This document shows positions 1 through 64,000 of a DNA stretch of 64,000 nucleotides, in pieces. The stretch comes from Macrostomum lignano (taxonomy: Eukaryota), in assembly GCA_002269645.1 (NCBI GenBank), contig NIVC01000995.1, positions 186,001 through 250,000 of the forward strand, in the 5' to 3' direction. The stretch's first letter is position 1; each line of letters begins with the position of its first letter. The position numbers and the translations under genes were made by a program. Below the pieces are notes generated by a model that was not told the origin of the DNA, did no database searches, and saw nothing but the letters and a program-made list of their open reading frames with translations.

Positions 1-269
1 TCTTCTCCTAGCCTGCAAATCGGAATTCCCAGACGCGTCTTTGAATTGATCTTCTCCCAAATCCAGTCTGGAATTCCGGGCTCGAGTCCTGAACGCGCCT
101 TACATTTCCTTTTCTAAATTTTTGCAAATCATCTTTTTTTTCGATTTTTCACCGAAGCCGGTTCGGCGCACCCCCCCCCCCAACCCCAGGTCACTGATGA
201 GGTAATTGAAAATCGTTTTGAAAAAAAAAATCGGATTAAAAATTCTTTTAAGGAAGACATGAAAAGATA

Positions 270-1445
270 TGAGAGAGACAGAGCACGAGACACAAGGTGG
301 GGAGACAGAGAGAGAGCGGGAAACACAAGGTGGGAGACAGAGAGAGCGGGAGACACAAGGTGGAAGACAGAGAGAGAGAGCGGGAAACACAAGGTGGGAG
401 ACAGAGAGAGAGGGAGACACAAGGTGGGAGACAGAGAGAGAGAGAGCGGGAGACACAAGGTGGGAGACAGAGAGAGAGGGAGACACAAGGGGGGAGACAG
501 AGAGAGAGCGGGAGACACAAGGTGGGAGACAGAGAGAGAGAGAGCGGGAGACACAAGGTGGGAGACAGAGAGAGAGGGAGACACAAGGTGGGAGACAGAG
601 AGAGAGAGAGCGGGAGACACAAGGTGGGAGATAGAGAGAGAGGGAGACACAAGGTGGGAGACAGAGAGAGAGCGGGAGACACAAGGTGGGAGACAGAGAG
701 AGAGGGAGACACAAGGTGGGGAGACAGAGAGAGCGGGAGACACAAGGTGGGGAGACAGAGAGAGAGGGAGACACAAGGTGGGGAGACAGAGAGAGCGGGA
801 GACACAAGGTGGGAGACAGAGAGAGAGAGCGGCAGACACAAGGTGGGAGACAGAGAGAGAGGGAGACACAAGGTGGGAGACAGAGAGAGAGAGAGAGAGA
901 GAGGGAGACACAAGGTGGGGAGACAGAGAGAGCGGGAGACACAAAGTGGGGAGACAGAGAGAGCGGGAGACACGAGGTGGGAGACAGAGAGAGAGAGCTG
1001 GAGACACAAGGTGGGGAGACAGAGAGAGCGGGAGACACAAGGTGGGAGACAGAGAGAGAGGGAGACACAAGGTGGGGAGACAGAGAGAGAGGGAGACACA
1101 AGGTGGGGAGACAGAGAGAGCGGGGGACACAAGGTGGGGAGACAGAGAGAGAGGGAGACACAAGGTGGGGAGACAGAGAGAGAGGGAGACACAAGGTGGG
1201 GAGACAGAGAGAGAGGGAGACACAAGGTGGGGAGACAGAGAGAGAGGGAGACACAAGGTGGGGAGACAGAGAGAGAGGGAGACACAAGGTGGGGAGACAG
1301 AGAGAGCGGGAGACACAAGGTGGGGAGACAGAGAGAGAGGGAGACACAAGGTGGGGAGACAGAGAGAGAGGGAGACACAAGGTGGGGAGACAGAGAGAGC
1401 GGGAGACACAAGGTGGGGAGACAGAGAGAGCGGGAGACACAAAGA
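270..1445. repeat. Minisatellite, ~31-33 bp unit GGGAGACACAAGGTGG(G)GAGACA(GA)n
   Basis: Tandem array visible directly. All ORFs spanning 100-1607 are translations of it. Confidence 0.97.
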
Positions 1446-2244
1446 CAGCAAAATCTTACCCGTTTCAACTTCATGAAAGGCCGGGAGAGAAAGTTAATCA
1501 TTGCAGGCTACAATACTAAGCTCAGGTTTAAATACGCGTATATAAGTTTGTCGATTCGATCGAAATTGCGACTCCGCGGGGAGAGGGGCCGGGAGGAGGA
1601 GCTGTAAGACGCTGAAGTCGCCGCCGACCTCAGAGACCTCAGAGGGCTCAACTGCCTCTCTAGTCGCAATCTGTCCGAGCTCTACCGCCGCCGCTGCTCA
1701 AGGATCCGACCCTGCTGCGCTAGCGAATCTATTTTCTTTAGCTAAGATATTCTCCGTCCCACCCTATTTCAGCAGACTGCCAGACGGAAGGGAGAGAGAG
1801 ATATCGGCAAGGGCCGTGGCGCCTTCTCAGCTAGATCGTTGGGGATCTACAGGAAGGGAGGTAAGGCGAGTCACATCGGCCCGCACATGGCCAACCCCCG
1901 GTCCTGGACCAGAGTACACCGCGGAGAGGGGAGTCCGTGAGGATGGGAGAGTCGCCGAGAAGGCAGAGAGACGAGAGGAGAAGAGGCTGGCAGATGCGTG
2001 TGTATGCAGACTGTGAGAGGCCTCATCCCAGCCAAGCAGAATGGCTAAAGGGGGAATGGGATAAACGGTGAGTGTGTGCTTGGGATAACTGGCTACATAA
2101 TGCGGCATGATTTGCTGCTCCCCTCCCCTCCGGGCAGCAATTGCTTGGCCTTGTTTGAGGATGCCTGGGCGGGGATAGCGGAACAGCTCTGGTGCGGCTT
2201 CAAGCATGCAGTCAGGGCCGCTTGTTGCCTCAGTCCGACAAGTG

Positions 2245-2440
2245 CTGTTTTACTGTTTTGCTGTTTTGCTGTGTTTGTTGTTTTGCTGTTTTACTGTTTT
2301 GCTGTTTTGCTGTTTTACTGTTTTACTGTTTTGCTGTTTTGCTGTTTTGCTGTTTTGCTGTTTTGCTGTTTTGCTGTTTTGCTGTTTTGCTGTTTTGCTG
2401 TTTTGCTGTTTTGCTGTTTTGCTGTTTTGCTGTTTTGCTG
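2245..2440. repeat. 8-bp microsatellite (GCTGTTTT)n
   Basis: Seen directly. Confidence 0.95.
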
Positions 2441-3019
2441 TCGGGAAAGCAAGCTTTGCTAGCTCCACTGAATCGCGGCAGTGTCCCCAGCAAAAAACCC
2501 AATGCATAATTTACACCGCTGGCCAAGTGATAGCCCCCCCCCCCCTGCTTAAGCTCAATGCGACCGTTCGAGAGCCGCTTGGGAGTTGCCGAGTCGACCG
2601 TCTCCCCTTTCCCTTGACCCGGCCAATTTGTCGGGGGCCTTCGGCAGCGAGGAAAATTGAAGCAGAGAGCCGCCGAGGGGATGTGGGAGCCGGCCAGAAA
2701 AGAGGAAGGAGAAAGTGGAGAGGGCGATAAATCATGTCGGACTGTCAGGAGGTCGGGAGCCGAGAGGGTTTCAGGGGTGAGTCCGGGTCATTCTTCACAC
2801 TGCATTCAAAATATTCCCCACCCCATCCCCAGTCAGCTCGGAGAAGAGAAATGAAAACGTCAATCAAATAACCGGGAGGGAAGAGCATTTTGTTTGTCCT
2901 GCATAAATGCGCTGGATGCGAAGTCAGTTTCGGTTCCAGAAATGGAAAGCAATACTAGACGAGGCTGTCGGAATTGTAAAATAATTATCAGCTCAGCCCA
3001 GCTCTCGTTTACAGATTTC

Positions 3020-3570
3020 AGTAACTCAGCACCACACACTGTACACCTGACACAACTCAGCACCCGTCACTGTACACCTGACACAACTCAGCACCCCACA
3101 CTGTACACCTGACACAACTCAGCACCCCACACTGTACACCTGACACAACTCATCAACCCACACTGTACACCTGACACAACTCAGCAACCCACACTGTACA
3201 CCTGACACAACTCAGCAACCCACACTGTACACCTGACACAACTCAGCAACCCACACTGTACACCTGACACAACTCAGCACCCCACACTGTACACCTGACA
3301 CAACTCAGCACCCCACACTGTACACCTGACACGACTCAGCAACCCACACTGTACACCTGACACAGCTCAGCACCCCACACTGTACACCTGACACAACTCA
3401 GCAACCCACACTGTACACCTGACACAACTCAGCAACCCACACTGTACACCTGACACAACTCAGCAACCCACACTGTACACCTGACACAACTCAGCAACCC
3501 ACACTGTACACCTGACACGACTCAGCAACCCACACTGTACACCTGACACAGCTCAGCACCCGTCACTGTC
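3020..3570. repeat. 31-bp minisatellite ACTCAGCAACCCACACTGTACACCTGACACA, ~17 copies, intronic
   Basis: Seen directly. Begins ~10 nt after the CEP170-like exon-6 donor. Confidence 0.95.
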
Positions 3571-3577
3571 CAATTAC

Positions 3578-6500
3578 CCACCATCGCAGCATCGGTCGTG
3601 GAGTCCGTGGACGAGCCTGCGCCGGACAGACAGTCAGACAGGCAGCTGCCGACATCCTCCTCGAAGTCGCGGGCGCCCGGCTGGCCAGCTCCGTAGACGT
3701 CGTCGCGGTCGCGGCCCGGCAGGGTGTAGGTGCCGGTGTCGCTGTGGGCGTAGCAGGAGGAAGCCGGCCGAGCCTGCTGAAGCTCCGGCAACTCCGCCGC
3801 ATTCGACAGATCGACAGCTTCGGCGGTGGCCACTTCGCTGGCGTCGCTGTTGAACAGGCGCTCAAATAGGAAGCGCTTGGACCCGGCCGGCAGCACAGGA
3901 GGCGGGGGATCCGGCTGTGTCGGAGGCGGAGGCGGTGGGGGTGGCGGCGGCGCCGTCCGTTTGAGAGGCGGCTGGCTCGATCGGCGAGCGGCGGCCGGAG
4001 TCTGCGCTGGCGCTGGCGCGGCTCTTGTCGCCGGCGCCGCCGCTGCCGCCGCCTTTTTTAAAACTGGTTGCGTCCGGCAGCGAGCGGATGCGGAGGCGGA
4101 TGCGGAGGCGGATGCGGAAGCTGGGCGCTGACGCACTGACGCTGTCGAAGATGAAGACGAGTGAGTGCGCGCCGTTTTCAATGCCAACGCCGTTTGCTGA
4201 TTTGCTTTCGTCTTCTGCTGCTTTGGCTGCTGCTTTGGCTGCGGCAATTGCTTCTTCTGTGATCGCCCGCTCGAGAAAGATCCGCCCAGTGAGGCGATGG
4301 CGGCGGGACTCCTGCAGGTTCAGCGTTAACTCCTTGATAAATTAATATATAAATATTCTCACGCTGACGGCAATTCTGCGCATTCCACTGACTTCTGAGC
4401 ACCAGCGCGCCAATACTGTACGGTACAGCGCGGCTCTGACTTTCTAATCCTGTCAGACATGTACACTCTCTGTCTGTGCCTTGGGGGGGGGAATCGAACC
4501 AGGGGTCGCCACGCGAGAGTCAGACGCTGCCCTGCACCTCGGAAACCCCCTCAGCTACCTGGCTGACGGCCTGCTCGCCGCCTGAGGCTGCTGCTCAGTC
4601 TGCGCCCGCTGCAGCCGCTGTCGGAGCTCCTCGAGCCGTCGCTGTTTGGACTGCTCGCGCTCCTGGAAGCTGCGGCGGATCCGAGGCGGCATTCGGCTGC
4701 TCTGCAGGTCGGTGGTCATGGCCGTCTCCGACGAGCCGCCACCGCCGCCATCGACGTTGGCTTCAACGATCTCGTCGCTGTCAAAGGTGATCATAAACGC
4801 CTCGGCCTGCTTGGGCGGCGGCGGCGGTGGCGGCGGCGGCGGCGGCGGCGGCGCTGGAAACTCCTCTGACTCCATCGGCCGTTCCGGGACGCCATCAGGC
4901 TCGGGTTCTTCGTCGACCTCCATGCCCCACCAGGCTGGCTGGCCGAACAGCTCTGCTCAAGATGTTCGGAAAGGCGGGTTTGTTAGTTAATTTTCAGGGG
5001 GGAGGGGGCTGTGGGCGCTGCCGCTAGTCATGGGCAGCGAGGAGGCAGACACGCGCTCACACGGGGTGTACAGCTGCCCTGACTCTCTCATCGTCAAGGG
5101 CATGTACACACTCTGTGCCTTGGGGGTTGGCCGTCATGAGCGAAACTCCCTCTGACCCAATCGCAGGCCAACTAATGCGCACAGAATCGAACCCCGGCAC
5201 CTAAACCTTGACTTGAGACATGGGGGCCTCAACCGAGAATTCAATACTGAGTGCCTCAGAGTCAACATGTGCCTGAAATAGAGGCACGGCTTGCTAGAGA
5301 GATAGTTTAAGGCCAGACATGTAATTAGCTCTTCTGAGCTCTGTCCCACCTGAAGAGGCAATCCGTAATAACAGGAGCCAAGACTGAAACTCTCTCCTAG
5401 AAGAAGAAGGCTGCTTGCAGTCAGCCGCGTCAAGGGCTATAAGAGTTGATAATGACAGGCAAATAGGCAGGTGACTTGCACGGCATCCCTTCGCATCTCC
5501 CAACGCGTAGCATCTTTATCTCGCCTCATCTAATTTTCCCCCGAAGAAAATAACCCGCCGCCTAAATTAGCTTTTTCTTGTCCTGAAGGCTCGGTGCGAG
5601 CTGCTCAGGCAATTTGAGGCGACAAGAGCTGTCATTTGTACGGTGGTTCGGTAAGCCGCTGGCTAATCACTGCAATCACCATTATCATCCTGTTCGTCAG
5701 GGCTGATGTAGGCGGGGGCGGGTGAGGCCAAAATACTAAAATATGCGCAATCTTAATTAACTACACCGGGCAGAGAAAATTTTATGAAATCGCAGAAAAT
5801 TAACCTCGAATTTTTCGCCTTCGAGTGGCTTCGTTGGCAACCGTCATATTTGAGTCGGTGGACACCCTTGGCTGATCGTCTGGACAGGCAGCAGCGGACA
5901 CCCTCGACTGGCTGTCTGGACAGGCAGCAGCGGACACCCTCGACTGGCTGTCTGGACAGGCAGCAGCGGACACCCTCGACTGGCTGTCTGGACAGGCAGC
6001 AGCGGACACCCTCGACTGGCTGTCTGGACAGGCAGCAGCGGACACCCTCGACTGGCTGTCTGGACAGGCAGCAGCGGACACCCTCGACTGGCTGACTGGA
6101 CAGGCAGCAGCGGACACCCTCGACTGGCTGTTTGGACAGGCAGCAGCGGACACCTTTGATTGGCTGTCTGGACAGGCAGCAGCTGACACCTTTGATTGGC
6201 TGTCTGGACAGGCAGCAGCGGACACCCTCGACTGGCTGTCTGGACAGGCAGCAGCTGACACTTTTGACTGGCTGTCTGGACAGGCAGCAGCTGACACTTT
6301 TGATTGGCTGTCTGGACAGGCAGCAGCGGACACCTTTGATTGGCTGTCTGGACAGGCAGCAGCGGACATCCTCGGCTGACCTTCTCGACCAGAATCCATG
6401 GTCGCCATGGACTGTCCCATCGAATAGGCGGCCTCGGACACAGTCGACGACTTTCTATCGGGTTCCTTGCTAGCTGGAAGCTGCTTGCTTTTAATTTCAA

Positions 6501-9500
6501 ACTCTGCTGCCCCAGAATCCGTATTGAAGTTTAGCAGCTCCTTCTCGTGATAGGTGCAGAGCCTGTCTCTGTCCAGCCGGCTCCAGTCCAGGTTGCTGTC
6601 GCTCACGCAAGCCTACGAATGAATAATTATGAATATTATTATATGAATACGAGTAATTATAATGAATATGAATATGCTTGCGGTTATAAATATAAATTGA
6701 CGAGAAACAAAGATTTTTTGTAAAATTTTAAAGGGCTGGTTTTACCAAAAAATACATTACGGAGAGATAAAATGTTTTCATTTTTTCAGCACGAAAATTG
6801 TTATTGCAATTGATGGGAGGCAGACCCAATGTCCAGCTTTTGATATGTCTGGCCTTTCTCATAGTTCTGTGGATTTTCATAGACCTTCTAGTTTATAAAA
6901 TAAGGATTCTATGCTAATTTCATATCCTACATACATGTCCTGTGTCTGGAAATCATAAAAATGGCGTGACTCATCGGCTTTATTAATATGATTTTGACTG
7001 CGTTGTCAATACAGTAATTATTACGTAAGTTGATAAGATTATGAATTTGAATATTATTTAAACACCCAAATTTCCATTGGCCTTTTTAATCTATAATCTA
7101 TATGATATTTTAGATTTAAAAATGAAGGGGTTGTAGCCTAGTGGTTAGAGCATTGGACTCACGACTGAAAGGTCGGAGGTTCGATTCTCGACCCACTCGA
7201 AACAACTTGTGTCCTTGAGCAAGGCACTTAACTCCGCATTGCTTCAGTTCACCCAGCTGTAAAATGGGTGCCAGCATTAGCTGGGGTAATTGAGGCTGTG
7301 TGTGGCGACCCCCCAGTCCTTGGACTGAACAGCCGTACGCAGCCTTCAGATGCGCCGCGCAATAGCTGCGGCTGAGCTGTCGGTTGCCCATCTGCCTAAT
7401 CAATTATTATTATCAATTATTATTATATGACATTATACGGTATATTATTAAACATTTACATCTGATAAGCGCTTTGTTTGGCTTGCAGTACTCAGTTAAT
7501 GAAGCCACACTTGCCATTCACTCGATAGATAGTGAGATAATAAAGCACAAATACACTATGTCAACCATGTTTGACGACATGACACCGTCAGGACTCCATA
7601 CTAGCTACTCACTAGTAGGCTAGTTAGCAAATTAAAATCGCTTCAGTCAAACAGCTGAGTAGGCCGGGCAGGCACGCAGTTTACCGAATGACTCACAGCG
7701 GGGAAATCCCTTTAGAGAAAGGCTACAGGGCGACAGTTGGAAGAAATGAACTCTGCTGCTCAGGCTGTGACTCACCCGCATGGCTACTTGGGGGGGGGGG
7801 GCTTCAAGGGAATCCGCAGCCGTGCACAAAAGGGAAGAAAAGTGCAAATCAGTCTGTAGCAGCAGCAGAGGAAAAATGAGTCAGGAACAGCAGAAGCAGA
7901 AACACGGGTGACGCATCCGGAATGCGAAGGGTGCAACGGGGCCGGCTGTTGCCGTCAGGCCGAGTGAAGTGACGCATTCTGCTTTCGGGAATTTGCGCTA
8001 CACAGAAACTACTGATATTGTGGAACAATCTGGAGCGCAAACTCATTTTTGAGAGCGGACTGCTTCTAAGAAACCCCAGCATCAGGATTGGAGCTTTTCG
8101 AATTACGGATAATGATAATAATAATAATTGATTACACCTGCCCCATGGGCAGATGTGCAACCGACAGCTCAGCCGCAGCTATTGCGCAGCGCATCTGAAG
8201 GCTGCGTACGGCTGTTCAGTCCAGGGACTGGGGGGTCGCCACACACCCTCAACTACCCAGCTAATGCTGGCACCCATTTTTTAGCTGGGTGAACTGAAGC
8301 AATGCAGAGTTAAGTGTCTTGCTCAAGGACACAAATTGTTCGAGTAAGACCGGGAATCGAACCCCCGACCTTCAAGTTGTGAGTCAGATGCTCTAACAAA
8401 TAAGCTACAACCCCTTCGCATTAGGTAGCAGAGTGAGTTTTTATAAGCAGACTGAAAGGAAATAAAAGACTCAAATCAGAGCTTGTATCGAAGTCAGAAT
8501 CAAGATCAAATCTGCGCCTTGCGGCGGGCAGGGCCTGTCAAGAAGGAGGTCCTCTTAAAGCTGTGTATATAATTAATAAATACTTGCCGGACATTGTCCC
8601 ACAATCAGCGCTGTGAGGCAGTTCTGCCCATTTCGCTGACTCCTGAGAACACATACAATCGCGCCAATACTGTACGCAGGCACGCACCCCATACACACGC
8701 TCGCACAGGGTGTGAGTCGCACGACAACCCCAAGCAACCCGCCTTATAGTGATAAAAATCGTTTAATCTATAGTCTATGGCCCAAAGATAATGGATTTCA
8801 CACCACAGGTTTTTAAAGTTGTCGGCTTATTGCGTCACATTTTAAAAAATTGAAATGAACTAATTGCTTTTTCAAGACTGGTGTCAAGACAAGTTAACCT
8901 ACAGATGTGACGGTTCACACTAAATTCCTAGGCTCCTTCTTTTCTAGTGGAACGATAGTCTATGGCCAAACCTCACTAAAAAACGAAGCCTGAGAACTCA
9001 AAACGAGGCCTGTTAACCGGTTAACAGGCCTAAGAACAAGGCCTGAGAACATTTTAGAACGACTATAATTTGTCAGTCAGTCCATTAGAAGTATAAACTA
9101 TCAACAGCAGTAAAGACCGATTCATTCTTGCCGATTTACTCGAACATGATTTCTACGGTGTTATAGACACGACATCTTGCTCATTGGTCCGCCCATTGGA
9201 CTCCACGGCTCCTCCGGCGTGTAGAGCGTAGGTCATACGCGAATGATCCTTGACGTCTAGCCGTATGTACCTCTCTATTGCGTTGGACGAATGTCCAGTG
9301 ACGCGGGCTATATCGTCCCTAGCCAGTCCAGCCCGATGCAACCTGCTGGCACAAGTCTTCCTTAGAGACTGGTTTGAGAATTTACCATCCGTAGACACGG
9401 GTTTGGTGATATTCGCCACAATTGGAGTCGAGAGTATGCCGGCCGATAGGTAGACACAGATAGACCGCAGGCGTCTCCATGAAGCAGTTTGGTTTGCCTC

Positions 9501-12500
9501 TCCTGAAACCAGTCGTCAAATTGCTTTAGTGCCCATCGTTCCTTCCGGCGTGTCGATTCCGGCACAGCAGCGTCAATCCTTTCAGCAACCTCGTTATCGG
9601 ACAGTAAAGCAAATCCAGAAGCCTCGTTTTCTCTCAATTCAATGTCATTCAACCAGTCGAAAGCGAGTTCCAAGTCGTGTTCCATGATTCTCAGTTCTCT
9701 CTGATTTCCTCTAGCTGCCCAAACCAAACCTTTCTCGCTTTTAATTTAAGCATCGAATCTTTTACTTTAATTTTTGTCTATGGTTAAATGTGGGGGGGCT
9801 GCGCCCCCCCACACCCCCGCTTTTGACGAATACCTCACTCCCACTCCCAGTCGTTTCCAATATCTGTAGATTAAGTACGATCTTTGTCTGTTCTTTTGGT
9901 GTCTATGGCAGAAAGGCCGAGGACGCAATTCTAAGGCCTCGGCTTCGCCTCGGCCTGAGAACAGCGTCCTCGGCCTTTCTCTGCCATAGGAACCAAAAGA
10001 ACAGACAAATATTATATACTTCATAGCATATTACTCAATAACATACAAAAATTTTATTCAGCTTTAAAATTAGTCGAATTCACAAAAACCCAGTGAGCCT
10101 GCAGTCTGTCTAAAAATGAGAGATTGAGGAAATGTTTTGTTACTCCAAGCTGGCTCCGATTCCTGCCTTAACTACGCGGTAGTTTGAGAATTAAGCGTGT
10201 GAGTCATCGAGGCAAGAGAGCGAAACAGGTCTAAGAATGCGACGCAAAGTTCGTCAATCTTTTTCAACTACACCTGTAGCATTTTGCAGCATCGAGTAAA
10301 ATATGTAAGTACAAGCTGGCCAAGAAAACTAATTAGAAACTATATCCAATTAGGTAAAGGCCAAGCCAGTTGGGTGACCGGGACCAATACTTCACTATTC
10401 GGTTGCTAGAAAATCGCCAGTAAACTACGAGTAAAAATTGCACCTCCACAAAAAACTGAGGTACAAAAAACTGTGTTTCATATTTTCGTCTGGCGCTGTG
10501 GCCGGCTAGATCGGTCAGACAAGCGGGCATCTTGGAACTTTTCTGGCTTCCTGTAGTTGCTACCTGCCCCCCCCCCTCACCGCCAGGCTAAATTTAGCCC
10601 ATGCGTTCAGGACAGGGTGGGGCCTCCTGGCCCTGCGCCTCAAGGATTTTCGCTCCAACGGAGACGCAAAAGGCAAGAGAGACGCGATTCATACAGCCGG
10701 ACAGGACAGATGGAAAACTGTGCATTCTGTGCTGTGCTGTACTATTGCATACTGCCTCTCCTGTGCTGCCCATTCTCGAAGATTCCTAACAACAAAAGCC
10801 ATTAATTACTCGATTCTTTTTGCAACTGGTTTCTAATGCAGTTCAGGGAGACGAATACCTGGCAACACATGTACTAAATATGATACAAATTTTTTTACGG
10901 TTCCCCAGAATCCTACCAGATCCCTCAGAACCTTACCAGATCCCTCAGATTCCTCAGAACCCTACCAGATCCCCCAGAACCCTACCAGATCCCTCAGAAC
11001 CCTACCAGATCCCCCAGAACCCTACCAGATCCCTCAAAACCCTACTAGATCCCTCAGAACCTTACCAGATCCCCCGGAACCCTACCAGATCCCTCAGAAC
11101 ACCAACAGATCAATCAGAACACTAGCAGATCCCTCAGAACCTTACCAGATCCCTCAGAACCCTACCAGATCCCTCAGAACCTTACCAGATCCCTCAGAAC
11201 CTTACCAGATCCCTCAGAACCCTACCAGACCCCCCCCCCCAGAACCTACCGGATCCCTCAGAACCTTACCAGATCCCTCAGAACCTTACCAGATCCCTCA
11301 GATTCCTCAGAACCCTACCAGATCCCCCAGAACCCTACCAGATCCCTCAGAACCCTACCAGATCCCCCAGAACCCTACCAGATCCCTCAAAACCTTACCA
11401 GATCCCTCAAAACCTTACCAGATCCCCGGAACCGTACCAGATCCCTCAGAACACCAACAGATCCCTCAGAACACCAACAGATCCCTCAGAACACTAGCAG
11501 ATCAATCAGAACACTAGCAGATCAATCAGAACACTAGCAGATCAGAACACTAGCAGATCAGATCAGATCAGAACACTAGCAGATCAATCAGAACACTAGC
11601 AGATCAATCAGAACACTAGCAGATCAATCAGAACACTAGCAGATCAATCAGAACACTAGCAGATCAATCAGAACACTAGCAGATCAATCAGAACACTACC
11701 AGATCAATCAGAACGCTACCAGACGTTTCACTCACTGGGCACTCGGCAATGACGGTGACTCCGCCGCGGCAGTTGCGGGCCCAGGCGGGCAAGTCCCTGA
11801 CAACTGACACATCCGACTCGTAGGCTCCGGAGTCCTCGGATCGCTTGCGCCGGACGCTGACTGCCGGTCGCCGTTTTGCGCCGTCGCCGCCGTCCCGCGG
11901 GCTAGCGGTCAGGGCGGCCGCGTCTGGCGAGAAGCGCACCAGCCGGAGCACGTTCGAGTCGTAGCCAAACCGCAGCGAGTCTCCGCTCTCTAGAGGGACC
12001 GGCGTCTCCTCCGGTATTCGAGACTCGTTCACGAATGTCTGCGGGTTATTTGTGGAACAGAGCTTTTTACATGACATTTTTAACACGAAACACCAGACCC
12101 CACCCTCTGACTTTACCCCGTTGACGCTGCCCAGGTCTTGAATGACGTGCTGCTGCAGCCCGAAGTCGAATGACAGCAGCGCGTGCTGCGGATCGACGCT
12201 GTGCGACTGAAATAAAAAATTATTGATAGTTCGTAGTATTCTTGCAACTTGCAACTTGTTCTTCTGTCAACAAAGACTATCAACTGAAGTGTTAAAGTGT
12301 TATGTTAACAATATAAAAAAGTACGCAACTCGTGAATTAAAGACACTCACCTTCACTAAAATGTCGCACGACTGCCCGCGGCCAATTAGAGTGGACACGG
12401 TCTTGCCGAGCCAGGTCCGTCTGGACAGACGGTCAACGGCGCACCAGATGGACTGTGCGGCTGCATCCTTCGCAGCGCTGCGGCCTGGTCGGCTGGAGGT

Positions 12501-12527
12501 GGCAAGAAACACGTAGTCGTCCTCCAT
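3578..12527 (-). CDS. CEP170: CEP170-like centrosomal FHA-domain protein (spliced, 3' end unresolved)
   Basis: Exons 12351-12527, 12117-12206, 11736-12038, 6381(or 5805)-6612, 4559-4952 and 3578-4311 have GT-AG boundaries and consistent phases (0,0,0,1,2). The FHA segment IGRGQSCDILVK/SHSVDPQHALL..IQDLGSVNG/TFVNESRIPE..LRFGYDSN matches the CEP170 N-terminus as I recall it. Splicing also creates ELFGQPAWWG and FMITFD, resembling the CEP170 motifs LYGQPSWWG and FTIEFD. A possible short last exon lies at 2924-2964 (weak). Confidence 0.85.
4455..4550 (-). mobile_element. Short tRNA-derived SINE fragment (family B)
   Basis: Shares CATGTACAC..CTGTGCCTTGGGGG with the copies at 52.6 and 61.6 kb, and has a B-box-like GGTTCGATTCC on the minus strand. 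A further fragment lies at ~5050-5135. Confidence 0.55.
5865..6370. repeat. 36-bp minisatellite, 14 copies, reading (VSAAACPDSQS[R/K])14 on the minus strand
   Basis: Seen directly, and open in the CEP170 reading frame. Confidence 0.95.
7127..7395 (+). mobile_element. tRNA-derived SINE (family A) with a CORE/MIR-like central domain
   Basis: tRNA-like head GGGGTTGTAGCCTAGTGGTT..GGTTCGATTCTC, a central GTGTCCTTGAGCAAGGCACTTAAC..CAGCTGTAAAATGGG block and an (ATT)n tail. A second copy lies inverted at 8.1-8.4 kb. Confidence 0.8.
8125..8414 (-). mobile_element. tRNA-derived SINE (family A), inverted copy
   Basis: Reverse complement is similar to 7127-7395 across head, core and tail. Confidence 0.8.
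8950..10010 (-). mobile_element. Internally deleted Crypton-like (tyrosine recombinase / DUF3504-type) DNA transposon
   Basis: N-terminal piece (ATG 9685) contains AVPESTRRKERWALKQFDDW. It is fused to the C-terminal catalytic piece PIGRHTLDS/IVANITKPVSTDGKFSNQSLRKTCASRLHRAGL..VTGHSSNAIERY (stop 9153) through a +1 frameshift at ~9422. Palindromic or hairpin sequences lie on both flanks. Confidence 0.75.
10905..11720. repeat. 20-bp minisatellite grading from CAGATCCCTCAGAACCTTAC to GATCAATCAGAACACTAGCA
   Basis: Seen directly. Abuts the exon-3 donor at 11735. Confidence 0.95.
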
Positions 12528-14294
12528 GGCATTTCTTGTGTGAGCTGCAGGTTTATAGTGTGAGTTCAAAGTAGAACAATATAAATCTAATTTAAATAAA
12601 TATAAATATATGGCATTATATAACCTAATAATAAAAAAATGCACTATTTTAATAAAACCTTAAAAATAGTTTTTAAAGATAAGTCTCAGATAAATAGTTA
12701 GGAACCCAGTAGAATTGAAGCTTAAACTAAGTATCTAACTAAGTCTCTAAGCTTAAAGCTTCACTTTAGTTTTGAAAGCAAATAAGAGTATTTTAGCTAT
12801 TATTCTTATTATATTCTGCATTTAAATTGAATTTATAAAAAAACTAGAATATAAAATGTATATGTAAGTTTAATTAATTTTATCTATGCCAGTAGTGTGT
12901 CAGATGGTGTTCTTATATGTGTATATTCGATCAATACAATCTTTGTGTCCAGAATAAAGTGAATTGGCTATTTTTATTAGTTCGTTATCAAACAAAAATA
13001 TGATTGAGGAGTTAAAGTAACTTTTAATTCTAGAACTCTTTTGCCCACAGTTCGATAAAAATTAATCATTTGCTATATCATAGATCATAATCATATATAT
13101 CATATACATATATCAATGTATTTATGAATCATACATACATACTAATACTATTGACTATAAACAACAAATCAATGACACCGAGAGCTCAAATTCTAATGAC
13201 AAAAAATTAATCGAGATCTGGGCAGATCTAGATAGTAGCAATCCAACACTCATGGAATCTTTTTAAGTCGTATTTTTTCGCGCGAAGATGCCTGAGTGTT
13301 TCTGCACGTTGCTCACCAATGCACGCTGTTTGAACTGTTTCCTTGAATATAAATGTTTTGTAATTGCGATGAATAATTAAAATATTATAACAAAAAATGT
13401 ATTTTTGCAAATTAGAAACGCAAGTATTCACTCAAGTTTGTACAAAAATTGAGCTTAATAAAAAATCACCGTTGGGTTTTAAGCTAAATAAAATAAATTT
13501 ATTCAAGACCACGATATTTCAAACTAAGCCGGATCTTCATTGCCTATACATGAAATAAGGAGAGTGTTTTCGTGCGAAAAAGCAAAATAAATTTACCAAC
13601 ACTACGGTAATTTGCTTTGTCATTTTAAATTCGCAGAAACTGCAGGCTTAATGTTATTTTATTAAGATGAAGCATGCAACATATGTTGTTTTAACTTTCA
13701 GCCAACCTTAATATTTCCTTTTTGTCGATCTCTTCTTGAGTCTCTTAGTTTAGACTACTCATAAATAAAAGGTACATATCCATTACCTATTGTGCCTTTA
13801 AGAAGATAATTCCATCTTACTTATAAAAGGGCAATGCAGTGCTAATTATGTAAGGATATATTCCTCCACCTCACAAAACTATTTTCTTATTTTACTGGCT
13901 CAATTCAACTGATTCTTATCCACTGATTTTTATCCACATAATACTATACTAGTCTTACAAAATAAATCTACAAAGCAAATTCGAGTATATGCAGGTAAAT
14001 TCACTTTCTATTACTTTTTTTATTTGCACTTGAACTCTTGTTTACAATTACACATACATGTACATACATGTACCATCTACATTGAAAACAAATAGAAACT
14101 CTTTCAGCTCTGCAGATAAAAACAAGGTGAGTAATGATCAAACGAGCAAAAGATTTCTTGGGTAAGGCTTAATCGCCTCAGATCAGGAATAAATTTCCAG
14201 TTGAGGACAAGATCAATGGAGAGCAGGGAGAGGCTCCACAGTTGCGGATAAAATCAATGAAGAACGGGCGAGGCTTCAAATCAAACAGTCGCAG

Positions 14295-15349
14295 CTACGG
14301 CGCCATTGCCAGCGAGCTTAGGGCTGATGGCGCCGGCATAGGCGATGGACGTGTCAACTCGACCATAGCGGTGTCGGCGAGCCGCGCCAGCTCGGCAACG
14401 TGGCGATCTTGGGCCGGGCCATCGGGCACTTCGCATGCCATGAAGCGCGCAACTCCGCGCACGTAGTCGGCGTTGGCTCCGGCTCGGCCCGTTGCCATAG
14501 CAACCTGACGCGCCTGCCGATCAAGACCAGCCTCGCCCAGGTAGCGCCGGTTGTCGGGCTCTGCCACGTAGGTGAAGGCGGTGATATCGGGCGGAGGTGT
14601 TGTTGAAGGCGCCGACAGTGGTCTGAAGGTGACGCGGCGGAGTCGGTAACCGCCAAGGCGAGCTTCGCGCTCGCTAAGGTGCGCCATTGCGGCTAAAACG
14701 CTCTCGGCGCCGCTGACCTCGTAAAGGACGCCCCATGTGCAACATTCGGGGTCCGGCAGCAGGGTAGCGACTCGACCGGGCTGCAGTTGAGAGCAGATTT
14801 CAAAAGAAAGAAGTAATTTTAGTTCATAAAGGTCACTAAAAGGTCAAGTTGAGTCATCAAAAGGTTAACCAGGGTCAGCAGAGGTCAATCAAGATCAGCA
14901 GAGGTCAACTAGGGTCAGCAGAGGTCAACTAGGGCCGTTGGAAGTCAACTGGGTCGTTAGAGGTTAACTAGTTTAGCAAAGTGTAACCAAGGCCAGCAGA
15001 GGTCAGTCTGGATCAGCAGAGGTCAACCAGTCAGCAGAGGTTAACCAGGGTCAGCAGACGTCAAACAGGGTCAGCAGAGGTCAAACAGGGTCAGAAGAGG
15101 TCAACCAGTGGCGGTAAACAGAGAGGGCCAGCGGCTCACCAGGTCCGGGGTGCCCCTGTGCCAGATGCTGCCCTGGTAGAAGCGCCGCTTGAACCCGGGA
15201 GCGAAGCCGACAATGCGCCCGCTGTAGGGAAATCCGGGCCGCCAGATCAGCGAACCGTAGCCGAAAATCCTCAGCGGCGGTCCGTCAGCTGCCGCGGCCG
15301 CTGCGGCCGCCTCAGCCACCTCAACAGACTCAGGCGATTCTTCGACCAT
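14295..15349 (-). CDS. CHAC1: ChaC glutathione-specific gamma-glutamylcyclotransferase, ~231 aa
   Basis: Exons 15140-15349 and 14295-14780 (GT-AG, phase 0). Family motifs include IFGYGSLIWRPGF, RRFYQGSIWHRGTP-PGRVATL, WGVLY, LSERE and G.NADYV. Confidence 0.93.
14860..15105. repeat. Degenerate ~20-bp minisatellite GGTCAGCAGAGGTCAACCAG in the ChaC intron
   Basis: Seen directly. Starts ~35 nt after the donor. Confidence 0.85.
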
Positions 15350-15797
15350 TTTATTTGCTGTCCTGACGAATGCAGAAATAGAATTTCCTCCTGCTTCCCA
15401 CTCTGTCCTTCCCACTCACGGCGAGGGTTTAAATAAAGCTACGCGGTTGAATGAAGGGCGAAGGGAAAAGGGAATTCCAAATCGGGCGGAGAGGCGGTGA
15501 GGGGTGGGGCGGTTCGATCGGGCCTCCTTTCTGCCCCCCAGCAGTTTTGCCCGCCCACGCGAATTTATAGGTCTTTTTTACAGCTGATGCAAGGCGAGGA
15601 GGAGACGGGGTAGGGGAGGGCAGAGTGCCCTGATTCGAAGCTTCCTTTGAAATTGAAGTGGAGGAAGTGAGATGAGATTGTGATTGAAGAAGACAGGGCG
15701 TGAGCGAGTGAGAAAGGGATGGAGAGATGAGAAGGTTATGAAATGTTTGAGGTCATGTGAAGATTATGAGAAGGAGTTGAGTTTAGCAAGTGAGTTA

Positions 15798-18700
15798 GTG
15801 TCTGACCGTGTGTCTGAACGTGTGTCTGACTGTGTATCTGACCGTGTGTCTGACTGTGTGTCTGACCGTGTGTCTGACCGTGTGTCTGACTGTGTGTCTG
15901 ACTGTGTGACTGACTGTGTGTCTGACCGTGTATCTGACCGTGTGTCTGACTGTGTGTCTGACTGTGTGTCTGACTGTGTGTCTGACCGTGTGTCTGACCG
16001 TGTGTCTGACCGTGTGTCTGACCGTGTGTCTGACCGTGTGTCTGACTGTGTGTCTGACTGTGTGTCTGACCGTGTGTCTGACTGTGTCTGACTGTGTGTC
16101 CGACCGTGTGTGTGACCGTGTGTCTGACTGTGTGTCTGACCGTGTGTCTGACTGTGTGTCTGACTGTGTGTCTGACCGTGTGTCTGACTGTGTGTCTGAC
16201 CGTGTGACTGACTGTGTGTCTGACTGTGTGTCTGACCGTGTGTCAGACCGTGTGTCTGACCGTGTGTCTGACTGTGTGTCTGACTGTGTGTCTGACCGTG
16301 TGTCTGACTGTGTGTCTGACTGTGTGTCTGACCGTGTGTCTGACTGTGTGTCTGACCGTGTGTCCGACCGTGTGTCTGACTGTGTTTGACTGTGTGTCTG
16401 ACCGTGTGTCTGACTGTGTCTGACTGTGTGTCTGACCGTGTGTCTGACTGTGTGTCTGACCGTGTGTCTGACCGTGTGTCTGACCGTGTGTCTGACCGTG
16501 TGTCTGACCGTGTGTCTGACCGTGTGTCTGACCGTGTGTCTGACTGTGTGTCTGACTGTGTGTCTGACCGTGTGTCTGACTGTGTCTGACTGTGTGTCCG
16601 ACCGTGTGTGTGACCGTGTGTCTGACTGTGTGTCTGACCGTGTGTCTGACTGTGTGTCTGACTGTGTGTCTGACCGTGTGTCTGACTGTGTGTCTGACCG
16701 TGTGTCTGACCGTGTGTCTGACTGTGTGTCTGACCGTGTGTCTGACTGTGTATCTGACCGTGTGTCTGACCGTGTGTCTGACTGTGTGTCTGACTGTGTG
16801 TCTGACAGTGTGTCTGACTGTGTGTCTGACCGTGTGTCTGACCGTGTGTCTGACCGTGTGTCTGACTGTGTGTCTGACCGTGTGTCTGACTGTGTGTCTG
16901 ACTGTGTGTCTGACCGTGTGTCTGACTGTGTGTCTGACTGTGTGTCTGACCGTGTGTCTGACCGTGTGTCTGACCGTGTGTCTGACCGTGTGTCTGACCG
17001 TGTGTCTGACTGTGTGTCTGACTGTGTGTCTGACCGTGTGTCTGACTGTGTCTGACTGTGTGTCCGACCGTGTGTGTGACCGTGTGTCTGACTGTGTGTC
17101 TGACCGTGTGTCTGACTGTGTGTCTGACTGTGTGTCTGACCGTGTGTCTGACTGTGTGTCTGACCGTGTGACTGACTGTGTGTCTGACTGTGTGTCTGAC
17201 CGTGTGTCTGACCGTGTGTCTGACCGTGTGTCTGACTGTGTGTCTGACTGTGTGTCTGACCGTGTGTCTGACTGTGTGTCTGACTGTGTGTCTGACCGTG
17301 TGTCTGACTGTGTGTCTGACCGTGTGTCCGACCGTGTGTTTGACCGTGTGTCTGACTGTGTGTCTGACCGTGTGTCTGACTGTGTCTGACTGTGTGTCTG
17401 ACCGTGTGTCTGACTGTGTGTCTGACCGTGTGTCTGACCGTGTGTCTGACCGTGTGTCTGACCGTGTGTCTGACCGTGTGTCTGACTGTGTGTCTGACCG
17501 TGTGTCTGACTGTGTGTCTGACTGTGTGTCTGACCGTGTGTCTGACTGTGTCTGACTGTGTGTCCGACCGTGTGTGTGACCGTGTGTCTGACTGTGTGTC
17601 TGACCGTGTGTCTGACTGTGTGTCTGACTGTGTGTCTGACCGTGTGTCTGACTGTGTGTCTGACCGTGTGTCTGACCGTGTGTCTGACTGTGTGTCTGAC
17701 CGTGTGTCTGACTGTGTATCTGACCGTGTGTCTGACCGTGTGTCTGACTGTGTGTCTGACTGTGTGTCTGACCGTGTGTCTGACTGTGTGTCTGACTGTG
17801 TGTCTGACCGTGTGTCTGACCGTGTGTCTGACTGTGTGTCTGACCGTGTGTCTGACTGTGTGTCTGACTGTGTGTCTGACCGTGTGTCTGACTGTGTGTC
17901 TGACCGTGTGTCTGACCGTGTGTCTGACTGTGTGTCTGACTGTGTGTCTGACAGTGTGTCTGACTGTGTGTCTGACCGGGTGTCTGACCGTGTGTCTGAC
18001 TGTGTGTCTGACTGTGTGTCTGACCGTGTGTCTGACTGTGTGTCTGACCGTGTGTCTGACCGTGTGTCTGACTGTGTGTCTGACCGTGTGTCTGAACGTG
18101 TGTCTGACTGTGTATCTGACCGTGTGTCTGACTGTGTGTCTGACCGTGTGTCTGACCGTGTGTCTGACTGTGTGTCTGACTGTGTGACTGACTGTGTGTC
18201 TGACTGTGTATCTGACCGTGTGTCTGACTGTGTGTCTGACTGTGTGTCTGACTGTGTGTCTGACCGTGTGTCTGACCGTGTGTCTGACCGTGTGTCTGAC
18301 CGTGTGTCTGACCGTGTGTCTGACTGTGTGTCTGACTGTGTGTCTGACCGTGTGTCTGACTGTGTCTGACTGTGTGTCCGACCGTGTGTGTGACCGTGTG
18401 TCTGACTGTGTGTCTGACCGTGTGTCTGACTGTGTGTCTGACTGTGTGTCTGACCGTGTGTCTGACTGTGTGTCTGACCGTGTGACTGACTGTGTGTCTG
18501 ACTGTGTGTCTGAACGTGTGTCTGACCGTGTGTCTGACCGTGTGTCTGACTGTGTGTCTGACTGTGTGTCTGACCGTGTGTCTGACTGTGTGTCTGACTG
18601 TGTGTCTGACCGTGTGTCTGACTGTGTGTCTGACCGTGTGTCCGACCGTGTGTCTGACTGTGTTTGACTGTGTGTCTGACCGTGTGTCTGACTGTGTCTG

Positions 18701-20995
18701 ACTGTGTGTCTGACCGTGTGTCTGACTGTGTGTCTGACCGTGTGTCTGACCGTGTGTCTGACCGTGTGTCTGACCGTGTGTCTGACCGTGTGTCTGACCG
18801 TGTGTCTGACCGTGTGTCTGACTGTGTGTCTGACTGTGTGTCTGACCGTGTGTCTGACTGTGTCTGACTGTGTGTCCGACCGTGTGTGTGACCGTGTGTC
18901 TGACTGTGTGTCTGACCGTGTGTCTGACTGTGTGTCTGACTGTGTGTCTGACCGTGTGTCTGACTGTGTGTCTGACCGTGTGTCTGACCGTGTGTCTGAC
19001 TGTGTGTCTGACCGTGTGTCTGACTGTGTATCTGACCGTGTGTCTGACCGTGTGTCTGACTGTGTGTCTGACTGTGTGTCTGACAGTGTGTCTGACTGTG
19101 TGTCTGACCGTGTGTCTGACCGTGTGTCTGACTGTGTCTGACTGTGTGTCTGACCGTGTGTCTGACTGTGTGTCTGACCGTGTGTCTGACCGTGTGTCTG
19201 ACCGTGTGTCTGACCGTGTGTCTGACCGTGTGTCTGACCGTGTGTCTGACTGTGTGTCCGACCGTGTGTGTGACCGTGTGTCTGACTGTGTGTCTGACCG
19301 TGTGTCTGACTGTGTGTCTGACTGTGTGTCTGACCGTGTGTCTGACTGTGTGTCTGACCGTGTGTCTGACCGTGTGTCTGACTGTGTGTCTGACCGTGTG
19401 TCTGACTGTGTGTCTGACCGTGTGTCTGACCGTGTGTCTGACTGTGTGTCTGACTGTGTGTCTGACTGTGTGTCTGACCGTGTGTCTGACCGTGTGTCTG
19501 ACCGTGTGTCTGACCGTGTGTCTGACCGTGTGTCTGACTGTGTGTCTGACTGTGTGTCTGACCGTGTGTCTGACTGTGTCTGACTGTGTGTCCGACCGTG
19601 TGTGTGACCGTGTGTCTGACTGTGTGTCTGACCGTGTGTCTGACTGTGTGTCTGACTGTGTGTCCGACCGTGTGTGTGACCGTGTGTCTGACTGTGTGTC
19701 TGACTGTGTGTCTGACTGTGTGTCTGACCGTGTGTCTGACTGTGTCTGACTGTGTGTCCGACCGTGTGTGTGACCGTGTGTCTGACTGTGTGTCTGACCG
19801 TGTGTCTGACTGTGTGTCTGACTGTGTGTCTGACCGTGTGTCTGACTGTGTGTCTGACCGTGTGACTGACTGTGTGTCTGACTGTGTGTCTGACCGTGTG
19901 TCTGACTGTGTGTCTGACCGTGTGTCTGACCGTGTGTCTGACTGTGTATCTGACCGTGTGTCTGACTGTGTGTCTGACTGTGTGTCTGACCGAGTCTGAC
20001 CGTGTGTCTGACTGTGTGACTGACTGTGTGTCTGACTGTGTGTCTGACCGTGTGTCTGACCGTGTGTCTGACTGTGTGTCTGACTGTGTGTCTGACCGTG
20101 TGTCTGACTGTGTGTCTGACTGTGTGTCTGACTGTGTGTCTGACCGTGTGTCTGACTGTGTGTCTGACTGTGTGTCTGACCGTGTGTCTGACTGTGTGTC
20201 TGACTGTGTGTCTGACCGTGTGTCTGACTGTGTGTCTGACCGTGTGTCTGACTGTGTCTGACTGTGTGTCTGACTGTGTCTGACTGTGTGTCTGACCGTG
20301 TGTCTGACTGTGTCTGACTGTGTGTCTGACCGTGTGTCTGACCGTGTGTCTGACTGTGTGTCTGACTGTGTGTCTGACCGTGTGTCTGACTGTGTGTCTG
20401 ACTGTGTGTCTGACCGTGTGTCTGACTGTGTGTCTGACTGTGTGTGTGACCGTGTGTCTGACCGTGTGTCTGACTGTGTGTCTGACTGTGTGACTGACTG
20501 TGTGTCTGACTGTGTGTCTGACCGTGTGTCTGACCGTGTGTCTGACTGTGTGTCTGACTGTGTGTCTGACCGTGTGTCTGACTGTGTCTGACTGTGTGTG
20601 TGACCGTGTGTCTGACCGTGTGTCTGACTGTGTGTCTGACTGTGTGTCTGACTGTGTGTCTGACTGTGTGTCTGACCGTGTGTCTGACTGTGTCTGACTG
20701 TGTGTCTGACTGTGTCTGACTGTGTGTCTGACCGTGTGTCTGACTGTGTCTGACTGTGTGTCTGACCGTGTGTCTGACCGTGTGTCTGACTGTGTGTCTG
20801 ACTGTGTGTCTGACTGTGTGTCTGACTGTGTGTCTGACTGTGTGTCTGACCGTGTGTCTGACTGTGTCTGACTGTGTGTGTGACCGTGTGTCTGACCGTG
20901 TGTCTGACTGTGTGTCTGACTGTGTGTCTGACTGTGTGTCTGACTGTGTGTCTGACTGTGTGTCTGACCGTGTGTCTGACTGTGTGTCTGACTGA
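15798..20995. repeat. 5.2-kb satellite, 12-bp unit (C/T)GTGTGTCTGAC, with higher-order structure
   Basis: Seen directly. The 1769-aa ORF and all overlapping ORFs are repeat translations. Confidence 0.98.
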
Positions 20996-21436
20996 GTGGG
21001 CAGGCAGAGTTGAATCTACTTGCCGACAGCTGGCCAAGATCGGATAGGGAAAATGTCCGGGGTTCAAGTCCAATTTATTTTAGTCTCTAACGGATGCATT
21101 CCCAAGCCACCAGCACTTTCAGGCCTGCCAACACCGCAAGGCAGTGTCTATTTTTGGAAGACATTTTCATCAAAGTTCGCAGCAAACACGCATGGGAAAT
21201 GTGTTGCACTAGAAATTATTGGAAGACCAAACACGTGACAAACATTGAGGCTCTTTGGAAGCGCATTTCATCGTCACTGCAGCACTGTGTGACATTTGGT
21301 CTTCATTGGTCTTCATGCACTTATAAACTTTTTTAGTTGGATCTCTTACATAGGAAGTTTGACAATAGGCATAAACAATTTTCTAAGTAGCAAAAACAGA
21401 AATATGATAGAAATCTGTGTTTTCAGTACCTGTGAA

Positions 21437-21680
21437 AACAGGGGATGCTACCACCGGTGCTGCAGTGAGCAACAGGGGATGCTACCACCTGTGCTGCAGT
21501 GAATAACAGGGGATGCTACCACCTGTGCTGCAGTGAGCAACAGGGGATGCTACCACCTGTGCTGCAGTGAGCAACAGGGGATGCTACCACCTGTGCTGCA
21601 GTGAGCAACAGGGGATGCTACCACCTGTGCTGCAGTGAGCAACAGGGGATGCTACCACCTGTGCTACAGTTAACAATAGA
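21437..21680. repeat. 34-bp minisatellite AACAGGGGATGCTACCACCTGTGCTGCAGTGAGC, ~7 copies
   Basis: Seen directly. Confidence 0.93.
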
Positions 21681-22664
21681 GGATGCTACGAGTACAACAG
21701 GGGTGCTGAAGAGTACAGCGAATTACAGCGAATTACAGCGAATTACAGGTGATTCAGTACAGAAACTGTATCGTACGACTTTCGAATAAGTTTTTAGAAG
21801 TGAAAATTAATTAGGCTTGGAATCATGTCCCTTTTTACTACTCACGTTAGTAGCAAAGTATATTTTTGTAAACAATATTAAACTGTATTTTATATTTTGG
21901 TATGCAATAATTTGTACAGTAGGAGCCGGGCCAACACCAATCAGTCAGGGCAGAGCTCTGTGTTGAAATTGCTTTGATGAAGCCAGAAACAGCATCTATA
22001 AACAGAAGCCCTAACAGGTTCGGACCAAAGGATATCGCACAAAATCTTCGATTTTAAGCTGGCTAGAATAGTAAGTAAAACCTTTACGTTTATTTACGAG
22101 TATTTGCATTTTCTTTTACCTGACTGACTGATCATTGATTGAGTCTATTAAAGAAATTCTTTGAAATTCCTTTTGCATCTATATGTGTATATAGCTTCTA
22201 TATTTATCTGGATAAGCGCCAGCAAGCGTTATTATGGGATAAGTCGTTAGCCTGTGTACTTTGTTCCCAATAAAAGCTGGGGAGATTTTAAAACCAAGAG
22301 GCTGAGAAGTCACTCTGTAATTGAATCTTAGCTCATCGCCCCGATCTGCTCAAAGCCCCCCTACTGGGCCTCCGGGCAAGTAACGACCGTTTTTTCTTTG
22401 AGCCGCTAGTTCTGGGTTTTTTAAAACTCGACTACTTCACGGACACTCCGGCGCGGTCGCTTGGGTAATTTGAGCGTCAAAGAAATTTCTAGATCGCTTA
22501 GTGAAGTCTGAAGTGCTAGCGGGCCCGCTTTAACGAGTCCACTCAGTCAGTTCCTCGTCTAGTCTGCGCTCAAGCAAATTCACTAAGCTATCAACGGTAG
22601 GCTTAGAAAGTTAACTGTCCATAAATATCGGAAATGAAAATTTCTACAGCCGTACGCCTCAAAA

Positions 22665-23845
22665 CCTACAGTGCAGTGGCACCCGAAACCTTACAGTGGC
22701 TCCCCAAGCCCAACAGTGGCGCCCCAAGCCCAACAGTGGCACCCCAAACACTACAGTGGCGCCCCAAGCCCAACAGTGGCACCCCAAACCCTACAGTGGC
22801 GCCCCAAGCCCAACAGTGGCACCCCAAACACTACAGTGGCGCCCCAAGCCCTACAGTGGCGCCCCCAAACTCTACAGTGGCGCCCCAAACTCTACAGTGG
22901 CGCCCCAAACCCTACAGTGGCGCCCCCAAACCCTACAGTGGCGCCCCAAGCCTACAGTGGCGCCCCAAACCCTACAGTGGCGCCCCAAACTCTACAGTGG
23001 CGCCCCAAACCCTACAGTGGCGCCCCAAACCCTACAGTGGCGCCCCAAATTCTACAGTGGCGCCCCAAACCCTACAGTGGCGCCCCAAACCCTACAGTGG
23101 CGCCCCAAGCCTACAGTGGAGCCCCCAAACCCTACAGTGGCGCCCCCAAACTCTACAGTGGCGCCCCAAACCCTACAGTGGCGCCCCAAACCCTACAGTG
23201 GCGCCCCAAGCCTACAGTGGAGCCCCCAAACCCTGCAGTGGAGCCCCAAACCTTACAGTGGCGCCCCCAAACTCTACAGTGGCGCCCCAAACCCTACAGT
23301 GGCGCCCCAAACCCTACAGTGGCGCCCCAAGCCTACAGTGGCGCCCCAAACCCTACAGTGGCGCCCCAAACTCTACAGTGGCGCCCCAAACCCTACAGTG
23401 GCGCCCCAAACCCTACAGTGGCGCCCCAAACTCTACAGTGGCGCCCCAAACCCTACAGTGGCGCCCCAAACCCTACAGTGGCGCCCCAAGCCTACAGTGG
23501 AGCCCCAAACCCTACAGTGGCGCCCCCAAACTCTACAGTGGCGCCCCAAACCCTACAGTGGCGCCCCAAACCCTACAGTGGCGCCCCAAGCCTACAGTGG
23601 AGCCCCCAAACCCTACAGTGGAGCCCCAAACCTTACAGTGGCGCCCCCAAACTCTACAGTGGCGCCCCAAACCCTACAGTGGCGCCCCAAACCCTACAGT
23701 GGCGCCCCAAGCCTACAGTGGAGCCCCAAACCTTACAGTGGAGCCCCAAACCTTACATTGGCGCCCTCAAACCCTACAGTGGCGCCCCAAGCCCAACAGT
23801 GGCGCCCAAGCTCTACAGTGGCGCCCTCAAACCTTACAGTGCGCC
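22665..23845. repeat. 20-21-bp minisatellite CTACAGTGGCGCCCCAAACC
   Basis: Seen directly. ORFs are open in all three + frames, typical of a repeat artefact. Confidence 0.96.
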
Positions 23846-24285
23846 AAGCAAATTCACTAAGTACCCTAAGTTCCCCTCAACCCTAACGTAGCAGTGATGC
23901 CCCCCGAACCCCAAACTAGCTGCAGTGCTCATAAGAAGTAAATAAACAACTTGTACCCAGTAAAAGTACACACCAGCCTTGGAAAGTTGCAGGTTGCAGT
24001 CAGCTATTCCATTCGACCTGACAGACAGTATTGAATAATCAGCAATGCAGATCAAGGGTTGAATACACCAGCATTGCAGCATTAACCCTTCTCTCCTGAT
24101 CCCTACCTCGGGGGCACAGCTCGAAGTCCCCCTCAGCTGGCAGCGGCAGCCCCCGGGAGCCAGCAGTCTCAGCTGGAGATTCGCTAATCAAAGGCGACAT
24201 CTGATTGGCCGCTGCTCCACTCGGCCCTCTGAGGCAAAAGACCGCTCTGGCTTCGGAGGCCAGCGCCCTCTGGGTGCACTGAGCC

Positions 24286-25350
24286 ATGGCGGAGGCTGCT
24301 GACGAAGCTGCGGCACCTCTGCCGCTGATCTGCCTGACCGTCTCCGTGCTGGTCACCTGCTGTCACGTGATCTTGGCGACGTCAATCTCGGAGCTGCGCC
24401 GCTTGTACAGCTGGCCGCTGCTGTCGCCACTGTCGCTGCACCTGGCCAATGGCGCCTCCCAGCTGGTCGCCTGCGGCGCGGAGCGGCTCGGTGCCGGCTG
24501 GACCGACTGGCTGACGGCGGCCAACGCCAGCGCTCACCTGTTCGGGCTGCTCACCGCGTCCTGGACTCTCAGCATCGCCGTGAGCTTCTGGCGACAGCGC
24601 CGACGGTGGCGGCGCCACTTGCACGCATCGGCTGCTGATGTCGACGCCAGCTGGCTGTCGAAGCTGCGCCGCCTGGCCATCAGCGCCCTGTTCGCCGCTC
24701 CCTTCCTGGCCGCGGGCCTGGCGGGCGGTCCGGCCGGCCTGGACACGGCGCGCTACAACGCCAGCTTGCCGCAGATTTTCCGGCGCCAGCGGAACTGCAG
24801 CGAGCAGCAGCAGCAGCAGCAGCCGGCGCCGCAGGCGGTGGACGAGCTGCAGCGGGCAGCGATGTCGCACGCGTGGCTGCTCTTCCTGCCTGCCCTGCTG
24901 GCCTACGGGCTGCAGCTGGCGCCGCTGCTGCCCGCCTCCGCAGCAGCCTCGGCAGCGAAGCTGGACGCGCCGGAGCTGTCAGCGCCGACCATCGCCGCCG
25001 CCTGCGTCCGCTGCCGGGCGCTGTCAAAGTTCGCCGCCACCAGCCTGGCGGTGCAGGCGAGCGGCCTGCTGTCCGTGGCCCGGTTCCGCGGCTGCGACGG
25101 CCCCTGCCTGTGGTACGCGCACTACATGCTGCAGGCGCTGCAGTCAATCTTCATCGCGGTCAGCTGCCTGCTGTCCCGCGGCCCTGTCGAGGCGCTGGCT
25201 GACGCCTGCAGCGGCGGCGGCGGCCTCGGCGGGCTGGGCAGGGAGGACACCAAGCTGGAGTCCGGCCTGGGCCGCCTGGCCGCGGCGATGAACTCGCGAA
25301 AGTCGCCTGGAGGTCAGCGGCGCTGCGCCTACCATAGAGCGGGCCGCTAG
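24286..25350 (+). CDS. Divergent 7TM receptor, family B (Methuselah/adhesion)-like, intronless, 354 aa
   Basis: Very GC-rich ORF with about 7 hydrophobic segments. ICLTVSVLVTCCHVILA..ELRRL, AHLFGLLTASWTLSIA and LWYAHYMLQALQSIFIAVSCLL resemble TM1, TM3 and TM7 of secretin-like GPCRs. An in-frame TGA lies 2 codons upstream of the ATG. Confidence 0.65.
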   Translation: MAEAADEAAAPLPLICLTVSVLVTCCHVILATSISELRRLYSWPLLSPLSLHLANGASQLVACGAERLGAGWTDWLTAANASAHLFGLLTASWTLSIAVSFWRQRRRWRRHLHASAADVDASWLSKLRRLAISALFAAPFLAAGLAGGPAGLDTARYNASLPQIFRRQRNCSEQQQQQQPAPQAVDELQRAAMSHAWLLFLPALLAYGLQLAPLLPASAAASAAKLDAPELSAPTIAAACVRCRALSKFAATSLAVQASGLLSVARFRGCDGPCLWYAHYMLQALQSIFIAVSCLLSRGPVEALADACSGGGGLGGLGREDTKLESGLGRLAAAMNSRKSPGGQRRCAYHRAGR

Positions 25351-25491
25351 AGGCCAGGGCAGAGAACAGGGGGGACATGTCACCTCCTGTAAAAGCTTTG
25401 CGGGGGAATTGCCAATGCTTTGTCCCCCCCAACCCCACCTTGTGACCCGTTGTAGTAATCAATAATTTTTCTTCAGGGCGCCAAAATAAGT

Positions 25492-25885
25492 GTCTGCGGC
25501 GCTAAAATGAGTGCCTGCGGCGCCAAAATGAGTGGCTGCGGCGCCAAAATGAGTGCCTGCGGCGCCAAAATGAGTGCCTGCGGCGCTAAAATGAGTGGCT
25601 GCTGCGGCGCCAAAATGAGTGGCTGCGGCGCCAAAATGAGTGCCTGTGGCGCTAAAATGAGTGTCTGCGGAGCAAAAATGAGTGCCTGCAGCGCCAAAAT
25701 GAGTGCCTGCAGCGTTAAAATGAGTGCTTGCGGCGCTAAAATGAGTGTCTGCGGCGCAAAAATGAGTGCCTGCAGCGCCAAAATGAGTGCCTGCAGCGCC
25801 AAAATGAGTGCCTACGGCGCCAAAATGAGTGCCTGCGGCGCTAAAATGAGTGGCTGCGGCGCTAAAATGAGTACCTGTGGCGCCC
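25492..25885. repeat. 21-bp minisatellite GCGGCGCCAAAATGAGTGCCT
   Basis: Seen directly. Confidence 0.95.
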
Positions 25886-26567
25886 AAAGGAGCGCTGACA
25901 ACACGAATCTCAAAATAATGGAAATTTAGGAATTTAGTCATGTACATGTTGAATTCTTGGTTTTGTCCCCCACCATAAAATCCATGGCGACGCCCCTGGC
26001 TGCCCACGTGGATCGGCCTTCCTCAGCCTTAGTTATGGTGGAAGGATGGCATCGCTTATGTTAGTCTGGCTGGCTCAACCATCTTGGATGAACTGCTTTT
26101 GTTACGTTTAAGAAAAACTTTTGGTCACGCGCGTTCTTCGCCTCTAAACATAGCAACGACCATCGAGCCTTCAGCCAATCAATTTTTGAAGGCCGATTCG
26201 AATTGGAACTCATCGTTATTTTGCACGCATTCAATGCTTCGTTTTAAACTTTTTATTCTCATTTCGCCAGAAGCAGCGGTATTGACCGCTCGCCCAAGAG
26301 CTCACTGCAAGTTTTCGGCCCCAGGGCATCAGATCAGATCGCGGTGCGGTCAAGGACCTCAGATGAATGAGAACTGGGATTAACCAGTAGCTATCAGCTT
26401 CCCTCGCACTTGTATACCCAGGAGAATATTGCATGCATAGCTGGCTACTGTTTTTGCTGTTCCAAAAGGCGCAAAAGTACATGCAGACATGCAGAGTAAA
26501 TTTTAAGCGAAAATTCTAAAGTTCTGCAGCATTAATATTCAGGGATATTCAAGGATATTAATAAATA

Positions 26568-27857
26568 CGAGGGGCACTATTAAAGTTCTGAGCCTGACCA
26601 AGATCTTATAGTGGCAAAGTGTTGAAACTTTAGGCTCTAAAAGCGCCACATGTTAATAGTCTATTGTCAACTTTTCAGAATTTTCTGCATTCCCTAAGTC
26701 CCACTGCACCATTTTATTTCCAGCACCCCATGGCATTTTCTCAAGAATTGAAGCTTGAGCACAGGGCAGTGATTAAATTTCTGACTCTGGAGGGCTCAAA
26801 GCCTGCTGAAATTCAAAGCCGCATGGCTAGTGTGTACGCTGACGCTGCCCCTCATACGCCACCATAAAGTGCTGGGCAGCCGAGTTCAAGCGTGGCCGCG
26901 ACTCGCTCGAAGATGACCCCCGATGTGGACGACCCCGGACTGCTGTCACTGCCGACAACATCCAGCGCATCCAGGCTCTGGTTGACAGTGACCAGCGGGT
27001 GAAAGTCAGGGAACTTGCGGCAGACACTGGACTCTCTGACCCGCAAGTCATTGAGATCCTGCACCAGCATCTTCATCTGTCCAAGGTTTCTGCCAGATGG
27101 ATCCCACGAATCTTGACAAGGGACCAAAAGACCGCACGGGTGCAGTACTCAAAGCTTGTCCTGGACTCCTACGATCCGGACCCTGCCAACTTTCTGTCCT
27201 GCTGCGTGACCGGGGATGAGACGTGGATCCATCACCACGATCCGAGTCCAAGCAGGAGTCCAAGCAGTGGCTGCCAGTTGGTTCACCTGCACCACTGAAG
27301 GCACGGACTGCATGCAGTGCGGGCAAGATTATGCTCACCGTCTTCTGGGATGCCAAGGGCCCGCTGCTGCTGGACTTTCTACCGCACAAGCAGACAGTCA
27401 CAGGCGCCTACTACGCTGACCTGATCGCCCGTCTGCGCGAAGCAATCAAGGAAAATAGGCGAGGGATGCTGAGCCGAGGTGTTGTGCTGCTGCACGACAA
27501 TGCACCGGCCCACACTAGCAGGATTGCCAAGGCTGCTGTCAGTGTCGCAGGGTTTCGAGAGCTGCCGCACCCAGCCTATTCACCAGACCTGGCCCCGAGC
27601 GACTTCCACCTGTTTCCACATCTCAAGCGGGCGCTCCGTGGACAGCGATTTGACACTGATGATGCGCTGAAGGATGCTGCAACTGCTTGGTTTGAGGGCT
27701 GCTCGGTGCAATTCTTCCAGAGTGGCATTGAGGCGCTGCGATCAAGATGCCATAGTGCATCTTGGTTGGGGGAGACTATGTTGAGAAAAGCTGATCTCAC
27801 TTTGCCCATATCTCCTCTCTTTCATATTAAGGCTCAGAACTTTAATAGTGCCCCTCG
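26568..27857 (+). mobile_element. Mariner (DD34D) transposon, full length, transposase frameshifted
   Basis: Perfect 28-bp TIRs CGAGGGGCACTATTAAAGTTCTGAGCCT with TA target duplications at 26566-67 and 27858-59. The transposase runs 26730-27794 with WIPRIL, GDETW, HDNAPAH and YSPDLAPSD (34 aa between D2 and D3). There are three 1-nt deletions at ~26850, ~27240 and ~27752. Confidence 0.95.
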
Positions 27858-28554
27858 TATGAATGAATATTTATCGATATTAATGGACACCAATGGGTAT
27901 TTTTGTAGACTCTGATTTGTAAACTGAGTTGAAGCGAGTGAGAAGACATCGTGAACTCTAAACTCTGGAGCATTGAACTCTCAGTGATCTGTATAGAGAG
28001 GCAGCACTTTAGCATGTCCCTGGTCTCTTGTCTCGAGTCAGTGGAATTCTGCCCCTGGGGCTCGCGGTAGCAGCAAAGCGAGTTAACCCCTCGGTTACTA
28101 GGAGAAGAAGATCGGATACGGAAGCTTCAATCCGCTCTTTGCTGGAGCAAATCACCGACCTGTACGCCTCATCTGTGCTCAAAAAAGTACACATTGAATG
28201 CTCTGGAATTTCCTCAAGTCAGCCAGTGCTCATGCGAGGGACAAAGCCTGTCCAGGCCTTCAAATCTGCATCTTATTAATACACCTGTGCTGGCCAATCT
28301 GCCTGCTGGCTCTCTCAGGGGACTGGAGTGGCCTCTGCAGCTGCCAGCACAGCAGATGAGAAGTCGAAATTACTTTGTAAGTAAACAGATTCACCTGACC
28401 GATTCAGGACCAATTTCCGAAGCGATTTTCTGAAACCAAATTGATTTCGTGAGGAAGTTCAGCGTCAAGGTACGGGTTGAATATGAAATAAATATGATGA
28501 ACATGACAGATACATGAATGAACATGATAAACATGATATAAACATGAATGAACA

Positions 28555-29030
28555 TCATACACATGAGAGAAACATGAGAGAACATGAGAACAGGACAGAA
28601 AAATAATAGAAACATGAGAGAACATGAGAACAGGACAGAAAAATGAGAGAAACATGAGAAAACATGAGAACAGGACAGAAAAATGAGAGAAACATGAGAA
28701 AACATGAGAACAGGACAGAAAAATGAGAGAAACATGAGAAAACATGAGAACAGGACAGAAAAATGAGAGAAACATGAGAGAACATGAGAACAGGACAGAA
28801 AAATGAGAGAAACATGAGAGAACATGAGAACAGGACAGAAAAATAATAGAAACATGAGAGAACATGAGAACAGGACAGAAAAATAATAGAAACATGAGAG
28901 AACATGAGAACAGGACAGAAAAATGAGAGAAACATGAGAGAACATGAGAACAGGACAGAAAAATAATAGAAACATGAGAGAACATGAGAACAGGACAGAA
29001 AAATGAGAGAAACATGACATAGACGTGAGA
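28555..29030. repeat. 40-bp minisatellite AACATGAGAACAGGACAGAAAAATGAGAGAAACATGAGAG
   Basis: Seen directly, ~12 copies. Confidence 0.95.
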
Positions 29031-29529
29031 GAACATGCAAAACATCCAAGAATACATACAAGAACACTAGAGGTCATCAGATATTGAAGCACAAATAAAC
29101 TCGGTTCCCAGAAGCAATATAACTGCTTCGACAATCTTAAGCCACGAATTATGCCCAGTTTAAGCATGCTCATCTCGAAAGATGTTTGGTGGATAGAGTC
29201 AGTCCGACAGAGCTGCTCTGTACTGCCGCGGGCTCATAATTTTGAGGATTTTACAGTGCAGAGCTGACCTGACAGCGGGGACACGGGCCCAGATGCAGAC
29301 ACGCAAGGGTGTCCCAATTAAAAACTGCAATCGTGTCCGCAAGTGCGCCAGCATTCGCAACACTTGGAGTTTTTATCGCCTTCCCGGGAGTTTGCGCCAA
29401 GGCCAAAAAGGATTTATGGCCCATAAAACAAGAAATTTAAAAAGCTAGGAAGAGAAATATTGCCAGTATTTTTATTTCGGATTGTAGAGGATTCACGAAT
29501 ACTGAGCATATTTGGCGATGGTATTTATA

Positions 29530-29700
29530 ATTACTCACTTAATTACTCACTCACTTACTCCCTTACTTACTTACTTACGACTCGCTTACCTAATGAATTA
29601 CTTACTTACTTACTCACTCATACTTTCTTACTCTCTGACTTACTCATTTACTTACTTACTTACTCACTTACTCATTTTCTTACTCACTATACATGCCTTA
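29530..29700. repeat. Degenerate (TTAC/TCAC)n microsatellite
   Basis: Seen directly. Confidence 0.85.
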
Positions 29701-30115
29701 CAAGACACAAAAGCCGAGCAGTCGCCAAAGCAACGCCCTCAGTCATTCTGGTCACGCACTCACATAAACTGAAGCTCATTATTCGATCTAATTAAGACTG
29801 AATTGCTACTCCAAGTTTCCAATCCTTTGCAGTAAATTTGATTGAAAGAGATCTTGGCGCAGCACGAATGCCAGAGTCATGGCGACCTTGGCAGCGCAAT
29901 GAATAGCATAGCTTGGCAAGTTCATCTGATACAAGCTACTACAAGTAGTTGCTGCTACTAAACGAAGGCATAAAAGACCTTGAAATGTATTCGATTGTAC
30001 TGTCGGACTAAGTCTTAGCCCTTGGTTACTATGCTGGATTATTAAAAGGAATTCGAAAATACAGGATCCGCGGCCAAAACCGACATGTCACGATCGGCCC
30101 AGCTTGTCCACCCAA

Positions 30116-31843
30116 TCAGAGCTCGTCGGCGTCGTGCTCCGCCGGCCGCCGCCACAGCTGCCGGCAGTCGTCGCCTTCCAGCCGGACAGAGCAGGCGAAG
30201 CCGCCGCCGCTCGGAGACAGCCGCTGGCCGGCACCGAGGCCGGCGGCCCGGCGGCGCAGTTCCAGCCGGCCGCGGTAGCGCCAGGCGCCGGCGGCCGAGC
30301 CGCAGTAGCTTAGCATCAAGCGCTGGCCTCTGGCCTCCTCGGACGGCCAGCTGAGCCGCCAGGCCTCCGTGACCGCCTGGCCGACCTTGGTGAGGCCCAG
30401 CAGCAGGGTGCCGTTCTCCGGCCAGGCCGCCACCACCCGGCGCTGCAGCTTCACTGGCGAGCCTTCGAATAAGAAGCCGCCGGTGGTCTGGCCGGCCTCG
30501 GCCTCCAGCAGCTCGCCGCGGCACGGATGACAGTCGTGGAACGGGTGGCCGCCGCGGACGGCCAGCCACAAGCCATCGGCTTCGGCCAGAGTGGCTGGGG
30601 GGGCCCAGGCCTGCGAGCATGATGAATAAAGTAAATTTAACCTGTTAGATGGCACCAAACATACTGGGACAACCTCACGAGACGCCTAATGATACACCTA
30701 ATGAGGCGCCTAATGAAGCGTCTAATGGGTAACACAACTAGACACCTAATGAGACACCCAATGAGACACCTAATGAAATGCCTAAAGAGACACTAATGAG
30801 CACATAATGAGACACCTGATGAGATACCGAATGAGGCACCTATTGAGACACTAATAAGGACCTAATGAGACGCCTAATGAGACACCTAATGAGACACCTA
30901 ATGAGACGCCTAATGAGACACCTAATGAGACACCCAATGAGACGCCTAATGAAATGCCTAAAGAGACACTAATGAGCACCTAATGAGACACCTGATGAGA
31001 TACCGAATGAGGCACCTATTGAAACACTAATGAGCACCTAATGAGACACCTGATGAGATACCGAATGAGGCACCTATTGAGACACTAATAAGGACCTAAT
31101 GAGACGCCTAATGAGACGCCTACTAATGAGACACCTAATGAGGCACCTAATCAGACACCTAATGAGGCACCTAGTGAGACAACCTAATGAGGTGCCTAAT
31201 GAGATGCATGATGAGACACCTAATGAGACGCCTAATGAGATGCATAATGAGACACCTAATGGGATGCCTAATGAGATGCATAATGAGACACCTAATATGG
31301 AACCTACAAAGACACCTAATGAGACGTCAAATGAGGCACCTAATGAAACGTCAAATGAGACACCTAATAAGACATCTAATGAGATCAAGACAATCTTTAA
31401 AATCTCTAATTCTTTATGCTTCAAGTTTAGACCTGCAGCTGTTCAGGCCGGCATTCGTCCTGATCCTCATCCCAATCCTTCACCCCGTCCGCCGCCGCAG
31501 GCGGACTCAACTCGACGCAGTTGTGCTCAGTCACGGCGCAGGTGAGAAAGTCGGTGAGCAGTTGCTCAGCCCGGCAGCGGTAGAGGCAGGCGGCAGAGCA
31601 GGTGTCGCCGGAGCCGCCGCAGCTGTGCAGGCAGGTGAGACAGGCGCGGCAGTCGGAGTTCACAGCGCAGGCGTAGGACTGGCCGGGGCAGCTGTAGGCC
31701 ATGCACCAGGCGTCGAGCGAGTGGCCCGCCGCTGCGGCCGCCGAACGCAGCGCGTCGATGGCAGCAGCGTTGGCCGGCGGCGCTGCCAGGTGTAGAAGCG
31801 GCAGGGCCAGAAGCAGAAATTGTTGCACAGCAAATTTCCCCAT
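30116..31843 (-). CDS. Violaxanthin de-epoxidase-like (VDE/VDR) Cys-rich plus lipocalin protein, ~301 aa, with signal peptide and C-terminal ADEL
   Basis: Exons 31433-31843 and 30116-30610 (GT-AG, phase 0). A hydrophobic leader is followed by a 12-Cys domain, CMAYSC..CAVNSDCRACLTCLHSC..CSAAC..FLTCAVTEHNCV, whose spacing matches the VDE N-domain as I recall it. WLAVRGGHPFHDCHPC matches the VDE/VDR lipocalin strand-A motif. Confidence 0.75.
30670..31385. repeat. Degenerate 12-bp minisatellite GAGACACCTAAT filling the VDE-like intron
   Basis: Seen directly. Confidence 0.9.
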
Positions 31844-32194
31844 TCTATACAAGTAAATAGGTGGAACTTTCGCTAGTGTAGAATTTCAATTTTAAATACG
31901 CTCTGCGCAAACATGAGCTGCGCTGGCGGACTCTTGGCACCGCAGAGATCAAATTCCAATATAATGAAGATAACGACGCTCGAATCCTTTGGTAGCAGAG
32001 CAGCGGGCTTGCTGTTGCAGAAACTATTAATAGCACCATAGAAATCTATTGCACCACTGGGACACTACTTACTGTGGTCGGATGGTCAAAGTCTAGTTGG
32101 CTGGTGGGGTTTTAATTTAAATACGAGCGTATGTATGCATTTGTATTTTCGAATTTATGTAGATCAGCTGAATTTTTTAGGGCTGATAGTATGG

Positions 32195-33000
32195 GGAGGG
32201 TTGACTGCTCAACCTGGGGGTCCGGGAGGGTGACTGCTCAACCTGGGGGTCCGGGAGGGTGACTGGTCAACCTGGGGGTCCGGGAGGGTGACTGCTCAAC
32301 CTGGGGGTCCGGGAGGGTGACTGCTCAACCTGGGGGTCCGGGAGGGTGACTGCTCAACTTGGGGGTCCGGGAGGGTGACTGCTCAACCTGGGGGTCCGGG
32401 AGGGTGACTGCTCAACCTGGGGGTCCGGGAGGGTGACTGCTCAACCTGGGGGTCCGGGAGGGTGACTGCTCAACCTGGGGGTCCGGGAGGGTGACTGCTC
32501 AACCTGAGGGTCTGGGAGGGTGACTGTTCCTGAGGGTCTGGGAGGGTGACTGCTCAGCCTGAGGGTCTGGGAGGGTGACTGTTCCTGAGGGTCTGGGAGG
32601 GTGACTGTTCCTGAGGGTCTGGGAGGGTGACTGCTCAGCCTGAGGGTCTGGGAGGGTGACTGTTCCTGAGGGTCTGGGAGGGTGACTGTTCCTGAGGGTC
32701 TGGGAGGGTGACTGTTCCTGAGGGTCTGGGAGGGTGACTGTTCCTGAGGGTCTGGGAGGGTGACTGTTCCTGAGGGTCTGGGAGGGTGACTGTTCCTGAG
32801 GGTCTGGGAGGGTGACTGTTCCTGAGGGTCTGGGAGGGTGACTGCTCAGCCTGAGGATCTGGGAGGGTGACTGTTCCTGAGGGTCTGGGAGGGTGACTGC
32901 TCAGCCTGAGGTTCTGGGAGGCTGGCTGCTCAGCCTGAGGATCTGGGAGGCTGGCTGCTCAGCCTGAGGTTCTGGGAGGCTGGCTGCTCAGCCTGCGAAC
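32195..33000. repeat. Minisatellite grading from a 29-bp unit GGGTCCGGGAGGGTGACTGCTCAACCTGG to 26-bp variants
   Basis: Seen directly. Confidence 0.95.
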
Positions 33001-33656
33001 TTAGGAGAGGTACAGTACCATCGCAACGAGAAGTTCCCAGTCAGAGTTAAAAAAAGCGAGACAAAATAGCGGAAACAATCAAAGCAGATTTTGCAGCAGG
33101 ACTGCGACAGACAGTAAAAACGGATTCAGACAAAAATAGATATAAAAAAGCCGGGGGCGGGCTGCGAAAATGTATTTGAATTCGGTGAAAAGCAACTGGG
33201 AAGATACTTGGGTCACAGATGTTAGGCCAAGAGATTCCAGGCCAGTCATGCGAGCGATAAAAATGTTATTATTAATATAAAAAAACTTTTATTAAACATG
33301 GGTTAATCAACTTGCTGCGATTTTGCTTTTAGAAGAAGCAATTTTACAGAGAAGCAGACTAATAGAAGCCACGAGAGAAGAAGGAAGATTTATTGGCAAA
33401 GACGCGACATTAAAAAAACACAAGTAAAACTGTACAGACACAGGTAAAAGAACGAGTCCAAGCAGATCCATATTGAATCGTTGGCCTGATAAGGTTGGGA
33501 TAATTTCAAACACGATTAATAAACACTTACTGGCTGGAAGCATTTATTTTTTTCTATTATAGCTTTTTCACACTGCATTTTGACGGAAAACATTTTGGAG
33601 GCTGAATTCATGTGCAACAGCGAATTTATAAAGACAAGTAAACATCAGCGAAAGTA

Positions 33657-34964
33657 CGAGGGATACTCTAAAAGTTTTGCAATTCGACTATTTAAAGTTA
33701 ATTTTGCCAAACTTTTCTATTACAATCCTTCAAAGTAGGCTCCCCGGAACTGCAAACACTTGTGCGCTCGTCCGAGCCACTTGTTCATCAAGCCCTGGAA
33801 GTCTTCAATTGGGATGCCGTCAATCGCCTCCTTCGCCGCCTGCTCCAGCTCCTCGTCGGACTGAAACCTGCGCCCCCTAAGCGACTTTTTGATTTCTGGA
33901 AAGAGCCAGAAGTCGCAGGGGGCGAGGTCTGGTGAGTAGGCCGGGTGTGGTAGCGTTGAAATGCCCTCTTGGTCCAGGAACGCTCGAGTTGCAGCAGCCG
34001 TGTGGGCGGGGGCGTTGTCATGGTGAAGCTTCCGCCCTCGCATTCCCGTCCTTGGCGCCCTCTGGGTCACGCTGTCGATCACGACTGGCAAGCACTCTTC
34101 AGTGTACCATCGAGCAGTGACTGTAGCTTGACCCTCCAGCTTCACCATCGCCACCACGCCTTGTGAGTCGAAGAAGATGGCAAACATCCGCTTGCCCTGG
34201 GACCGGGACCGCCTTGCTTTCAGGGGTCGTTGACCACCTTCCGGCACCCACTCTGCACTGCTGCGCTTTGTCTCGACGTCAAAATGATACAGAAACGTCT
34301 CATCACCAGTGATGACCTCAGAGCGGCGCTGATGGCTCCCGTGCTCATATCGATTGATGAGAAACTGACAGAACTCCATGCGGGCCTGTTTTTGAGCATC
34401 TGTCAGGATGTGGGGTATCCATCGGGCACAAAGCTTCCTGACTCTCAGGTGATCGTGTAGAATCGTATCGACCGCTGCCGATCCAATGCCGACATTCATA
34501 GCTAGCATGTCCGTGGTGATTCGCGGATCCTGATGAATCAGCTCCTGCACTGCAGCGATGTTTTCCTCCGTCACTGCTGTCGGAGGTCTCCCGGGCCGGG
34601 GGTCGTCAGAAAAGCTGGTCCTGCCGGCCTGGAACTCGCGGTACCAGCGTGTAACCGTAGCATATGACGGCGCTTGAGCCCCCAATGTTGCTAGTAGCTC
34701 GGCATGAGTCTCAAGCGCCGTGAGCTTTCGCTTGTGGCAGTACCAAATTAGTAGCCGATTCTGCTCACGATTCAATTCCATGGCTGCAGCTGTACAGTTA
34801 AGGAGTCTCTGACTTTGACTGGGGGCTGAGCAGGCGTATATGTATGAATTCACTTGAAAATTGAGGTGGGGACTATGTACATGTTTATTGTACAGAGAGT
34901 TGGTTTTGAAGATTGTGCGACTTGCGCAAGTGGTTGAATTGCAAAACTTTTGGAGTATCCCTCG
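33657..34964 (-). mobile_element. Mariner (DD34D) transposon with an intact 353-aa transposase (33720-34781)
   Basis: ~31-bp TIRs CGAGGGATACTC(T/C)AAAAGTTTTGCAATTC with TA duplications at 33655-56 and 34965-66. The ORF is uninterrupted, with an HTH region, WIPHIL, GDETF, HDNAPAH and YSPDLAPCD. Confidence 0.97.
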
Positions 34965-35257
34965 TATATCTATGCAAGGATTAATTTATCTTAATAAATA
35001 TATAAAAACGGTTTGCTGTACATGCATGGGGCGTTGGCCACATCAGATATAAATGTCTATTTGCAATACACAAGTAATATTGAGATCATTCTCTCAGAGC
35101 ATGCTCAAAGCTCGCTACTAACACAGAAGATAGTAGCATAGGTAGCACTAACAGACAGAAATATATTCTAGTTGCTAAGATGCCATTTTAAGGCCAGTGG
35201 AACTTTGAAGCGAAATTCCAGGCTTGGATGAATTAGCCCAACTGACAGGCTGTTTAC

Positions 35258-35490
35258 CTGATCTGACAGACTGAGTAACTGATCTGACAGACTGAGTAAC
35301 TGATCTGACAGACTGAGTAACTGATCTGACAGACTGAGTAACTGATCTGACAGACTGAGTAACTGATCTGACAGACTGAGTAACTGATCTGACAGACTGA
35401 GTAACTGATCTGACAGACTGAGTAACAGATCTGACAGACTGAGTAACTGATCTGACAGACTGAGTAACAGATCTGACAGACTGAGTAACC
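35258..35490. repeat. 21-bp minisatellite CTGATCTGACAGACTGAGTAA
   Basis: Seen directly, just 3' of the phosphatase stop codon. Confidence 0.93.
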
Positions 35491-35566
35491 GACCCCTGAC
35501 AGACTGGTTATCTGAAAGAACGGCGCGACACATACAAACAGTCAGTTTAATTGTATATTGTGATAT

Positions 35567-38500
35567 CTAGGGTGACGAATCCGGAGACGAGAGGCCCAAC
35601 AAATTTGGTGAGGTTTCCACAACTGGCCGAATATCCTGCAGCTGGACAGCATCGCCTTCCGTACCTGCGACATTGGCGGCGACATTATTAGCAACGTCGG
35701 CAGCGACATTGGCGGCGACATCAGTAGCAACGTCGGCAGCGACATCATTGGCGACATCATTAGCAACGTCGGCAGCGACATCATTGGCGACATCATTAGC
35801 GACGTCGGCAGCGACATCATTAGCGACGTCGGCAGCGACATCATTAGCGACATCATTAGCGACGTCGGCAGCGACATTGGAACTATTTTCAGCGTCTCCC
35901 CGGTCGCTAACAGCAGCGACAACGTCGGCTGGCGGACCAGCAAATGTTGCCGGCAGTTGATGGGCCTGCGACAGAGGCGGGTAGTCGCGAAGGAATTCAG
36001 GAACGGAGGCGGCGGCAGCAAGCCGCTCCATATAAGGTAGCAGGTCGCGCAGCTCAGTGTCGGCCTGGTCGCCCACCCAGGTGTGCACCCGGATCTGCGG
36101 AGCAGACAGGGTCATGGTAATTCAAAGATGCAAACCATGAAGCCCAAATTTCAAAAATAATGAGATTTAGAACCTTAATTTTGACATATAATTCTAAAAC
36201 ATTTTAATCCGGATCTCAAATTATGATTAAATAAGGATCACAAGTCATCAAATTTAGAGCACCAATCAGCAAATGAAGGTAAAAAAAACAATAAATTCAG
36301 GTAACAATGATCAAGTCCAGGTCAGGACTCACCAAATTCAGCTCACAACTAATCAAATCCAGGTCACAAATCATCAAATCCAGGTCACAAATCATCAAAT
36401 CCAGGTCACAAATCATCAAATTCAGGTCACAAATCACCAAATCCAGGTCACATACCATTAAATCCAGGTCACAAATCATCAAATGCAAGTCACAATTAAA
36501 TAAATCCAGGTCACAAATAATCAAATCCAGGTCACAAATAATCAGATCCAGGTCAAAAATCATCAAACCCGGGTCACAAATCATCTAATCTAGATCAAAA
36601 TCATCAAATCCAGGTCACAAATCATTAAATCCGGGTCACAAATCATCAAATCCAGGTCACAAATCATCAGATCCAGGTCACAAATCATCAAATCCAGGTC
36701 ACAAATCATTAAATCCGGGTCACAAATCATCAAATCCAGGTCACAAATCATCAGATCCAGGTCACAAATCATCAAATCTAGGTCACAAATCATCAAATCC
36801 GGGTCACAAATAATCAAAATCAAGATTCTGAAACCTCGAAACCTAGGTCGAAATAAGATTATATAATGATTCTGAAATCCAGATAGCATCAGACCCGAAA
36901 ATTGAAAGAGATGAGAGCTTAAAGAACTACAGTTTTCTGTCTGTGAGCTTTCCAATCCAGATGACTGTAAATCAAGCCAGCCAAGGACACGAACCGCATT
37001 CTCCGTATTGAACATGTAGGACGCGGGCGAATTATCAATGATAACGCAGCGGTCAACCGGCCGGCCCAGCTGGGCCAGGTCCTTCACGAAATTGTCGCAG
37101 TGAAGGACGCAGGACTCGCGAAACAGGCGGTGCTTGAATGTGGACCACCGGTCCAGACGGTCCGACACGGGGTCTGCGTACTGCGGGTGAAAATATTACT
37201 GTTTAAAATGACACTCTGGGAGAACGCGATCGCCAGTGACCCCGGGTTCGATTCCGCGCGTGGGCCACATTAATTAGGGGCTTGAGCACTAATCAGCGGA
37301 CAAAGGTTCTATTGAGAGCTAACGGTGCAAGAAATACCTTAGCGAGGCTGGCGGTGAAGAGCACGCATTCGTACAGCTGGCCCATTCTTTCCAGGAATTC
37401 ATCCGCGTATGGCCGCTTCAACACGTACACCTGGTGCACCAGGCCTTCGATTTCAACGTCGATGACAAAGTCCGGCTCATCGACAAACTGTTAGAAAAAT
37501 TATATAGCGAGGTCGAGAGCTAATTTCAGGTGGAATATAAATGTTATTTTGAGGACCTGAAGGACGTTTGCCCAGCAACTGAGGATCTGGGAGGCTGGCC
37601 CAGCAACTGAGGATCTGGGAGGCTGGCCCAGCAACTGAGGATCTGGGAGGCTGACCCAGCAACTGAGGATCTGGGAGGCTGGCCCAGCAACTGACGATCT
37701 GGGAGGCTGGCTCAGCAACTGACGATCTGGGAGGTTGGCCCAGCAACTGAGGATCTGGGAGGCTGGCCCAGCAACTGAGGATCTGGGAGGCTGGCCCAGC
37801 AACTGACGATCTGGGAGGCTGGCTCAGCAACTGACGATCTGGGAGGTTGGCCCAGCAACTGAGGATCTGGGAGGCTGGCCCAGCAACTGAGGATCTGGGA
37901 GGCTGGCCCAGCAACTGACGATCTGGGAGGCTGGCTCAGCAACTGACGATCTGGGAGGTTGGCCCAGCAACTGAGGATCTGGGAGGCTGGCCCAGCAACT
38001 GACGATCTGGGAGGCTGGCTCAGCAACTGACGATCTGGGAGGTTGGCCCAGCAACTGAGGATCTGGGAGGCTGGCCCAGCAACTGACGATCTGGGAGGAT
38101 GGCTCAGCAACTGAGGATCTGGGAGGCTGGCCCAGCAACTGAGGATCTGGGAGGCTGGCCCAGCAACTGACGATCTGGGAGGTTGGCCCAGCAACTGAGG
38201 ATCTGGGAGGCTGGCCCAGCAACTGACGATCTGGGAGGATGGCTCAGCAACTGAGGATCTGGGAGGCTGGCCCAGCAACTGAGGATCTGGGAGGCTGGCC
38301 CAGCAACTGACGATCTGGGAGGCTGGCTCAGCAACTGACGATCTGGGAGGTTGGCCCAGCAACTGAGGATCTGGGAGGCTGGCCCAGCAACTGACGATCT
38401 GGGAGGCTGGCTCAGCAACTGACGATCTGGGAGGTTGGCCCAGCAACTGAGGATCTGGGAGGCTGGCCCAGCAACTGACGATCTGGGAGGATGGCTCAGC

Positions 38501-41500
38501 AACTGAGGATCTGGGAGGCTGGCCCAGCAACTGAGGATCTGGGAGGCTGGCCCAGCAACTGACGATCTGGGAGGTTGGCCCAGCAACTGAGGATCTGGGA
38601 GGCTGGCCCAGCAACTGACGATCTGGGAGGATGGCTCAGCAACTGAGGATCTGGGAGGCTGGCCCAGCAACTGAGGATCTGGGAGGCTGGCTCAGCAACT
38701 GACGATCTGGGAGGTTGGCCCAGCAACTGAGGATCTGGGAGGATGGCTCAGCAACTGAGGATCTAAGAGGCTGGCCCAGCAACTGAGGATCTGGGAGGCT
38801 GGCCCAGCAACTGAGAATCTGGGAGGCTGGCCCAGCAACTGAGGATCTGGGAGGCTGGCCCAGCAACTGAGAATCTGGGAGGCTGGCCCAGCAACTGAGG
38901 ATCTGGGAGGCTGGCCCAGCAACTGACGATCTGGGAGGATGTGGCTGAGCAACTGAGGATCTGGGAGGCTGGCTCAGCAACTGACGATCTGGGAGGCTGG
39001 CTCAGCAACTGACGATCTGGGAGGTTGGCCCAGCAACTGGGGATCTGGCAGGCTGGCCCAGCAACTGAGGATTTGGGAGGCTGGCCCAGCAACTGAGGAT
39101 CTGGGAGGATGTGGCTGAGCAACTGAGGATCTGGGAGGCTGGCCCAGCAACTGACGATCTGGGAGGATGTGGCTGAGCAACTGAGGATCTGGGAGGCTGG
39201 CCCAGCAACTGACGATCTGGGAGGCTGGCTCAGCAACTGACGATCTGGGAGGTTGGCCCAGCAACTGACGATCTGGGAGGCTGGCCCAGCAACTGACGAT
39301 TTGGGAGGTTGGCCCAGCAACTGGGGATCTGAGAAGCTGGCCCAGCAACTGAGGATCTGGGAGGCTGGCCCAGCAACTGAGGATCTGGTAGGTTGGCCCA
39401 GCAACTGAGGATCTGGGAGGCTGGCCCAGCAACTGACGATCTGGGAGGATGGCTCAGCAACTGAGGATCTGGGAGGCTGGCCCAGCAACTGAGGATCTGG
39501 GAGGCTGGTCCAGCAACTGAGGATCTGGGAGGCTGGCTCAGCAACTGAGGATCTGGGAGGCTGGGCCAGTGGAAACCTGGTAGCAAAGCCAATGCCCAAC
39601 CTTGAATGAGCTGTGCACCAGAGTTTCGTCCAAGTCAATAACAGCACAAATCTTATCGCCCAAGTCGGGATCTCGCGGTCCCAGCAGGTCGATAGAGAAT
39701 GTCTGGCCATTCTGCCCGTGATGGTGATGATGGTGATGGTTGTGGTGCTGCTGTTGCTGCTGCTGTTGTTGGCGCCTTCTAGTGGACGAGCGCCGATTAA
39801 AGCAGAAGCAGCAAAGCAGCTCTCGAAGCGGCCGAGGCTTTGACGGCTCGTTGACAGTAACGACATCAACTGTTGGCTCATCTGTGTCGGCTTTTTCTGC
39901 CGGGTCCTGCACAATCGGACTGATGACCTCATCCGAAGCTGCTGCAGTATCACCTGGTGGTAAGCAAATCATAAGTTTTGGTCATGTACCCTACCCGAAA
40001 CCCATTTCTGGATAGTTTTTTGAATTTTCAAGATTCAAACCAAAACGGAAGACTTAATTTTATGGAAAATATACGGGCACATAATGTTATGAGTAGATAA
40101 AATGGCATTGATTAGATAGAAAATGTGACAAGTTTGTTTTGTAAAAATTGTAAATTTAATGTAAAACACATGGCATTGTATTTGAATAGACTTACTACCA
40201 CTTGTCCTAGCCCCCTCTCAATCTTAGTGAAGTGCATAGTGCTTGGCTGACTCCAAGCATCTGCCAAGTGGTACAACACTTGGAATCGCAGGCAATCCTG
40301 TGCTGCCATCTCTTGCTACCCCCTGCTACATAGAACCTTCTTTATGCTCAACCAAAGGGATCTTAGAGTAGTCAGCATGGCTGACTTCATTTGCTATTAC
40401 TTCCTCCAAGGCCAGGTACCTAAGGAGTAATGCTTTTTTGTAATTCAGACAGTACAATGCTAAGCAACTTATTTGCCACTGCCCAATTTTCACCAGGACC
40501 AGGCTTACTCACTTTGGGCCAAATCTGGTTTTCTCCAATATTTGCAGGCCTAAAAGCATAAGTACTATTGCTTGCCTGGTACCTCAGGGACATGGGATGA
40601 TTTGAGTTCTTCCCTATCATTAGTGAGGAGGACCATACTAGAGGCAAGACCAGTGGGTCCCTTGAGCAACATCACATCACTTTAATGGGAGTCCTTGGTT
40701 TCCAGGGGCTAGCAGAATGGGCGATCTCCCTTGCAAAGAATCTGTTCAAATTACAGTTTAATTAACAAATTATGTTATCACATTTACATAATCATGTCTG
40801 GTGATGATAGACTGTTTGAGAGTCTAGCTGAGAATGACCAGAAGTTAAAGTTTCGTTAGTTTCCCATTATTTATGTTGGTCAGCAACATCAAAAAAATTC
40901 GCAATAATGTGTCCACAGTCACCTGGTGTCATCTGTTGAAGGAGCTAATGGTGTTGGGGCAATGATTGAATGCTTGAGAAACTAGTTGAGGATGCGTAGC
41001 AGTTCAGGTTTGCTTGCCCATTATTGAAGCTTGATAAGAAAAACCTGACATAGTTACAAAAGGATGTGGATGTCCATAGTCACCTGATGCCACCTGTTGA
41101 AGGTGCCGATAGTGTCAGGGTGATGACGGAATGCCCAGGAGACTAGCTGAGGGTGTCTGACAGTTAAGGCTTGAACACCGTTGAGGCTTAATTGGCAAAA
41201 CTAGAGAAATTTGTATCAGAGTGTTTATAGTCGTTGCCTAGTATCATCTGTTGAAGGTGCCGACGGCATTGGGATTATGACAGAATGTTCAAGAAACTAG
41301 CTGAGAATGTCTATCAGTTGAGGCTTGCCCATAATTGAAGCTTGATAAGAAAAATCTGACATATTTGCAACAGGATGTTCATAGTCATTTGGTGTCATCT
41401 GTTGAAGGTGCTGATGGCGTCAGGGTGATGACAGAATGCATGAGAGACTAGCTGAGGATGTCCAGCAGTTGAGGCTTGCCCATTGTCAAGGCTTGATCAG

Positions 41501-43669
41501 CAAAACTAGAGAAATTTGCAACAGCATGTTTATAGTCACCTGGTACCACCTGTTGAAGGTCCAGAAGTTCCACCTGGACAAAGGCTAATGACCAACGAAG
41601 TCAGAGCTGATGCAGACACATGTGGTCGACATGTTGATGAAATTTGGAGACTTGGCAAGGCTGCACTGAGGCACAGTGCTAATTGGTGCACAATGTGTAC
41701 TGAATACACTGGCGCTTATAGGAAAAATTGGACTTTCTGTCAGAATTGTTGAATATCTCGATGGTCCAGAGGGCTGGTGACTTGATTCTTGTTTGAGAAG
41801 GTGCGCAACAAAAGTTGGCCTGTGTTCTTGAATTTCACATGCCTGTGCTGCTCTGTTCTGGCATAGCAAAAAAATTGTCAGGGGGGAAATCCCCCTTCTT
41901 GGTAGTTTGATGGGTGGAAAAATGGCTTGGCATTCTTAGTATTAATGAAAATCTTAAACTTCTGTTAATGGCAAAAGTGATATTTACTAATAAGCATTAA
42001 TCTGTTAATTGTAACAAAAATATAGGAAATTTACACTTTTTCCAAAACAGGTTTCATGATGCACTCACTGTCTTTGCTTTTCTATCTTTTTAGCCAATAT
42101 AGAAAGGTCATCTAAGCAAAGCAATTTATGTACTAAAGTAGCAAAAAATAAATAAAAACTTGTATTTAAAATACTACTAAAAGTAAATAAGAAACAAGCA
42201 AAAAGTATTATTTACTTAAAACTTGAGTCATTTAATTAATAAAAAAATAAACATAAAAGTTGTTTCAAAGTACTATATAGTGCTAGGCCTATACTATAAA
42301 AGTATTATAGGTAAGGTATATAAGTATAAGTATATAGGTTGTATTATAGTAGGCATATTAGAAAGTTTTGTAAGATTAGAAAAGAAGTAAATCAAAGTAA
42401 TGCTCATGTGCAAGCAATAAAATTAATAATTTTTAATTTATTATTTAAAGTTTATAAATAACTAATCTAATTAATTATTTAATCCGGGAGGCTGCGCCCC
42501 CGGCCCAGACAAGGTCCCCATTGAGGCGCTGCAAGTCACAAGGGTTGCCACTGAGGTGGCCCACGTGATGAACGGCATCCTAGCAGGAGGCCCCGCACCC
42601 AGCAAGTGGATGGAGGCCAACATCGTTGCATCACGAAGAAGCTGGGCACTACACGGAAGGAGGAGCATTGTGGAATCTCGCTCATGTCCTGTACCACGAA
42701 GCTGTTCAACCGGGTGCTATTAGCACAGTTACAGCCAATGCTAGACTCACTCCTGCGGTACAAGCAGAACAGGTTCCGCCCCTGTCGCAATACGGTGATG
42801 CAGATCTTGGCCCTCTGCTGCATCATCGAGGAGGCACACATCCACCAGTCAAGCCTTATTGTCATCTTTGTTGACTTCCTCAAGGCCTTTGACTTAGTGG
42901 CGCGCGGTGCACTGCCTCACATGCTCCGTGCCTACAATGTGCCGCAGCAGCTGATCTCCGCCATCATGGCACTGTATCAGGACACCACCGCCGCAGTAGC
43001 AGTCAGCAGCACCTGTGGCTGGCCGGACATGTCATCTGGGCCAAAGCCTACTGCCCAGAGCCATTGCAGGACGTCCTGCTGTGGGCCCCACAGGGACCGC
43101 GTAGGCGTGGCCAGGGATGATCAGCCCACTACATCAACAGCCTTTTTGAAGATGCGCGAGCACCCAGCCAGGCGGCCAGTGTGAAGCACATTAGAGACCT
43201 AGCTCTGAAATGCCCGATTTGATGCTTCCACCTTTTGGCCACTTCTGTGGCTGGCATGGGGCGTAACTAATATTGTTATTATAATTAATTAAATTAAGAT
43301 TTTGTTTTATTTGCATTATTATTAGAGATATTGTATTTAATAAATTTAATATTATTTGTTTCTGTTTATAACATTTTATTATTGCACCAATAATTTATAT
43401 TAGTTAATTTACTTATATATTATTTTCTAAAAAATAGACCTATCAAAGGGTCTGTTATTAGTATAAATAATGCCAAATAATATAAAGCTCTAAGATTTCT
43501 TACCTTGGCCATGAATAGGCCTATTATTTGAATGTTCCATATTTGACGCATCATTATTTGAAGACACTTTATTTTCAGGATTTGATTTTACTTCTAAATT
43601 AGGCCTCTCAACATCAGTTGAAACAAAGTCAGGGTCATTTACTTGTGTTATAATTGAAGAAATATCCAT
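35567..43669 (-). CDS. CTDSPL: CTD small phosphatase (SCP/CTDSP family HAD phosphatase), ~460 aa
   Basis: Exons 43504-43669, 39601-39953, 37338-37487, 36995-37180 and 35567-36094, with phases 1,0,0,0. Motifs include the N-terminal [17 protein letters not shown], catalytic [56 protein letters not shown] and DTELRDLLP. Confidence 0.93.
36310..36810. repeat. 21-bp minisatellite AAATCATCAAATCCAGGTCAC (intron 4)
   Basis: Seen directly. Confidence 0.93.
37570..39565. repeat. 28-bp minisatellite CCCAGCAACTGAGGATCTGGGAGGCTGG, ~70 copies (intron 2)
   Basis: Seen directly. Occupies ~95% of the intron. Confidence 0.97.
40900..41620. repeat. Old degenerate tandem repeat, ~150-bp unit, ~5 copies
   Basis: ATAGTCAC..CA(T/C)CTGTTGAAGGTG..ACTAGCTGAG..GGCTTG recurs at ~150-160 bp spacing. 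Confidence 0.7.
42480..43200 (+). mobile_element. RTE-like LINE reverse transcriptase fragment (decayed)
   Basis: [18 protein letters not shown](N)RFRPCR.T..QILAL..IIEE..IFVDF.KAFD.V.R..L...L.AY.VP matches non-LTR RT domains 0-3. Confidence 0.85.
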
Positions 43670-44419
43670 GATATGATAGTTGATGCCGTTGATGGCACTA
43701 GTTGTAGTTGAATAAATATATGATCCCACTTTTTCTTAAAAATTAGTATTAGTAACTAGGCCTGACAAAAAGCAGAAGCTGTCAAAAAGTAAATTAAATA
43801 GCCAAGATGTCAATCTTTTTATTCACTTTTTTAGTATATATAGGCTATACAGGCCTATTAAGCCTGGTTGGTAGTTATATAAATCTTTAATCTAGCTTGG
43901 TTTTTGTAACTACAAAACCATGCTGCCTGAAATAAAATTAATATGTATACATTGTTTGAGCCAAATTAGACACAATAGTACTCTGGTCAGTGAGCAGTGC
44001 CAAAAATATTCGACCCTTGACCATTGACCACGATTGTGTTTTTATGTAAAACTTTTGCGAAAACGGTGTTCGCTTTTTCAACCCATTAACCTAAATACAA
44101 TGGCTTATGCACAGATTTTACAAAGAAAGAACCGCACAAGGCGTTTTATAACAGTGCTAGTAATCCGTAGATTAAAGCTCCCGTCGAGTATGCGCGCTTA
44201 AATTAATATAATTTAATAGTCAGATTGAATCGAGACGCAATTTATAAGAAGCGAGGAACTTAAATATGTCGTCTAAAATCATTGCTATATTGTCAATTTA
44301 CTGCAGTTTTTATGTTTGCTATAAGTTGATAAATGTTACTCAGAATGTTTTAATACTAATACTATCATGGTATTTTTGTTTTTTGTTGTCCTTTCAGTTC
44401 TTCCGTATATATTTTGTCA

Positions 44420-46500
44420 TTATATATTAGGACGCAGAGGGTAGACCCCTGGCCCACTTGGCAGTGCGCGGGCCTGGCCGCAGCGCAGTTGCTCAGTCGG
44501 CCGGTGCAGCAAGAGCGCAGCAGCGATCAGTAAAGCGCATCCAGCGCTCGCTCTCGCGGCTCGGTCAGCGGCACAGTCTCCATGCCGTAAAGGAGGATCG
44601 GCTCTACGGCCGTGCGGAATAGGCGCACCTTCGGGTCGTCTCTGGCCAGCTGGATTGAGACGTTCCTGAGGAGGTGCGTGGCGCGCCAGGGCGCTGAGGT
44701 AACGGAATGAAGTCCTCGCACGCCGCGATGCCGTCTCCATTGGGCAGCGTGAGAGTTGTGGTGGTATTTGAGATTTGTGAGTGCAGCGCCTCCGTCTTGC
44801 AAGATTCACCAGCAGCCCAGCAAGGGTGCCCTCGCGCAGGCCTTGTGAGAGCGCGCTGGGCGGCAGCTAAATCGCGGCAGAGCAGCAGCGCGATTCGTCA
44901 TAATACGCGAGAGCGGGCAGCAAAACAGGAACTCAAGGGCGCCTGAGCTGTGCTGAACTTTCTGTGGGACCATCGCTCGACATGACAAATTAGGCCCTGG
45001 AGTCAGGCCTGGACACCGAGTCAAACGCCTGCGGGAGTCGACAAAGAGGATTGCCACGGAGGGCTGGCGCGTCTTGTGCAGGCCTCGATGACAAAGAGGA
45101 TGGTGGCATTCAATCTAGAATCTATAGCGGAAGCCGCTTGCAATTTGGAGGCTCAGCAGCAGCGGGCTGAGGCCGGGCAGGAGGCTGTTGCGCAGAATTG
45201 CGTTCAGCAGCTTCGGAGTTGTGCATTCTAGCGCGATGCCCCGCTGGTTGTCCAGATTTCCAGGACGCCTTTCTTCGGGATAGAGACAATCTTGGAGGTG
45301 CGCCATTGCCGAGGAGTTGATCAAACGGTCTCGTTGCCTCCAAAGCTGCACTGCTTTTCAGCGGGCTGGTGATTATTGTGGTGATCTCGGGCAGCTTCAG
45401 GTGCGCTGCAGCTCGTCTCTGGCAGCACTGGCCTGGTCGCTGTCGTGGCCGTGGAGTGCAGCAGTGCTCTGCATTTCCCGCTTTGCCAGGGAGATGATGA
45501 GATCGCTGTCCCACAGGGCCTTTGGATGGTTTGCCTGCCTCCGTTGGAGAAGCACTGCAGAATCATCAACGGCGTGATGGAGAGACTCGAAGGACCCGGC
45601 AGGAGCAGGAGTGGCGGCAAGCAGCTAGCTTGCGTAGGAAGGCCTGCCGCGTGTCCGGGTTTCTCAAGTCTGCCCAGAGCGGGTGAGGTGGCGCAGGCCG
45701 GAGCTTTTGCCAGAACAGATTGAAGTCACTTGCCACCAGGCAGTGATCAGATTGAACTCAGTCGGGGCGGATGTTGAGGAGGACTCTGCGCACCTTGGAC
45801 CTCAGTGCACTTGGGCAGAGAATCCAGTCCAGCCAAGTGGTTCGCCCGTAAAGGGGCCAAAGAGAGTTGGAAACTTTCTGAGGCGCTATCGCATGGAGCC
45901 ATTGACAGCCATCAGATATCTATGGCCTGGATAAAACTGGTTGGAGAGATGATCGAGTTGGCATTGGGGATGCCACAGCTGTTTTCACCTGGCGGTCGTA
46001 GGCTGGCAATAGCGAGATGAAATCACCAGCAACAATGACAGAGTCCCGAGCAGGGATGGAATCAAGCATGCACCCCAGAGTGTCGTAAATGGCTTCTGTC
46101 TCAGATGGATCTTCGCTGGTCCGGGGGGCCTTTGGAGCATATAGACGCGCAGATGATGTGAATCCGCCTGTCTTCCCCGGCAATAGAGGCGTGTCCCAGG
46201 CGCTCGGATGGGAACTTGATGTCCTGCAGCGCTCTGAATGCGGCAGAGCAGGATGCCTCCAGTTCCCTGAGGAGTGGCTGGGGATCCGAGTTGGGTGGGA
46301 GCACTGGCCCCAGAGGCTCCGGCAGGCCGCAAGTCCTGATGGGTTCGATGAGCATTGGCGTGGACCTCCTTGCGCCGCACATTAAAGGGCTGCCGACGGC
46401 GCTTGGAGTCCTGACTCCATCGTCCCCTGTGAGTCGCCTCTGTGAGTTGTCTCGATAAAACATTCAATTCGATCCTGTAAGTAAGCCGAATCAATTGTGA
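44420..46500 (-). mobile_element. Decayed RTE-like LINE: endonuclease, RT N-terminal and C-terminal fragments
   Basis: YAP..E..YDTL...LDSIP..D.VIVAGDF (APE domain, ~46000-46150), NQRGIALECTTPKLLNAILRN (RT, ~45200) and KVRLFRTAVEPILLYGMET (C-terminus, ~44600), broken by multiple frameshifts. Confidence 0.8.
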
Positions 46501-46972
46501 GTACGAGTAGCACCATTCAGCTCGTGGTTCTGTGGTGCATAGCAATGGGCATCGAAATGATCGAGGAGGGTGATTACGCTACAGCATAAATTTATTTACC
46601 TGACATCCACTAGACGCTAATAAACGATACGAGCGCGCGTAATAAAAAGTCGCTGCAAAGCCTCTGTCCTCTCATGTTCCCATGTAAATTTATCCTGTTC
46701 AGAGTACAAATCAAGTTTCATTTTTGTAAGATTTCTTAACCTGGTTTTAATTTTACGACTCAACTCATAATTCTTGCTTAATTTGGGAATTTTCATCTAT
46801 TTTTCCTACCCAAACGTTAAAAGTTACCATAGAGATGGCGAAGAGGATCGCTCGAAATGAGTAAAGCTGACTTGAAAATTGTTTTGTCTGTCCTTTTGTT
46901 TCAATCAGCTTAGCATTGGTGATTAGCAATATGAATTCCATATGATATCTGTCTCAGTTTCAAAAGCAAAAT

Positions 46973-47524
46973 ATGAGCAATACAAAGCAGGGCGTCAACC
47001 TTGACTTTGTGTTCGGGCCTGATTTGGAGCAGACGACTGCTACTACTTCCACCTCGGGCCCTGGAATCGCCAGCACTCACGCCAGAAACAAGTCCAGCGC
47101 CTACGAACAGTCCGACAGCGCGTACGGCCTCTCCTGCGTGTGTATTGTCATCTGCTCCATCGTCACCTTCAACATGGCCGCCGCGTCTCTGCTTCTAGAG
47201 AATCTGGTTATCAATCAGCGGGCAACATACATGTTCTTCGTCTCTAACGACGAGATGCTGCGCCAGCTTCCCTCTAATCGGGTCATTATTGAGTTCATCA
47301 TGTTCGAGAGCCTAGTGGCAGCCTGGGCCCTGCTAATGCAGTACAAGGCCATGGTGCTATTGTCCGCATTCACCTGCGGCACTTCCTACTACCTGGCCTA
47401 CTCCAACATGTACGCTATGGAGCACCTGATGCACAACGATATGCAGTGGATCAGTCTTCTGATTAAACCGCTACTCTGTCTGAGACTCTGCTGCACTCTG
47501 ACCCACTGGTTGGGAAAACTATAA
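46973..47524 (+). CDS. Orphan intronless multi-pass membrane protein, 183 aa
   Basis: Non-repetitive ORF with GC3-biased codons and 3-4 hydrophobic segments. A splice acceptor (TCTCAG) lies 15 nt before the ATG and AATAAA follows at ~47600. No family recognised. Confidence 0.55.
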   Translation: MSNTKQGVNLDFVFGPDLEQTTATTSTSGPGIASTHARNKSSAYEQSDSAYGLSCVCIVICSIVTFNMAAASLLLENLVINQRATYMFFVSNDEMLRQLPSNRVIIEFIMFESLVAAWALLMQYKAMVLLSAFTCGTSYYLAYSNMYAMEHLMHNDMQWISLLIKPLLCLRLCCTLTHWLGKL

Positions 47525-47891
47525 ATCGGACTCCTTGTTCCTGTTGTTCCCTGATATTGTTATGCCAAGCTTCTAAAGCAAAAATCATCAACATTTGATA
47601 AATAAAAAACTTTTAAAACTCAATGACCAGTGCTAAACTGTTTATTGCTGACATCTTTGACCAACGAGCAAACTGAATTAGCCTCAGAAATTTTTTTAAT
47701 AGAAACAGGTAAAACTGCCGAAATCATTGGAACTTCAGTTAGTGAGGTCTGAGATGCGATTGATTAAACTCAGCTCTCAGTTAGGGATGAGAAGTCACTG
47801 GATTAACAAGTAGGCGTTAAGAGCAACTCCTTGATTGACAAAATTAACAGAATGCAACAGTCAGGTAAAGGCCCCTAGCACAGGTAATCAG

Positions 47892-49824
47892 TCAGTTGTC
47901 ATGGCGCTTCATCCCAAGCCAGCCGTAGGTGTGCTGGCAGCGCACACACAGCATATTCAGGTGCGGTTGCAACACGTATTTGGCGATAACCAACGAGACG
48001 CAGGTTAGGAGCAGGCTCATCTGCATCTGCGCGTCCATAGTTACCTCGATGTCACCCGTGATGTTGGCGATGGCAGAGGAACAGTCGGGCCACAGCAAGC
48101 TGCGGTCAGTGGACATGGTGCAGAACAATGTCGCGGCTTCGTTGCGGCCGAAGCTCTGGCAGCACTCAGCCGGTGGCAGCACCTTGGCTTCTTCTGAGCT
48201 AGAAAAGTCGCTGAAGCAGCAGGGCAAGTTCTGGTAGGCGTGAAGACTCCAGAATGAGGAAGTTCCCTGGCTGAGCATCAGCGAGCGACTAACTTCAGTT
48301 GATATCAGCGCCTGGTGGTTTTCCTGTTCGAATGGAAACAAATTTGGAGAGAAAATATGCGGAATTTGTCAATCAGATGCTACCTACCTTCTGAATGCGA
48401 AATCTATCTAAGCGGTGCACGCTGGATAATGATAATAAAATATCAATGATAGCTATTACCAGAAGACAAAGTTAATTTTATTACCTCGATCTCGCCTCGC
48501 AAAAAGCGAATATTTCGCAGCATAGATAGGATAAGATTGTAGGGTATGGACACTGTCAACAGGACAATGAAGAATACGCAGTACCGCTTGCGTCTCTCTA
48601 ACTGTTTTCTAACGGTGGCTAGGTACCTGCCTTTAATTGGCAGCATCAGGTAGAAGCACGTGACGGTGCACACCAGATTCAGGAAGGAGGCGACAACGTT
48701 GAGCGAGCAAAATAGAAAATAATGCCACGGCGGTTTGAAGTGCTTCATATCGATACCCTTGAAGTTGAACAGAGTGTACAGAGCCGGTATCACAGTGCAG
48801 TAGATGTTCGCCATGTAGCTGATATAGTAGCACGAGTAGTATATGATGCATGGCAGCTGGAAGGCGACGCCGTTGAGGAATAGAACGCCAGCCATTTTTC
48901 GATGGGAATTGACGAATTGAAAGGACTCAAGCAACTGCTGATAGGTGCCGAACCGCCTGATTGACTCTGTTGTTGTTGGTGCGGTTGCATCTGCAGGCGT
49001 TACTTTTACACCTGGCTACCTTGAGTCATGCATGATGCTGCACTAAGGCAGAGCCCAGTGACAGGGACCAGTGGTAGTTTTCTCATGAAATCCACCCAGC
49101 TTTCACGCGTAGCTTAAAGTTAAACTTGAAAAATGTAATGTAGATTAAAAAGCAACCACAATGACTGAGGAATAGAGGGTTAAGGTTGGGAAGATTATTT
49201 GACAAAGAATAAATTTAAGCGACTTATGTCTCGACTTTCTAAGAAGTTTCTTAGCTCATCTGCACTTGTCTCTGTCTACTCAGTTTTCTCTTTCTCTCTC
49301 TCTCTCTCGTTTAATCTTTTTATTTTCTTATCTCTCTCCCTCGCTGCCTTCTGATTGGCTCTTTAATCTCGTATCTTTCCTTAGTCGCGCACTTCGCCCC
49401 TCCTTTTCTTTCTTCCCCTACCCCCGCCCCCTATTTTACCGTCCTATAAATACACTTATTTGGGTCCTGAGCCCCACTTACTGTCTGTTTTCATTGTTTT
49501 GGTTTTAACTCTCAAGTAGTAGTCTATCTAATTTTTTCTAAATGGCGCCCGAACAGAAACTCGAACCCTGGACCTTCAGATTAAAAGTCTGATTCTCTAC
49601 CGACCAAGCTACACGTATTTGAGGAAAATAATATAGACTACGACTAATAAAGCCATAAGAACTTACCAGGTACCAGAACCTATCGAATTGAAGTATAACT
49701 TGGTTGGTAAATGCTCCCATATTTTTTTATCAAGTCGATTCTTACCTAACGGAGTCTCGGGTCGTTCCTGCTGCTTGGGCAAGTGGAATACCGTCTGCTG
49801 GTCGGGCAGAGCCACAGTTGACAT
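47892..49824 (-). CDS. Divergent tetraspanin-like 4TM protein, ~338 aa
   Basis: Exons 49746-49824, 48485-48990 and 47892-48323 (phases 1,0; strong AG|GTAAGA donor). Three TM segments are followed by a large loop (QNLPCCF..PPAECCQ..FC..PDC) and a fourth TM, paralleling the CCG / PxSCC / GC pattern. Confidence 0.65.
49543..49618 (-). pseudogene. tRNA-Lys(TTT) pseudogene with encoded 3' CCA
   Basis: TAGCTTGGTCGGTAGAGAATCAGACTTTTAATCTGAAGGTCCAGGGTTCGAGTTTCTGTTCGGGCG-CCA is near-identical to eukaryotic tRNA-Lys(UUU). The 5' acceptor arm is non-matching, the T stem has mismatches, and there is no T-run terminator. Confidence 0.8.
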
Positions 49825-50542
49825 TCTGTCGCGTAAGTTTGCGTCGTCAAAATCAGAAAACAGCTTAATTTTTTGTGATTATAACGGGTCGTAGAAAATG
49901 AGACTTCTTCATTGTACCATGACTACGTGGCTATCGGGCGGGCTGATATTCGATTATTGCCATAGACGATTTCATTTTGACCCGAAAAGTCGGGCCTATA
50001 ATGGATTATTTTCATTTCATGTATTTCAACCAAATAAACAAAAAACAAACAAATCAAACAAAGCAGTCAGAGTCCAGAGCCAAACTCAACTTTTGCAAAG
50101 CGTCCTTTTCGCATTCACATATAAACGTAACATTTAGCCCCGTTTTTCTCCAAGACGATCGTCGGGCCGGATTTATCAGGCTGGCCAATAATTGTGACGG
50201 CAGTTGGAACGCTAGATGACTGTTCGCACAAAGCAACTGACTCTTGTGCTTGATGAATGACCACACTCGACGTAGAGGCATGTAGACTATCTGTGATAGC
50301 AGAAGACAATGCTCGCTTCTGGACCACCGTTGTCCGCTTTGTATAACAAATCAATGTAGTTCAGCATGGTCGATCTTGAATGTGACGGCAGCAGTCTCGC
50401 TTCTTTCTCTTTGCTTCTTTATTCTTTCTCTTATAATTGAACTGTTTGAATCTCTAAGTTTGTATGCTTGTCCATAACGCTCTAGAGATTGCAATTCTTG
50501 ACCGATTTTCATCGCATTTTCGCCAAAATATTCAAAATAATA

Positions 50543-52426
50543 CACCAATATTACCTCCTATTTTGAACAAAGTCTTGTTCAAAAGAAACAAGCAGAACTT
50601 CCATTCAAACATTTAAAGAAATATCAGCCCTTGCGGAAATTCAATTCAAACAAAGTCCCTTTCTATTGAAACGGAAGAACTTCAATTCAGACTGTCTGTG
50701 GCCAAAGTTGTCCCTGAGTGACGCGCATGCGCAGATTTGAAATTCAAAAGAAAGTCACATTCTGTTTCGACAGTGATTTTTGCACATACATTTAGATACG
50801 AGTACATTTTTAGTACATTAATCTAACTTTTTTTTCCTGTACTGCATAACTGTACAATCGTTGCGCAATAAGAAACGATATGAATCCTGAAGATAAGATT
50901 GAAGAAGACGATGAATTGCTGGAAGAAGATGGAATCGATGAATTTGAAGCAGAGTTCGATGAAGATATCATGGAACAGCAGCCTCGGCAGTGCGCTATTG
51001 TTTAAGCAACAGTGACAGAGACCGTATCATCAGGGCTGCTGATCGTGGGGATTACTTTGTGAAACTGGCGCGCCAACTTGGAGTCAAGAGGTCAACAGCG
51101 TACACGATTGAGGTCAGGGAGAGCGGAAAAGATTCCGGACCTACGAGATTCCGGACTCCATTCAGGTCAAGCGGCTTCCACCATACAGTTCATTTTTCAG
51201 TCCTGTGGAAGGCCGCTCTCCTGTTGGAAGGCCGCTCTGAAGAGAGAACTGGCAATTGATGGTTAGGTGTCTCAAGTTGGCCAACTGACACTGTCTTGTT
51301 CCTGTTTTTCATTTTACTCTTATGTCCGTCGATATGCTGTGTTTTATCCCTTTGTCGAAATAGAATGTGACTTTGTGTAACAATCGACCCTTTGCTTCGG
51401 TCCTAACGATTTGCCTGAAAATGAACCTAAAACGTGCCGTTACTTGGTAGGGTTGCTGCCACCTTGGTGTGCGGACTCGACGCGTCGGCAGAGTTGTCTA
51501 TCCGTCACCTGAAAGAAAATTAACAAAGTCGCTCGGAGCAAAGGCAAATCTGAAAAATGTCTCGACAGTCGATCGTCTTAGTTGAATGCTGCTCGAACCT
51601 GTAACCTGTAAAACCTGAAATGAGAGAGGAGAGCTCAGAGGCAGAGGCTACACGAGTTAGCCACAATGCTCCGCGAGACGACGCAGTCTGGAGAAAAATG
51701 GCTCGCAGATGCTCCGTATTTATAGCCGAGCTGACCCCCAAAAGTCACGTGAGTTTCATGCGGTGAGCGCGTGAAACTTCCTTATTTGGGCATTGGAATC
51801 ATGCGAACGACGCGTGATCCAAGGCCAACTTCCAAATAAGGCAACCTTGTCACGCAGCAGTGGCGTGACTCAAGGTCAGTGGTCACGCACAGAGTGCGTG
51901 CACAGTCACGTGCTTAGTCTGTGCTAAAAATAGAATCGTGGGCGGATGAGTCATCCTGTTTACTCCCTCTAGGCAGCCCTTACACTCCGCGCAGGTGATG
52001 AGTCATCCTGCTACGCCTCCTCAGCGCGAGTGGGAAGACATTGAGTGTGGCTGCCCGCGCCCGCTCAGGCGATGAGTCATTGGGCAGTAAACACTTAGGC
52101 CCAGCACAGGGTAACTCTCTCACTAGCTCAGGTGGACTGAGATACTGTGCAGCGGATCACAGCACCCTTAAGGAAAGCTAGTGAATGCTGCTGAATAGCC
52201 AGATAGCAGCCAGTCACTACATTTGTTTATTTTGAATTTCAAATCTGCGCATGCGCGTCACTCGACAATTTTGGCCAAGTCTGAATTGAAGTTCTTCCGT
52301 TTCAATAGAAAGGGACTTTGATTGATTTGAATTTCCGCAAGGGCTGTTATTTCTTTAAATTTTTGAATGGAAGTTCTGCTCGTTTCTTTTGAACAAGACT
52401 TGTTCAAAATAGGACGTAAAATGCTG
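50543..52426 (+). mobile_element. Non-autonomous Tc1/IS630-superfamily element with ~200-bp TIRs
   Basis: Imperfect inverted repeats at 50543-50749 and 52230-52426, flanked by TA. The internal remnant from 50880 has an acidic leader and, after a frameshift, an HTH-like DRIIRAADRGDYFVKLARQLGVKRSTAYTI. No DDE domain is present. Confidence 0.75.
51717..52079 (-). promoter_or_regulatory. Putative Pol II promoter with an immediate-early motif cluster
   Basis: TATAAATA (minus, 51717-24), E-box TCACGTGA 51745-52, CArG boxes 51780-89 and 51832-41, MEF2 site CTAAAAATAG 51924-33, and AP-1 TGA(C/G)TCA at 51866, 51947, 51999 and 52073. Confidence 0.55.
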
Positions 52427-52625
52427 TATACTATTATTTTCACTTTGGAGCTTCTGTCTGCCATAGGCAAGCATCTCTACACGCAAAATATGCTCGTAGT
52501 TGCTTGACCATCTTTGCAACTCTTTCGACTTCTAAATATTCATTTCCACCAATCGCAGTACGTTAAGTTAAGACAATGAAACGCATCAACTTACATGGAA
52601 TTAATTCATTTTGTAATTAGAGGCA

Positions 52626-52983
52626 GGGGGGTTGTGTGCACCCTGGCGCACTTTAAGCGACATTGTCACACAGCCGGCGAGAGGCATTACTGCCCATTCC
52701 GCCGACTTCCCTGAGCAGGCACACAAGCGCGCGCGGATACGTACGCAGTCATACGCACAGGCACACACTCACACAGGAGTGCACAGCGGTCCTAACTTTA
52801 TTTATCGTTAGGCATGTACACTTCACTGTGCCTTGGGGGTTGGCCCTCAAGGCCTTTAATTGCACGAGCAGAGCCAAGCCGAGATTCCAATTCAGCCCTA
52901 AATTAATGTTGACTGCACTGGGAATCGAGCCCGGGCCGCTGGCACATCAGAGCGCCACGCTAGACAGCTGGGCTACGGACCCC
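52626..52983 (-). mobile_element. tRNA-derived SINE (family B), ~360 bp
   Basis: The minus-strand head has A-box- and B-box-like motifs (GGGGTCCGTAGCCCAG..GGGCTCGATTCCC). A highly similar copy lies at 61577-61931. Confidence 0.8.
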
Positions 52984-53307
52984 TAATAGAACTCATAGCC
53001 AGTTAATTTTTCTAATCGGATTATTTTTTACAGAGATTATCTCCATGGTGAACTCTACTAGATGTAAAGCGTTTACACTACAAAAAGTAAAATTGCATAG
53101 GACAGCGTTCTTCTTTTACTATCGGTCTCTATCATTCATCAGTCTTGGCAAGTACGCCATAATAAGGTAGCAGCTCATATCGTTTTGATTCTGATAAAAC
53201 TGCCTCCCAGAAAGTTTTACGAGTAGAGAGCAAGATTATTACAGAGTGGGAGGTTTTTACAGAATGCAATCCTCAATTAATAAATCCTCATTTGAGTTGT
53301 GAGAAGT

Positions 53308-56300
53308 TTAACACCACTGCAGCAAAGCCAGTAGTGAGCACAGGCAGGCCACAATAGAATGGAGTTTAGAGATGCTGTGCAGGTTCAAATTCGTTGAACT
53401 GAGCGCAAACTGGTGTCTCTGCTGATGGCGCTGTCTCTTCTTCGGAAGTTCTGAAATAATTTGATGCAATTAGTGCAAGTTTACTTAAAACTCCATTTTT
53501 CGGTGAGGTTATTAACGCCAAAGATAAGTTTGCAGAGTCTTAAACATTTTATTAGAGTAGTTAACCTCCGAATATTCTGTCTCCAAATCTCCGAAAGCTT
53601 CAGCACCGGGGGCATGAAGCTCAACTTTAAGCTCTGGACCAATCCACAGATAAATAGAATACCGAGCGAGATGTGTCACTCACAATTGAAATTATGAAAA
53701 GTAAGTCTTTAATTCATTTCTTTTTAAATTGGTAAAACAGGGCAGAGATGTTAATTTAATGGGTCTGCTTGTAGAAAGGCAAAGACGATTTTTGCAGCTT
53801 CAAGAACTAAATATCTAGTCAAACTACATCAATTTTAATATCACTATTATAAAGGGTAGATAAGTGCATTTTTGTGAGTGACCCACGAGCGTTCATCTCC
53901 TTATTCTACGACGTAATTTATTGCTTTTGTCAGCCTAACGGAATAAAGCCACCGAAACCATCGATCTTGATGAAAAGCCACCGAAACCATAGATCTTGAT
54001 GAAAAGCCACCGAAACCATAGATCTTGATGAAAAGCCACCGAAACCATAGATCTTGATGAAAAGCCACCGAAACCATAGATCTTGATGAAAAGCCACCGA
54101 AACCATAGATCTTGATCAAAAGCCACCGAAACCATAGATCTTGATGAAAAGCCACCGAAACCATAGATCTTGATGAAAAGCCACCGAAACCATAGATCTT
54201 GATGAAAAGCCACCGAAACCATCGATCTTGATGAAAAGCCACCGAAACCATAGATCTTGATCAAAAGCCACCGAAACCATAGATCTTGATGAAAAGCCAC
54301 CGAAACCATAGATCTTGATGAAAAGCCACCGAAACCATAGATCTTGATGAAAAGCCACCGAAACCATCGATCTTGATGAAAAGCCACCGAAACCATAGAT
54401 CTTGATGAAAAGCCACCGAAACCATAGATCTTGATGAAAAGCCACCGAAACCATAGATCTTGATGAAAAGCCACCGAAACCATAGATCTTGATGAAAAGC
54501 CACCGAAACCATAGATCTTGATGAAAAGCCACCGAAACCATAGATCTTGATGAAAAGCCACCGAAACCATAGATCTTGATGAAAAGCCACCGAAACCATA
54601 GATCTTGATGAAAAGCCACCGAAACCATAGATCTTGATGAAAAGCCACCGAAACCATCGATCTTGATGAAAAGCCACCGAAACCATCGATCTTGATGAAA
54701 AGCCACCGAAACCATAGATCTTGATGAAAAGCCACCGAAACCATAGATCTTGATGAAAAGCCACCCAAACTGAGTAGAATTGATCGGTTAATACGTCGGT
54801 GTACTTTATTTATTCCTAACCTAGGATAATTAATTTTATGAATGTAATATTCTGCAACTTCTACTGTCAATAAAGTATCAAGAGAATGGTAATGTGGCGC
54901 AAACTGTTTTTTGCATTATTCTGCAAACTGCATTAAAAAGCCTACTTCTGACCATCTGAATTTTCCAATACTTATATGCACATTTGGTGCGCGCTTATTC
55001 GGAAAAATTGGTTTAGAAGTGTGCCGATTTTAATTAAGAAAATTCCACTACATGTATTGGAGAAAAACAGTTACTAGTGGCAACTGGCAAGTGATATGCG
55101 GTTTCTAGTTTATTAATAATAAACATATTAATAATAACTTCAGAAGGGCTGCGTGCACCTAACGCCAACGGCAACATATTCGGAAAGTACAGATAGTTGC
55201 GGGAAATGCCGATGTTGAATATGCGCAGAAATCTAGCTCGCATCAAATGCTCAATATTCTCTGATCTTTGGTGCTATGCCACGAAATTTACCACCAACCT
55301 GTGACGGTGAGCCAATGCACCGCTGCCGCAGGCGGCTCCATCAAGCAGCAGGCCCAGTCTCCCGCGTGCTCTATCCCTACAGCGGCGATGGTAAGCACGC
55401 TGGTGAGAGTGCGGCCCCCATCGACGCTCCAGCTCTCGGAGATGTCAACCCCGGCCTGGTGCCGAGCGTCGGCGCCGCGATGTCGCCAGAACAGAGTTTT
55501 GCCGCTGCCTGATTGCGCTACAGCCGCTGTGCAGGTAAATGACAGGTGCTGATCGCCAATTTCAGCTGACGAGGGGCCGCTGATGTTGATGGAGACTGGA
55601 ATCGATGCAGTTAAGAGATCTGTTGAAATCGAAGCTGGTTTACTTACTACTGGATAGATTGCTAAAGGGGTGCATTGGGCTCAGTTGGGTCAGATTCGGC
55701 CTTCTTGCATCAACAAAAGCCCATCATTGTGAGCAGTCATCAGTCATACACCTGATGCATCTCTCCACATTCAAAAGTTTTACTTACCTTCAATTTTTTG
55801 TTGGGAGTCTCTCGCAACTTCAGAACTCTCTTTTCCGCTGATCTCTGAAGAGGTTTGGAATTCGGATGTTATATGGGACTTTGGTTCGGTTCTGGCAGTT
55901 TATAAATTCTCAAAAACACAAAGAGTTCGACAGCCCACCAGTGACTAAAAGTGCAAACTCGGCGACCAACGGCCTGGCGCCGCCGCCGCTCACGTGGCAC
56001 AGGTATCTACCCGAGTCTCTGGGCTGGGCTCGCTGAATCAACAGGCGCCATTCGTCCTCTGCCATGTCGGCGTCAATCGACACGCGTCTATCGGGGGTGA
56101 AAACGGACCGGCCGACCGTCAGAGGGATGTCCACGCCATCGTTCTTCATCCAGGTGACCTGCGGAGCGACAGTCATACGACACAGAGTGAGCTGTGCATG
56201 TTTCTGACTGCAACCAGAGTGAGCTGTGTTTTCAATTAGCTGCCATTGGAATTTGAGCAATTGCGGCAATATTTCTCACCATTCTGCCGCCAAGGTTTCG

Positions 56301-58953
56301 CACAACGCAGCGCAGCACAACCAGCTGCAACTCCTGGCTTATTAAACTTTTTGGCATGGATTTGGCGAAGCAGGTGTCCCTGGAGCCTGGGCTGCACTCG
56401 GGCCATCCGTTGCTGTCAGCGAGGGCTAAAAATTAAATACGAGTTCTTTTAAAGTACAAGCTGAACTTGTTCAAAAACTTCTATGCACAATTAACCTGCA
56501 GGTTCCTATAGAGGGCTTTGTGCTAATCAACCCGAGTACCCTGGGGCCTTTTTCTCTCTTGCTGAAATTGGGCATTCGCTTTCCATTACTCCCAGTCTAC
56601 GCGATAGAGCTCATATTAGAGCGGGGAATTATAATAGATGAAAGAAGACCGCCCAGTCAGAAGGGAGTAAATTGATCCCATAGAGTGGAGTGGAGTGGAG
56701 TGGGGCGCAAGAATGGGGAGAGGAGAATTCAGTGGGATCTGGTTGCTAAGGTCTGTTGCTTTCCTATACGATCGAGCCAATATATGAGAACCGGAAGCGC
56801 TCTCGGGGTTGAGTTGCCTGCCTAGCTAGTAGCTCCCAGACAGGTCTTGAGTAGAGCTGGCGTGTGAGTAGGACTCCCTCAAGGAAATGTCATGGGCTGA
56901 TGGGGTTGAATGTAAGCTGATAGTACAGACCCAGATTCCGCTTGAACCCCAGTTCACTATCCCGGAAGTTGTTCGTCAGAGGGCACCGGCTGGTCAAGCC
57001 AGATGGGTTCTGTGCTCACAGATCCGCGACCCTCTTTGGGGCAACTCAGTCATGAGCAGCTCTTTTCCTGACCTCACCGTAACTTAAAAGATTCGTGACA
57101 GTGGGGTTGGAAAGGTTGGAATAAGCCAGACGTTTGTCAACTGACGTCTTACAGCCTCCAGTGTGTAGCTGAGTAAATAATGGCAGATTGTTCAGTATGT
57201 AGCTGAGTTGAATAATGGCAGATTGTTCAGTATGTAGCTGAGTTGAATAATGGCAGATTGTTCAGTATGTAGCTGAGTTGAATAATGGCAGATTGTTCAG
57301 TATGTAGCTGAGTTGAATAATGGCAGATTGTTCAGTATGTAGCTGAGTTGAATAATTGCAGATTGTTCAGTATGTAGCTGAGTTGAATAATGGCAGATTG
57401 TTCAGTATGTAGCTGAGTTGAATAATGGCAGATTGTTCAAGTGTGTAGCTGAGTTGAATAATGGCAGATTGTTCAGTAGGAAGCTGAGTTGAATAATGGC
57501 AGATTGTTCAGTATGTAGCTGAGTTGAATAATGGCAGATTGTTCAGTATGTAGCTGAGTGAATAATGGCAGATTGTTCAGTATGTAGCTGAGTTAAATAA
57601 TGGCAGATTGTTCAGTATGTAGCTGAGTTAAATAATGGCAGATTGTTCAGTATGTAGCTGAGTTGAATAATGGCAGATTGTTCAGTATGTAGCTGAGTTG
57701 AATAATGGCAGATTGTTCAGTATGTAGCTGAGTTGAATAATGGCAGATTGTTCAGTATGTAGCTGAGTTGAATAATGGCAGATTGTTCAGTGTGTAGCTG
57801 AGTTGAATAATGGCAGATTGTTCAGTATGTAGCTGAGTTGAATAATGGCAGATTGTTCAGTATGTAGCTGAGTTGAATAATTGCAGATTGTTCAGTATGT
57901 AGCTGATGTGAATAATGGCAGATTGTTCAGTATGTAGCTGAGTTGAATAATTGCAGATTATTCAGTATGTAGCTGATGTGAATAATGGCAGATTGTTCAG
58001 TATGTAGCTGAGTGAATAATGGCAGATTGTTCAGTGTGTAGCTGAGTTGAATAATGGCAGATTGTTCAAGTGTGTAGCTGAGTTGAATAATGGCAGATTG
58101 TTCAGTAGGAAGCTGAGTTGAATAATGGCAGATTGTTCAGTATGTAGCTGAGTTGAATAATGGCAGATTGTTCAGTATGTAGCTGAGTGAATAATGGCAG
58201 ATTGTTCAGTATGTAGCTGAGTTGAATAATGGCAGATTGTTCAGTATGTAGCTGAGTTGAATAATGGCAGATTGTTCAGTATGTAGCTGAGTGAATAATG
58301 GCAGATTGTTCAGTATGTAGCTGAGTTGAATAATGGCAGATTGTTCAGTATGTAGCTGAGTTGAATAATGGCAGATTGTTCAGTATGTAGCTGAGTTGAA
58401 TAATGGCAGATTTTTCAGTATGTAGCTGAGTTGAATAATGGCAGATTGTTCAGTAGGAAGCTGAGTTGAATAATGGCAGATTGTTCAGTAGGAAGCTGAG
58501 TTGAATAATGGCAGATTGTTAAGTATGTAGCTGAGTTGAATAATGGCAGATTGTTAAGTATGTAGCTGATATCTGATTGATTGCTACTATGTCTGGGTAA
58601 AAGTGTAGATACAATGATTTCTCAATACTGTTTGTAATTGTTTACCAAAGCTTCACCAAGCCTCTGGCTGGCTTACTACGGCTAACGTGAAAGTTCTCTA
58701 GATTAATTAATATATAGTGGTATAATTTGTTCCACAAACTAATGTCAAACTGACTTCTGATATTCAAATCTAATGCGGTACTTTGTTAATATTTGCAGAG
58801 TCAGAAATCTAAGTATATTTGTCTATCAGCTTCCAAAGGGCATGCATTTTAATCCGTTGCCTTGATTAAACACCTTCTATTAGATCCGAAATCACCTGTC
58901 GTCAGTGCAGCTGCAGCAGAGATGGCAGACCAAAATAGCGAAGCGCAGAGCAT
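53308..58953 (-). CDS. Dpr-like (defective proboscis extension response / two-Ig) cell-surface protein, ~295 aa, likely GPI-anchored
   Basis: Exons 58896-58953 (alternative ATG 59037), 56280-56425, 55939-56158, 55299-55619 and 53308-53450, with phases 1,0,1,1. It has a signal peptide, Ig1 (LRCVVRNLGGRM/VTWM..LTVGRSVFTPDRR..WRLLIQRAQPRDSGRYLCHV), Ig2 (ISGP..FTC..LFW..SVLTI..HAGDWAC) and a hydrophobic C-terminal tail. Confidence 0.85.
53940..54770. repeat. 29-bp minisatellite AAAAGCCACCGAAACCATAGATCTTGATG, ~28 copies
   Basis: Seen directly. Lies in Dpr-like intron 4. Confidence 0.97.
57165..58570. repeat. 35-bp minisatellite AGCTGAGTTGAATAATGGCAGATTGTTCAGTATGT, ~40 copies
   Basis: Seen directly. 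Lies in Dpr-like intron 1. Confidence 0.97.
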
Positions 58954-60539
58954 TGCAATTGTGGCGGTTGTCTTGCAGCAGTCCAAACGCAAAACATCGC
59001 CCTGTTTGCTTAATCTCTGCTTTTTGATATTTTTCATTTTTATTCTGTTTACTATTGCCCAATCAGAGTGTCACCTGTCCTCAAGACACGGCCATTGGCT
59101 GCAGTATTCTTAACAGTAATTTTGGAGTTTGAGGAAGCGCTGCTATGGTTAGGGGTGGGCATAGATCTTATATTCCCTAGATAGGCCACTTTGTATGGCG
59201 GTAATAGGGAAAGCGCGACCGCTGTTTTTCGGCACTTGTGCGAAAAAGCCGAAATGGGTTGCTTATAAATTTGAGTTCAGTAGCTTGGGGACATAGACGC
59301 TATTTTTTGAGAATTTACCAGAAATTGTCATGAATTGAATAAAAAGCTACTCAATCAAACTAAGAATGATTTATGCACTGCAGAGACTACTGATGAAATT
59401 GAGTTCAGTAGTTGATTTTTGCGCTGTCGCGAGATGCAAATTTTTTTACATTTTCTTCTATGGCCACATAAGTAGTTAATGAGTGGCCCATATATTAAAT
59501 GATCTTTGGGGGTGGGGTGCTTTCACAAGCTTGCGAGACAACATGGACTGCAAGAAAAAGATCCCTTACGAGAACAGGACCTGTCCAAAGTGTCATGCTT
59601 TGCCTGCTGAAGTGCAGTCGGAACTTTTATAGTGCTCCCCGTGATAAATTTGAACAGGAAATCTCGGATAAATTAAGTTTAATAATAAAAATAATAAAAC
59701 GACTTTTTTCACTTCGTCAAATAGACTAATTCACTTTAATGCCAAAGTTTTTTTCGATGGTAAAGATTTCAATTAATGACACTCAACACAAAAGTTAGGT
59801 CCTCATGTAGGGACCCCATTAGGGTTAGCGGTTCAGACAATTTCAAAATAGGTAAAGGACGATAGAGGAATCGAATTGCGAACGAGTTGGGGATTAAGAA
59901 ACTGATAAAGGCTTTTTCAATCATTGTTTGTAAAAAAAACAGAACCAGTTTCGATGAAAGATTAGACTAGACTAGCACTGCTTTATTTCCTGTGAGAACT
60001 TTTGATGGATATCATTTTTTAATTCCTTCAAACAATGGAGTCAATTTAGTCGAAAAAAGTTAGAGAGAAGGGGAGAGGGAGAGAAGAGGGAGAGGTAGAG
60101 AAGGGGAGAAAGAGAGAAGCGAGAGCCTGAATTCTCCAGCCCCATTACTCCGAGCGGCTGCTAAATCTGCTCATTCCCGCTCGAGGCGCAATTTCTGACT
60201 TCGAGAGGAGCGCGAGCTGGTGCCGGAGAATTTGGCGTTCCCCTAAAATTTTTTGCCACTTTCAGCAGCTCTTCGACATCGATATCGCGATTCCCATTCT
60301 GCTAATTGCTGGTGCAATTTTTTCCTTTCATTTCACGAAGCCGGGGGGCTGGTTGAATTTCCTTGAGACTCATTACCTGTGACGCCTGACCTTTTTGGTC
60401 GCTTTCAGTCTCTCAAGCAATTTCGCCTTTGTAAAAGTACAATTTCCTACATTAGGCTGACTGCTTAGTAACTACTGTGTAGTCTTCTATGGAAGTTGCT
60501 GTTGTGCTGTGAATAAATTGGTACTGGATGGAACTGCGG

Positions 60540-60865
60540 TGCCAGTTGAAGCATCGGGAAGGGAGCCAGCTGAAGCAGCAGGAAGAGCCAGCTGAAGCAT
60601 CAGGAAGAGCCAGCTGAAGCATCAGGAAGGGCCAGCTGAAGCAGTAGGAAGAGCCAGCTGAAGCAGTAGGAAGAGCCAGCTGAAGCATCAGGAAGAGCCA
60701 GCTGAAGCATCAGGAAGAGCCAGCTGAAGCATCAGGAAGGGAGCCAGCTGAAGCATCAGAAAGAGCCAGCTGAAGCATCAGGAAGGGCCAGCTGAAGCAT
60801 CAGGAAGAGCCAGCTGAAGCAGTAGGAAGAGCCAGCTGAAGCATCAGCAAGGCCCAGCTGAAGCG
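60540..60865. repeat. 22-bp minisatellite GCCAGCTGAAGCATCAGGAAGA
   Basis: Seen directly. Confidence 0.93.
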
Positions 60866-61576
60866 TCTGCAGGGCTACCCGGGCTACGTTGTGGTCAGAC
60901 GGACAAACAGACGCACCGGATCCTGGCTAGTGGTCTGAGTTTTCATTTTCATCGCGCACAGGTCTGTTTGCCCAGACACCGGGTTTTTAGGCATTGCCCC
61001 GCTCCCGTGGCGATTCAGGGATGTTTAAAATCTGACTGCGTCTTCCCACGTTTAGGCCTTGCCCCCATCCCCGTGGTAAGGGATGAGCCCAGAAAAGGGT
61101 CTGCGAATGCCAGCACTGCGTCAATATCCGTGTGATGGATTTGTAGGCGGTGGAAATGATTGTAAAAAAGCGGTTTGGCTACATCCAGGTGCTAGGTTGA
61201 CGGCGGGTTGGGCGAAAATTCGAGCGCATAGCGGATAAAAAGGAATCTCGTTGCATGATAGCGAGCTACATTGACAAAGTCTGTCACGTGATCAAGCTGT
61301 TCGTTACAAGAGTGTTCGCGCAAAGTTAGCCTATTTTAGTCTTTCTGTAAAATTTCTCAACTGATAGGCGATTTTATGGCTTCCCAACGCAGACTTCGCA
61401 CAAGTTTTTATGAAGTTTAAAAAGTTTTTGCATCGACATTAGCAGAATTTTTCCTGAACTATAATTAATTCGCTTTATTTCGAAAATATAGAAGAAACAG
61501 AAATTCTGACCCTCTAAAAGGTGACCCGGTGTGCAACAAAGAGAGCATCAGAGGGCTGTTATTTTTAATTAACAGT

Positions 61577-61931
61577 AGGGGGCCGTGTGCACCCTGGTGC
61601 ACTTGAAGCGACATTGTCACACAGCCGGCGAGAGGCATTACTGCCCATTCCGCCGACTCCCCTGAGCAGGCACACAAGCGCGCGGATACGTACGGTCATC
61701 GCACAGGCACACACTCACACAGGAGTGTACAGCGGTCCTAATTTTATTTATCGTTAGGCATGTACACTTCACTGTGCCTTGGGGGTTGGCCTTCAAGCTG
61801 GGCGTTAATTGCACAAGCAGAGCCAAGCCGAGATTCCAATTTAGCCCCAAATCAATGTTGACTGCACTTGGAATCGAGTCTGGGCCGCTGGCACACCAGA
61901 GCGCCGCACCAGACCACTGGGCGACGGCCCC
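61577..61931 (-). mobile_element. tRNA-derived SINE (family B)
   Basis: Near-duplicate of 52626-52983. Confidence 0.8.
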
Positions 61932-62216
61932 AGCAGAAGGCTACGCTCGTATAGTTTGTGCAGCTCAGAGGTTGCAATGCATTCAAAACAGGGTGACCAG
62001 CAGCTCCGCTAAAGTTGCCGCCAGCTCACGGTGACTCTTCTGAGGAGTGACGCAAACAGCTTAATCAGTTGCTTGCTAACCGCAGGCAACACTGCTTAAC
62101 TTGCGGCGAGCGAAAAACCATTGACCCGGTTGGGTGAGAAAATGTATCTGTCAAATCAGTTAAAAGCCGCAAATAAAAAACACATTTACTGCCCATATCT
62201 GTAAATAATAAGGCAG

Positions 62217-62365
62217 TCACAGAGAAACGCTGACTTCTGCAGCTCCCCCAGCTGTCAGCGAGTTGCTGACGTCAGCAATTTGATCCGGGCAGGTGCGCAA
62301 TTGGCGAAGCTCTCCGCTTTGAACCTCAACTGCTCGGCGATGCTGCAGGAGCTGTCGCTGTCTGA

Positions 62366-62406
<41 letters not shown>

Positions 62407-63566
62407 GTTGTCGCTGAAACCGCCGGCCGATGGTGACGCCGCCGGCAGCGCAGCAGGCGCAGGAAGGCGCGCCGGAAGTCTCGCATCGAGTGAGCGTAGA
62501 TCACTGGGTTTACGGCGCTGTTGCAGTAGCCCAGCCAGGTCACCACGGCCAGAAGAGATTTCTCATGCGGGCCGAGGCTCAGGCTGAGCGCCAGCAGCGA
62601 GCTGCAGACGAAGAACGGCAGCCAGCAGGCGATGAAGACGCCCATCACAATGCCCAGAGTCTTGGCGGCGCGTCGTTCGCGGGAGAATCTGGCGAACTGC
62701 TTGCGCCGGGTTGCCGAGCCGCCACCGCCGCCGCCGCGGTGATGTTCTACCGCTCCGGCATCGTCTGCAGCGTCGTCGGCGACCTCCTCAGCCAATCCGC
62801 GACCGCCGCCGCCCCGGTGAATTCGAAGCACAACGGTTGCTTGCTCGCCGTGTCCGCGCAGGACTTTGGCGCCGTCGCGCCAGCTGCGGACCAGACGCGC
62901 GGCGGTACGGTAGATTTTGCAATAGACAAACACCATGACTAACAGGGGCGCATAGAAAGACACCAGGGAGGAGCAGATGAGGTAGGCCGGGTCGCTGGTG
63001 AAGCTGCACACGCCGGGCAAGCGGCTGGTCGGGCTGGTGACTCGCCACCAAGCGATGGCGGGGAAGCTGATGAGGCTGGAGCAAAGCCACACGGCTGCGA
63101 TCATTGCCACGCAGCGGCGCTTGGTAACGCGGCTGGGATAGCGCATCGGGTTGCGCACGGCCCAGTAGCGCTCCAGCGCGATCATGCACAGGTTGAGGAT
63201 GCTGGCCGTAGAGCTCAGCACGTCGAATGCGTGCCAAAGATCGCACCAGGTCGGTCCGAACAGCCAGCGCTCGCGGGTGGCCTGGGCGATGGCCGCGAAT
63301 GGCATCACGACTGCGCCCATGAGCAGGTCGGCGGTTGCTAGGGAAACTATTAAGTAGTTAGTAACGGTCCTGAGACAGGGCTCGCTGAGCACTGCCAGCA
63401 TCACTAGGCCGTTGCCTAGCACTGTGCCGCAGGCTAGCAGTGCGAGCAGGCAGCCAATCAGGGCGTCCTCCGGCTGAACTTCTAGCAGTCCGTAAGCGGC
63501 GCTGCTGGCGTTTTCAACTCCGACGCTTGAGTTCATGGGAGCCTCCTGTATCGCTTGGCTCATCAT
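62217..63566 (-). CDS. Dop1R2: Invertebrate-type D1-like dopamine receptor (Dop1R2/INDR-like), intronless class A GPCR, ~449 aa
   Basis: GNGLV, LATADLL..VVMPF, WCDLW..FDVLSSTASILNLC..ALERYWA, WLCSSLISFPAIAWWR, SSLVSFY.PL.VM.FVYCKIYR.A, LRIHRGG, ERRAAKTLGIVMGVF..CWLPFF and LGYCNSAVNPVIY closely follow Dop1R2 as I recall it. The start codon choice (63566, 63563 or 63536) is uncertain. Confidence 0.9.
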
Positions 63567-64000
63567 AACTTGAAGCTTTTCAGTTTTTGTATCGTCCTTG
63601 TAAGAATATTTTCTGGCCCAGAAGCGAGGCCCAAATGTTATAGTGACGGAGAAAGCGCTCTCAGCCAATCAGGATCTGCCTGCTGGGGGGATTTCTGTCC
63701 CATTGTGGCTTCAGCTTGTTCTTTGCTGCAGATTTTTGACGTTCCTTTTCTACCAAGTTGGGTTTGATTTTTTGGTAAATATTTTGTTAATTCTGGGAAT
63801 CAGAAATGTTCAGGGAATGGGACGGACGCGGGGTTGTCTGTGTAGAAATTGCCATGTTTAGAATCTGGACAAATAAACAGGCACGAAATGCACTGTGGCC
63901 AGCGATAGACCAGAGCCAGAGGGGATAAATTGGAGGACAGTGACTGCAGGAATTTGTTTAAATGGTCCATCTTAAATCGTACCGCAACAAGTTACTAATC

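What the first reader, a model, noticed from the sequence alone, without database searches (positions are those of the whole stretch)
30116..31843. Intron-containing animal gene encoding a violaxanthin de-epoxidase-like protein
Seen: a two-exon 301-aa ORF with a signal peptide and a Cys domain spaced C-x4-C-x6-C-x5-C-x5-C-x3-C-x6-C-x3-C...F-x2-CAV-x4-CV, followed by W-x3-G-x-HP-x2-DC-x-PC. Known: this Cys-rich plus lipocalin architecture defines plant and algal VDE and the VDL/VDR relatives that act on xanthophylls. Animals have no xanthophyll cycle. Inference: this is either a horizontally acquired and intronised algal-type gene or a little-studied animal branch that may bind or modify dietary carotenoids.
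Basis: partly seen in the sequence, partly recalled or inferred. Interest (0 to 1): 0.85.

Follow-up and report, generated by a model that had tools for sequence, protein, structure and literature searches.

The report
Flatworm gene for VDE-like lipocalin protein
A real two-exon gene of the diatom-eating flatworm Macrostomum lignano encodes a protein related to the plant and algal carotenoid enzyme violaxanthin de-epoxidase. It fits best with a little-studied group of such proteins in alga-eating animals, which may process pigments from their food.

Summary
On the minus strand, exon 1 (31843-31433), a GT-AG phase-0 intron (31432-30611) and exon 2 (30610-30116) give a 301-aa protein. It has a signal-peptide-like N-terminus, a Cys-rich domain and a predicted 8-strand lipocalin barrel.

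- **Family:** Pfam VDE scores 55 bits against a cut-off of 25.7.
- **Organism:** the window is Macrostomum lignano. Host genes and mariner elements flank the gene. A collinear paralogous locus carries the same intron.
- **Constraint:** exons diverge 1.3% between the two loci, against 5.6-7.4% for intron and 3' flank.
- **Relatives:** the protein lies outside the VDE group and outside the VDL and VDR clades (each 100% bootstrap). It scores best against short secreted homologues on chromosome-scale scaffolds of bivalves, abalone, chiton and amphioxus.
- **Key residues:** the ten N-domain Cys, D163, E219 (Glu, as in VDL/VDR), W221 and Y239 are kept. The VDE pH switch, the Glu-rich tail and the ascorbate-site Gln are not.
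- **Origin:** recent transfer from dietary diatoms and contamination are rejected. Ancient transfer versus vertical descent is unresolved.
- **Function:** this is inferred only. The likeliest role is a VDL-like enzyme, or else a binder, acting on dietary epoxy or allenic xanthophylls.
- **Gaps:** transcription was not shown. The proteins are already in databases but uncharacterised.

The parts
31433..31843 (-). Coding exon 1 (aa 1-137): start codon, signal-peptide-like N-terminus, Cys-rich domain and acidic linker
   Evidence: Identical exon boundary in the paralog L004.
31766..31843 (-). Codons 1-26, putative signal peptide (MGKFAVQQFLLLALPLLHLAAPPANA)
   Evidence: Read from the sequence. Hydrophobic core plus A-x-A; inference only, no predictor was run.
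31451..31705 (-). Cys-rich helical N-domain (aa 47-131, 13 Cys). All ten Cys conserved in VDE/VDL/VDR are present: C47, 52, 59, 65, 71, 75, 82, 86, 102, 109.
   Evidence: Pfam match over aa 46-177. Residue mapping to Arabidopsis VDE. AlphaFold2 helices 45-106 with pLDDT 83-95.
30611..31432 (-). Single spliceosomal intron: GT..AG, phase 0, 42% GC
   Evidence: Same donor and acceptor sequences in the paralog, where the intron is 610 bp.
30679..31384 (.). 12-mer minisatellite (GAGACACCTAAT, about 59 copies) filling the intron
   Evidence: Tandem Repeats Finder.
30116..30610 (-). Coding exon 2 (aa 138-301 plus TGA at 30116-30118): lipocalin domain and C-terminal tail
30251..30580 (-). Predicted eight-strand lipocalin barrel (aa 148-257)
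   Evidence: AlphaFold2 strands 150-257. Foldseek top hits are all lipocalins, including VDE 3cqn/3cqr. A profile of the short group that includes this protein hits 3cqn at E=3.3e-29.
30365..30367 (-). Codon E219, aligned with the catalytic D177 of Arabidopsis VDE (Glu, as in VDL and VDR)
   Evidence: PMC13181403.
30359..30361 (-). Codon W221, aligned with the substrate-stacking W179 of VDE
   Evidence: PMC13181403.
30305..30307 (-). Codon Y239, aligned with the catalytic Y198 of VDE
   Evidence: PMC13181403.
30119..30130 (-). C-terminal A-D-E-L, an ER-retention-like tetrapeptide also present in the paralog
   Evidence: Sequence. That ADEL fits the KDEL-type pattern [KRHQSA]-[DENQ]-E-L is my own knowledge and was not tested.
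30597..30603 (.). Homopolymer (G7 on the + strand, C7 in the gene). It is one base shorter in public contig NIVC01000067.1, which breaks the frame there.
   Evidence: Explains the truncated model P0003 and the alternative-donor model P0002.

Best explanation
This is a genuine nuclear gene of the flatworm Macrostomum lignano. It encodes a 301-aa secretory-pathway protein of the violaxanthin de-epoxidase (VDE) superfamily.

**Architecture.** A signal-peptide-like N-terminus is followed by a disulfide-rich helical domain with all ten family-conserved cysteines. Next comes an eight-strand lipocalin barrel, then a short tail ending in ADEL.

**Placement.** It is not VDE, VDL or VDR in the strict sense. 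It fits best with an uncharacterised group of short (about 250-300 aa) VDE-like proteins. That group is found in alga-eating animals (bivalves, abalone, chiton, amphioxus) and in a few heterotrophic microbes.

**Most likely mechanism (inferred, not shown).** The barrel binds a hydrophobic polyene from the diatom diet, such as fucoxanthin or fucoxanthinol, diadinoxanthin or violaxanthin, stacked on W221.
- E219 would protonate an epoxide or allenic end group, with Y239 and D163 assisting. This is the arrangement of the algal VDL tautomerases.
- The VDE pH-switch His, the Glu-rich tail and the ascorbate-site Gln are absent. A constitutive VDL-like isomerisation or epoxide opening is therefore more likely than an acid-activated, ascorbate-dependent de-epoxidation.

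**My sub-probabilities.**
- Real host gene of the VDE superfamily: about 0.95.
- Closest to the animal/heterotroph short group: about 0.75.
- Acts on dietary carotenoids at all: about 0.55.
- Catalytic rather than a binder: about 0.4.
For: **Shown**
- Gene structure and ORF.
- Pfam VDE 55.4 bits against a cut-off of 25.7.
- AlphaFold2 model with pLDDT 79.6 and pTM 0.75, with a helical N-domain and an 8-strand barrel.
- Foldseek top hits are all lipocalins, including VDE 3cqn/3cqr.
- A profile of the short group that includes this protein hits VDE 3cqn at E=3.3e-29.
- Residue mapping: ten Cys conserved; D114 to D163; D177 to E219; W179 to W221; Y198 to Y239. The literature states that VDL and VDR carry Glu at 177 and keep W179 and Y198 (PMC13181403).
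- Host origin: the best database hits are M. lignano proteins. The window also carries a rhodopsin-type GPCR, FHA and NIF-phosphatase exons, and mariner transposases.
- A collinear paralogous locus has the same neighbour gene and the same splice sites.
- Constraint: 12 of 906 coding differences against 78 of 1201 in intron plus 3' flank, Fisher p=1e-9. None of the 7 amino-acid differences touches a Cys or a mapped key residue.
- Affinity: the named-animal clade HMM gives 97.9 bits over aa 39-257, algal VDL 69, VDE 43 and VDR 39.
- Animal homologues lie on 3-211 Mb scaffolds.

**Inferred**
- Every named carrier feeds on or parasitises algae. M. lignano is reared on the diatom Nitzschia, and the chytrid infects carotenoid-producing green algae.
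- Bivalves and tunicates are known to convert dietary fucoxanthin and peridinin by allene-to-acetylene change and epoxide cleavage (PMC6949322). No enzyme is named for these conversions in the passages read, and my searches found none.
- VDL1 and VDL2 perform that kind of chemistry in algae.
Against: - No transcript evidence was obtained. No transcriptome-derived copy of the protein appeared in the protein collection (sources are NCBI and UniRef only).
- dN/dS between the two loci is 0.69 from only 12 differences, so protein-level constraint is not demonstrated by that measure.
- The Pfam match covers only profile positions 3-124 of 242. The barrel half is very diverged and Ala/Gly/Arg-rich.
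- Foldseek does not rank VDE above other lipocalins, and TM-scores are about 0.4-0.6.
- The putative catalytic pair is not universal in the short group. Position 177 is E or D in 16 of 22 sequences (S in oyster and clam, T in the chytrid). Position 198 is Y in 16 of 22. Some members may therefore only bind.
- Q119 (ascorbate site) is Arg and H121 is Glu here.
- An ADEL ending suggests ER residence, which fits poorly with a digestive-lumen enzyme.
- The grouping with animal sequences has no bootstrap support.
Confidence: 0.45

Rival explanations
1. The protein is a non-catalytic carrier. It would be a secreted or ER lipocalin that binds and stores or transports dietary carotenoids, or another lipid, with the Cys-rich domain serving only as a structural cap.
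For: - Most lipocalins are passive carriers (PMC13181403).
- The barrel resembles ApoD, crustacyanin, bilin-binding protein and retinoic-acid-binding protein about as well as it resembles VDE.
- The acid at position 177 is lost in oyster, clam, chytrid and P0060, and Tyr198 is lost in several members.
- The ascorbate-site Q119 is not kept in Macrostomum.
Against: - Macrostomum itself keeps E219, W221, Y239 and D163. A buried acid in a hydrophobic barrel is unusual for a pure carrier and is the hallmark of VDE, VDL and VDR.
- All ten Cys of the N-domain, which VDE needs for activity, are kept.
Confidence: 0.25
2. On origin: the animal genes, including this one, are not vertically inherited. They entered molluscs, cephalochordates and Macrostomum separately by old horizontal transfers from microbial eukaryotes or bacteria, and were later intronised in some lineages. 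This concerns origin only and is compatible with either functional reading.
For: - Distribution among named hits is patchy: molluscs, amphioxus, one flatworm genus, a chytrid, a vampyrellid and a bacterial MAG.
- Oyster and chiton genes are intronless.
- The three amphioxus introns and the single Macrostomum intron lie at different positions.
- No other flatworm appeared among the named hits.
- The short group is not resolved as animal-only.
Against: - Several mollusc classes share clearly related copies on chromosome-scale scaffolds.
- The Macrostomum protein scores best against the animal profile.
- Only about 30 of the 101 hits could be named, and the unnamed nearest relatives (P0004, P0130, P0060) may well be animals.
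- Lack of resolution is not evidence for transfer.
Confidence: 0.4
3. Recent transfer from, or contamination by, the diatom food (Nitzschia) or another alga. On this reading the segment is not really a host gene, or it is a very young acquisition of an algal VDE, VDL or VDR.
For: - The worms are fed diatoms, and diatoms carry VDE, VDL1/2 and VDR.
- An oyster EST of this family was once suspected to be a contaminant (PMC2483416).
Against: - The best non-Macrostomum hit among 1.84 billion representatives is 29% identical, and no algal protein is close.
- The protein lies outside the VDL and VDR clades (100% bootstrap each) and outside the VDE group.
- The exons are 67-75% GC with GC3 0.79-0.90, which I judge from my own knowledge to be unlike diatom coding sequence and which sits at the upper end of neighbouring host ORFs (0.55-0.73).
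- The gene has a spliceosomal intron filled with a minisatellite of the kind found throughout the window.
- Mariner elements and host genes flank it.
- Two collinear loci are 5.6-7.4% diverged in intron and 3' flank, so the gene predates that duplication.
Confidence: 0.03
4. The gene is a decaying or unexpressed relic. The ORF is intact but no longer used, and its odd composition reflects GC-biased drift.
For: - dN/dS is 0.69.
- The protein has very high Ala, Gly and Arg content and GC3 of 0.85.
- No transcript-derived copy was found.
- The Pfam match covers only half the profile.
Against: - Both loci keep a 301-codon ORF, the same splice sites, every conserved Cys and the key barrel residues.
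- Coding sequence is about five times less diverged than adjacent non-coding sequence, p=1e-9.
- The only frameshift seen is a homopolymer error in an older long-read assembly.
Confidence: 0.1

Closest known systems
Short 'violaxanthin de-epoxidase, chloroplastic-like' or 'VDE lipocalin domain-containing' proteins of animals. Examples: Crassostrea/Magallana XP_052700485, Haliotis XP_046346709, Liolophura XP_064612532, Tegillarca KAJ8311672, Dreissena, Mercenaria, Sinanodonta, and Branchiostoma CAH1247036 / XP_035689847. All are uncharacterised.
   Same: - Size of 250-300 aa, with an N-terminal signal-like peptide.
- Ten-Cys N-domain, lipocalin barrel, and a short tail with an F-(x)-C-S-x(5-7)-C motif.
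- No Glu-rich domain and no plastid targeting.
- Mostly Glu at the position of VDE D177.
- This group gives the best profile score for the Macrostomum protein.
   Different: - Only 21-27% identical over the full length.
- Macrostomum lacks the N-Q-T-C sequon that most members carry.
- It has 'HPFHDCHPC' where the others have 'NPxYDCFDC', an acidic linker insertion (aa 113-137) and an ADEL end.
- Tree grouping is unsupported, and gene structures differ.
VDL1/VDL2 (VDE-like proteins of diatoms, haptophytes, eustigmatophytes and alveolates). VDL1 is the violaxanthin-to-neoxanthin tautomerase; VDL2 converts diadinoxanthin to allenoxanthin.
   Same: - Cys-rich plus lipocalin architecture.
- Glu instead of Asp at position 177, with W179 and Y198 kept.
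- Glu-rich C-domain weak or absent.
- Second-best profile score, 69 bits.
   Different: - The Macrostomum protein lies outside the 100%-supported VDL clade.
- It lacks the VDL barrel motif (GRMFGLTFWENWY) seen in the, 21 sequences.
- The VDL profile aligns only to aa 19-176.
- There is no plastid-targeting extension.
- The host cannot make the substrate; it would have to come from food.
Violaxanthin de-epoxidase proper (Arabidopsis NPQ1; PDB 3CQN/3CQR)
   Same: - Pfam family PF07137.
- Ten conserved Cys.
- Lipocalin fold.
- D114, W179 and Y198 equivalents.
   Different: - Glu, not Asp, at 177.
- Q119 is Arg and the H121 pH trigger is Glu.
- R138, H168 and D206 are not kept.
- There is no Glu-rich C-terminal domain of about 100 aa.
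- There is no thylakoid-lumen targeting, and an animal has no xanthophyll cycle to serve.
VDR (VDE-related proteins of plants and algae, function unknown)
   Same: Cys-rich plus lipocalin architecture, with Glu at 177 and Y198 kept.
   Different: - Lowest profile score, 39 bits.
- Outside the 100%-supported VDR clade.
- VDR proteins carry long N-terminal extensions and the FYFSVLDNGV motif, which is absent here.
Classical animal lipocalins that handle pigments or lipids (apolipoprotein D, crustacyanin, bilin-binding protein, epididymal retinoic-acid-binding protein)
   Same: Eight-strand barrel. Foldseek E is about 1e-4 to 1e-3, and there are weak profile hits.
   Different: They have no Cys-rich N-domain, sequence similarity is only marginal, and they are not in Pfam VDE.

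Membership tests
VDE superfamily (Pfam PF07137) | Score above the Pfam gathering threshold | tested here: met
   55.4 bits against 25.7, E=8.1e-15, aa 46-177 matching profile positions 3-124 of 242.
VDE superfamily (Pfam PF07137) | N-terminal domain with the ten conserved cysteines | tested here: met
   At C9, 14, 21, 27, 33, 37, 46, 50, 65 and 72 align with C47, 52, 59, 65, 71, 75, 82, 86, 102 and 109. The definition comes from PMC13181403.
VDE superfamily (Pfam PF07137) | Central lipocalin barrel homologous to that of VDE | tested here: met
   AlphaFold2 predicts an 8-strand barrel over aa 150-257. Foldseek returns lipocalins, including 3cqn/3cqr. A profile of the short group that includes this protein hits 3cqn at E=3.3e-29.
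VDE superfamily (Pfam PF07137) | Buried acid, Trp and Tyr of the active site (At D177/W179/Y198) | tested here: met
   E219, W221 and Y239 in a MAFFT alignment. Glu is the VDL/VDR state. Their position inside the barrel is inferred from strand periodicity, not measured.
VDE sensu stricto | Asp at position 177 | tested here: not met
   Glu (E219).
VDE sensu stricto | pH-activation apparatus: H121 trigger, and the R138, H168 and D206 set | tested here: not met
   H121 is E170, R138 is a gap, H168 is L210 and D206 is W247.
VDE sensu stricto | Ascorbate-site residues D114 and Q119 | tested here: inconclusive
   D114 is kept as D163, but Q119 is R168.
VDE sensu stricto | Glu-rich C-terminal domain of about 100 aa | tested here: not met
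   Only 44 residues follow the barrel, and they are not Glu-rich.
VDE sensu stricto | Placement in the VDE group of the tree | tested here: not met
   In the NJ tree rooted on Arabidopsis VDE, the Macrostomum protein falls on the far side of 96-97% splits from Arabidopsis VDE, P0094 and P0021. The VDE profile gives only 43 bits.
VDE sensu stricto | Ascorbate-dependent de-epoxidation of violaxanthin at acid pH | not testable with these tools
   Needs an enzyme assay.
VDL (VDL1/VDL2) | Placement in the VDL clade | tested here: not met
   The VDL clade has 100% bootstrap and excludes it.
VDL (VDL1/VDL2) | Glu at 177 with W179 and Y198 kept, and a reduced C-terminal domain | tested here: met
VDL (VDL1/VDL2) | Tautomerase activity on violaxanthin or diadinoxanthin | not testable with these tools
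   Needs an assay, for example the tobacco transient expression cited.
VDR | Placement in the VDR clade | tested here: not met
   The VDR clade has 100% bootstrap and excludes it. The VDR profile gives 39 bits, the lowest of all.
Animal/heterotroph short VDE-like group (uncharacterised) | Full-length best match to a profile of the named animal members | tested here: met
   97.9 bits over aa 39-257. The next best, the unnamed relatives, give 88, and algal VDL gives 69.
Animal/heterotroph short VDE-like group (uncharacterised) | Architecture: signal peptide, Cys domain, barrel and a short two-Cys tail, 250-300 aa in all | tested here: met
   Alignment A1. C277 and C286 lie in 'FACSVRLEGDDC', compared with 'FCSPxxxxC' in the other members.
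Animal/heterotroph short VDE-like group (uncharacterised) | Monophyly with the animal members in a tree | tested here: inconclusive
   The group is an unresolved grade in the NJ tree. Macrostomum pairs with P0004 and P0130 at 14%. No maximum-likelihood program was available.
Animal/heterotroph short VDE-like group (uncharacterised) | Shared intron positions or synteny with other animal members | tested here: not met
   Amphioxus has 3 introns, the nearest about 11 residues away. The oyster and chiton genes are intronless.

The most novel reading that the evidence does not exclude
The short VDE-like proteins of alga-eating animals, including this flatworm gene, may be the enzymes behind a long-described set of conversions for which I found no assigned enzyme. 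Invertebrates open epoxides and convert allenes to acetylenes in dietary fucoxanthin, peridinin and diadinoxanthin, giving products such as halocynthiaxanthin- and mytiloxanthin-type pigments. On this reading the family's patchy distribution tracks algivory: bivalves, abalone, chiton, amphioxus, diatom-fed Macrostomum, an alga-parasitic chytrid and a vampyrellid that consumes algae and fungi. Macrostomum lignano would then be the first genetically tractable animal (RNAi, transgenesis, a defined diatom diet) in which to test it.
Probability: 0.3. Interest if true: 0.8.

Novelty: new variant of a known kind. Interest (0 to 1): 0.55.

Why it matters
VDE, VDL and VDR are treated in the literature as proteins of photosynthetic eukaryotes (2026 review). 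The one animal sequence noticed earlier, an oyster EST in 2008, was set aside as doubtful.

The genomic evidence assembled here shows that a distinct short form sits on chromosome-scale scaffolds of several mollusc classes and of amphioxus. It also sits in a duplicated host region of a flatworm, where it has an intron, and most members keep the VDL/VDR-type active-site residues.

Animals cannot make carotenoids, yet they remodel algal xanthophylls by reactions for which I found no assigned enzyme. Those reactions are of the chemical type that VDLs perform in algae. If the link holds, it supplies candidate enzymes for a decades-old gap in marine carotenoid metabolism. M. lignano would offer an experimental system for testing it.

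If the link fails, the finding is still a correctly annotated, uncharacterised lipocalin-family gene. It would also stand as a caution that the RefSeq name 'violaxanthin de-epoxidase, chloroplastic-like' on animal proteins is automatic labelling.

Tried and rejected
- **Word-index search with alignment A1.** It returned only Macrostomum proteins and one bacterial protein. It was probably swamped by low-complexity words, so the search was wasted.
- **The same search with trimmed alignment A3.** It effectively found only relatives of the first sequence. It did add Dreissena, Sinanodonta and Mercenaria, but no new phyla.
- **phmmer of the single protein against PDB.** It gave only spurious WD40 hits. 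VDE 3cqn appeared only with a profile.
- **Intron-position comparison as a test of vertical descent.** No shared positions were found, so it was uninformative.
- **Naming the nearest relatives P0004, P0130 and P0060.** Their contigs are short pieces from JGI sample 3300030743 and from runs SRR26183990/91 and SRR31984834. No paper mentions these accessions.
- **Transcript evidence.** No paper mentions the locus tags or pairs VDE with Macrostomum.
- **Biopython bootstrap.** It timed out. I redid it with my own distance code and 100 replicates.
- **Global alignment of the 600 bp upstream of the two loci.** It gave 29% 'divergence', which is a misalignment across an indel, so I did not use it.
- **Rejected readings.** Diatom contamination or recent transfer; membership of VDE proper, VDL or VDR; and the idea that P0003 (189 aa) shows a pseudogene, since that frameshift is a homopolymer assembly error.
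Full report
**1. What is in the sequence**

The feature lies on the minus strand.
- An ATG at 31843 is preceded by in-frame stops and by a TATTTAAAA about 50 nt upstream.
- It opens a 411-nt exon that ends ...CTGCAG|GTCTAA at 31433/31432.
- An 822-nt intron (42% GC) ends ...TGCTCGCAG| at 30611.
- A 495-nt exon then runs to a TGA at 30116-30118.
- The junction is phase 0, and the spliced ORF is 301 codons.
- The exons are 67% and 75% GC, with GC3 of 0.85.
- The intron is almost entirely a 12-mer minisatellite (GAGACACCTAAT, about 59 copies).

The second motif is W152-x4-G-x-HP-x2-DC-x-PC, one residue longer than written.

Pfam finds one family: VDE (PF07137), E=8.1e-15, 55.4 bits against a cut-off of 25.7. 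The match covers aa 46-177 and profile positions 3-124 of 242.

**2. Whose gene it is**

The best database hits are three Macrostomum lignano proteins at 91-99% identity.

The window is also typical of that genome.
- About twenty minisatellite arrays.
- Two mariner/Mos1-type transposase ORFs flanking the gene, at 27223-27915 (+) and 33720-34853 (-).
- A reverse-transcriptase fragment, plus FHA and NIF-phosphatase exons.
- A 483-aa rhodopsin-family GPCR ORF.

GenBank contig NIVC01000067.1 (locus L009) is the same locus.
- Exon 1 is 100% identical, and the flanks are 97-99.9% identical.
- It has a one-base deletion in a homopolymer at the start of exon 2 (window + strand G7, 30597-30603).
- That error accounts for the truncated 189-aa model P0003.
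- It also accounts for the 276-aa model P0002, which uses an internal GT to regain the frame (and my reading of the sequence).

A second contig, NIVC01001700.1 (locus L004), carries a collinear paralogous copy.
- It has the same upstream NIF-phosphatase neighbour.
- It has the same donor and acceptor sequences and a 610-nt intron.
- It encodes a 301-aa product that is 98% identical.

Divergence between the two loci was measured as follows.

| Region compared | Differences | Divergence |
|---|---|---|
| Coding sequence | 12 of 906 | 1.3% |
| Intron | 45 of 610 aligned | 7.4% |
| 3' flank | 33 of 591 aligned | 5.6% |

- Coding against non-coding gives Fisher p=1e-9.
- dN/dS is 0.69 from 4 synonymous and 8 non-synonymous changes. 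That is too few to be informative.
- None of the seven amino-acid differences touches a Cys or any residue mapped below.
- Synonymous sites are also less diverged than non-coding sequence (p=6e-4). I cannot explain this; codon bias or gene conversion are possible.

Together these results exclude contamination. They also show that the gene predates the duplication that produced the two loci.

**3. What the protein is**

A full HMMER search of 1.84 billion representative proteins gave 101 hits at E<=1e-3, but only two non-Macrostomum hits below 1e-10. The protein is thus a very divergent member of its family.

Scored against clade profiles, the 99 non-Macrostomum hits sort as follows.

| Group | Hits |
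|---|---|
| Algal VDE/VDL type | 50 |
| VDR type | 18 |
| Unnamed class ('NQTCIFQCTSDFENDVYD') | 5 |
| VDE type | 3 |
| Short proteins of about 250-320 aa | 23 |

Look-ups named many of the short ones.
- **Bivalves:** oysters (Crassostrea/Magallana), blood clam (Tegillarca), zebra mussel (Dreissena), Sinanodonta and Mercenaria.
- **Other molluscs:** abalone (Haliotis) and a chiton (Liolophura).
- **Cephalochordates:** amphioxus (Branchiostoma, two species plus a hybrid).
- **Microbes:** a chytrid parasite of Haematococcus (Quaeritorhiza) and a vampyrellid amoeba (Leptophrys).
- One more member sits on a bacterial MAG contig.

The animal genes lie on scaffolds of 3-211 Mb, and some have ordinary animal neighbours. 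RefSeq labels several of them 'violaxanthin de-epoxidase, chloroplastic-like'. This appears to be an automatic name.

The Macrostomum protein aligns with this group from the first Cys to the end of the barrel. It was scored against profiles built without it.

| Clade profile | Score (bits) | Residues aligned |
|---|---|---|
| Named animals | 97.9 | 39-257 |
| Three unnamed nearest relatives | 88 | 30-259 |
| Algal VDL | 69 | 19-176 |
| Unnamed class | 53 | 26-113 and 198-246 |
| VDE | 43 | 37-176 |
| VDR | 39 | 33-170 |

A neighbour-joining tree was built from 255 columns, with Kimura distances and 100 bootstraps.
- VDL, VDR and the unnamed class each receive 100% support, and all exclude the Macrostomum protein.
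- The VDE-type sequences (Arabidopsis, P0094, P0021) lie at the base of the tree, which was rooted on Arabidopsis VDE. They are separated from everything else by 96-97% splits.
- Inside the short group nothing relevant is resolved. Macrostomum pairs with P0004 and P0130 at 14%.

No maximum-likelihood program was available.

**4. Structure and key residues**

AlphaFold2 was run with the 104-sequence alignment and gave pLDDT 79.6 and pTM 0.75.
- It predicts a helical bundle for the Cys domain (aa 45-106, pLDDT 83-95).
- It predicts eight beta strands between residues 150 and 257.

Foldseek against the PDB returns only lipocalins among the top hits, at E about 1e-4. These include C8-gamma, epididymal retinoic-acid-binding protein and the VDE lipocalin domain 3cqn/3cqr. 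VDE is among the best hits but is not distinctly the best.

A profile of the short group that includes this protein hits 3cqn at E=3.3e-29 and ApoD at 7e-5.

I mapped residues onto Arabidopsis VDE. The sequence came from my memory. Its lipocalin part was checked against the 3cqn alignment printed, and the numbering agrees with the residues named in PMC13181403.

| Arabidopsis VDE | Macrostomum | Status |
|---|---|---|
| Ten conserved Cys | C47 to C109 | all kept |
| D114 | D163 | kept |
| C118 | C167 | kept |
| D177 | E219 | Glu |
| W179 | W221 | kept |
| Y198 | Y239 | kept |
| Q119 | R168 | changed |
| H121 | E170 | changed |
| R138, H168, D206 | gap, L210, W247 | not kept |

The Glu-rich C-domain is absent.

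According to the 2026 review, Glu at 177 with W179 and Y198 kept is exactly the VDL/VDR state. D177 is the proposed proton donor to the epoxide, and Y198 contacts ascorbate.

Within the 22 short-group sequences:
- D114 is invariant.
- Position 177 is E or D in 16.
- W179 is kept in 20.
- Y198 is kept in 16.

Oyster and clam carry Ser at 177. The group may therefore be functionally mixed.

The protein ends in ADEL in both paralogs. By my own knowledge this fits the KDEL-type ER-retention pattern. It was not tested.

**5. How it probably works**

*Shown:* a conserved, duplicated host gene encodes a VDE-superfamily fold with a VDL/VDR-like set of cavity residues.

*Inferred:* the ligand is a dietary xanthophyll. 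The reasons are as follows.
- Every characterised member of the superfamily acts on epoxy or allenic xanthophylls.
- M. lignano is reared on the diatom Nitzschia curvilineata.
- All named carriers of the short form feed on or parasitise algae. I take this from general knowledge of their biology.
- Bivalves and tunicates convert dietary fucoxanthin and peridinin by allene-to-acetylene change and by hydrolytic or oxidative epoxide cleavage (PMC6949322). The passages read name no enzyme for these steps, and none turned up in my searches.

The pH switch, the Glu-rich tail and Q119 are missing. I therefore favour a constitutive VDL-like acid-catalysed rearrangement over an ascorbate-dependent, acid-activated de-epoxidation.

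The main functional rival is a non-catalytic carotenoid or lipid carrier.

**6. Origin**

Recent transfer from the food diatom is rejected (section 2).

Whether the animal genes descend from one ancestral animal gene, or arrived by several old transfers, cannot be decided here.
- Distribution is patchy.
- Mollusc genes are intronless.
- Amphioxus has three introns. The nearest one lies about 11 residues from the Macrostomum intron position.
- The tree is unresolved.
- The three nearest relatives are unnamed pieces from environmental or sequencing-run assemblies.

**7. Comparison with what is known**

- Coesel et al. 2008 saw a single oyster EST of this family and doubted it.
- A Manila clam genome paper listed a VDE family in passing.
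- A heterotrophic stramenopile VDE-like gene was reported in 2014.
- The 2026 VDE review treats VDE, VDL and VDR as proteins of photosynthetic eukaryotes.
- I found no functional work on any animal member.

The proteins themselves are already in GenBank and UniProt with the Pfam domain attached. The gene is therefore not a discovery as such. The added value is the case that it is a distinct animal/heterotroph variant of the superfamily with a testable dietary-carotenoid role.

**8. Verdict**

The VDE-like identity and the 'little-studied animal branch' hold. 'Horizontally acquired algal-type gene' is not supported for any recent event.
- Novelty: a new variant of a known kind.
- Interest is moderate (0.55). 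The identity is solid and the algivory link is suggestive. Against that, function, expression and phylogenetic origin are untested, and the Macrostomum member is an atypical, fast-evolving representative.

Noticed in passing
window 15798-20992: A 5.2-kb array of a 12-mer (GTGTCTGACCGT, about 437 copies, 91% matches) with strong AT and GC skew. It produces a spurious 1769-aa ORF (15764-21073, minus strand) with no Pfam hit.
   Followed up: partly
window, whole length (e.g. 280-1442, 3023-3569, 22674-23845, 32194-32995, 37570-39569, 53945-54770, 57159-58569): About twenty minisatellite arrays with periods of 12-62 bp and mostly 70-98% copy identity fill much of the window. Several create long artefactual ORFs.
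   Followed up: partly
window 33720-34853 (-) and 27223-27915 (+): Mariner/Mos1-type transposase ORFs flank the gene. The first is 377 aa with HTH_48, HTH_32 and DDE_3 and looks intact. The second is a partial DDE domain.
   Followed up: partly
window 62217-63668 (-): A single-exon ORF of 483 aa with a full rhodopsin-family 7TM domain (PF00001, 248 bits). It is probably a GPCR gene.
   Followed up: no
window 36590-37168 (-); L004 1-2898; L009 1-2752: An NIF/CTD-phosphatase-like exon lies upstream of the VDE-like gene. The same neighbour is present at both paralogous loci, so synteny is conserved across the duplication.
   Followed up: partly
window 11688-12254 (-) and 42606-43184 (+): An ORF with an FHA domain (probably an exon of a larger gene) and a reverse-transcriptase fragment.
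   Followed up: no
window 30597-30603; L009 about 7241: Public assembly GCA_002269645.1 (contig NIVC01000067.1) is one base short in this homopolymer. Database proteins BOX15_Mlig021800g1 (189 aa, frameshifted) and UniProt A0A1I8G4Z2 (276 aa, internal donor) appear to be artefacts of that error.
   Followed up: yes
window 30116-31843 compared with L004 10001-11516: Synonymous sites of the two paralogs are less diverged (1.7%) than intron and flank (5.6-7.4%), p=6e-4. Codon-bias selection, GC-biased gene conversion or exon-limited conversion could explain it. None was tested.
   Followed up: partly
L010 488-1390, L011 403-1305 (protein P0036): A 300-aa VDE-domain protein with a lipoprotein-like signal (…FFIQAC) sits on bacterial MAG contigs next to enoyl-CoA hydratase and nitronate-monooxygenase-like genes. 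It groups with the vampyrellid sequence at 84% bootstrap. The family therefore also occurs in bacteria.
   Followed up: partly
protein P0010 (KAJ3084678.1, Quaeritorhiza haematococci): The chytrid homologue is named 'Vitamin D3 receptor' in GenBank. This is evidently a mix-up of the acronym VDR (VDE-related) with the vitamin D receptor.
   Followed up: no
proteins P0042, P0045, P0047, P0063, P0091: A further well-supported (100%) but unnamed class of VDE-domain proteins carries the motif NQTCIFQCTSDFENDVYD. It is known here only from metatranscriptome, Tara Oceans and sequencing-run assemblies, and it is sister to VDR at 56% bootstrap.
   Followed up: no
L002 3001-3801 (oyster), L003 3001-3813 (chiton), L001 3001-5820 (amphioxus): The mollusc members are single-exon genes, while the amphioxus gene has three introns. 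Gene structure in this family varies strongly between phyla.
   Followed up: yes

Follow-up and report, generated by a model that had tools for sequence, protein, structure and literature searches.

The window analysed (a stretch of 64,000 nucleotides, 64 kb, of Macrostomum lignano DNA) contains two features that are relevant here. The first is an internally deleted Tc1/mariner-like DNA transposon (50543-52426, plus strand), which hosts an inserted block of 846 bp (51376-52221, minus strand) that is probably a solo LTR; the second, further along the minus strand, is a gene for a 330-aa multi-pass membrane protein (47892-49824). A dense group of promoter-type motifs occupies the block, and the whole motif array has the same orientation as the gene.

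The host transposon was delimited by its repeats and by its TA flanks, and the TA target duplication is present at 50541-50542 and 52427-52428. In the repeat map the left TIR is uninterrupted, spans 230 nt (50543-50772, plus strand) and contains three 20-nt direct repeats at a 41-bp spacing (50592, 50633 and 50674). The right TIR is found in two parts on the minus strand: the outer one (52222-52426), recognized by blastn and as inverted repeats I1-I3 of the repeat map, shows 91% identity to the left TIR over 206 nt, and the inner one (51353-51375), severed by the block, was located by alignment and by inverted repeat I4, in which 22 nt of the inner right TIR are 95% complementary to 50751-50772. 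Between the TIRs lies a frameshifted and deleted transposase remnant (50880-51240, plus strand), identified by translation and domain search. It retains an acidic N-terminus, a putative HTH and, towards the C-terminal end, an LPPYS..PVE piece, together with a 19-bp tandem duplication (51201-51238) and a LPPYSSFFSPVE motif read by eye, while the catalytic core is deleted. The HTH_SB match of the remnant is weak (E=0.0066, below the Pfam cutoff); a HMMER search with its 98 aa returned weak matches only, some of them to spurious Ig proteins and one to a Tc1-like transposase with HTH_SB and DDE_3, and no match at E<=10 was obtained against 5.8 billion proteins. Long TIRs with internal direct repeats characterize the IR-DR Tc1/mariner elements (Sleeping Beauty and its relatives), which the host element resembles in its TA duplication, its 230-nt TIRs with three 20-nt direct repeats, its putative paired-type HTH remnant and the LPPYS..PVE piece from the DDE domain; unlike Sleeping Beauty, it is internally deleted and frameshifted, and its TIR sequence is unrelated.

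The limits of the inserted block were set by the repeat map and by alignment of the junctions. In the minus-strand reading the block runs from 5'-TGTAGTGAC to CGATTGTTACA-3', with TGTAGTG at the start and GTTACA at the end; its ends are thus of the TG...CA type and form a 4-nt terminal inverted repeat (TGTA/TACA). The junction sequence reveals a target-site duplication, CAAA in the minus-strand reading, with an upstream copy at 52222-52225 and a downstream copy at 51372-51375; the A-rich junction also permits an AAA duplication, and the ends would then be other than TG...CA. The left-arm TIR segments 50716-50753 and 50751-50772 are contiguous, whereas their right-arm partners, 52226-52263 and 51353-51374, sit 851 bp apart, and when the block and one CAAA are deleted the right arm aligns with the left one to its inner end, through ...AAAGTCACATTCT(G/A)TTTCGACA. 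The block is a nested insertion into an older DNA transposon. It also differs from its surroundings in base composition, with a GC content of 0.52 vs 0.36-0.42 in the flanks. Both flanks are Tc1-like TIR, with no retroelement internal sequence and no primer-binding site on the 3' side. The alternative that the block is a truncated element, TGGCAGCAACCC (~51466) serving as its primer-binding site, was discarded: it is the entire 846 bp that the target duplication encloses.

By blastn (word size 9) the block has no second copy in the 64-kb window; this query and those with the body and the TIR of the transposon recovered the element's own arms only. No coding potential was found in the block, whose 16 six-frame ORFs gave no match at E<=10 against 5.8 billion proteins, and neither the block nor the TIR had an exact 25- or 29-mer match in JGI metagenome contigs. 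The promoter of a small-RNA gene was also considered and rejected: no Rfam-type RNA family was found in 50400-52600, and no SL RNA gene in the 64-kb window.

The motifs that mark the block as a candidate promoter are arranged in a definite order around a TATA box, TATAAATA, located by motif scan at 51717-51724 on the minus strand. This box lies ~59% into the block, ~500 nt from its start, and ~320 nt remain beyond it as the proposed R/U5. An initiator-like CCATTTT (YYANWYY; 51696-51702, minus strand) can be read just downstream, and transcription is predicted to start at its A (~51699), which lies 25 nt past the first T of the TATA box; U3 would accordingly extend over ~52221-51700 and R/U5 over ~51699-51376. 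Past the TATA box, the rest of the block contains no AATAAA; the TATAAA inside the box itself could act as poly(A) signal if R were short.

Upstream of the TATA box, the motif scan and the pattern counts identified nine motifs, all of them intact. The CArG boxes are two, CCTTATTTGG (51780) and CCAAATAAGG (51832), and precede the TATA box by ~60 and ~110 nt. Each is part of a composite Ets/CArG element on the plus strand, ACTTCCTTATTTGG (51776-51789, with the CArG at 51780-51789) and ACTTCCAAATAAGG (51828-51841, with the CArG at 51832-51841); the second composite is 52 bp from the first and doubles as an arm of inverted repeat I10. The extended form ACTTCC-W6-GG occurs in both CArG boxes (2/2), the Ets core GGAAGT overlapping the CArG. 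Two CACGTG E-boxes are present, one inside GTCACGTGAG (51746-51751) and the other at 51907-51912, and a MEF2 consensus, CTAAAAATAG, is found at 51924-51933. The AP-1 heptamers are four: a single TGACTCA (51866-51872) and three TGAGTCA, which belong to repeated units. Two of these units are exact copies of GATGAGTCATCCTG, at 51945-51958 (heptamer 51947-51953, direct repeat D14) and at 51997-52010 (heptamer 51999-52005, direct repeats D14 and D4), and the third is GATGAGTCAT at 52071-52080 (heptamer 52073-52079, direct repeat D4). The two exact GATGAGTCATCCTG units are 52 bp apart, which is the spacing of the two Ets/CArG composites. From the TATA box to the last AP-1 heptamer, the TATA box and the nine motifs (2 CArG, 2 CACGTG, 1 MEF2, 4 AP-1) span 363 bp.

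The initial annotation had described a TATA box, a pair of CArG boxes, a MEF2 site and four AP-1 heptamers within 360 bp, and the motif scan recovered every one of them in its place, over 363 bp. The palindromic E-box listed with them is present as well, although not as a single site, since CACGTG occurs twice (51746 and 51907). The position of the array between the TIRs of the 50543-52426 element, antisense to the transposase remnant, is also as described, according to the repeat map.

The density of this array was compared with two null models. Matches to core motifs of four types are nine in 440 bp; no more than five were reached when the 64-kb window was simulated 150 times with a first-order Markov model, and no more than four in 5000 simulated blocks that matched the composition of the block. 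The motif set had been picked after the sequence had been viewed. Window-wide totals of the single motifs are at chance level, with 13 TGASTCA observed and 13.7 expected and five CCW6GG observed and 2.8 expected over the 64 kb; the 14-nt Ets/CArG pattern occurs twice in the window, vs 0.03 expected. Two of the AP-1 sites are not independent, because both sit in the exact 14-nt direct repeat GATGAGTCATCCTG. The local clustering of the motifs is confirmed as exceptional, far above chance. The CArG boxes with their neighbouring Ets sites, the AP-1 sites and the TATA box are found in promoter-like spacing, and the sequence supports a reading of the layout as a putative promoter of the SRF/Ets, AP-1, MEF2 and TATA type.

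The gene downstream of the block is composed of three exons on the minus strand (49824-49746, 48966-48485 and 48323-47892), which are fixed by a UniRef match: its product is 99% identical to the M. lignano protein P0001 (330 aa), whose N-terminus, MSTVALPDQQ..., sets the ATG at 49824. The UniRef label of P0001 derives solely from a GPCR profile. For the membrane protein no Pfam family was found even at E<=10, and no relative of known structure in the PDB. Four hydrophobic segments can be recognized in it, and its loop contains six Cys, with two CC pairs but without a CCG. The initial annotation had called it a tetraspanin, a name to which the hydrophobic segments and the Cys-rich loop conform but the missing Pfam match and CCG do not; the protein would be tetraspanin-like in topology at most.

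Two elements immediately upstream of the ATG are relevant to the way in which this gene may be expressed. A TTATAAT at 49878-49884 (minus strand), read by sequence, is a candidate proximal core promoter; the distance from its TATAAT to the ATG is ~58 nt. Directly before the ATG there is also the acceptor-like CGACAG|A (CAG|A-ATG, 49827-49822), as had been noted in the initial annotation, which deduced from it that the gene needs an upstream exon. This deduction is not sustained: the CAG is weak evidence for a missing exon, because the gene's own TATAAT could give a short unspliced leader, and SL trans-splicing affects 39% of the genes of M. lignano (PMC5730564). If the CAG site were a real acceptor, its likely partner would be the SL, given this proportion of trans-spliced genes. 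The trans-splice acceptor motif of M. lignano is [T/C]TNCAG (PMC8629364); compared with it, CGACAG|A has the CAG and lacks the T, and no [T/C]TNCAG was found in 50560-49800. Moreover, the SL ATG would be out of frame with the ORF, because the SL ends in ATG and would be joined to A-ATG. Even if the mRNA carried an SL, transcription could still have started in the upstream block, because trans-splicing discards the outron and hides the true start.

Different explanations can be considered for the nature of the block. That it is a solo LTR of an M. lignano LTR retrotransposon is likely, although it is not free of difficulties: no second copy was found in the 64-kb window or via the six-frame ORFs, the canonical AATAAA downstream of the TATA box is missing, and the A-rich junction permits the AAA duplication with non-TG...CA ends. 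The structure strongly suggests an LTR, and the prior for such a reading is high, since LTR retrotransposons account for 21% of the M. lignano genome (PMC5730564) and the 409 LTR families of this species include LTRs with stress-responsive promoter elements and also solo LTRs near genes (PMC12801592). A solo LTR had been named beforehand, in the initial annotation, as the outcome that would redirect its explanation, and solo-LTR anatomy is what the block displays. The explanation then preferred was the capture or delivery, by the Tc1-like transposon, of a wound-responsive promoter of host origin, which might drive the gene via a cis-spliced non-coding leader with a donor at 51463-51610. The position of the block between the TIRs, its co-orientation with the gene and the AG|GT pairs at 51616-51590, ~51510 and ~51463 agree with this model, which nevertheless appears very improbable: its own TG...CA ends, the 4-bp duplication and the right TIR cut in two indicate that the block integrated into the transposon as an independent insertion and was not captured between its ends. 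The proposed donors, in addition, are bare GT dinucleotides, none of which fits the M. lignano donor consensus GT[G/A]AG (PMC8629364), and no GTRAG is present on the minus strand from ~51699 to 49824. Slightly less improbable, and still poorly favoured, is the derivation of the block from the 5' part of a host gene (promoter and first non-coding exon, e.g. of an SRF/AP-1-regulated gene), brought in by a non-LTR mechanism, e.g. as filler DNA during the repair of a break. The architecture does resemble a cellular immediate-early or muscle-type promoter, and no second copy that would prove repetitiveness was found in the 64-kb window or through the six-frame ORFs among 5.8 billion proteins; against it, exact TG...CA ends and a target duplication are improbable by chance (~1 in 256 per feature at fixed junctions), and the block has neither a coding exon nor protein homology. 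Finally, the motif cluster might reflect a chance co-occurrence in non-functional DNA, as the chance-level totals of AP-1 and CArG motifs across the window and the post hoc selection of the motif set would allow, but the excess of nine matches over the simulated maxima of five and four, and the double occurrence of the 14-nt Ets/CArG composite, leave this explanation with hardly any probability.

A distinct question, which is compatible with the identification of the block as a solo LTR and concerns its function only, is whether the block regulates the membrane-protein gene, be it as an enhancer or as an alternative promoter. Transcription would start at ~51699, read through the transposon remnant and use the CAG|A at 49826, most plausibly by SL trans-splicing rather than by cis-splicing, with removal of a 1.9-kb outron. 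Several observations are in agreement with this possibility: the putative promoter module and the next minus-strand gene do share their direction, as the initial annotation had it, and the module precedes the ATG by ~1.9 kb; the predicted start is 1,875 nt from the ATG, and ~2 kb has been sufficient in M. lignano for promoters with tissue specificity (PMC5730564); a CAG of acceptor type stands right before the ATG in a genome where trans-splicing is common; and all nine motifs are intact. Conversely, a minus-strand AATAAA (50418-50423, motif scan) and 29 ATGs intervene between the predicted start and the ATG of the gene, the CGACAG does not conform to the trans-splice motif, an SL ATG spliced at this site would be out of the ORF frame, and the gene has a TATAAT of its own 58 nt upstream of the ATG. 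Such a role is unlikely on balance, and a real contribution of the block to the expression of its neighbour would be similarly doubtful; most likely, the gene relies on its own proximal promoter or on SL trans-splicing, and not on the block.

Under the solo-LTR reading, the history of the locus may be reconstructed as follows. An LTR retrotransposon would have integrated into the inner right TIR of the older, internally deleted Tc1/mariner-like element, duplicating CAAA, either at the present locus or already in an ancestral copy of the transposon; recombination between its two LTRs would later have deleted the internal part, leaving a single LTR. The motif cluster would then be the retrotransposon's own U3 enhancer-promoter, in which three GATGAGTCAT AP-1 units and one further AP-1 site, the MEF2 site, the two Ets/CArG composites and the two CACGTG would be followed by TATAAATA and by the initiator at ~51699. 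U3 enhancers are frequently built from direct repeats. A U3 of this composition may tie transcription of the element to widely expressed, signal-responsive host factors, namely SRF with an Ets partner, Jun/Fos and MEF2, and the solo copy might initiate minus-strand read-through transcripts or serve as an enhancer. Factor binding, activity and an effect on the gene are all predictions from the motifs.

The predicted promoter recalls several known systems. In vertebrates, the SREs of immediate-early genes such as c-fos and egr-1 combine a CArG box and an adjacent Ets site (TCF) with AP-1/CRE sites and a TATA box; similarly, the block has two CC(A/T)6GG with overlapping GGAAGT, TGAGTCA sites upstream of them and a TATA box that follows the CArG boxes after 60-110 nt, a resemblance in motifs and not a sequence homology. 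Stress- or signal-responsive LTRs are represented by tobacco Tnt1, induced by wounding and elicitors, and by Arabidopsis ONSEN, induced by heat, and AP-1-rich mammalian LTRs, e.g. LTR10 and THE1/MaLR, are used as enhancers or alternative promoters. As in the block, the sites in the U3 of these elements are clustered and often repeated, and solo copies of such LTRs can be co-opted; the block belongs to a flatworm host, and its induction or co-option would be a prediction. The closest comparison is offered by M. lignano itself, where HSE-bearing LTR promoters have been described in Ty3/Mdg4 elements (Mlig-id115|Mag and others; PMC12801592, in which ONSEN is also cited), and where solo LTRs are reported to lie less than 2 kb from host genes (PMC12801592); for Mlig-id115, an LTR::mScarlet reporter in a KU60-type plasmid has already been employed. 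Like these promoters, the block has host-pathway sites in its putative U3, upstream of the TATA box; unlike them, it has no heat-shock element in its 846 bp, according to the motif scan, and its sites are of the SRF/Ets, AP-1, MEF2 and CACGTG types. A full-text literature search found no report of AP-1- or SRF-type LTRs in flatworms.

Solo LTRs near genes and nested insertions are familiar phenomena, as are LTRs rich in transcription factor sites, and M. lignano itself has recently yielded LTR promoters that respond to stress (PMC12801592). As it stands, the locus presents a single nested TE insertion upstream of an orphan membrane-protein gene, a common situation in a genome of which 21% is LTR retrotransposon. 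A broader proposal, which is at present unlikely, is that an M. lignano LTR family evolved an immediate-early promoter of the SRF/Ets, AP-1 and MEF2 type, switched on by wounding or mitogens, as a counterpart to the HSE-bearing LTRs, and that its solo LTRs scatter wound-inducible promoters beside host genes, including the membrane-protein gene. If the block belonged to an LTR family that is active, or was so recently, it would represent the second case, after heat shock (PMC12801592), of an M. lignano retrotransposon borrowing host signalling. The borrowed pathway would be one that is central to the wound response and to regeneration, and the block would provide a compact (~500 bp) candidate inducible promoter for M. 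lignano transgenesis.

The internally deleted Tc1/mariner-like transposon at 50543-52426, which hosts the motif-rich block read as a solo LTR, carries within its transposase remnant a 19-bp tandem duplication, TCCTGTTGGAAGGCCGCTC, present in 2.1 copies (51201-51238) at the LPPYS..PVE motif. In silico excision of this Tc1-like element joins 52470-52429 to 50542-50351 on the minus strand and fuses two short ORFs into a single one of about 75-85 aa (MADRSSKVKIIVYYFEYFGENAMKIGQELQ...); no significant match to the fused ORF was found in Pfam. The fusion may be due to chance, or it may represent a small exon or ORF that was broken by the transposon. Closely upstream of the element, at 52627-52982, lies one copy of a roughly 355-bp dispersed repeat; it shares 91% identity with a second copy at 61578-61931, and weaker, partial copies are present at 5046-5136 and 8590-8709.

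Other mobile sequences are found in the window. An apparently intact mariner-type transposase ORF is encoded on the minus strand at 33720-34853 (HTH_48, DDE_3 and Transposase_1) and a partial second copy on the plus strand at 27223-27915; both belong to a family other than that of the Tc1-like element. LINE-type reverse transcriptase-like ORFs occur on both strands between 42606 and 46545 (e.g. 42606-43184), a degraded non-LTR retrotransposon region located directly downstream of the gene for the multi-pass membrane protein. Intron 1 of this gene holds a tRNA-like sequence on the minus strand (49546-49618), matched by the Rfam tRNA model with 32.5 bits, barely over threshold; ARAGORN called no tRNA at this position, and the sequence is bracketed by a 21-nt inverted repeat with arms at 49515-49535 and 49625-49645. 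This sequence could be a pseudogene or a repeat derived from a tRNA. Another marginal tRNA match is present at 8345-8414.

As for other genes, an immunoglobulin I-set domain exon is found on the minus strand at 55910-56269; its gene lies upstream of the block and of the membrane-protein gene, in the same orientation as both. A single-exon gene for a rhodopsin-family GPCR with a poly-Q tail (7tm_1, E=1.5e-73) occupies 62217-63668, also on the minus strand.

At 53945-54770 a 29-bp unit is repeated in tandem (28.5 copies, 98% matches), and on the minus strand this array gives rise to long artificial ORFs. The window also contains very long arrays of simple or tandem repeats, at 100-1600, 15764-21073, 22634-23891 and 37712-39953, which yield ORFs from hundreds of residues up to 1769 aa. 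Tandem repeats have been reported to account for about 15% of the M. lignano genome, and the long arrays of the window are consistent with this content.
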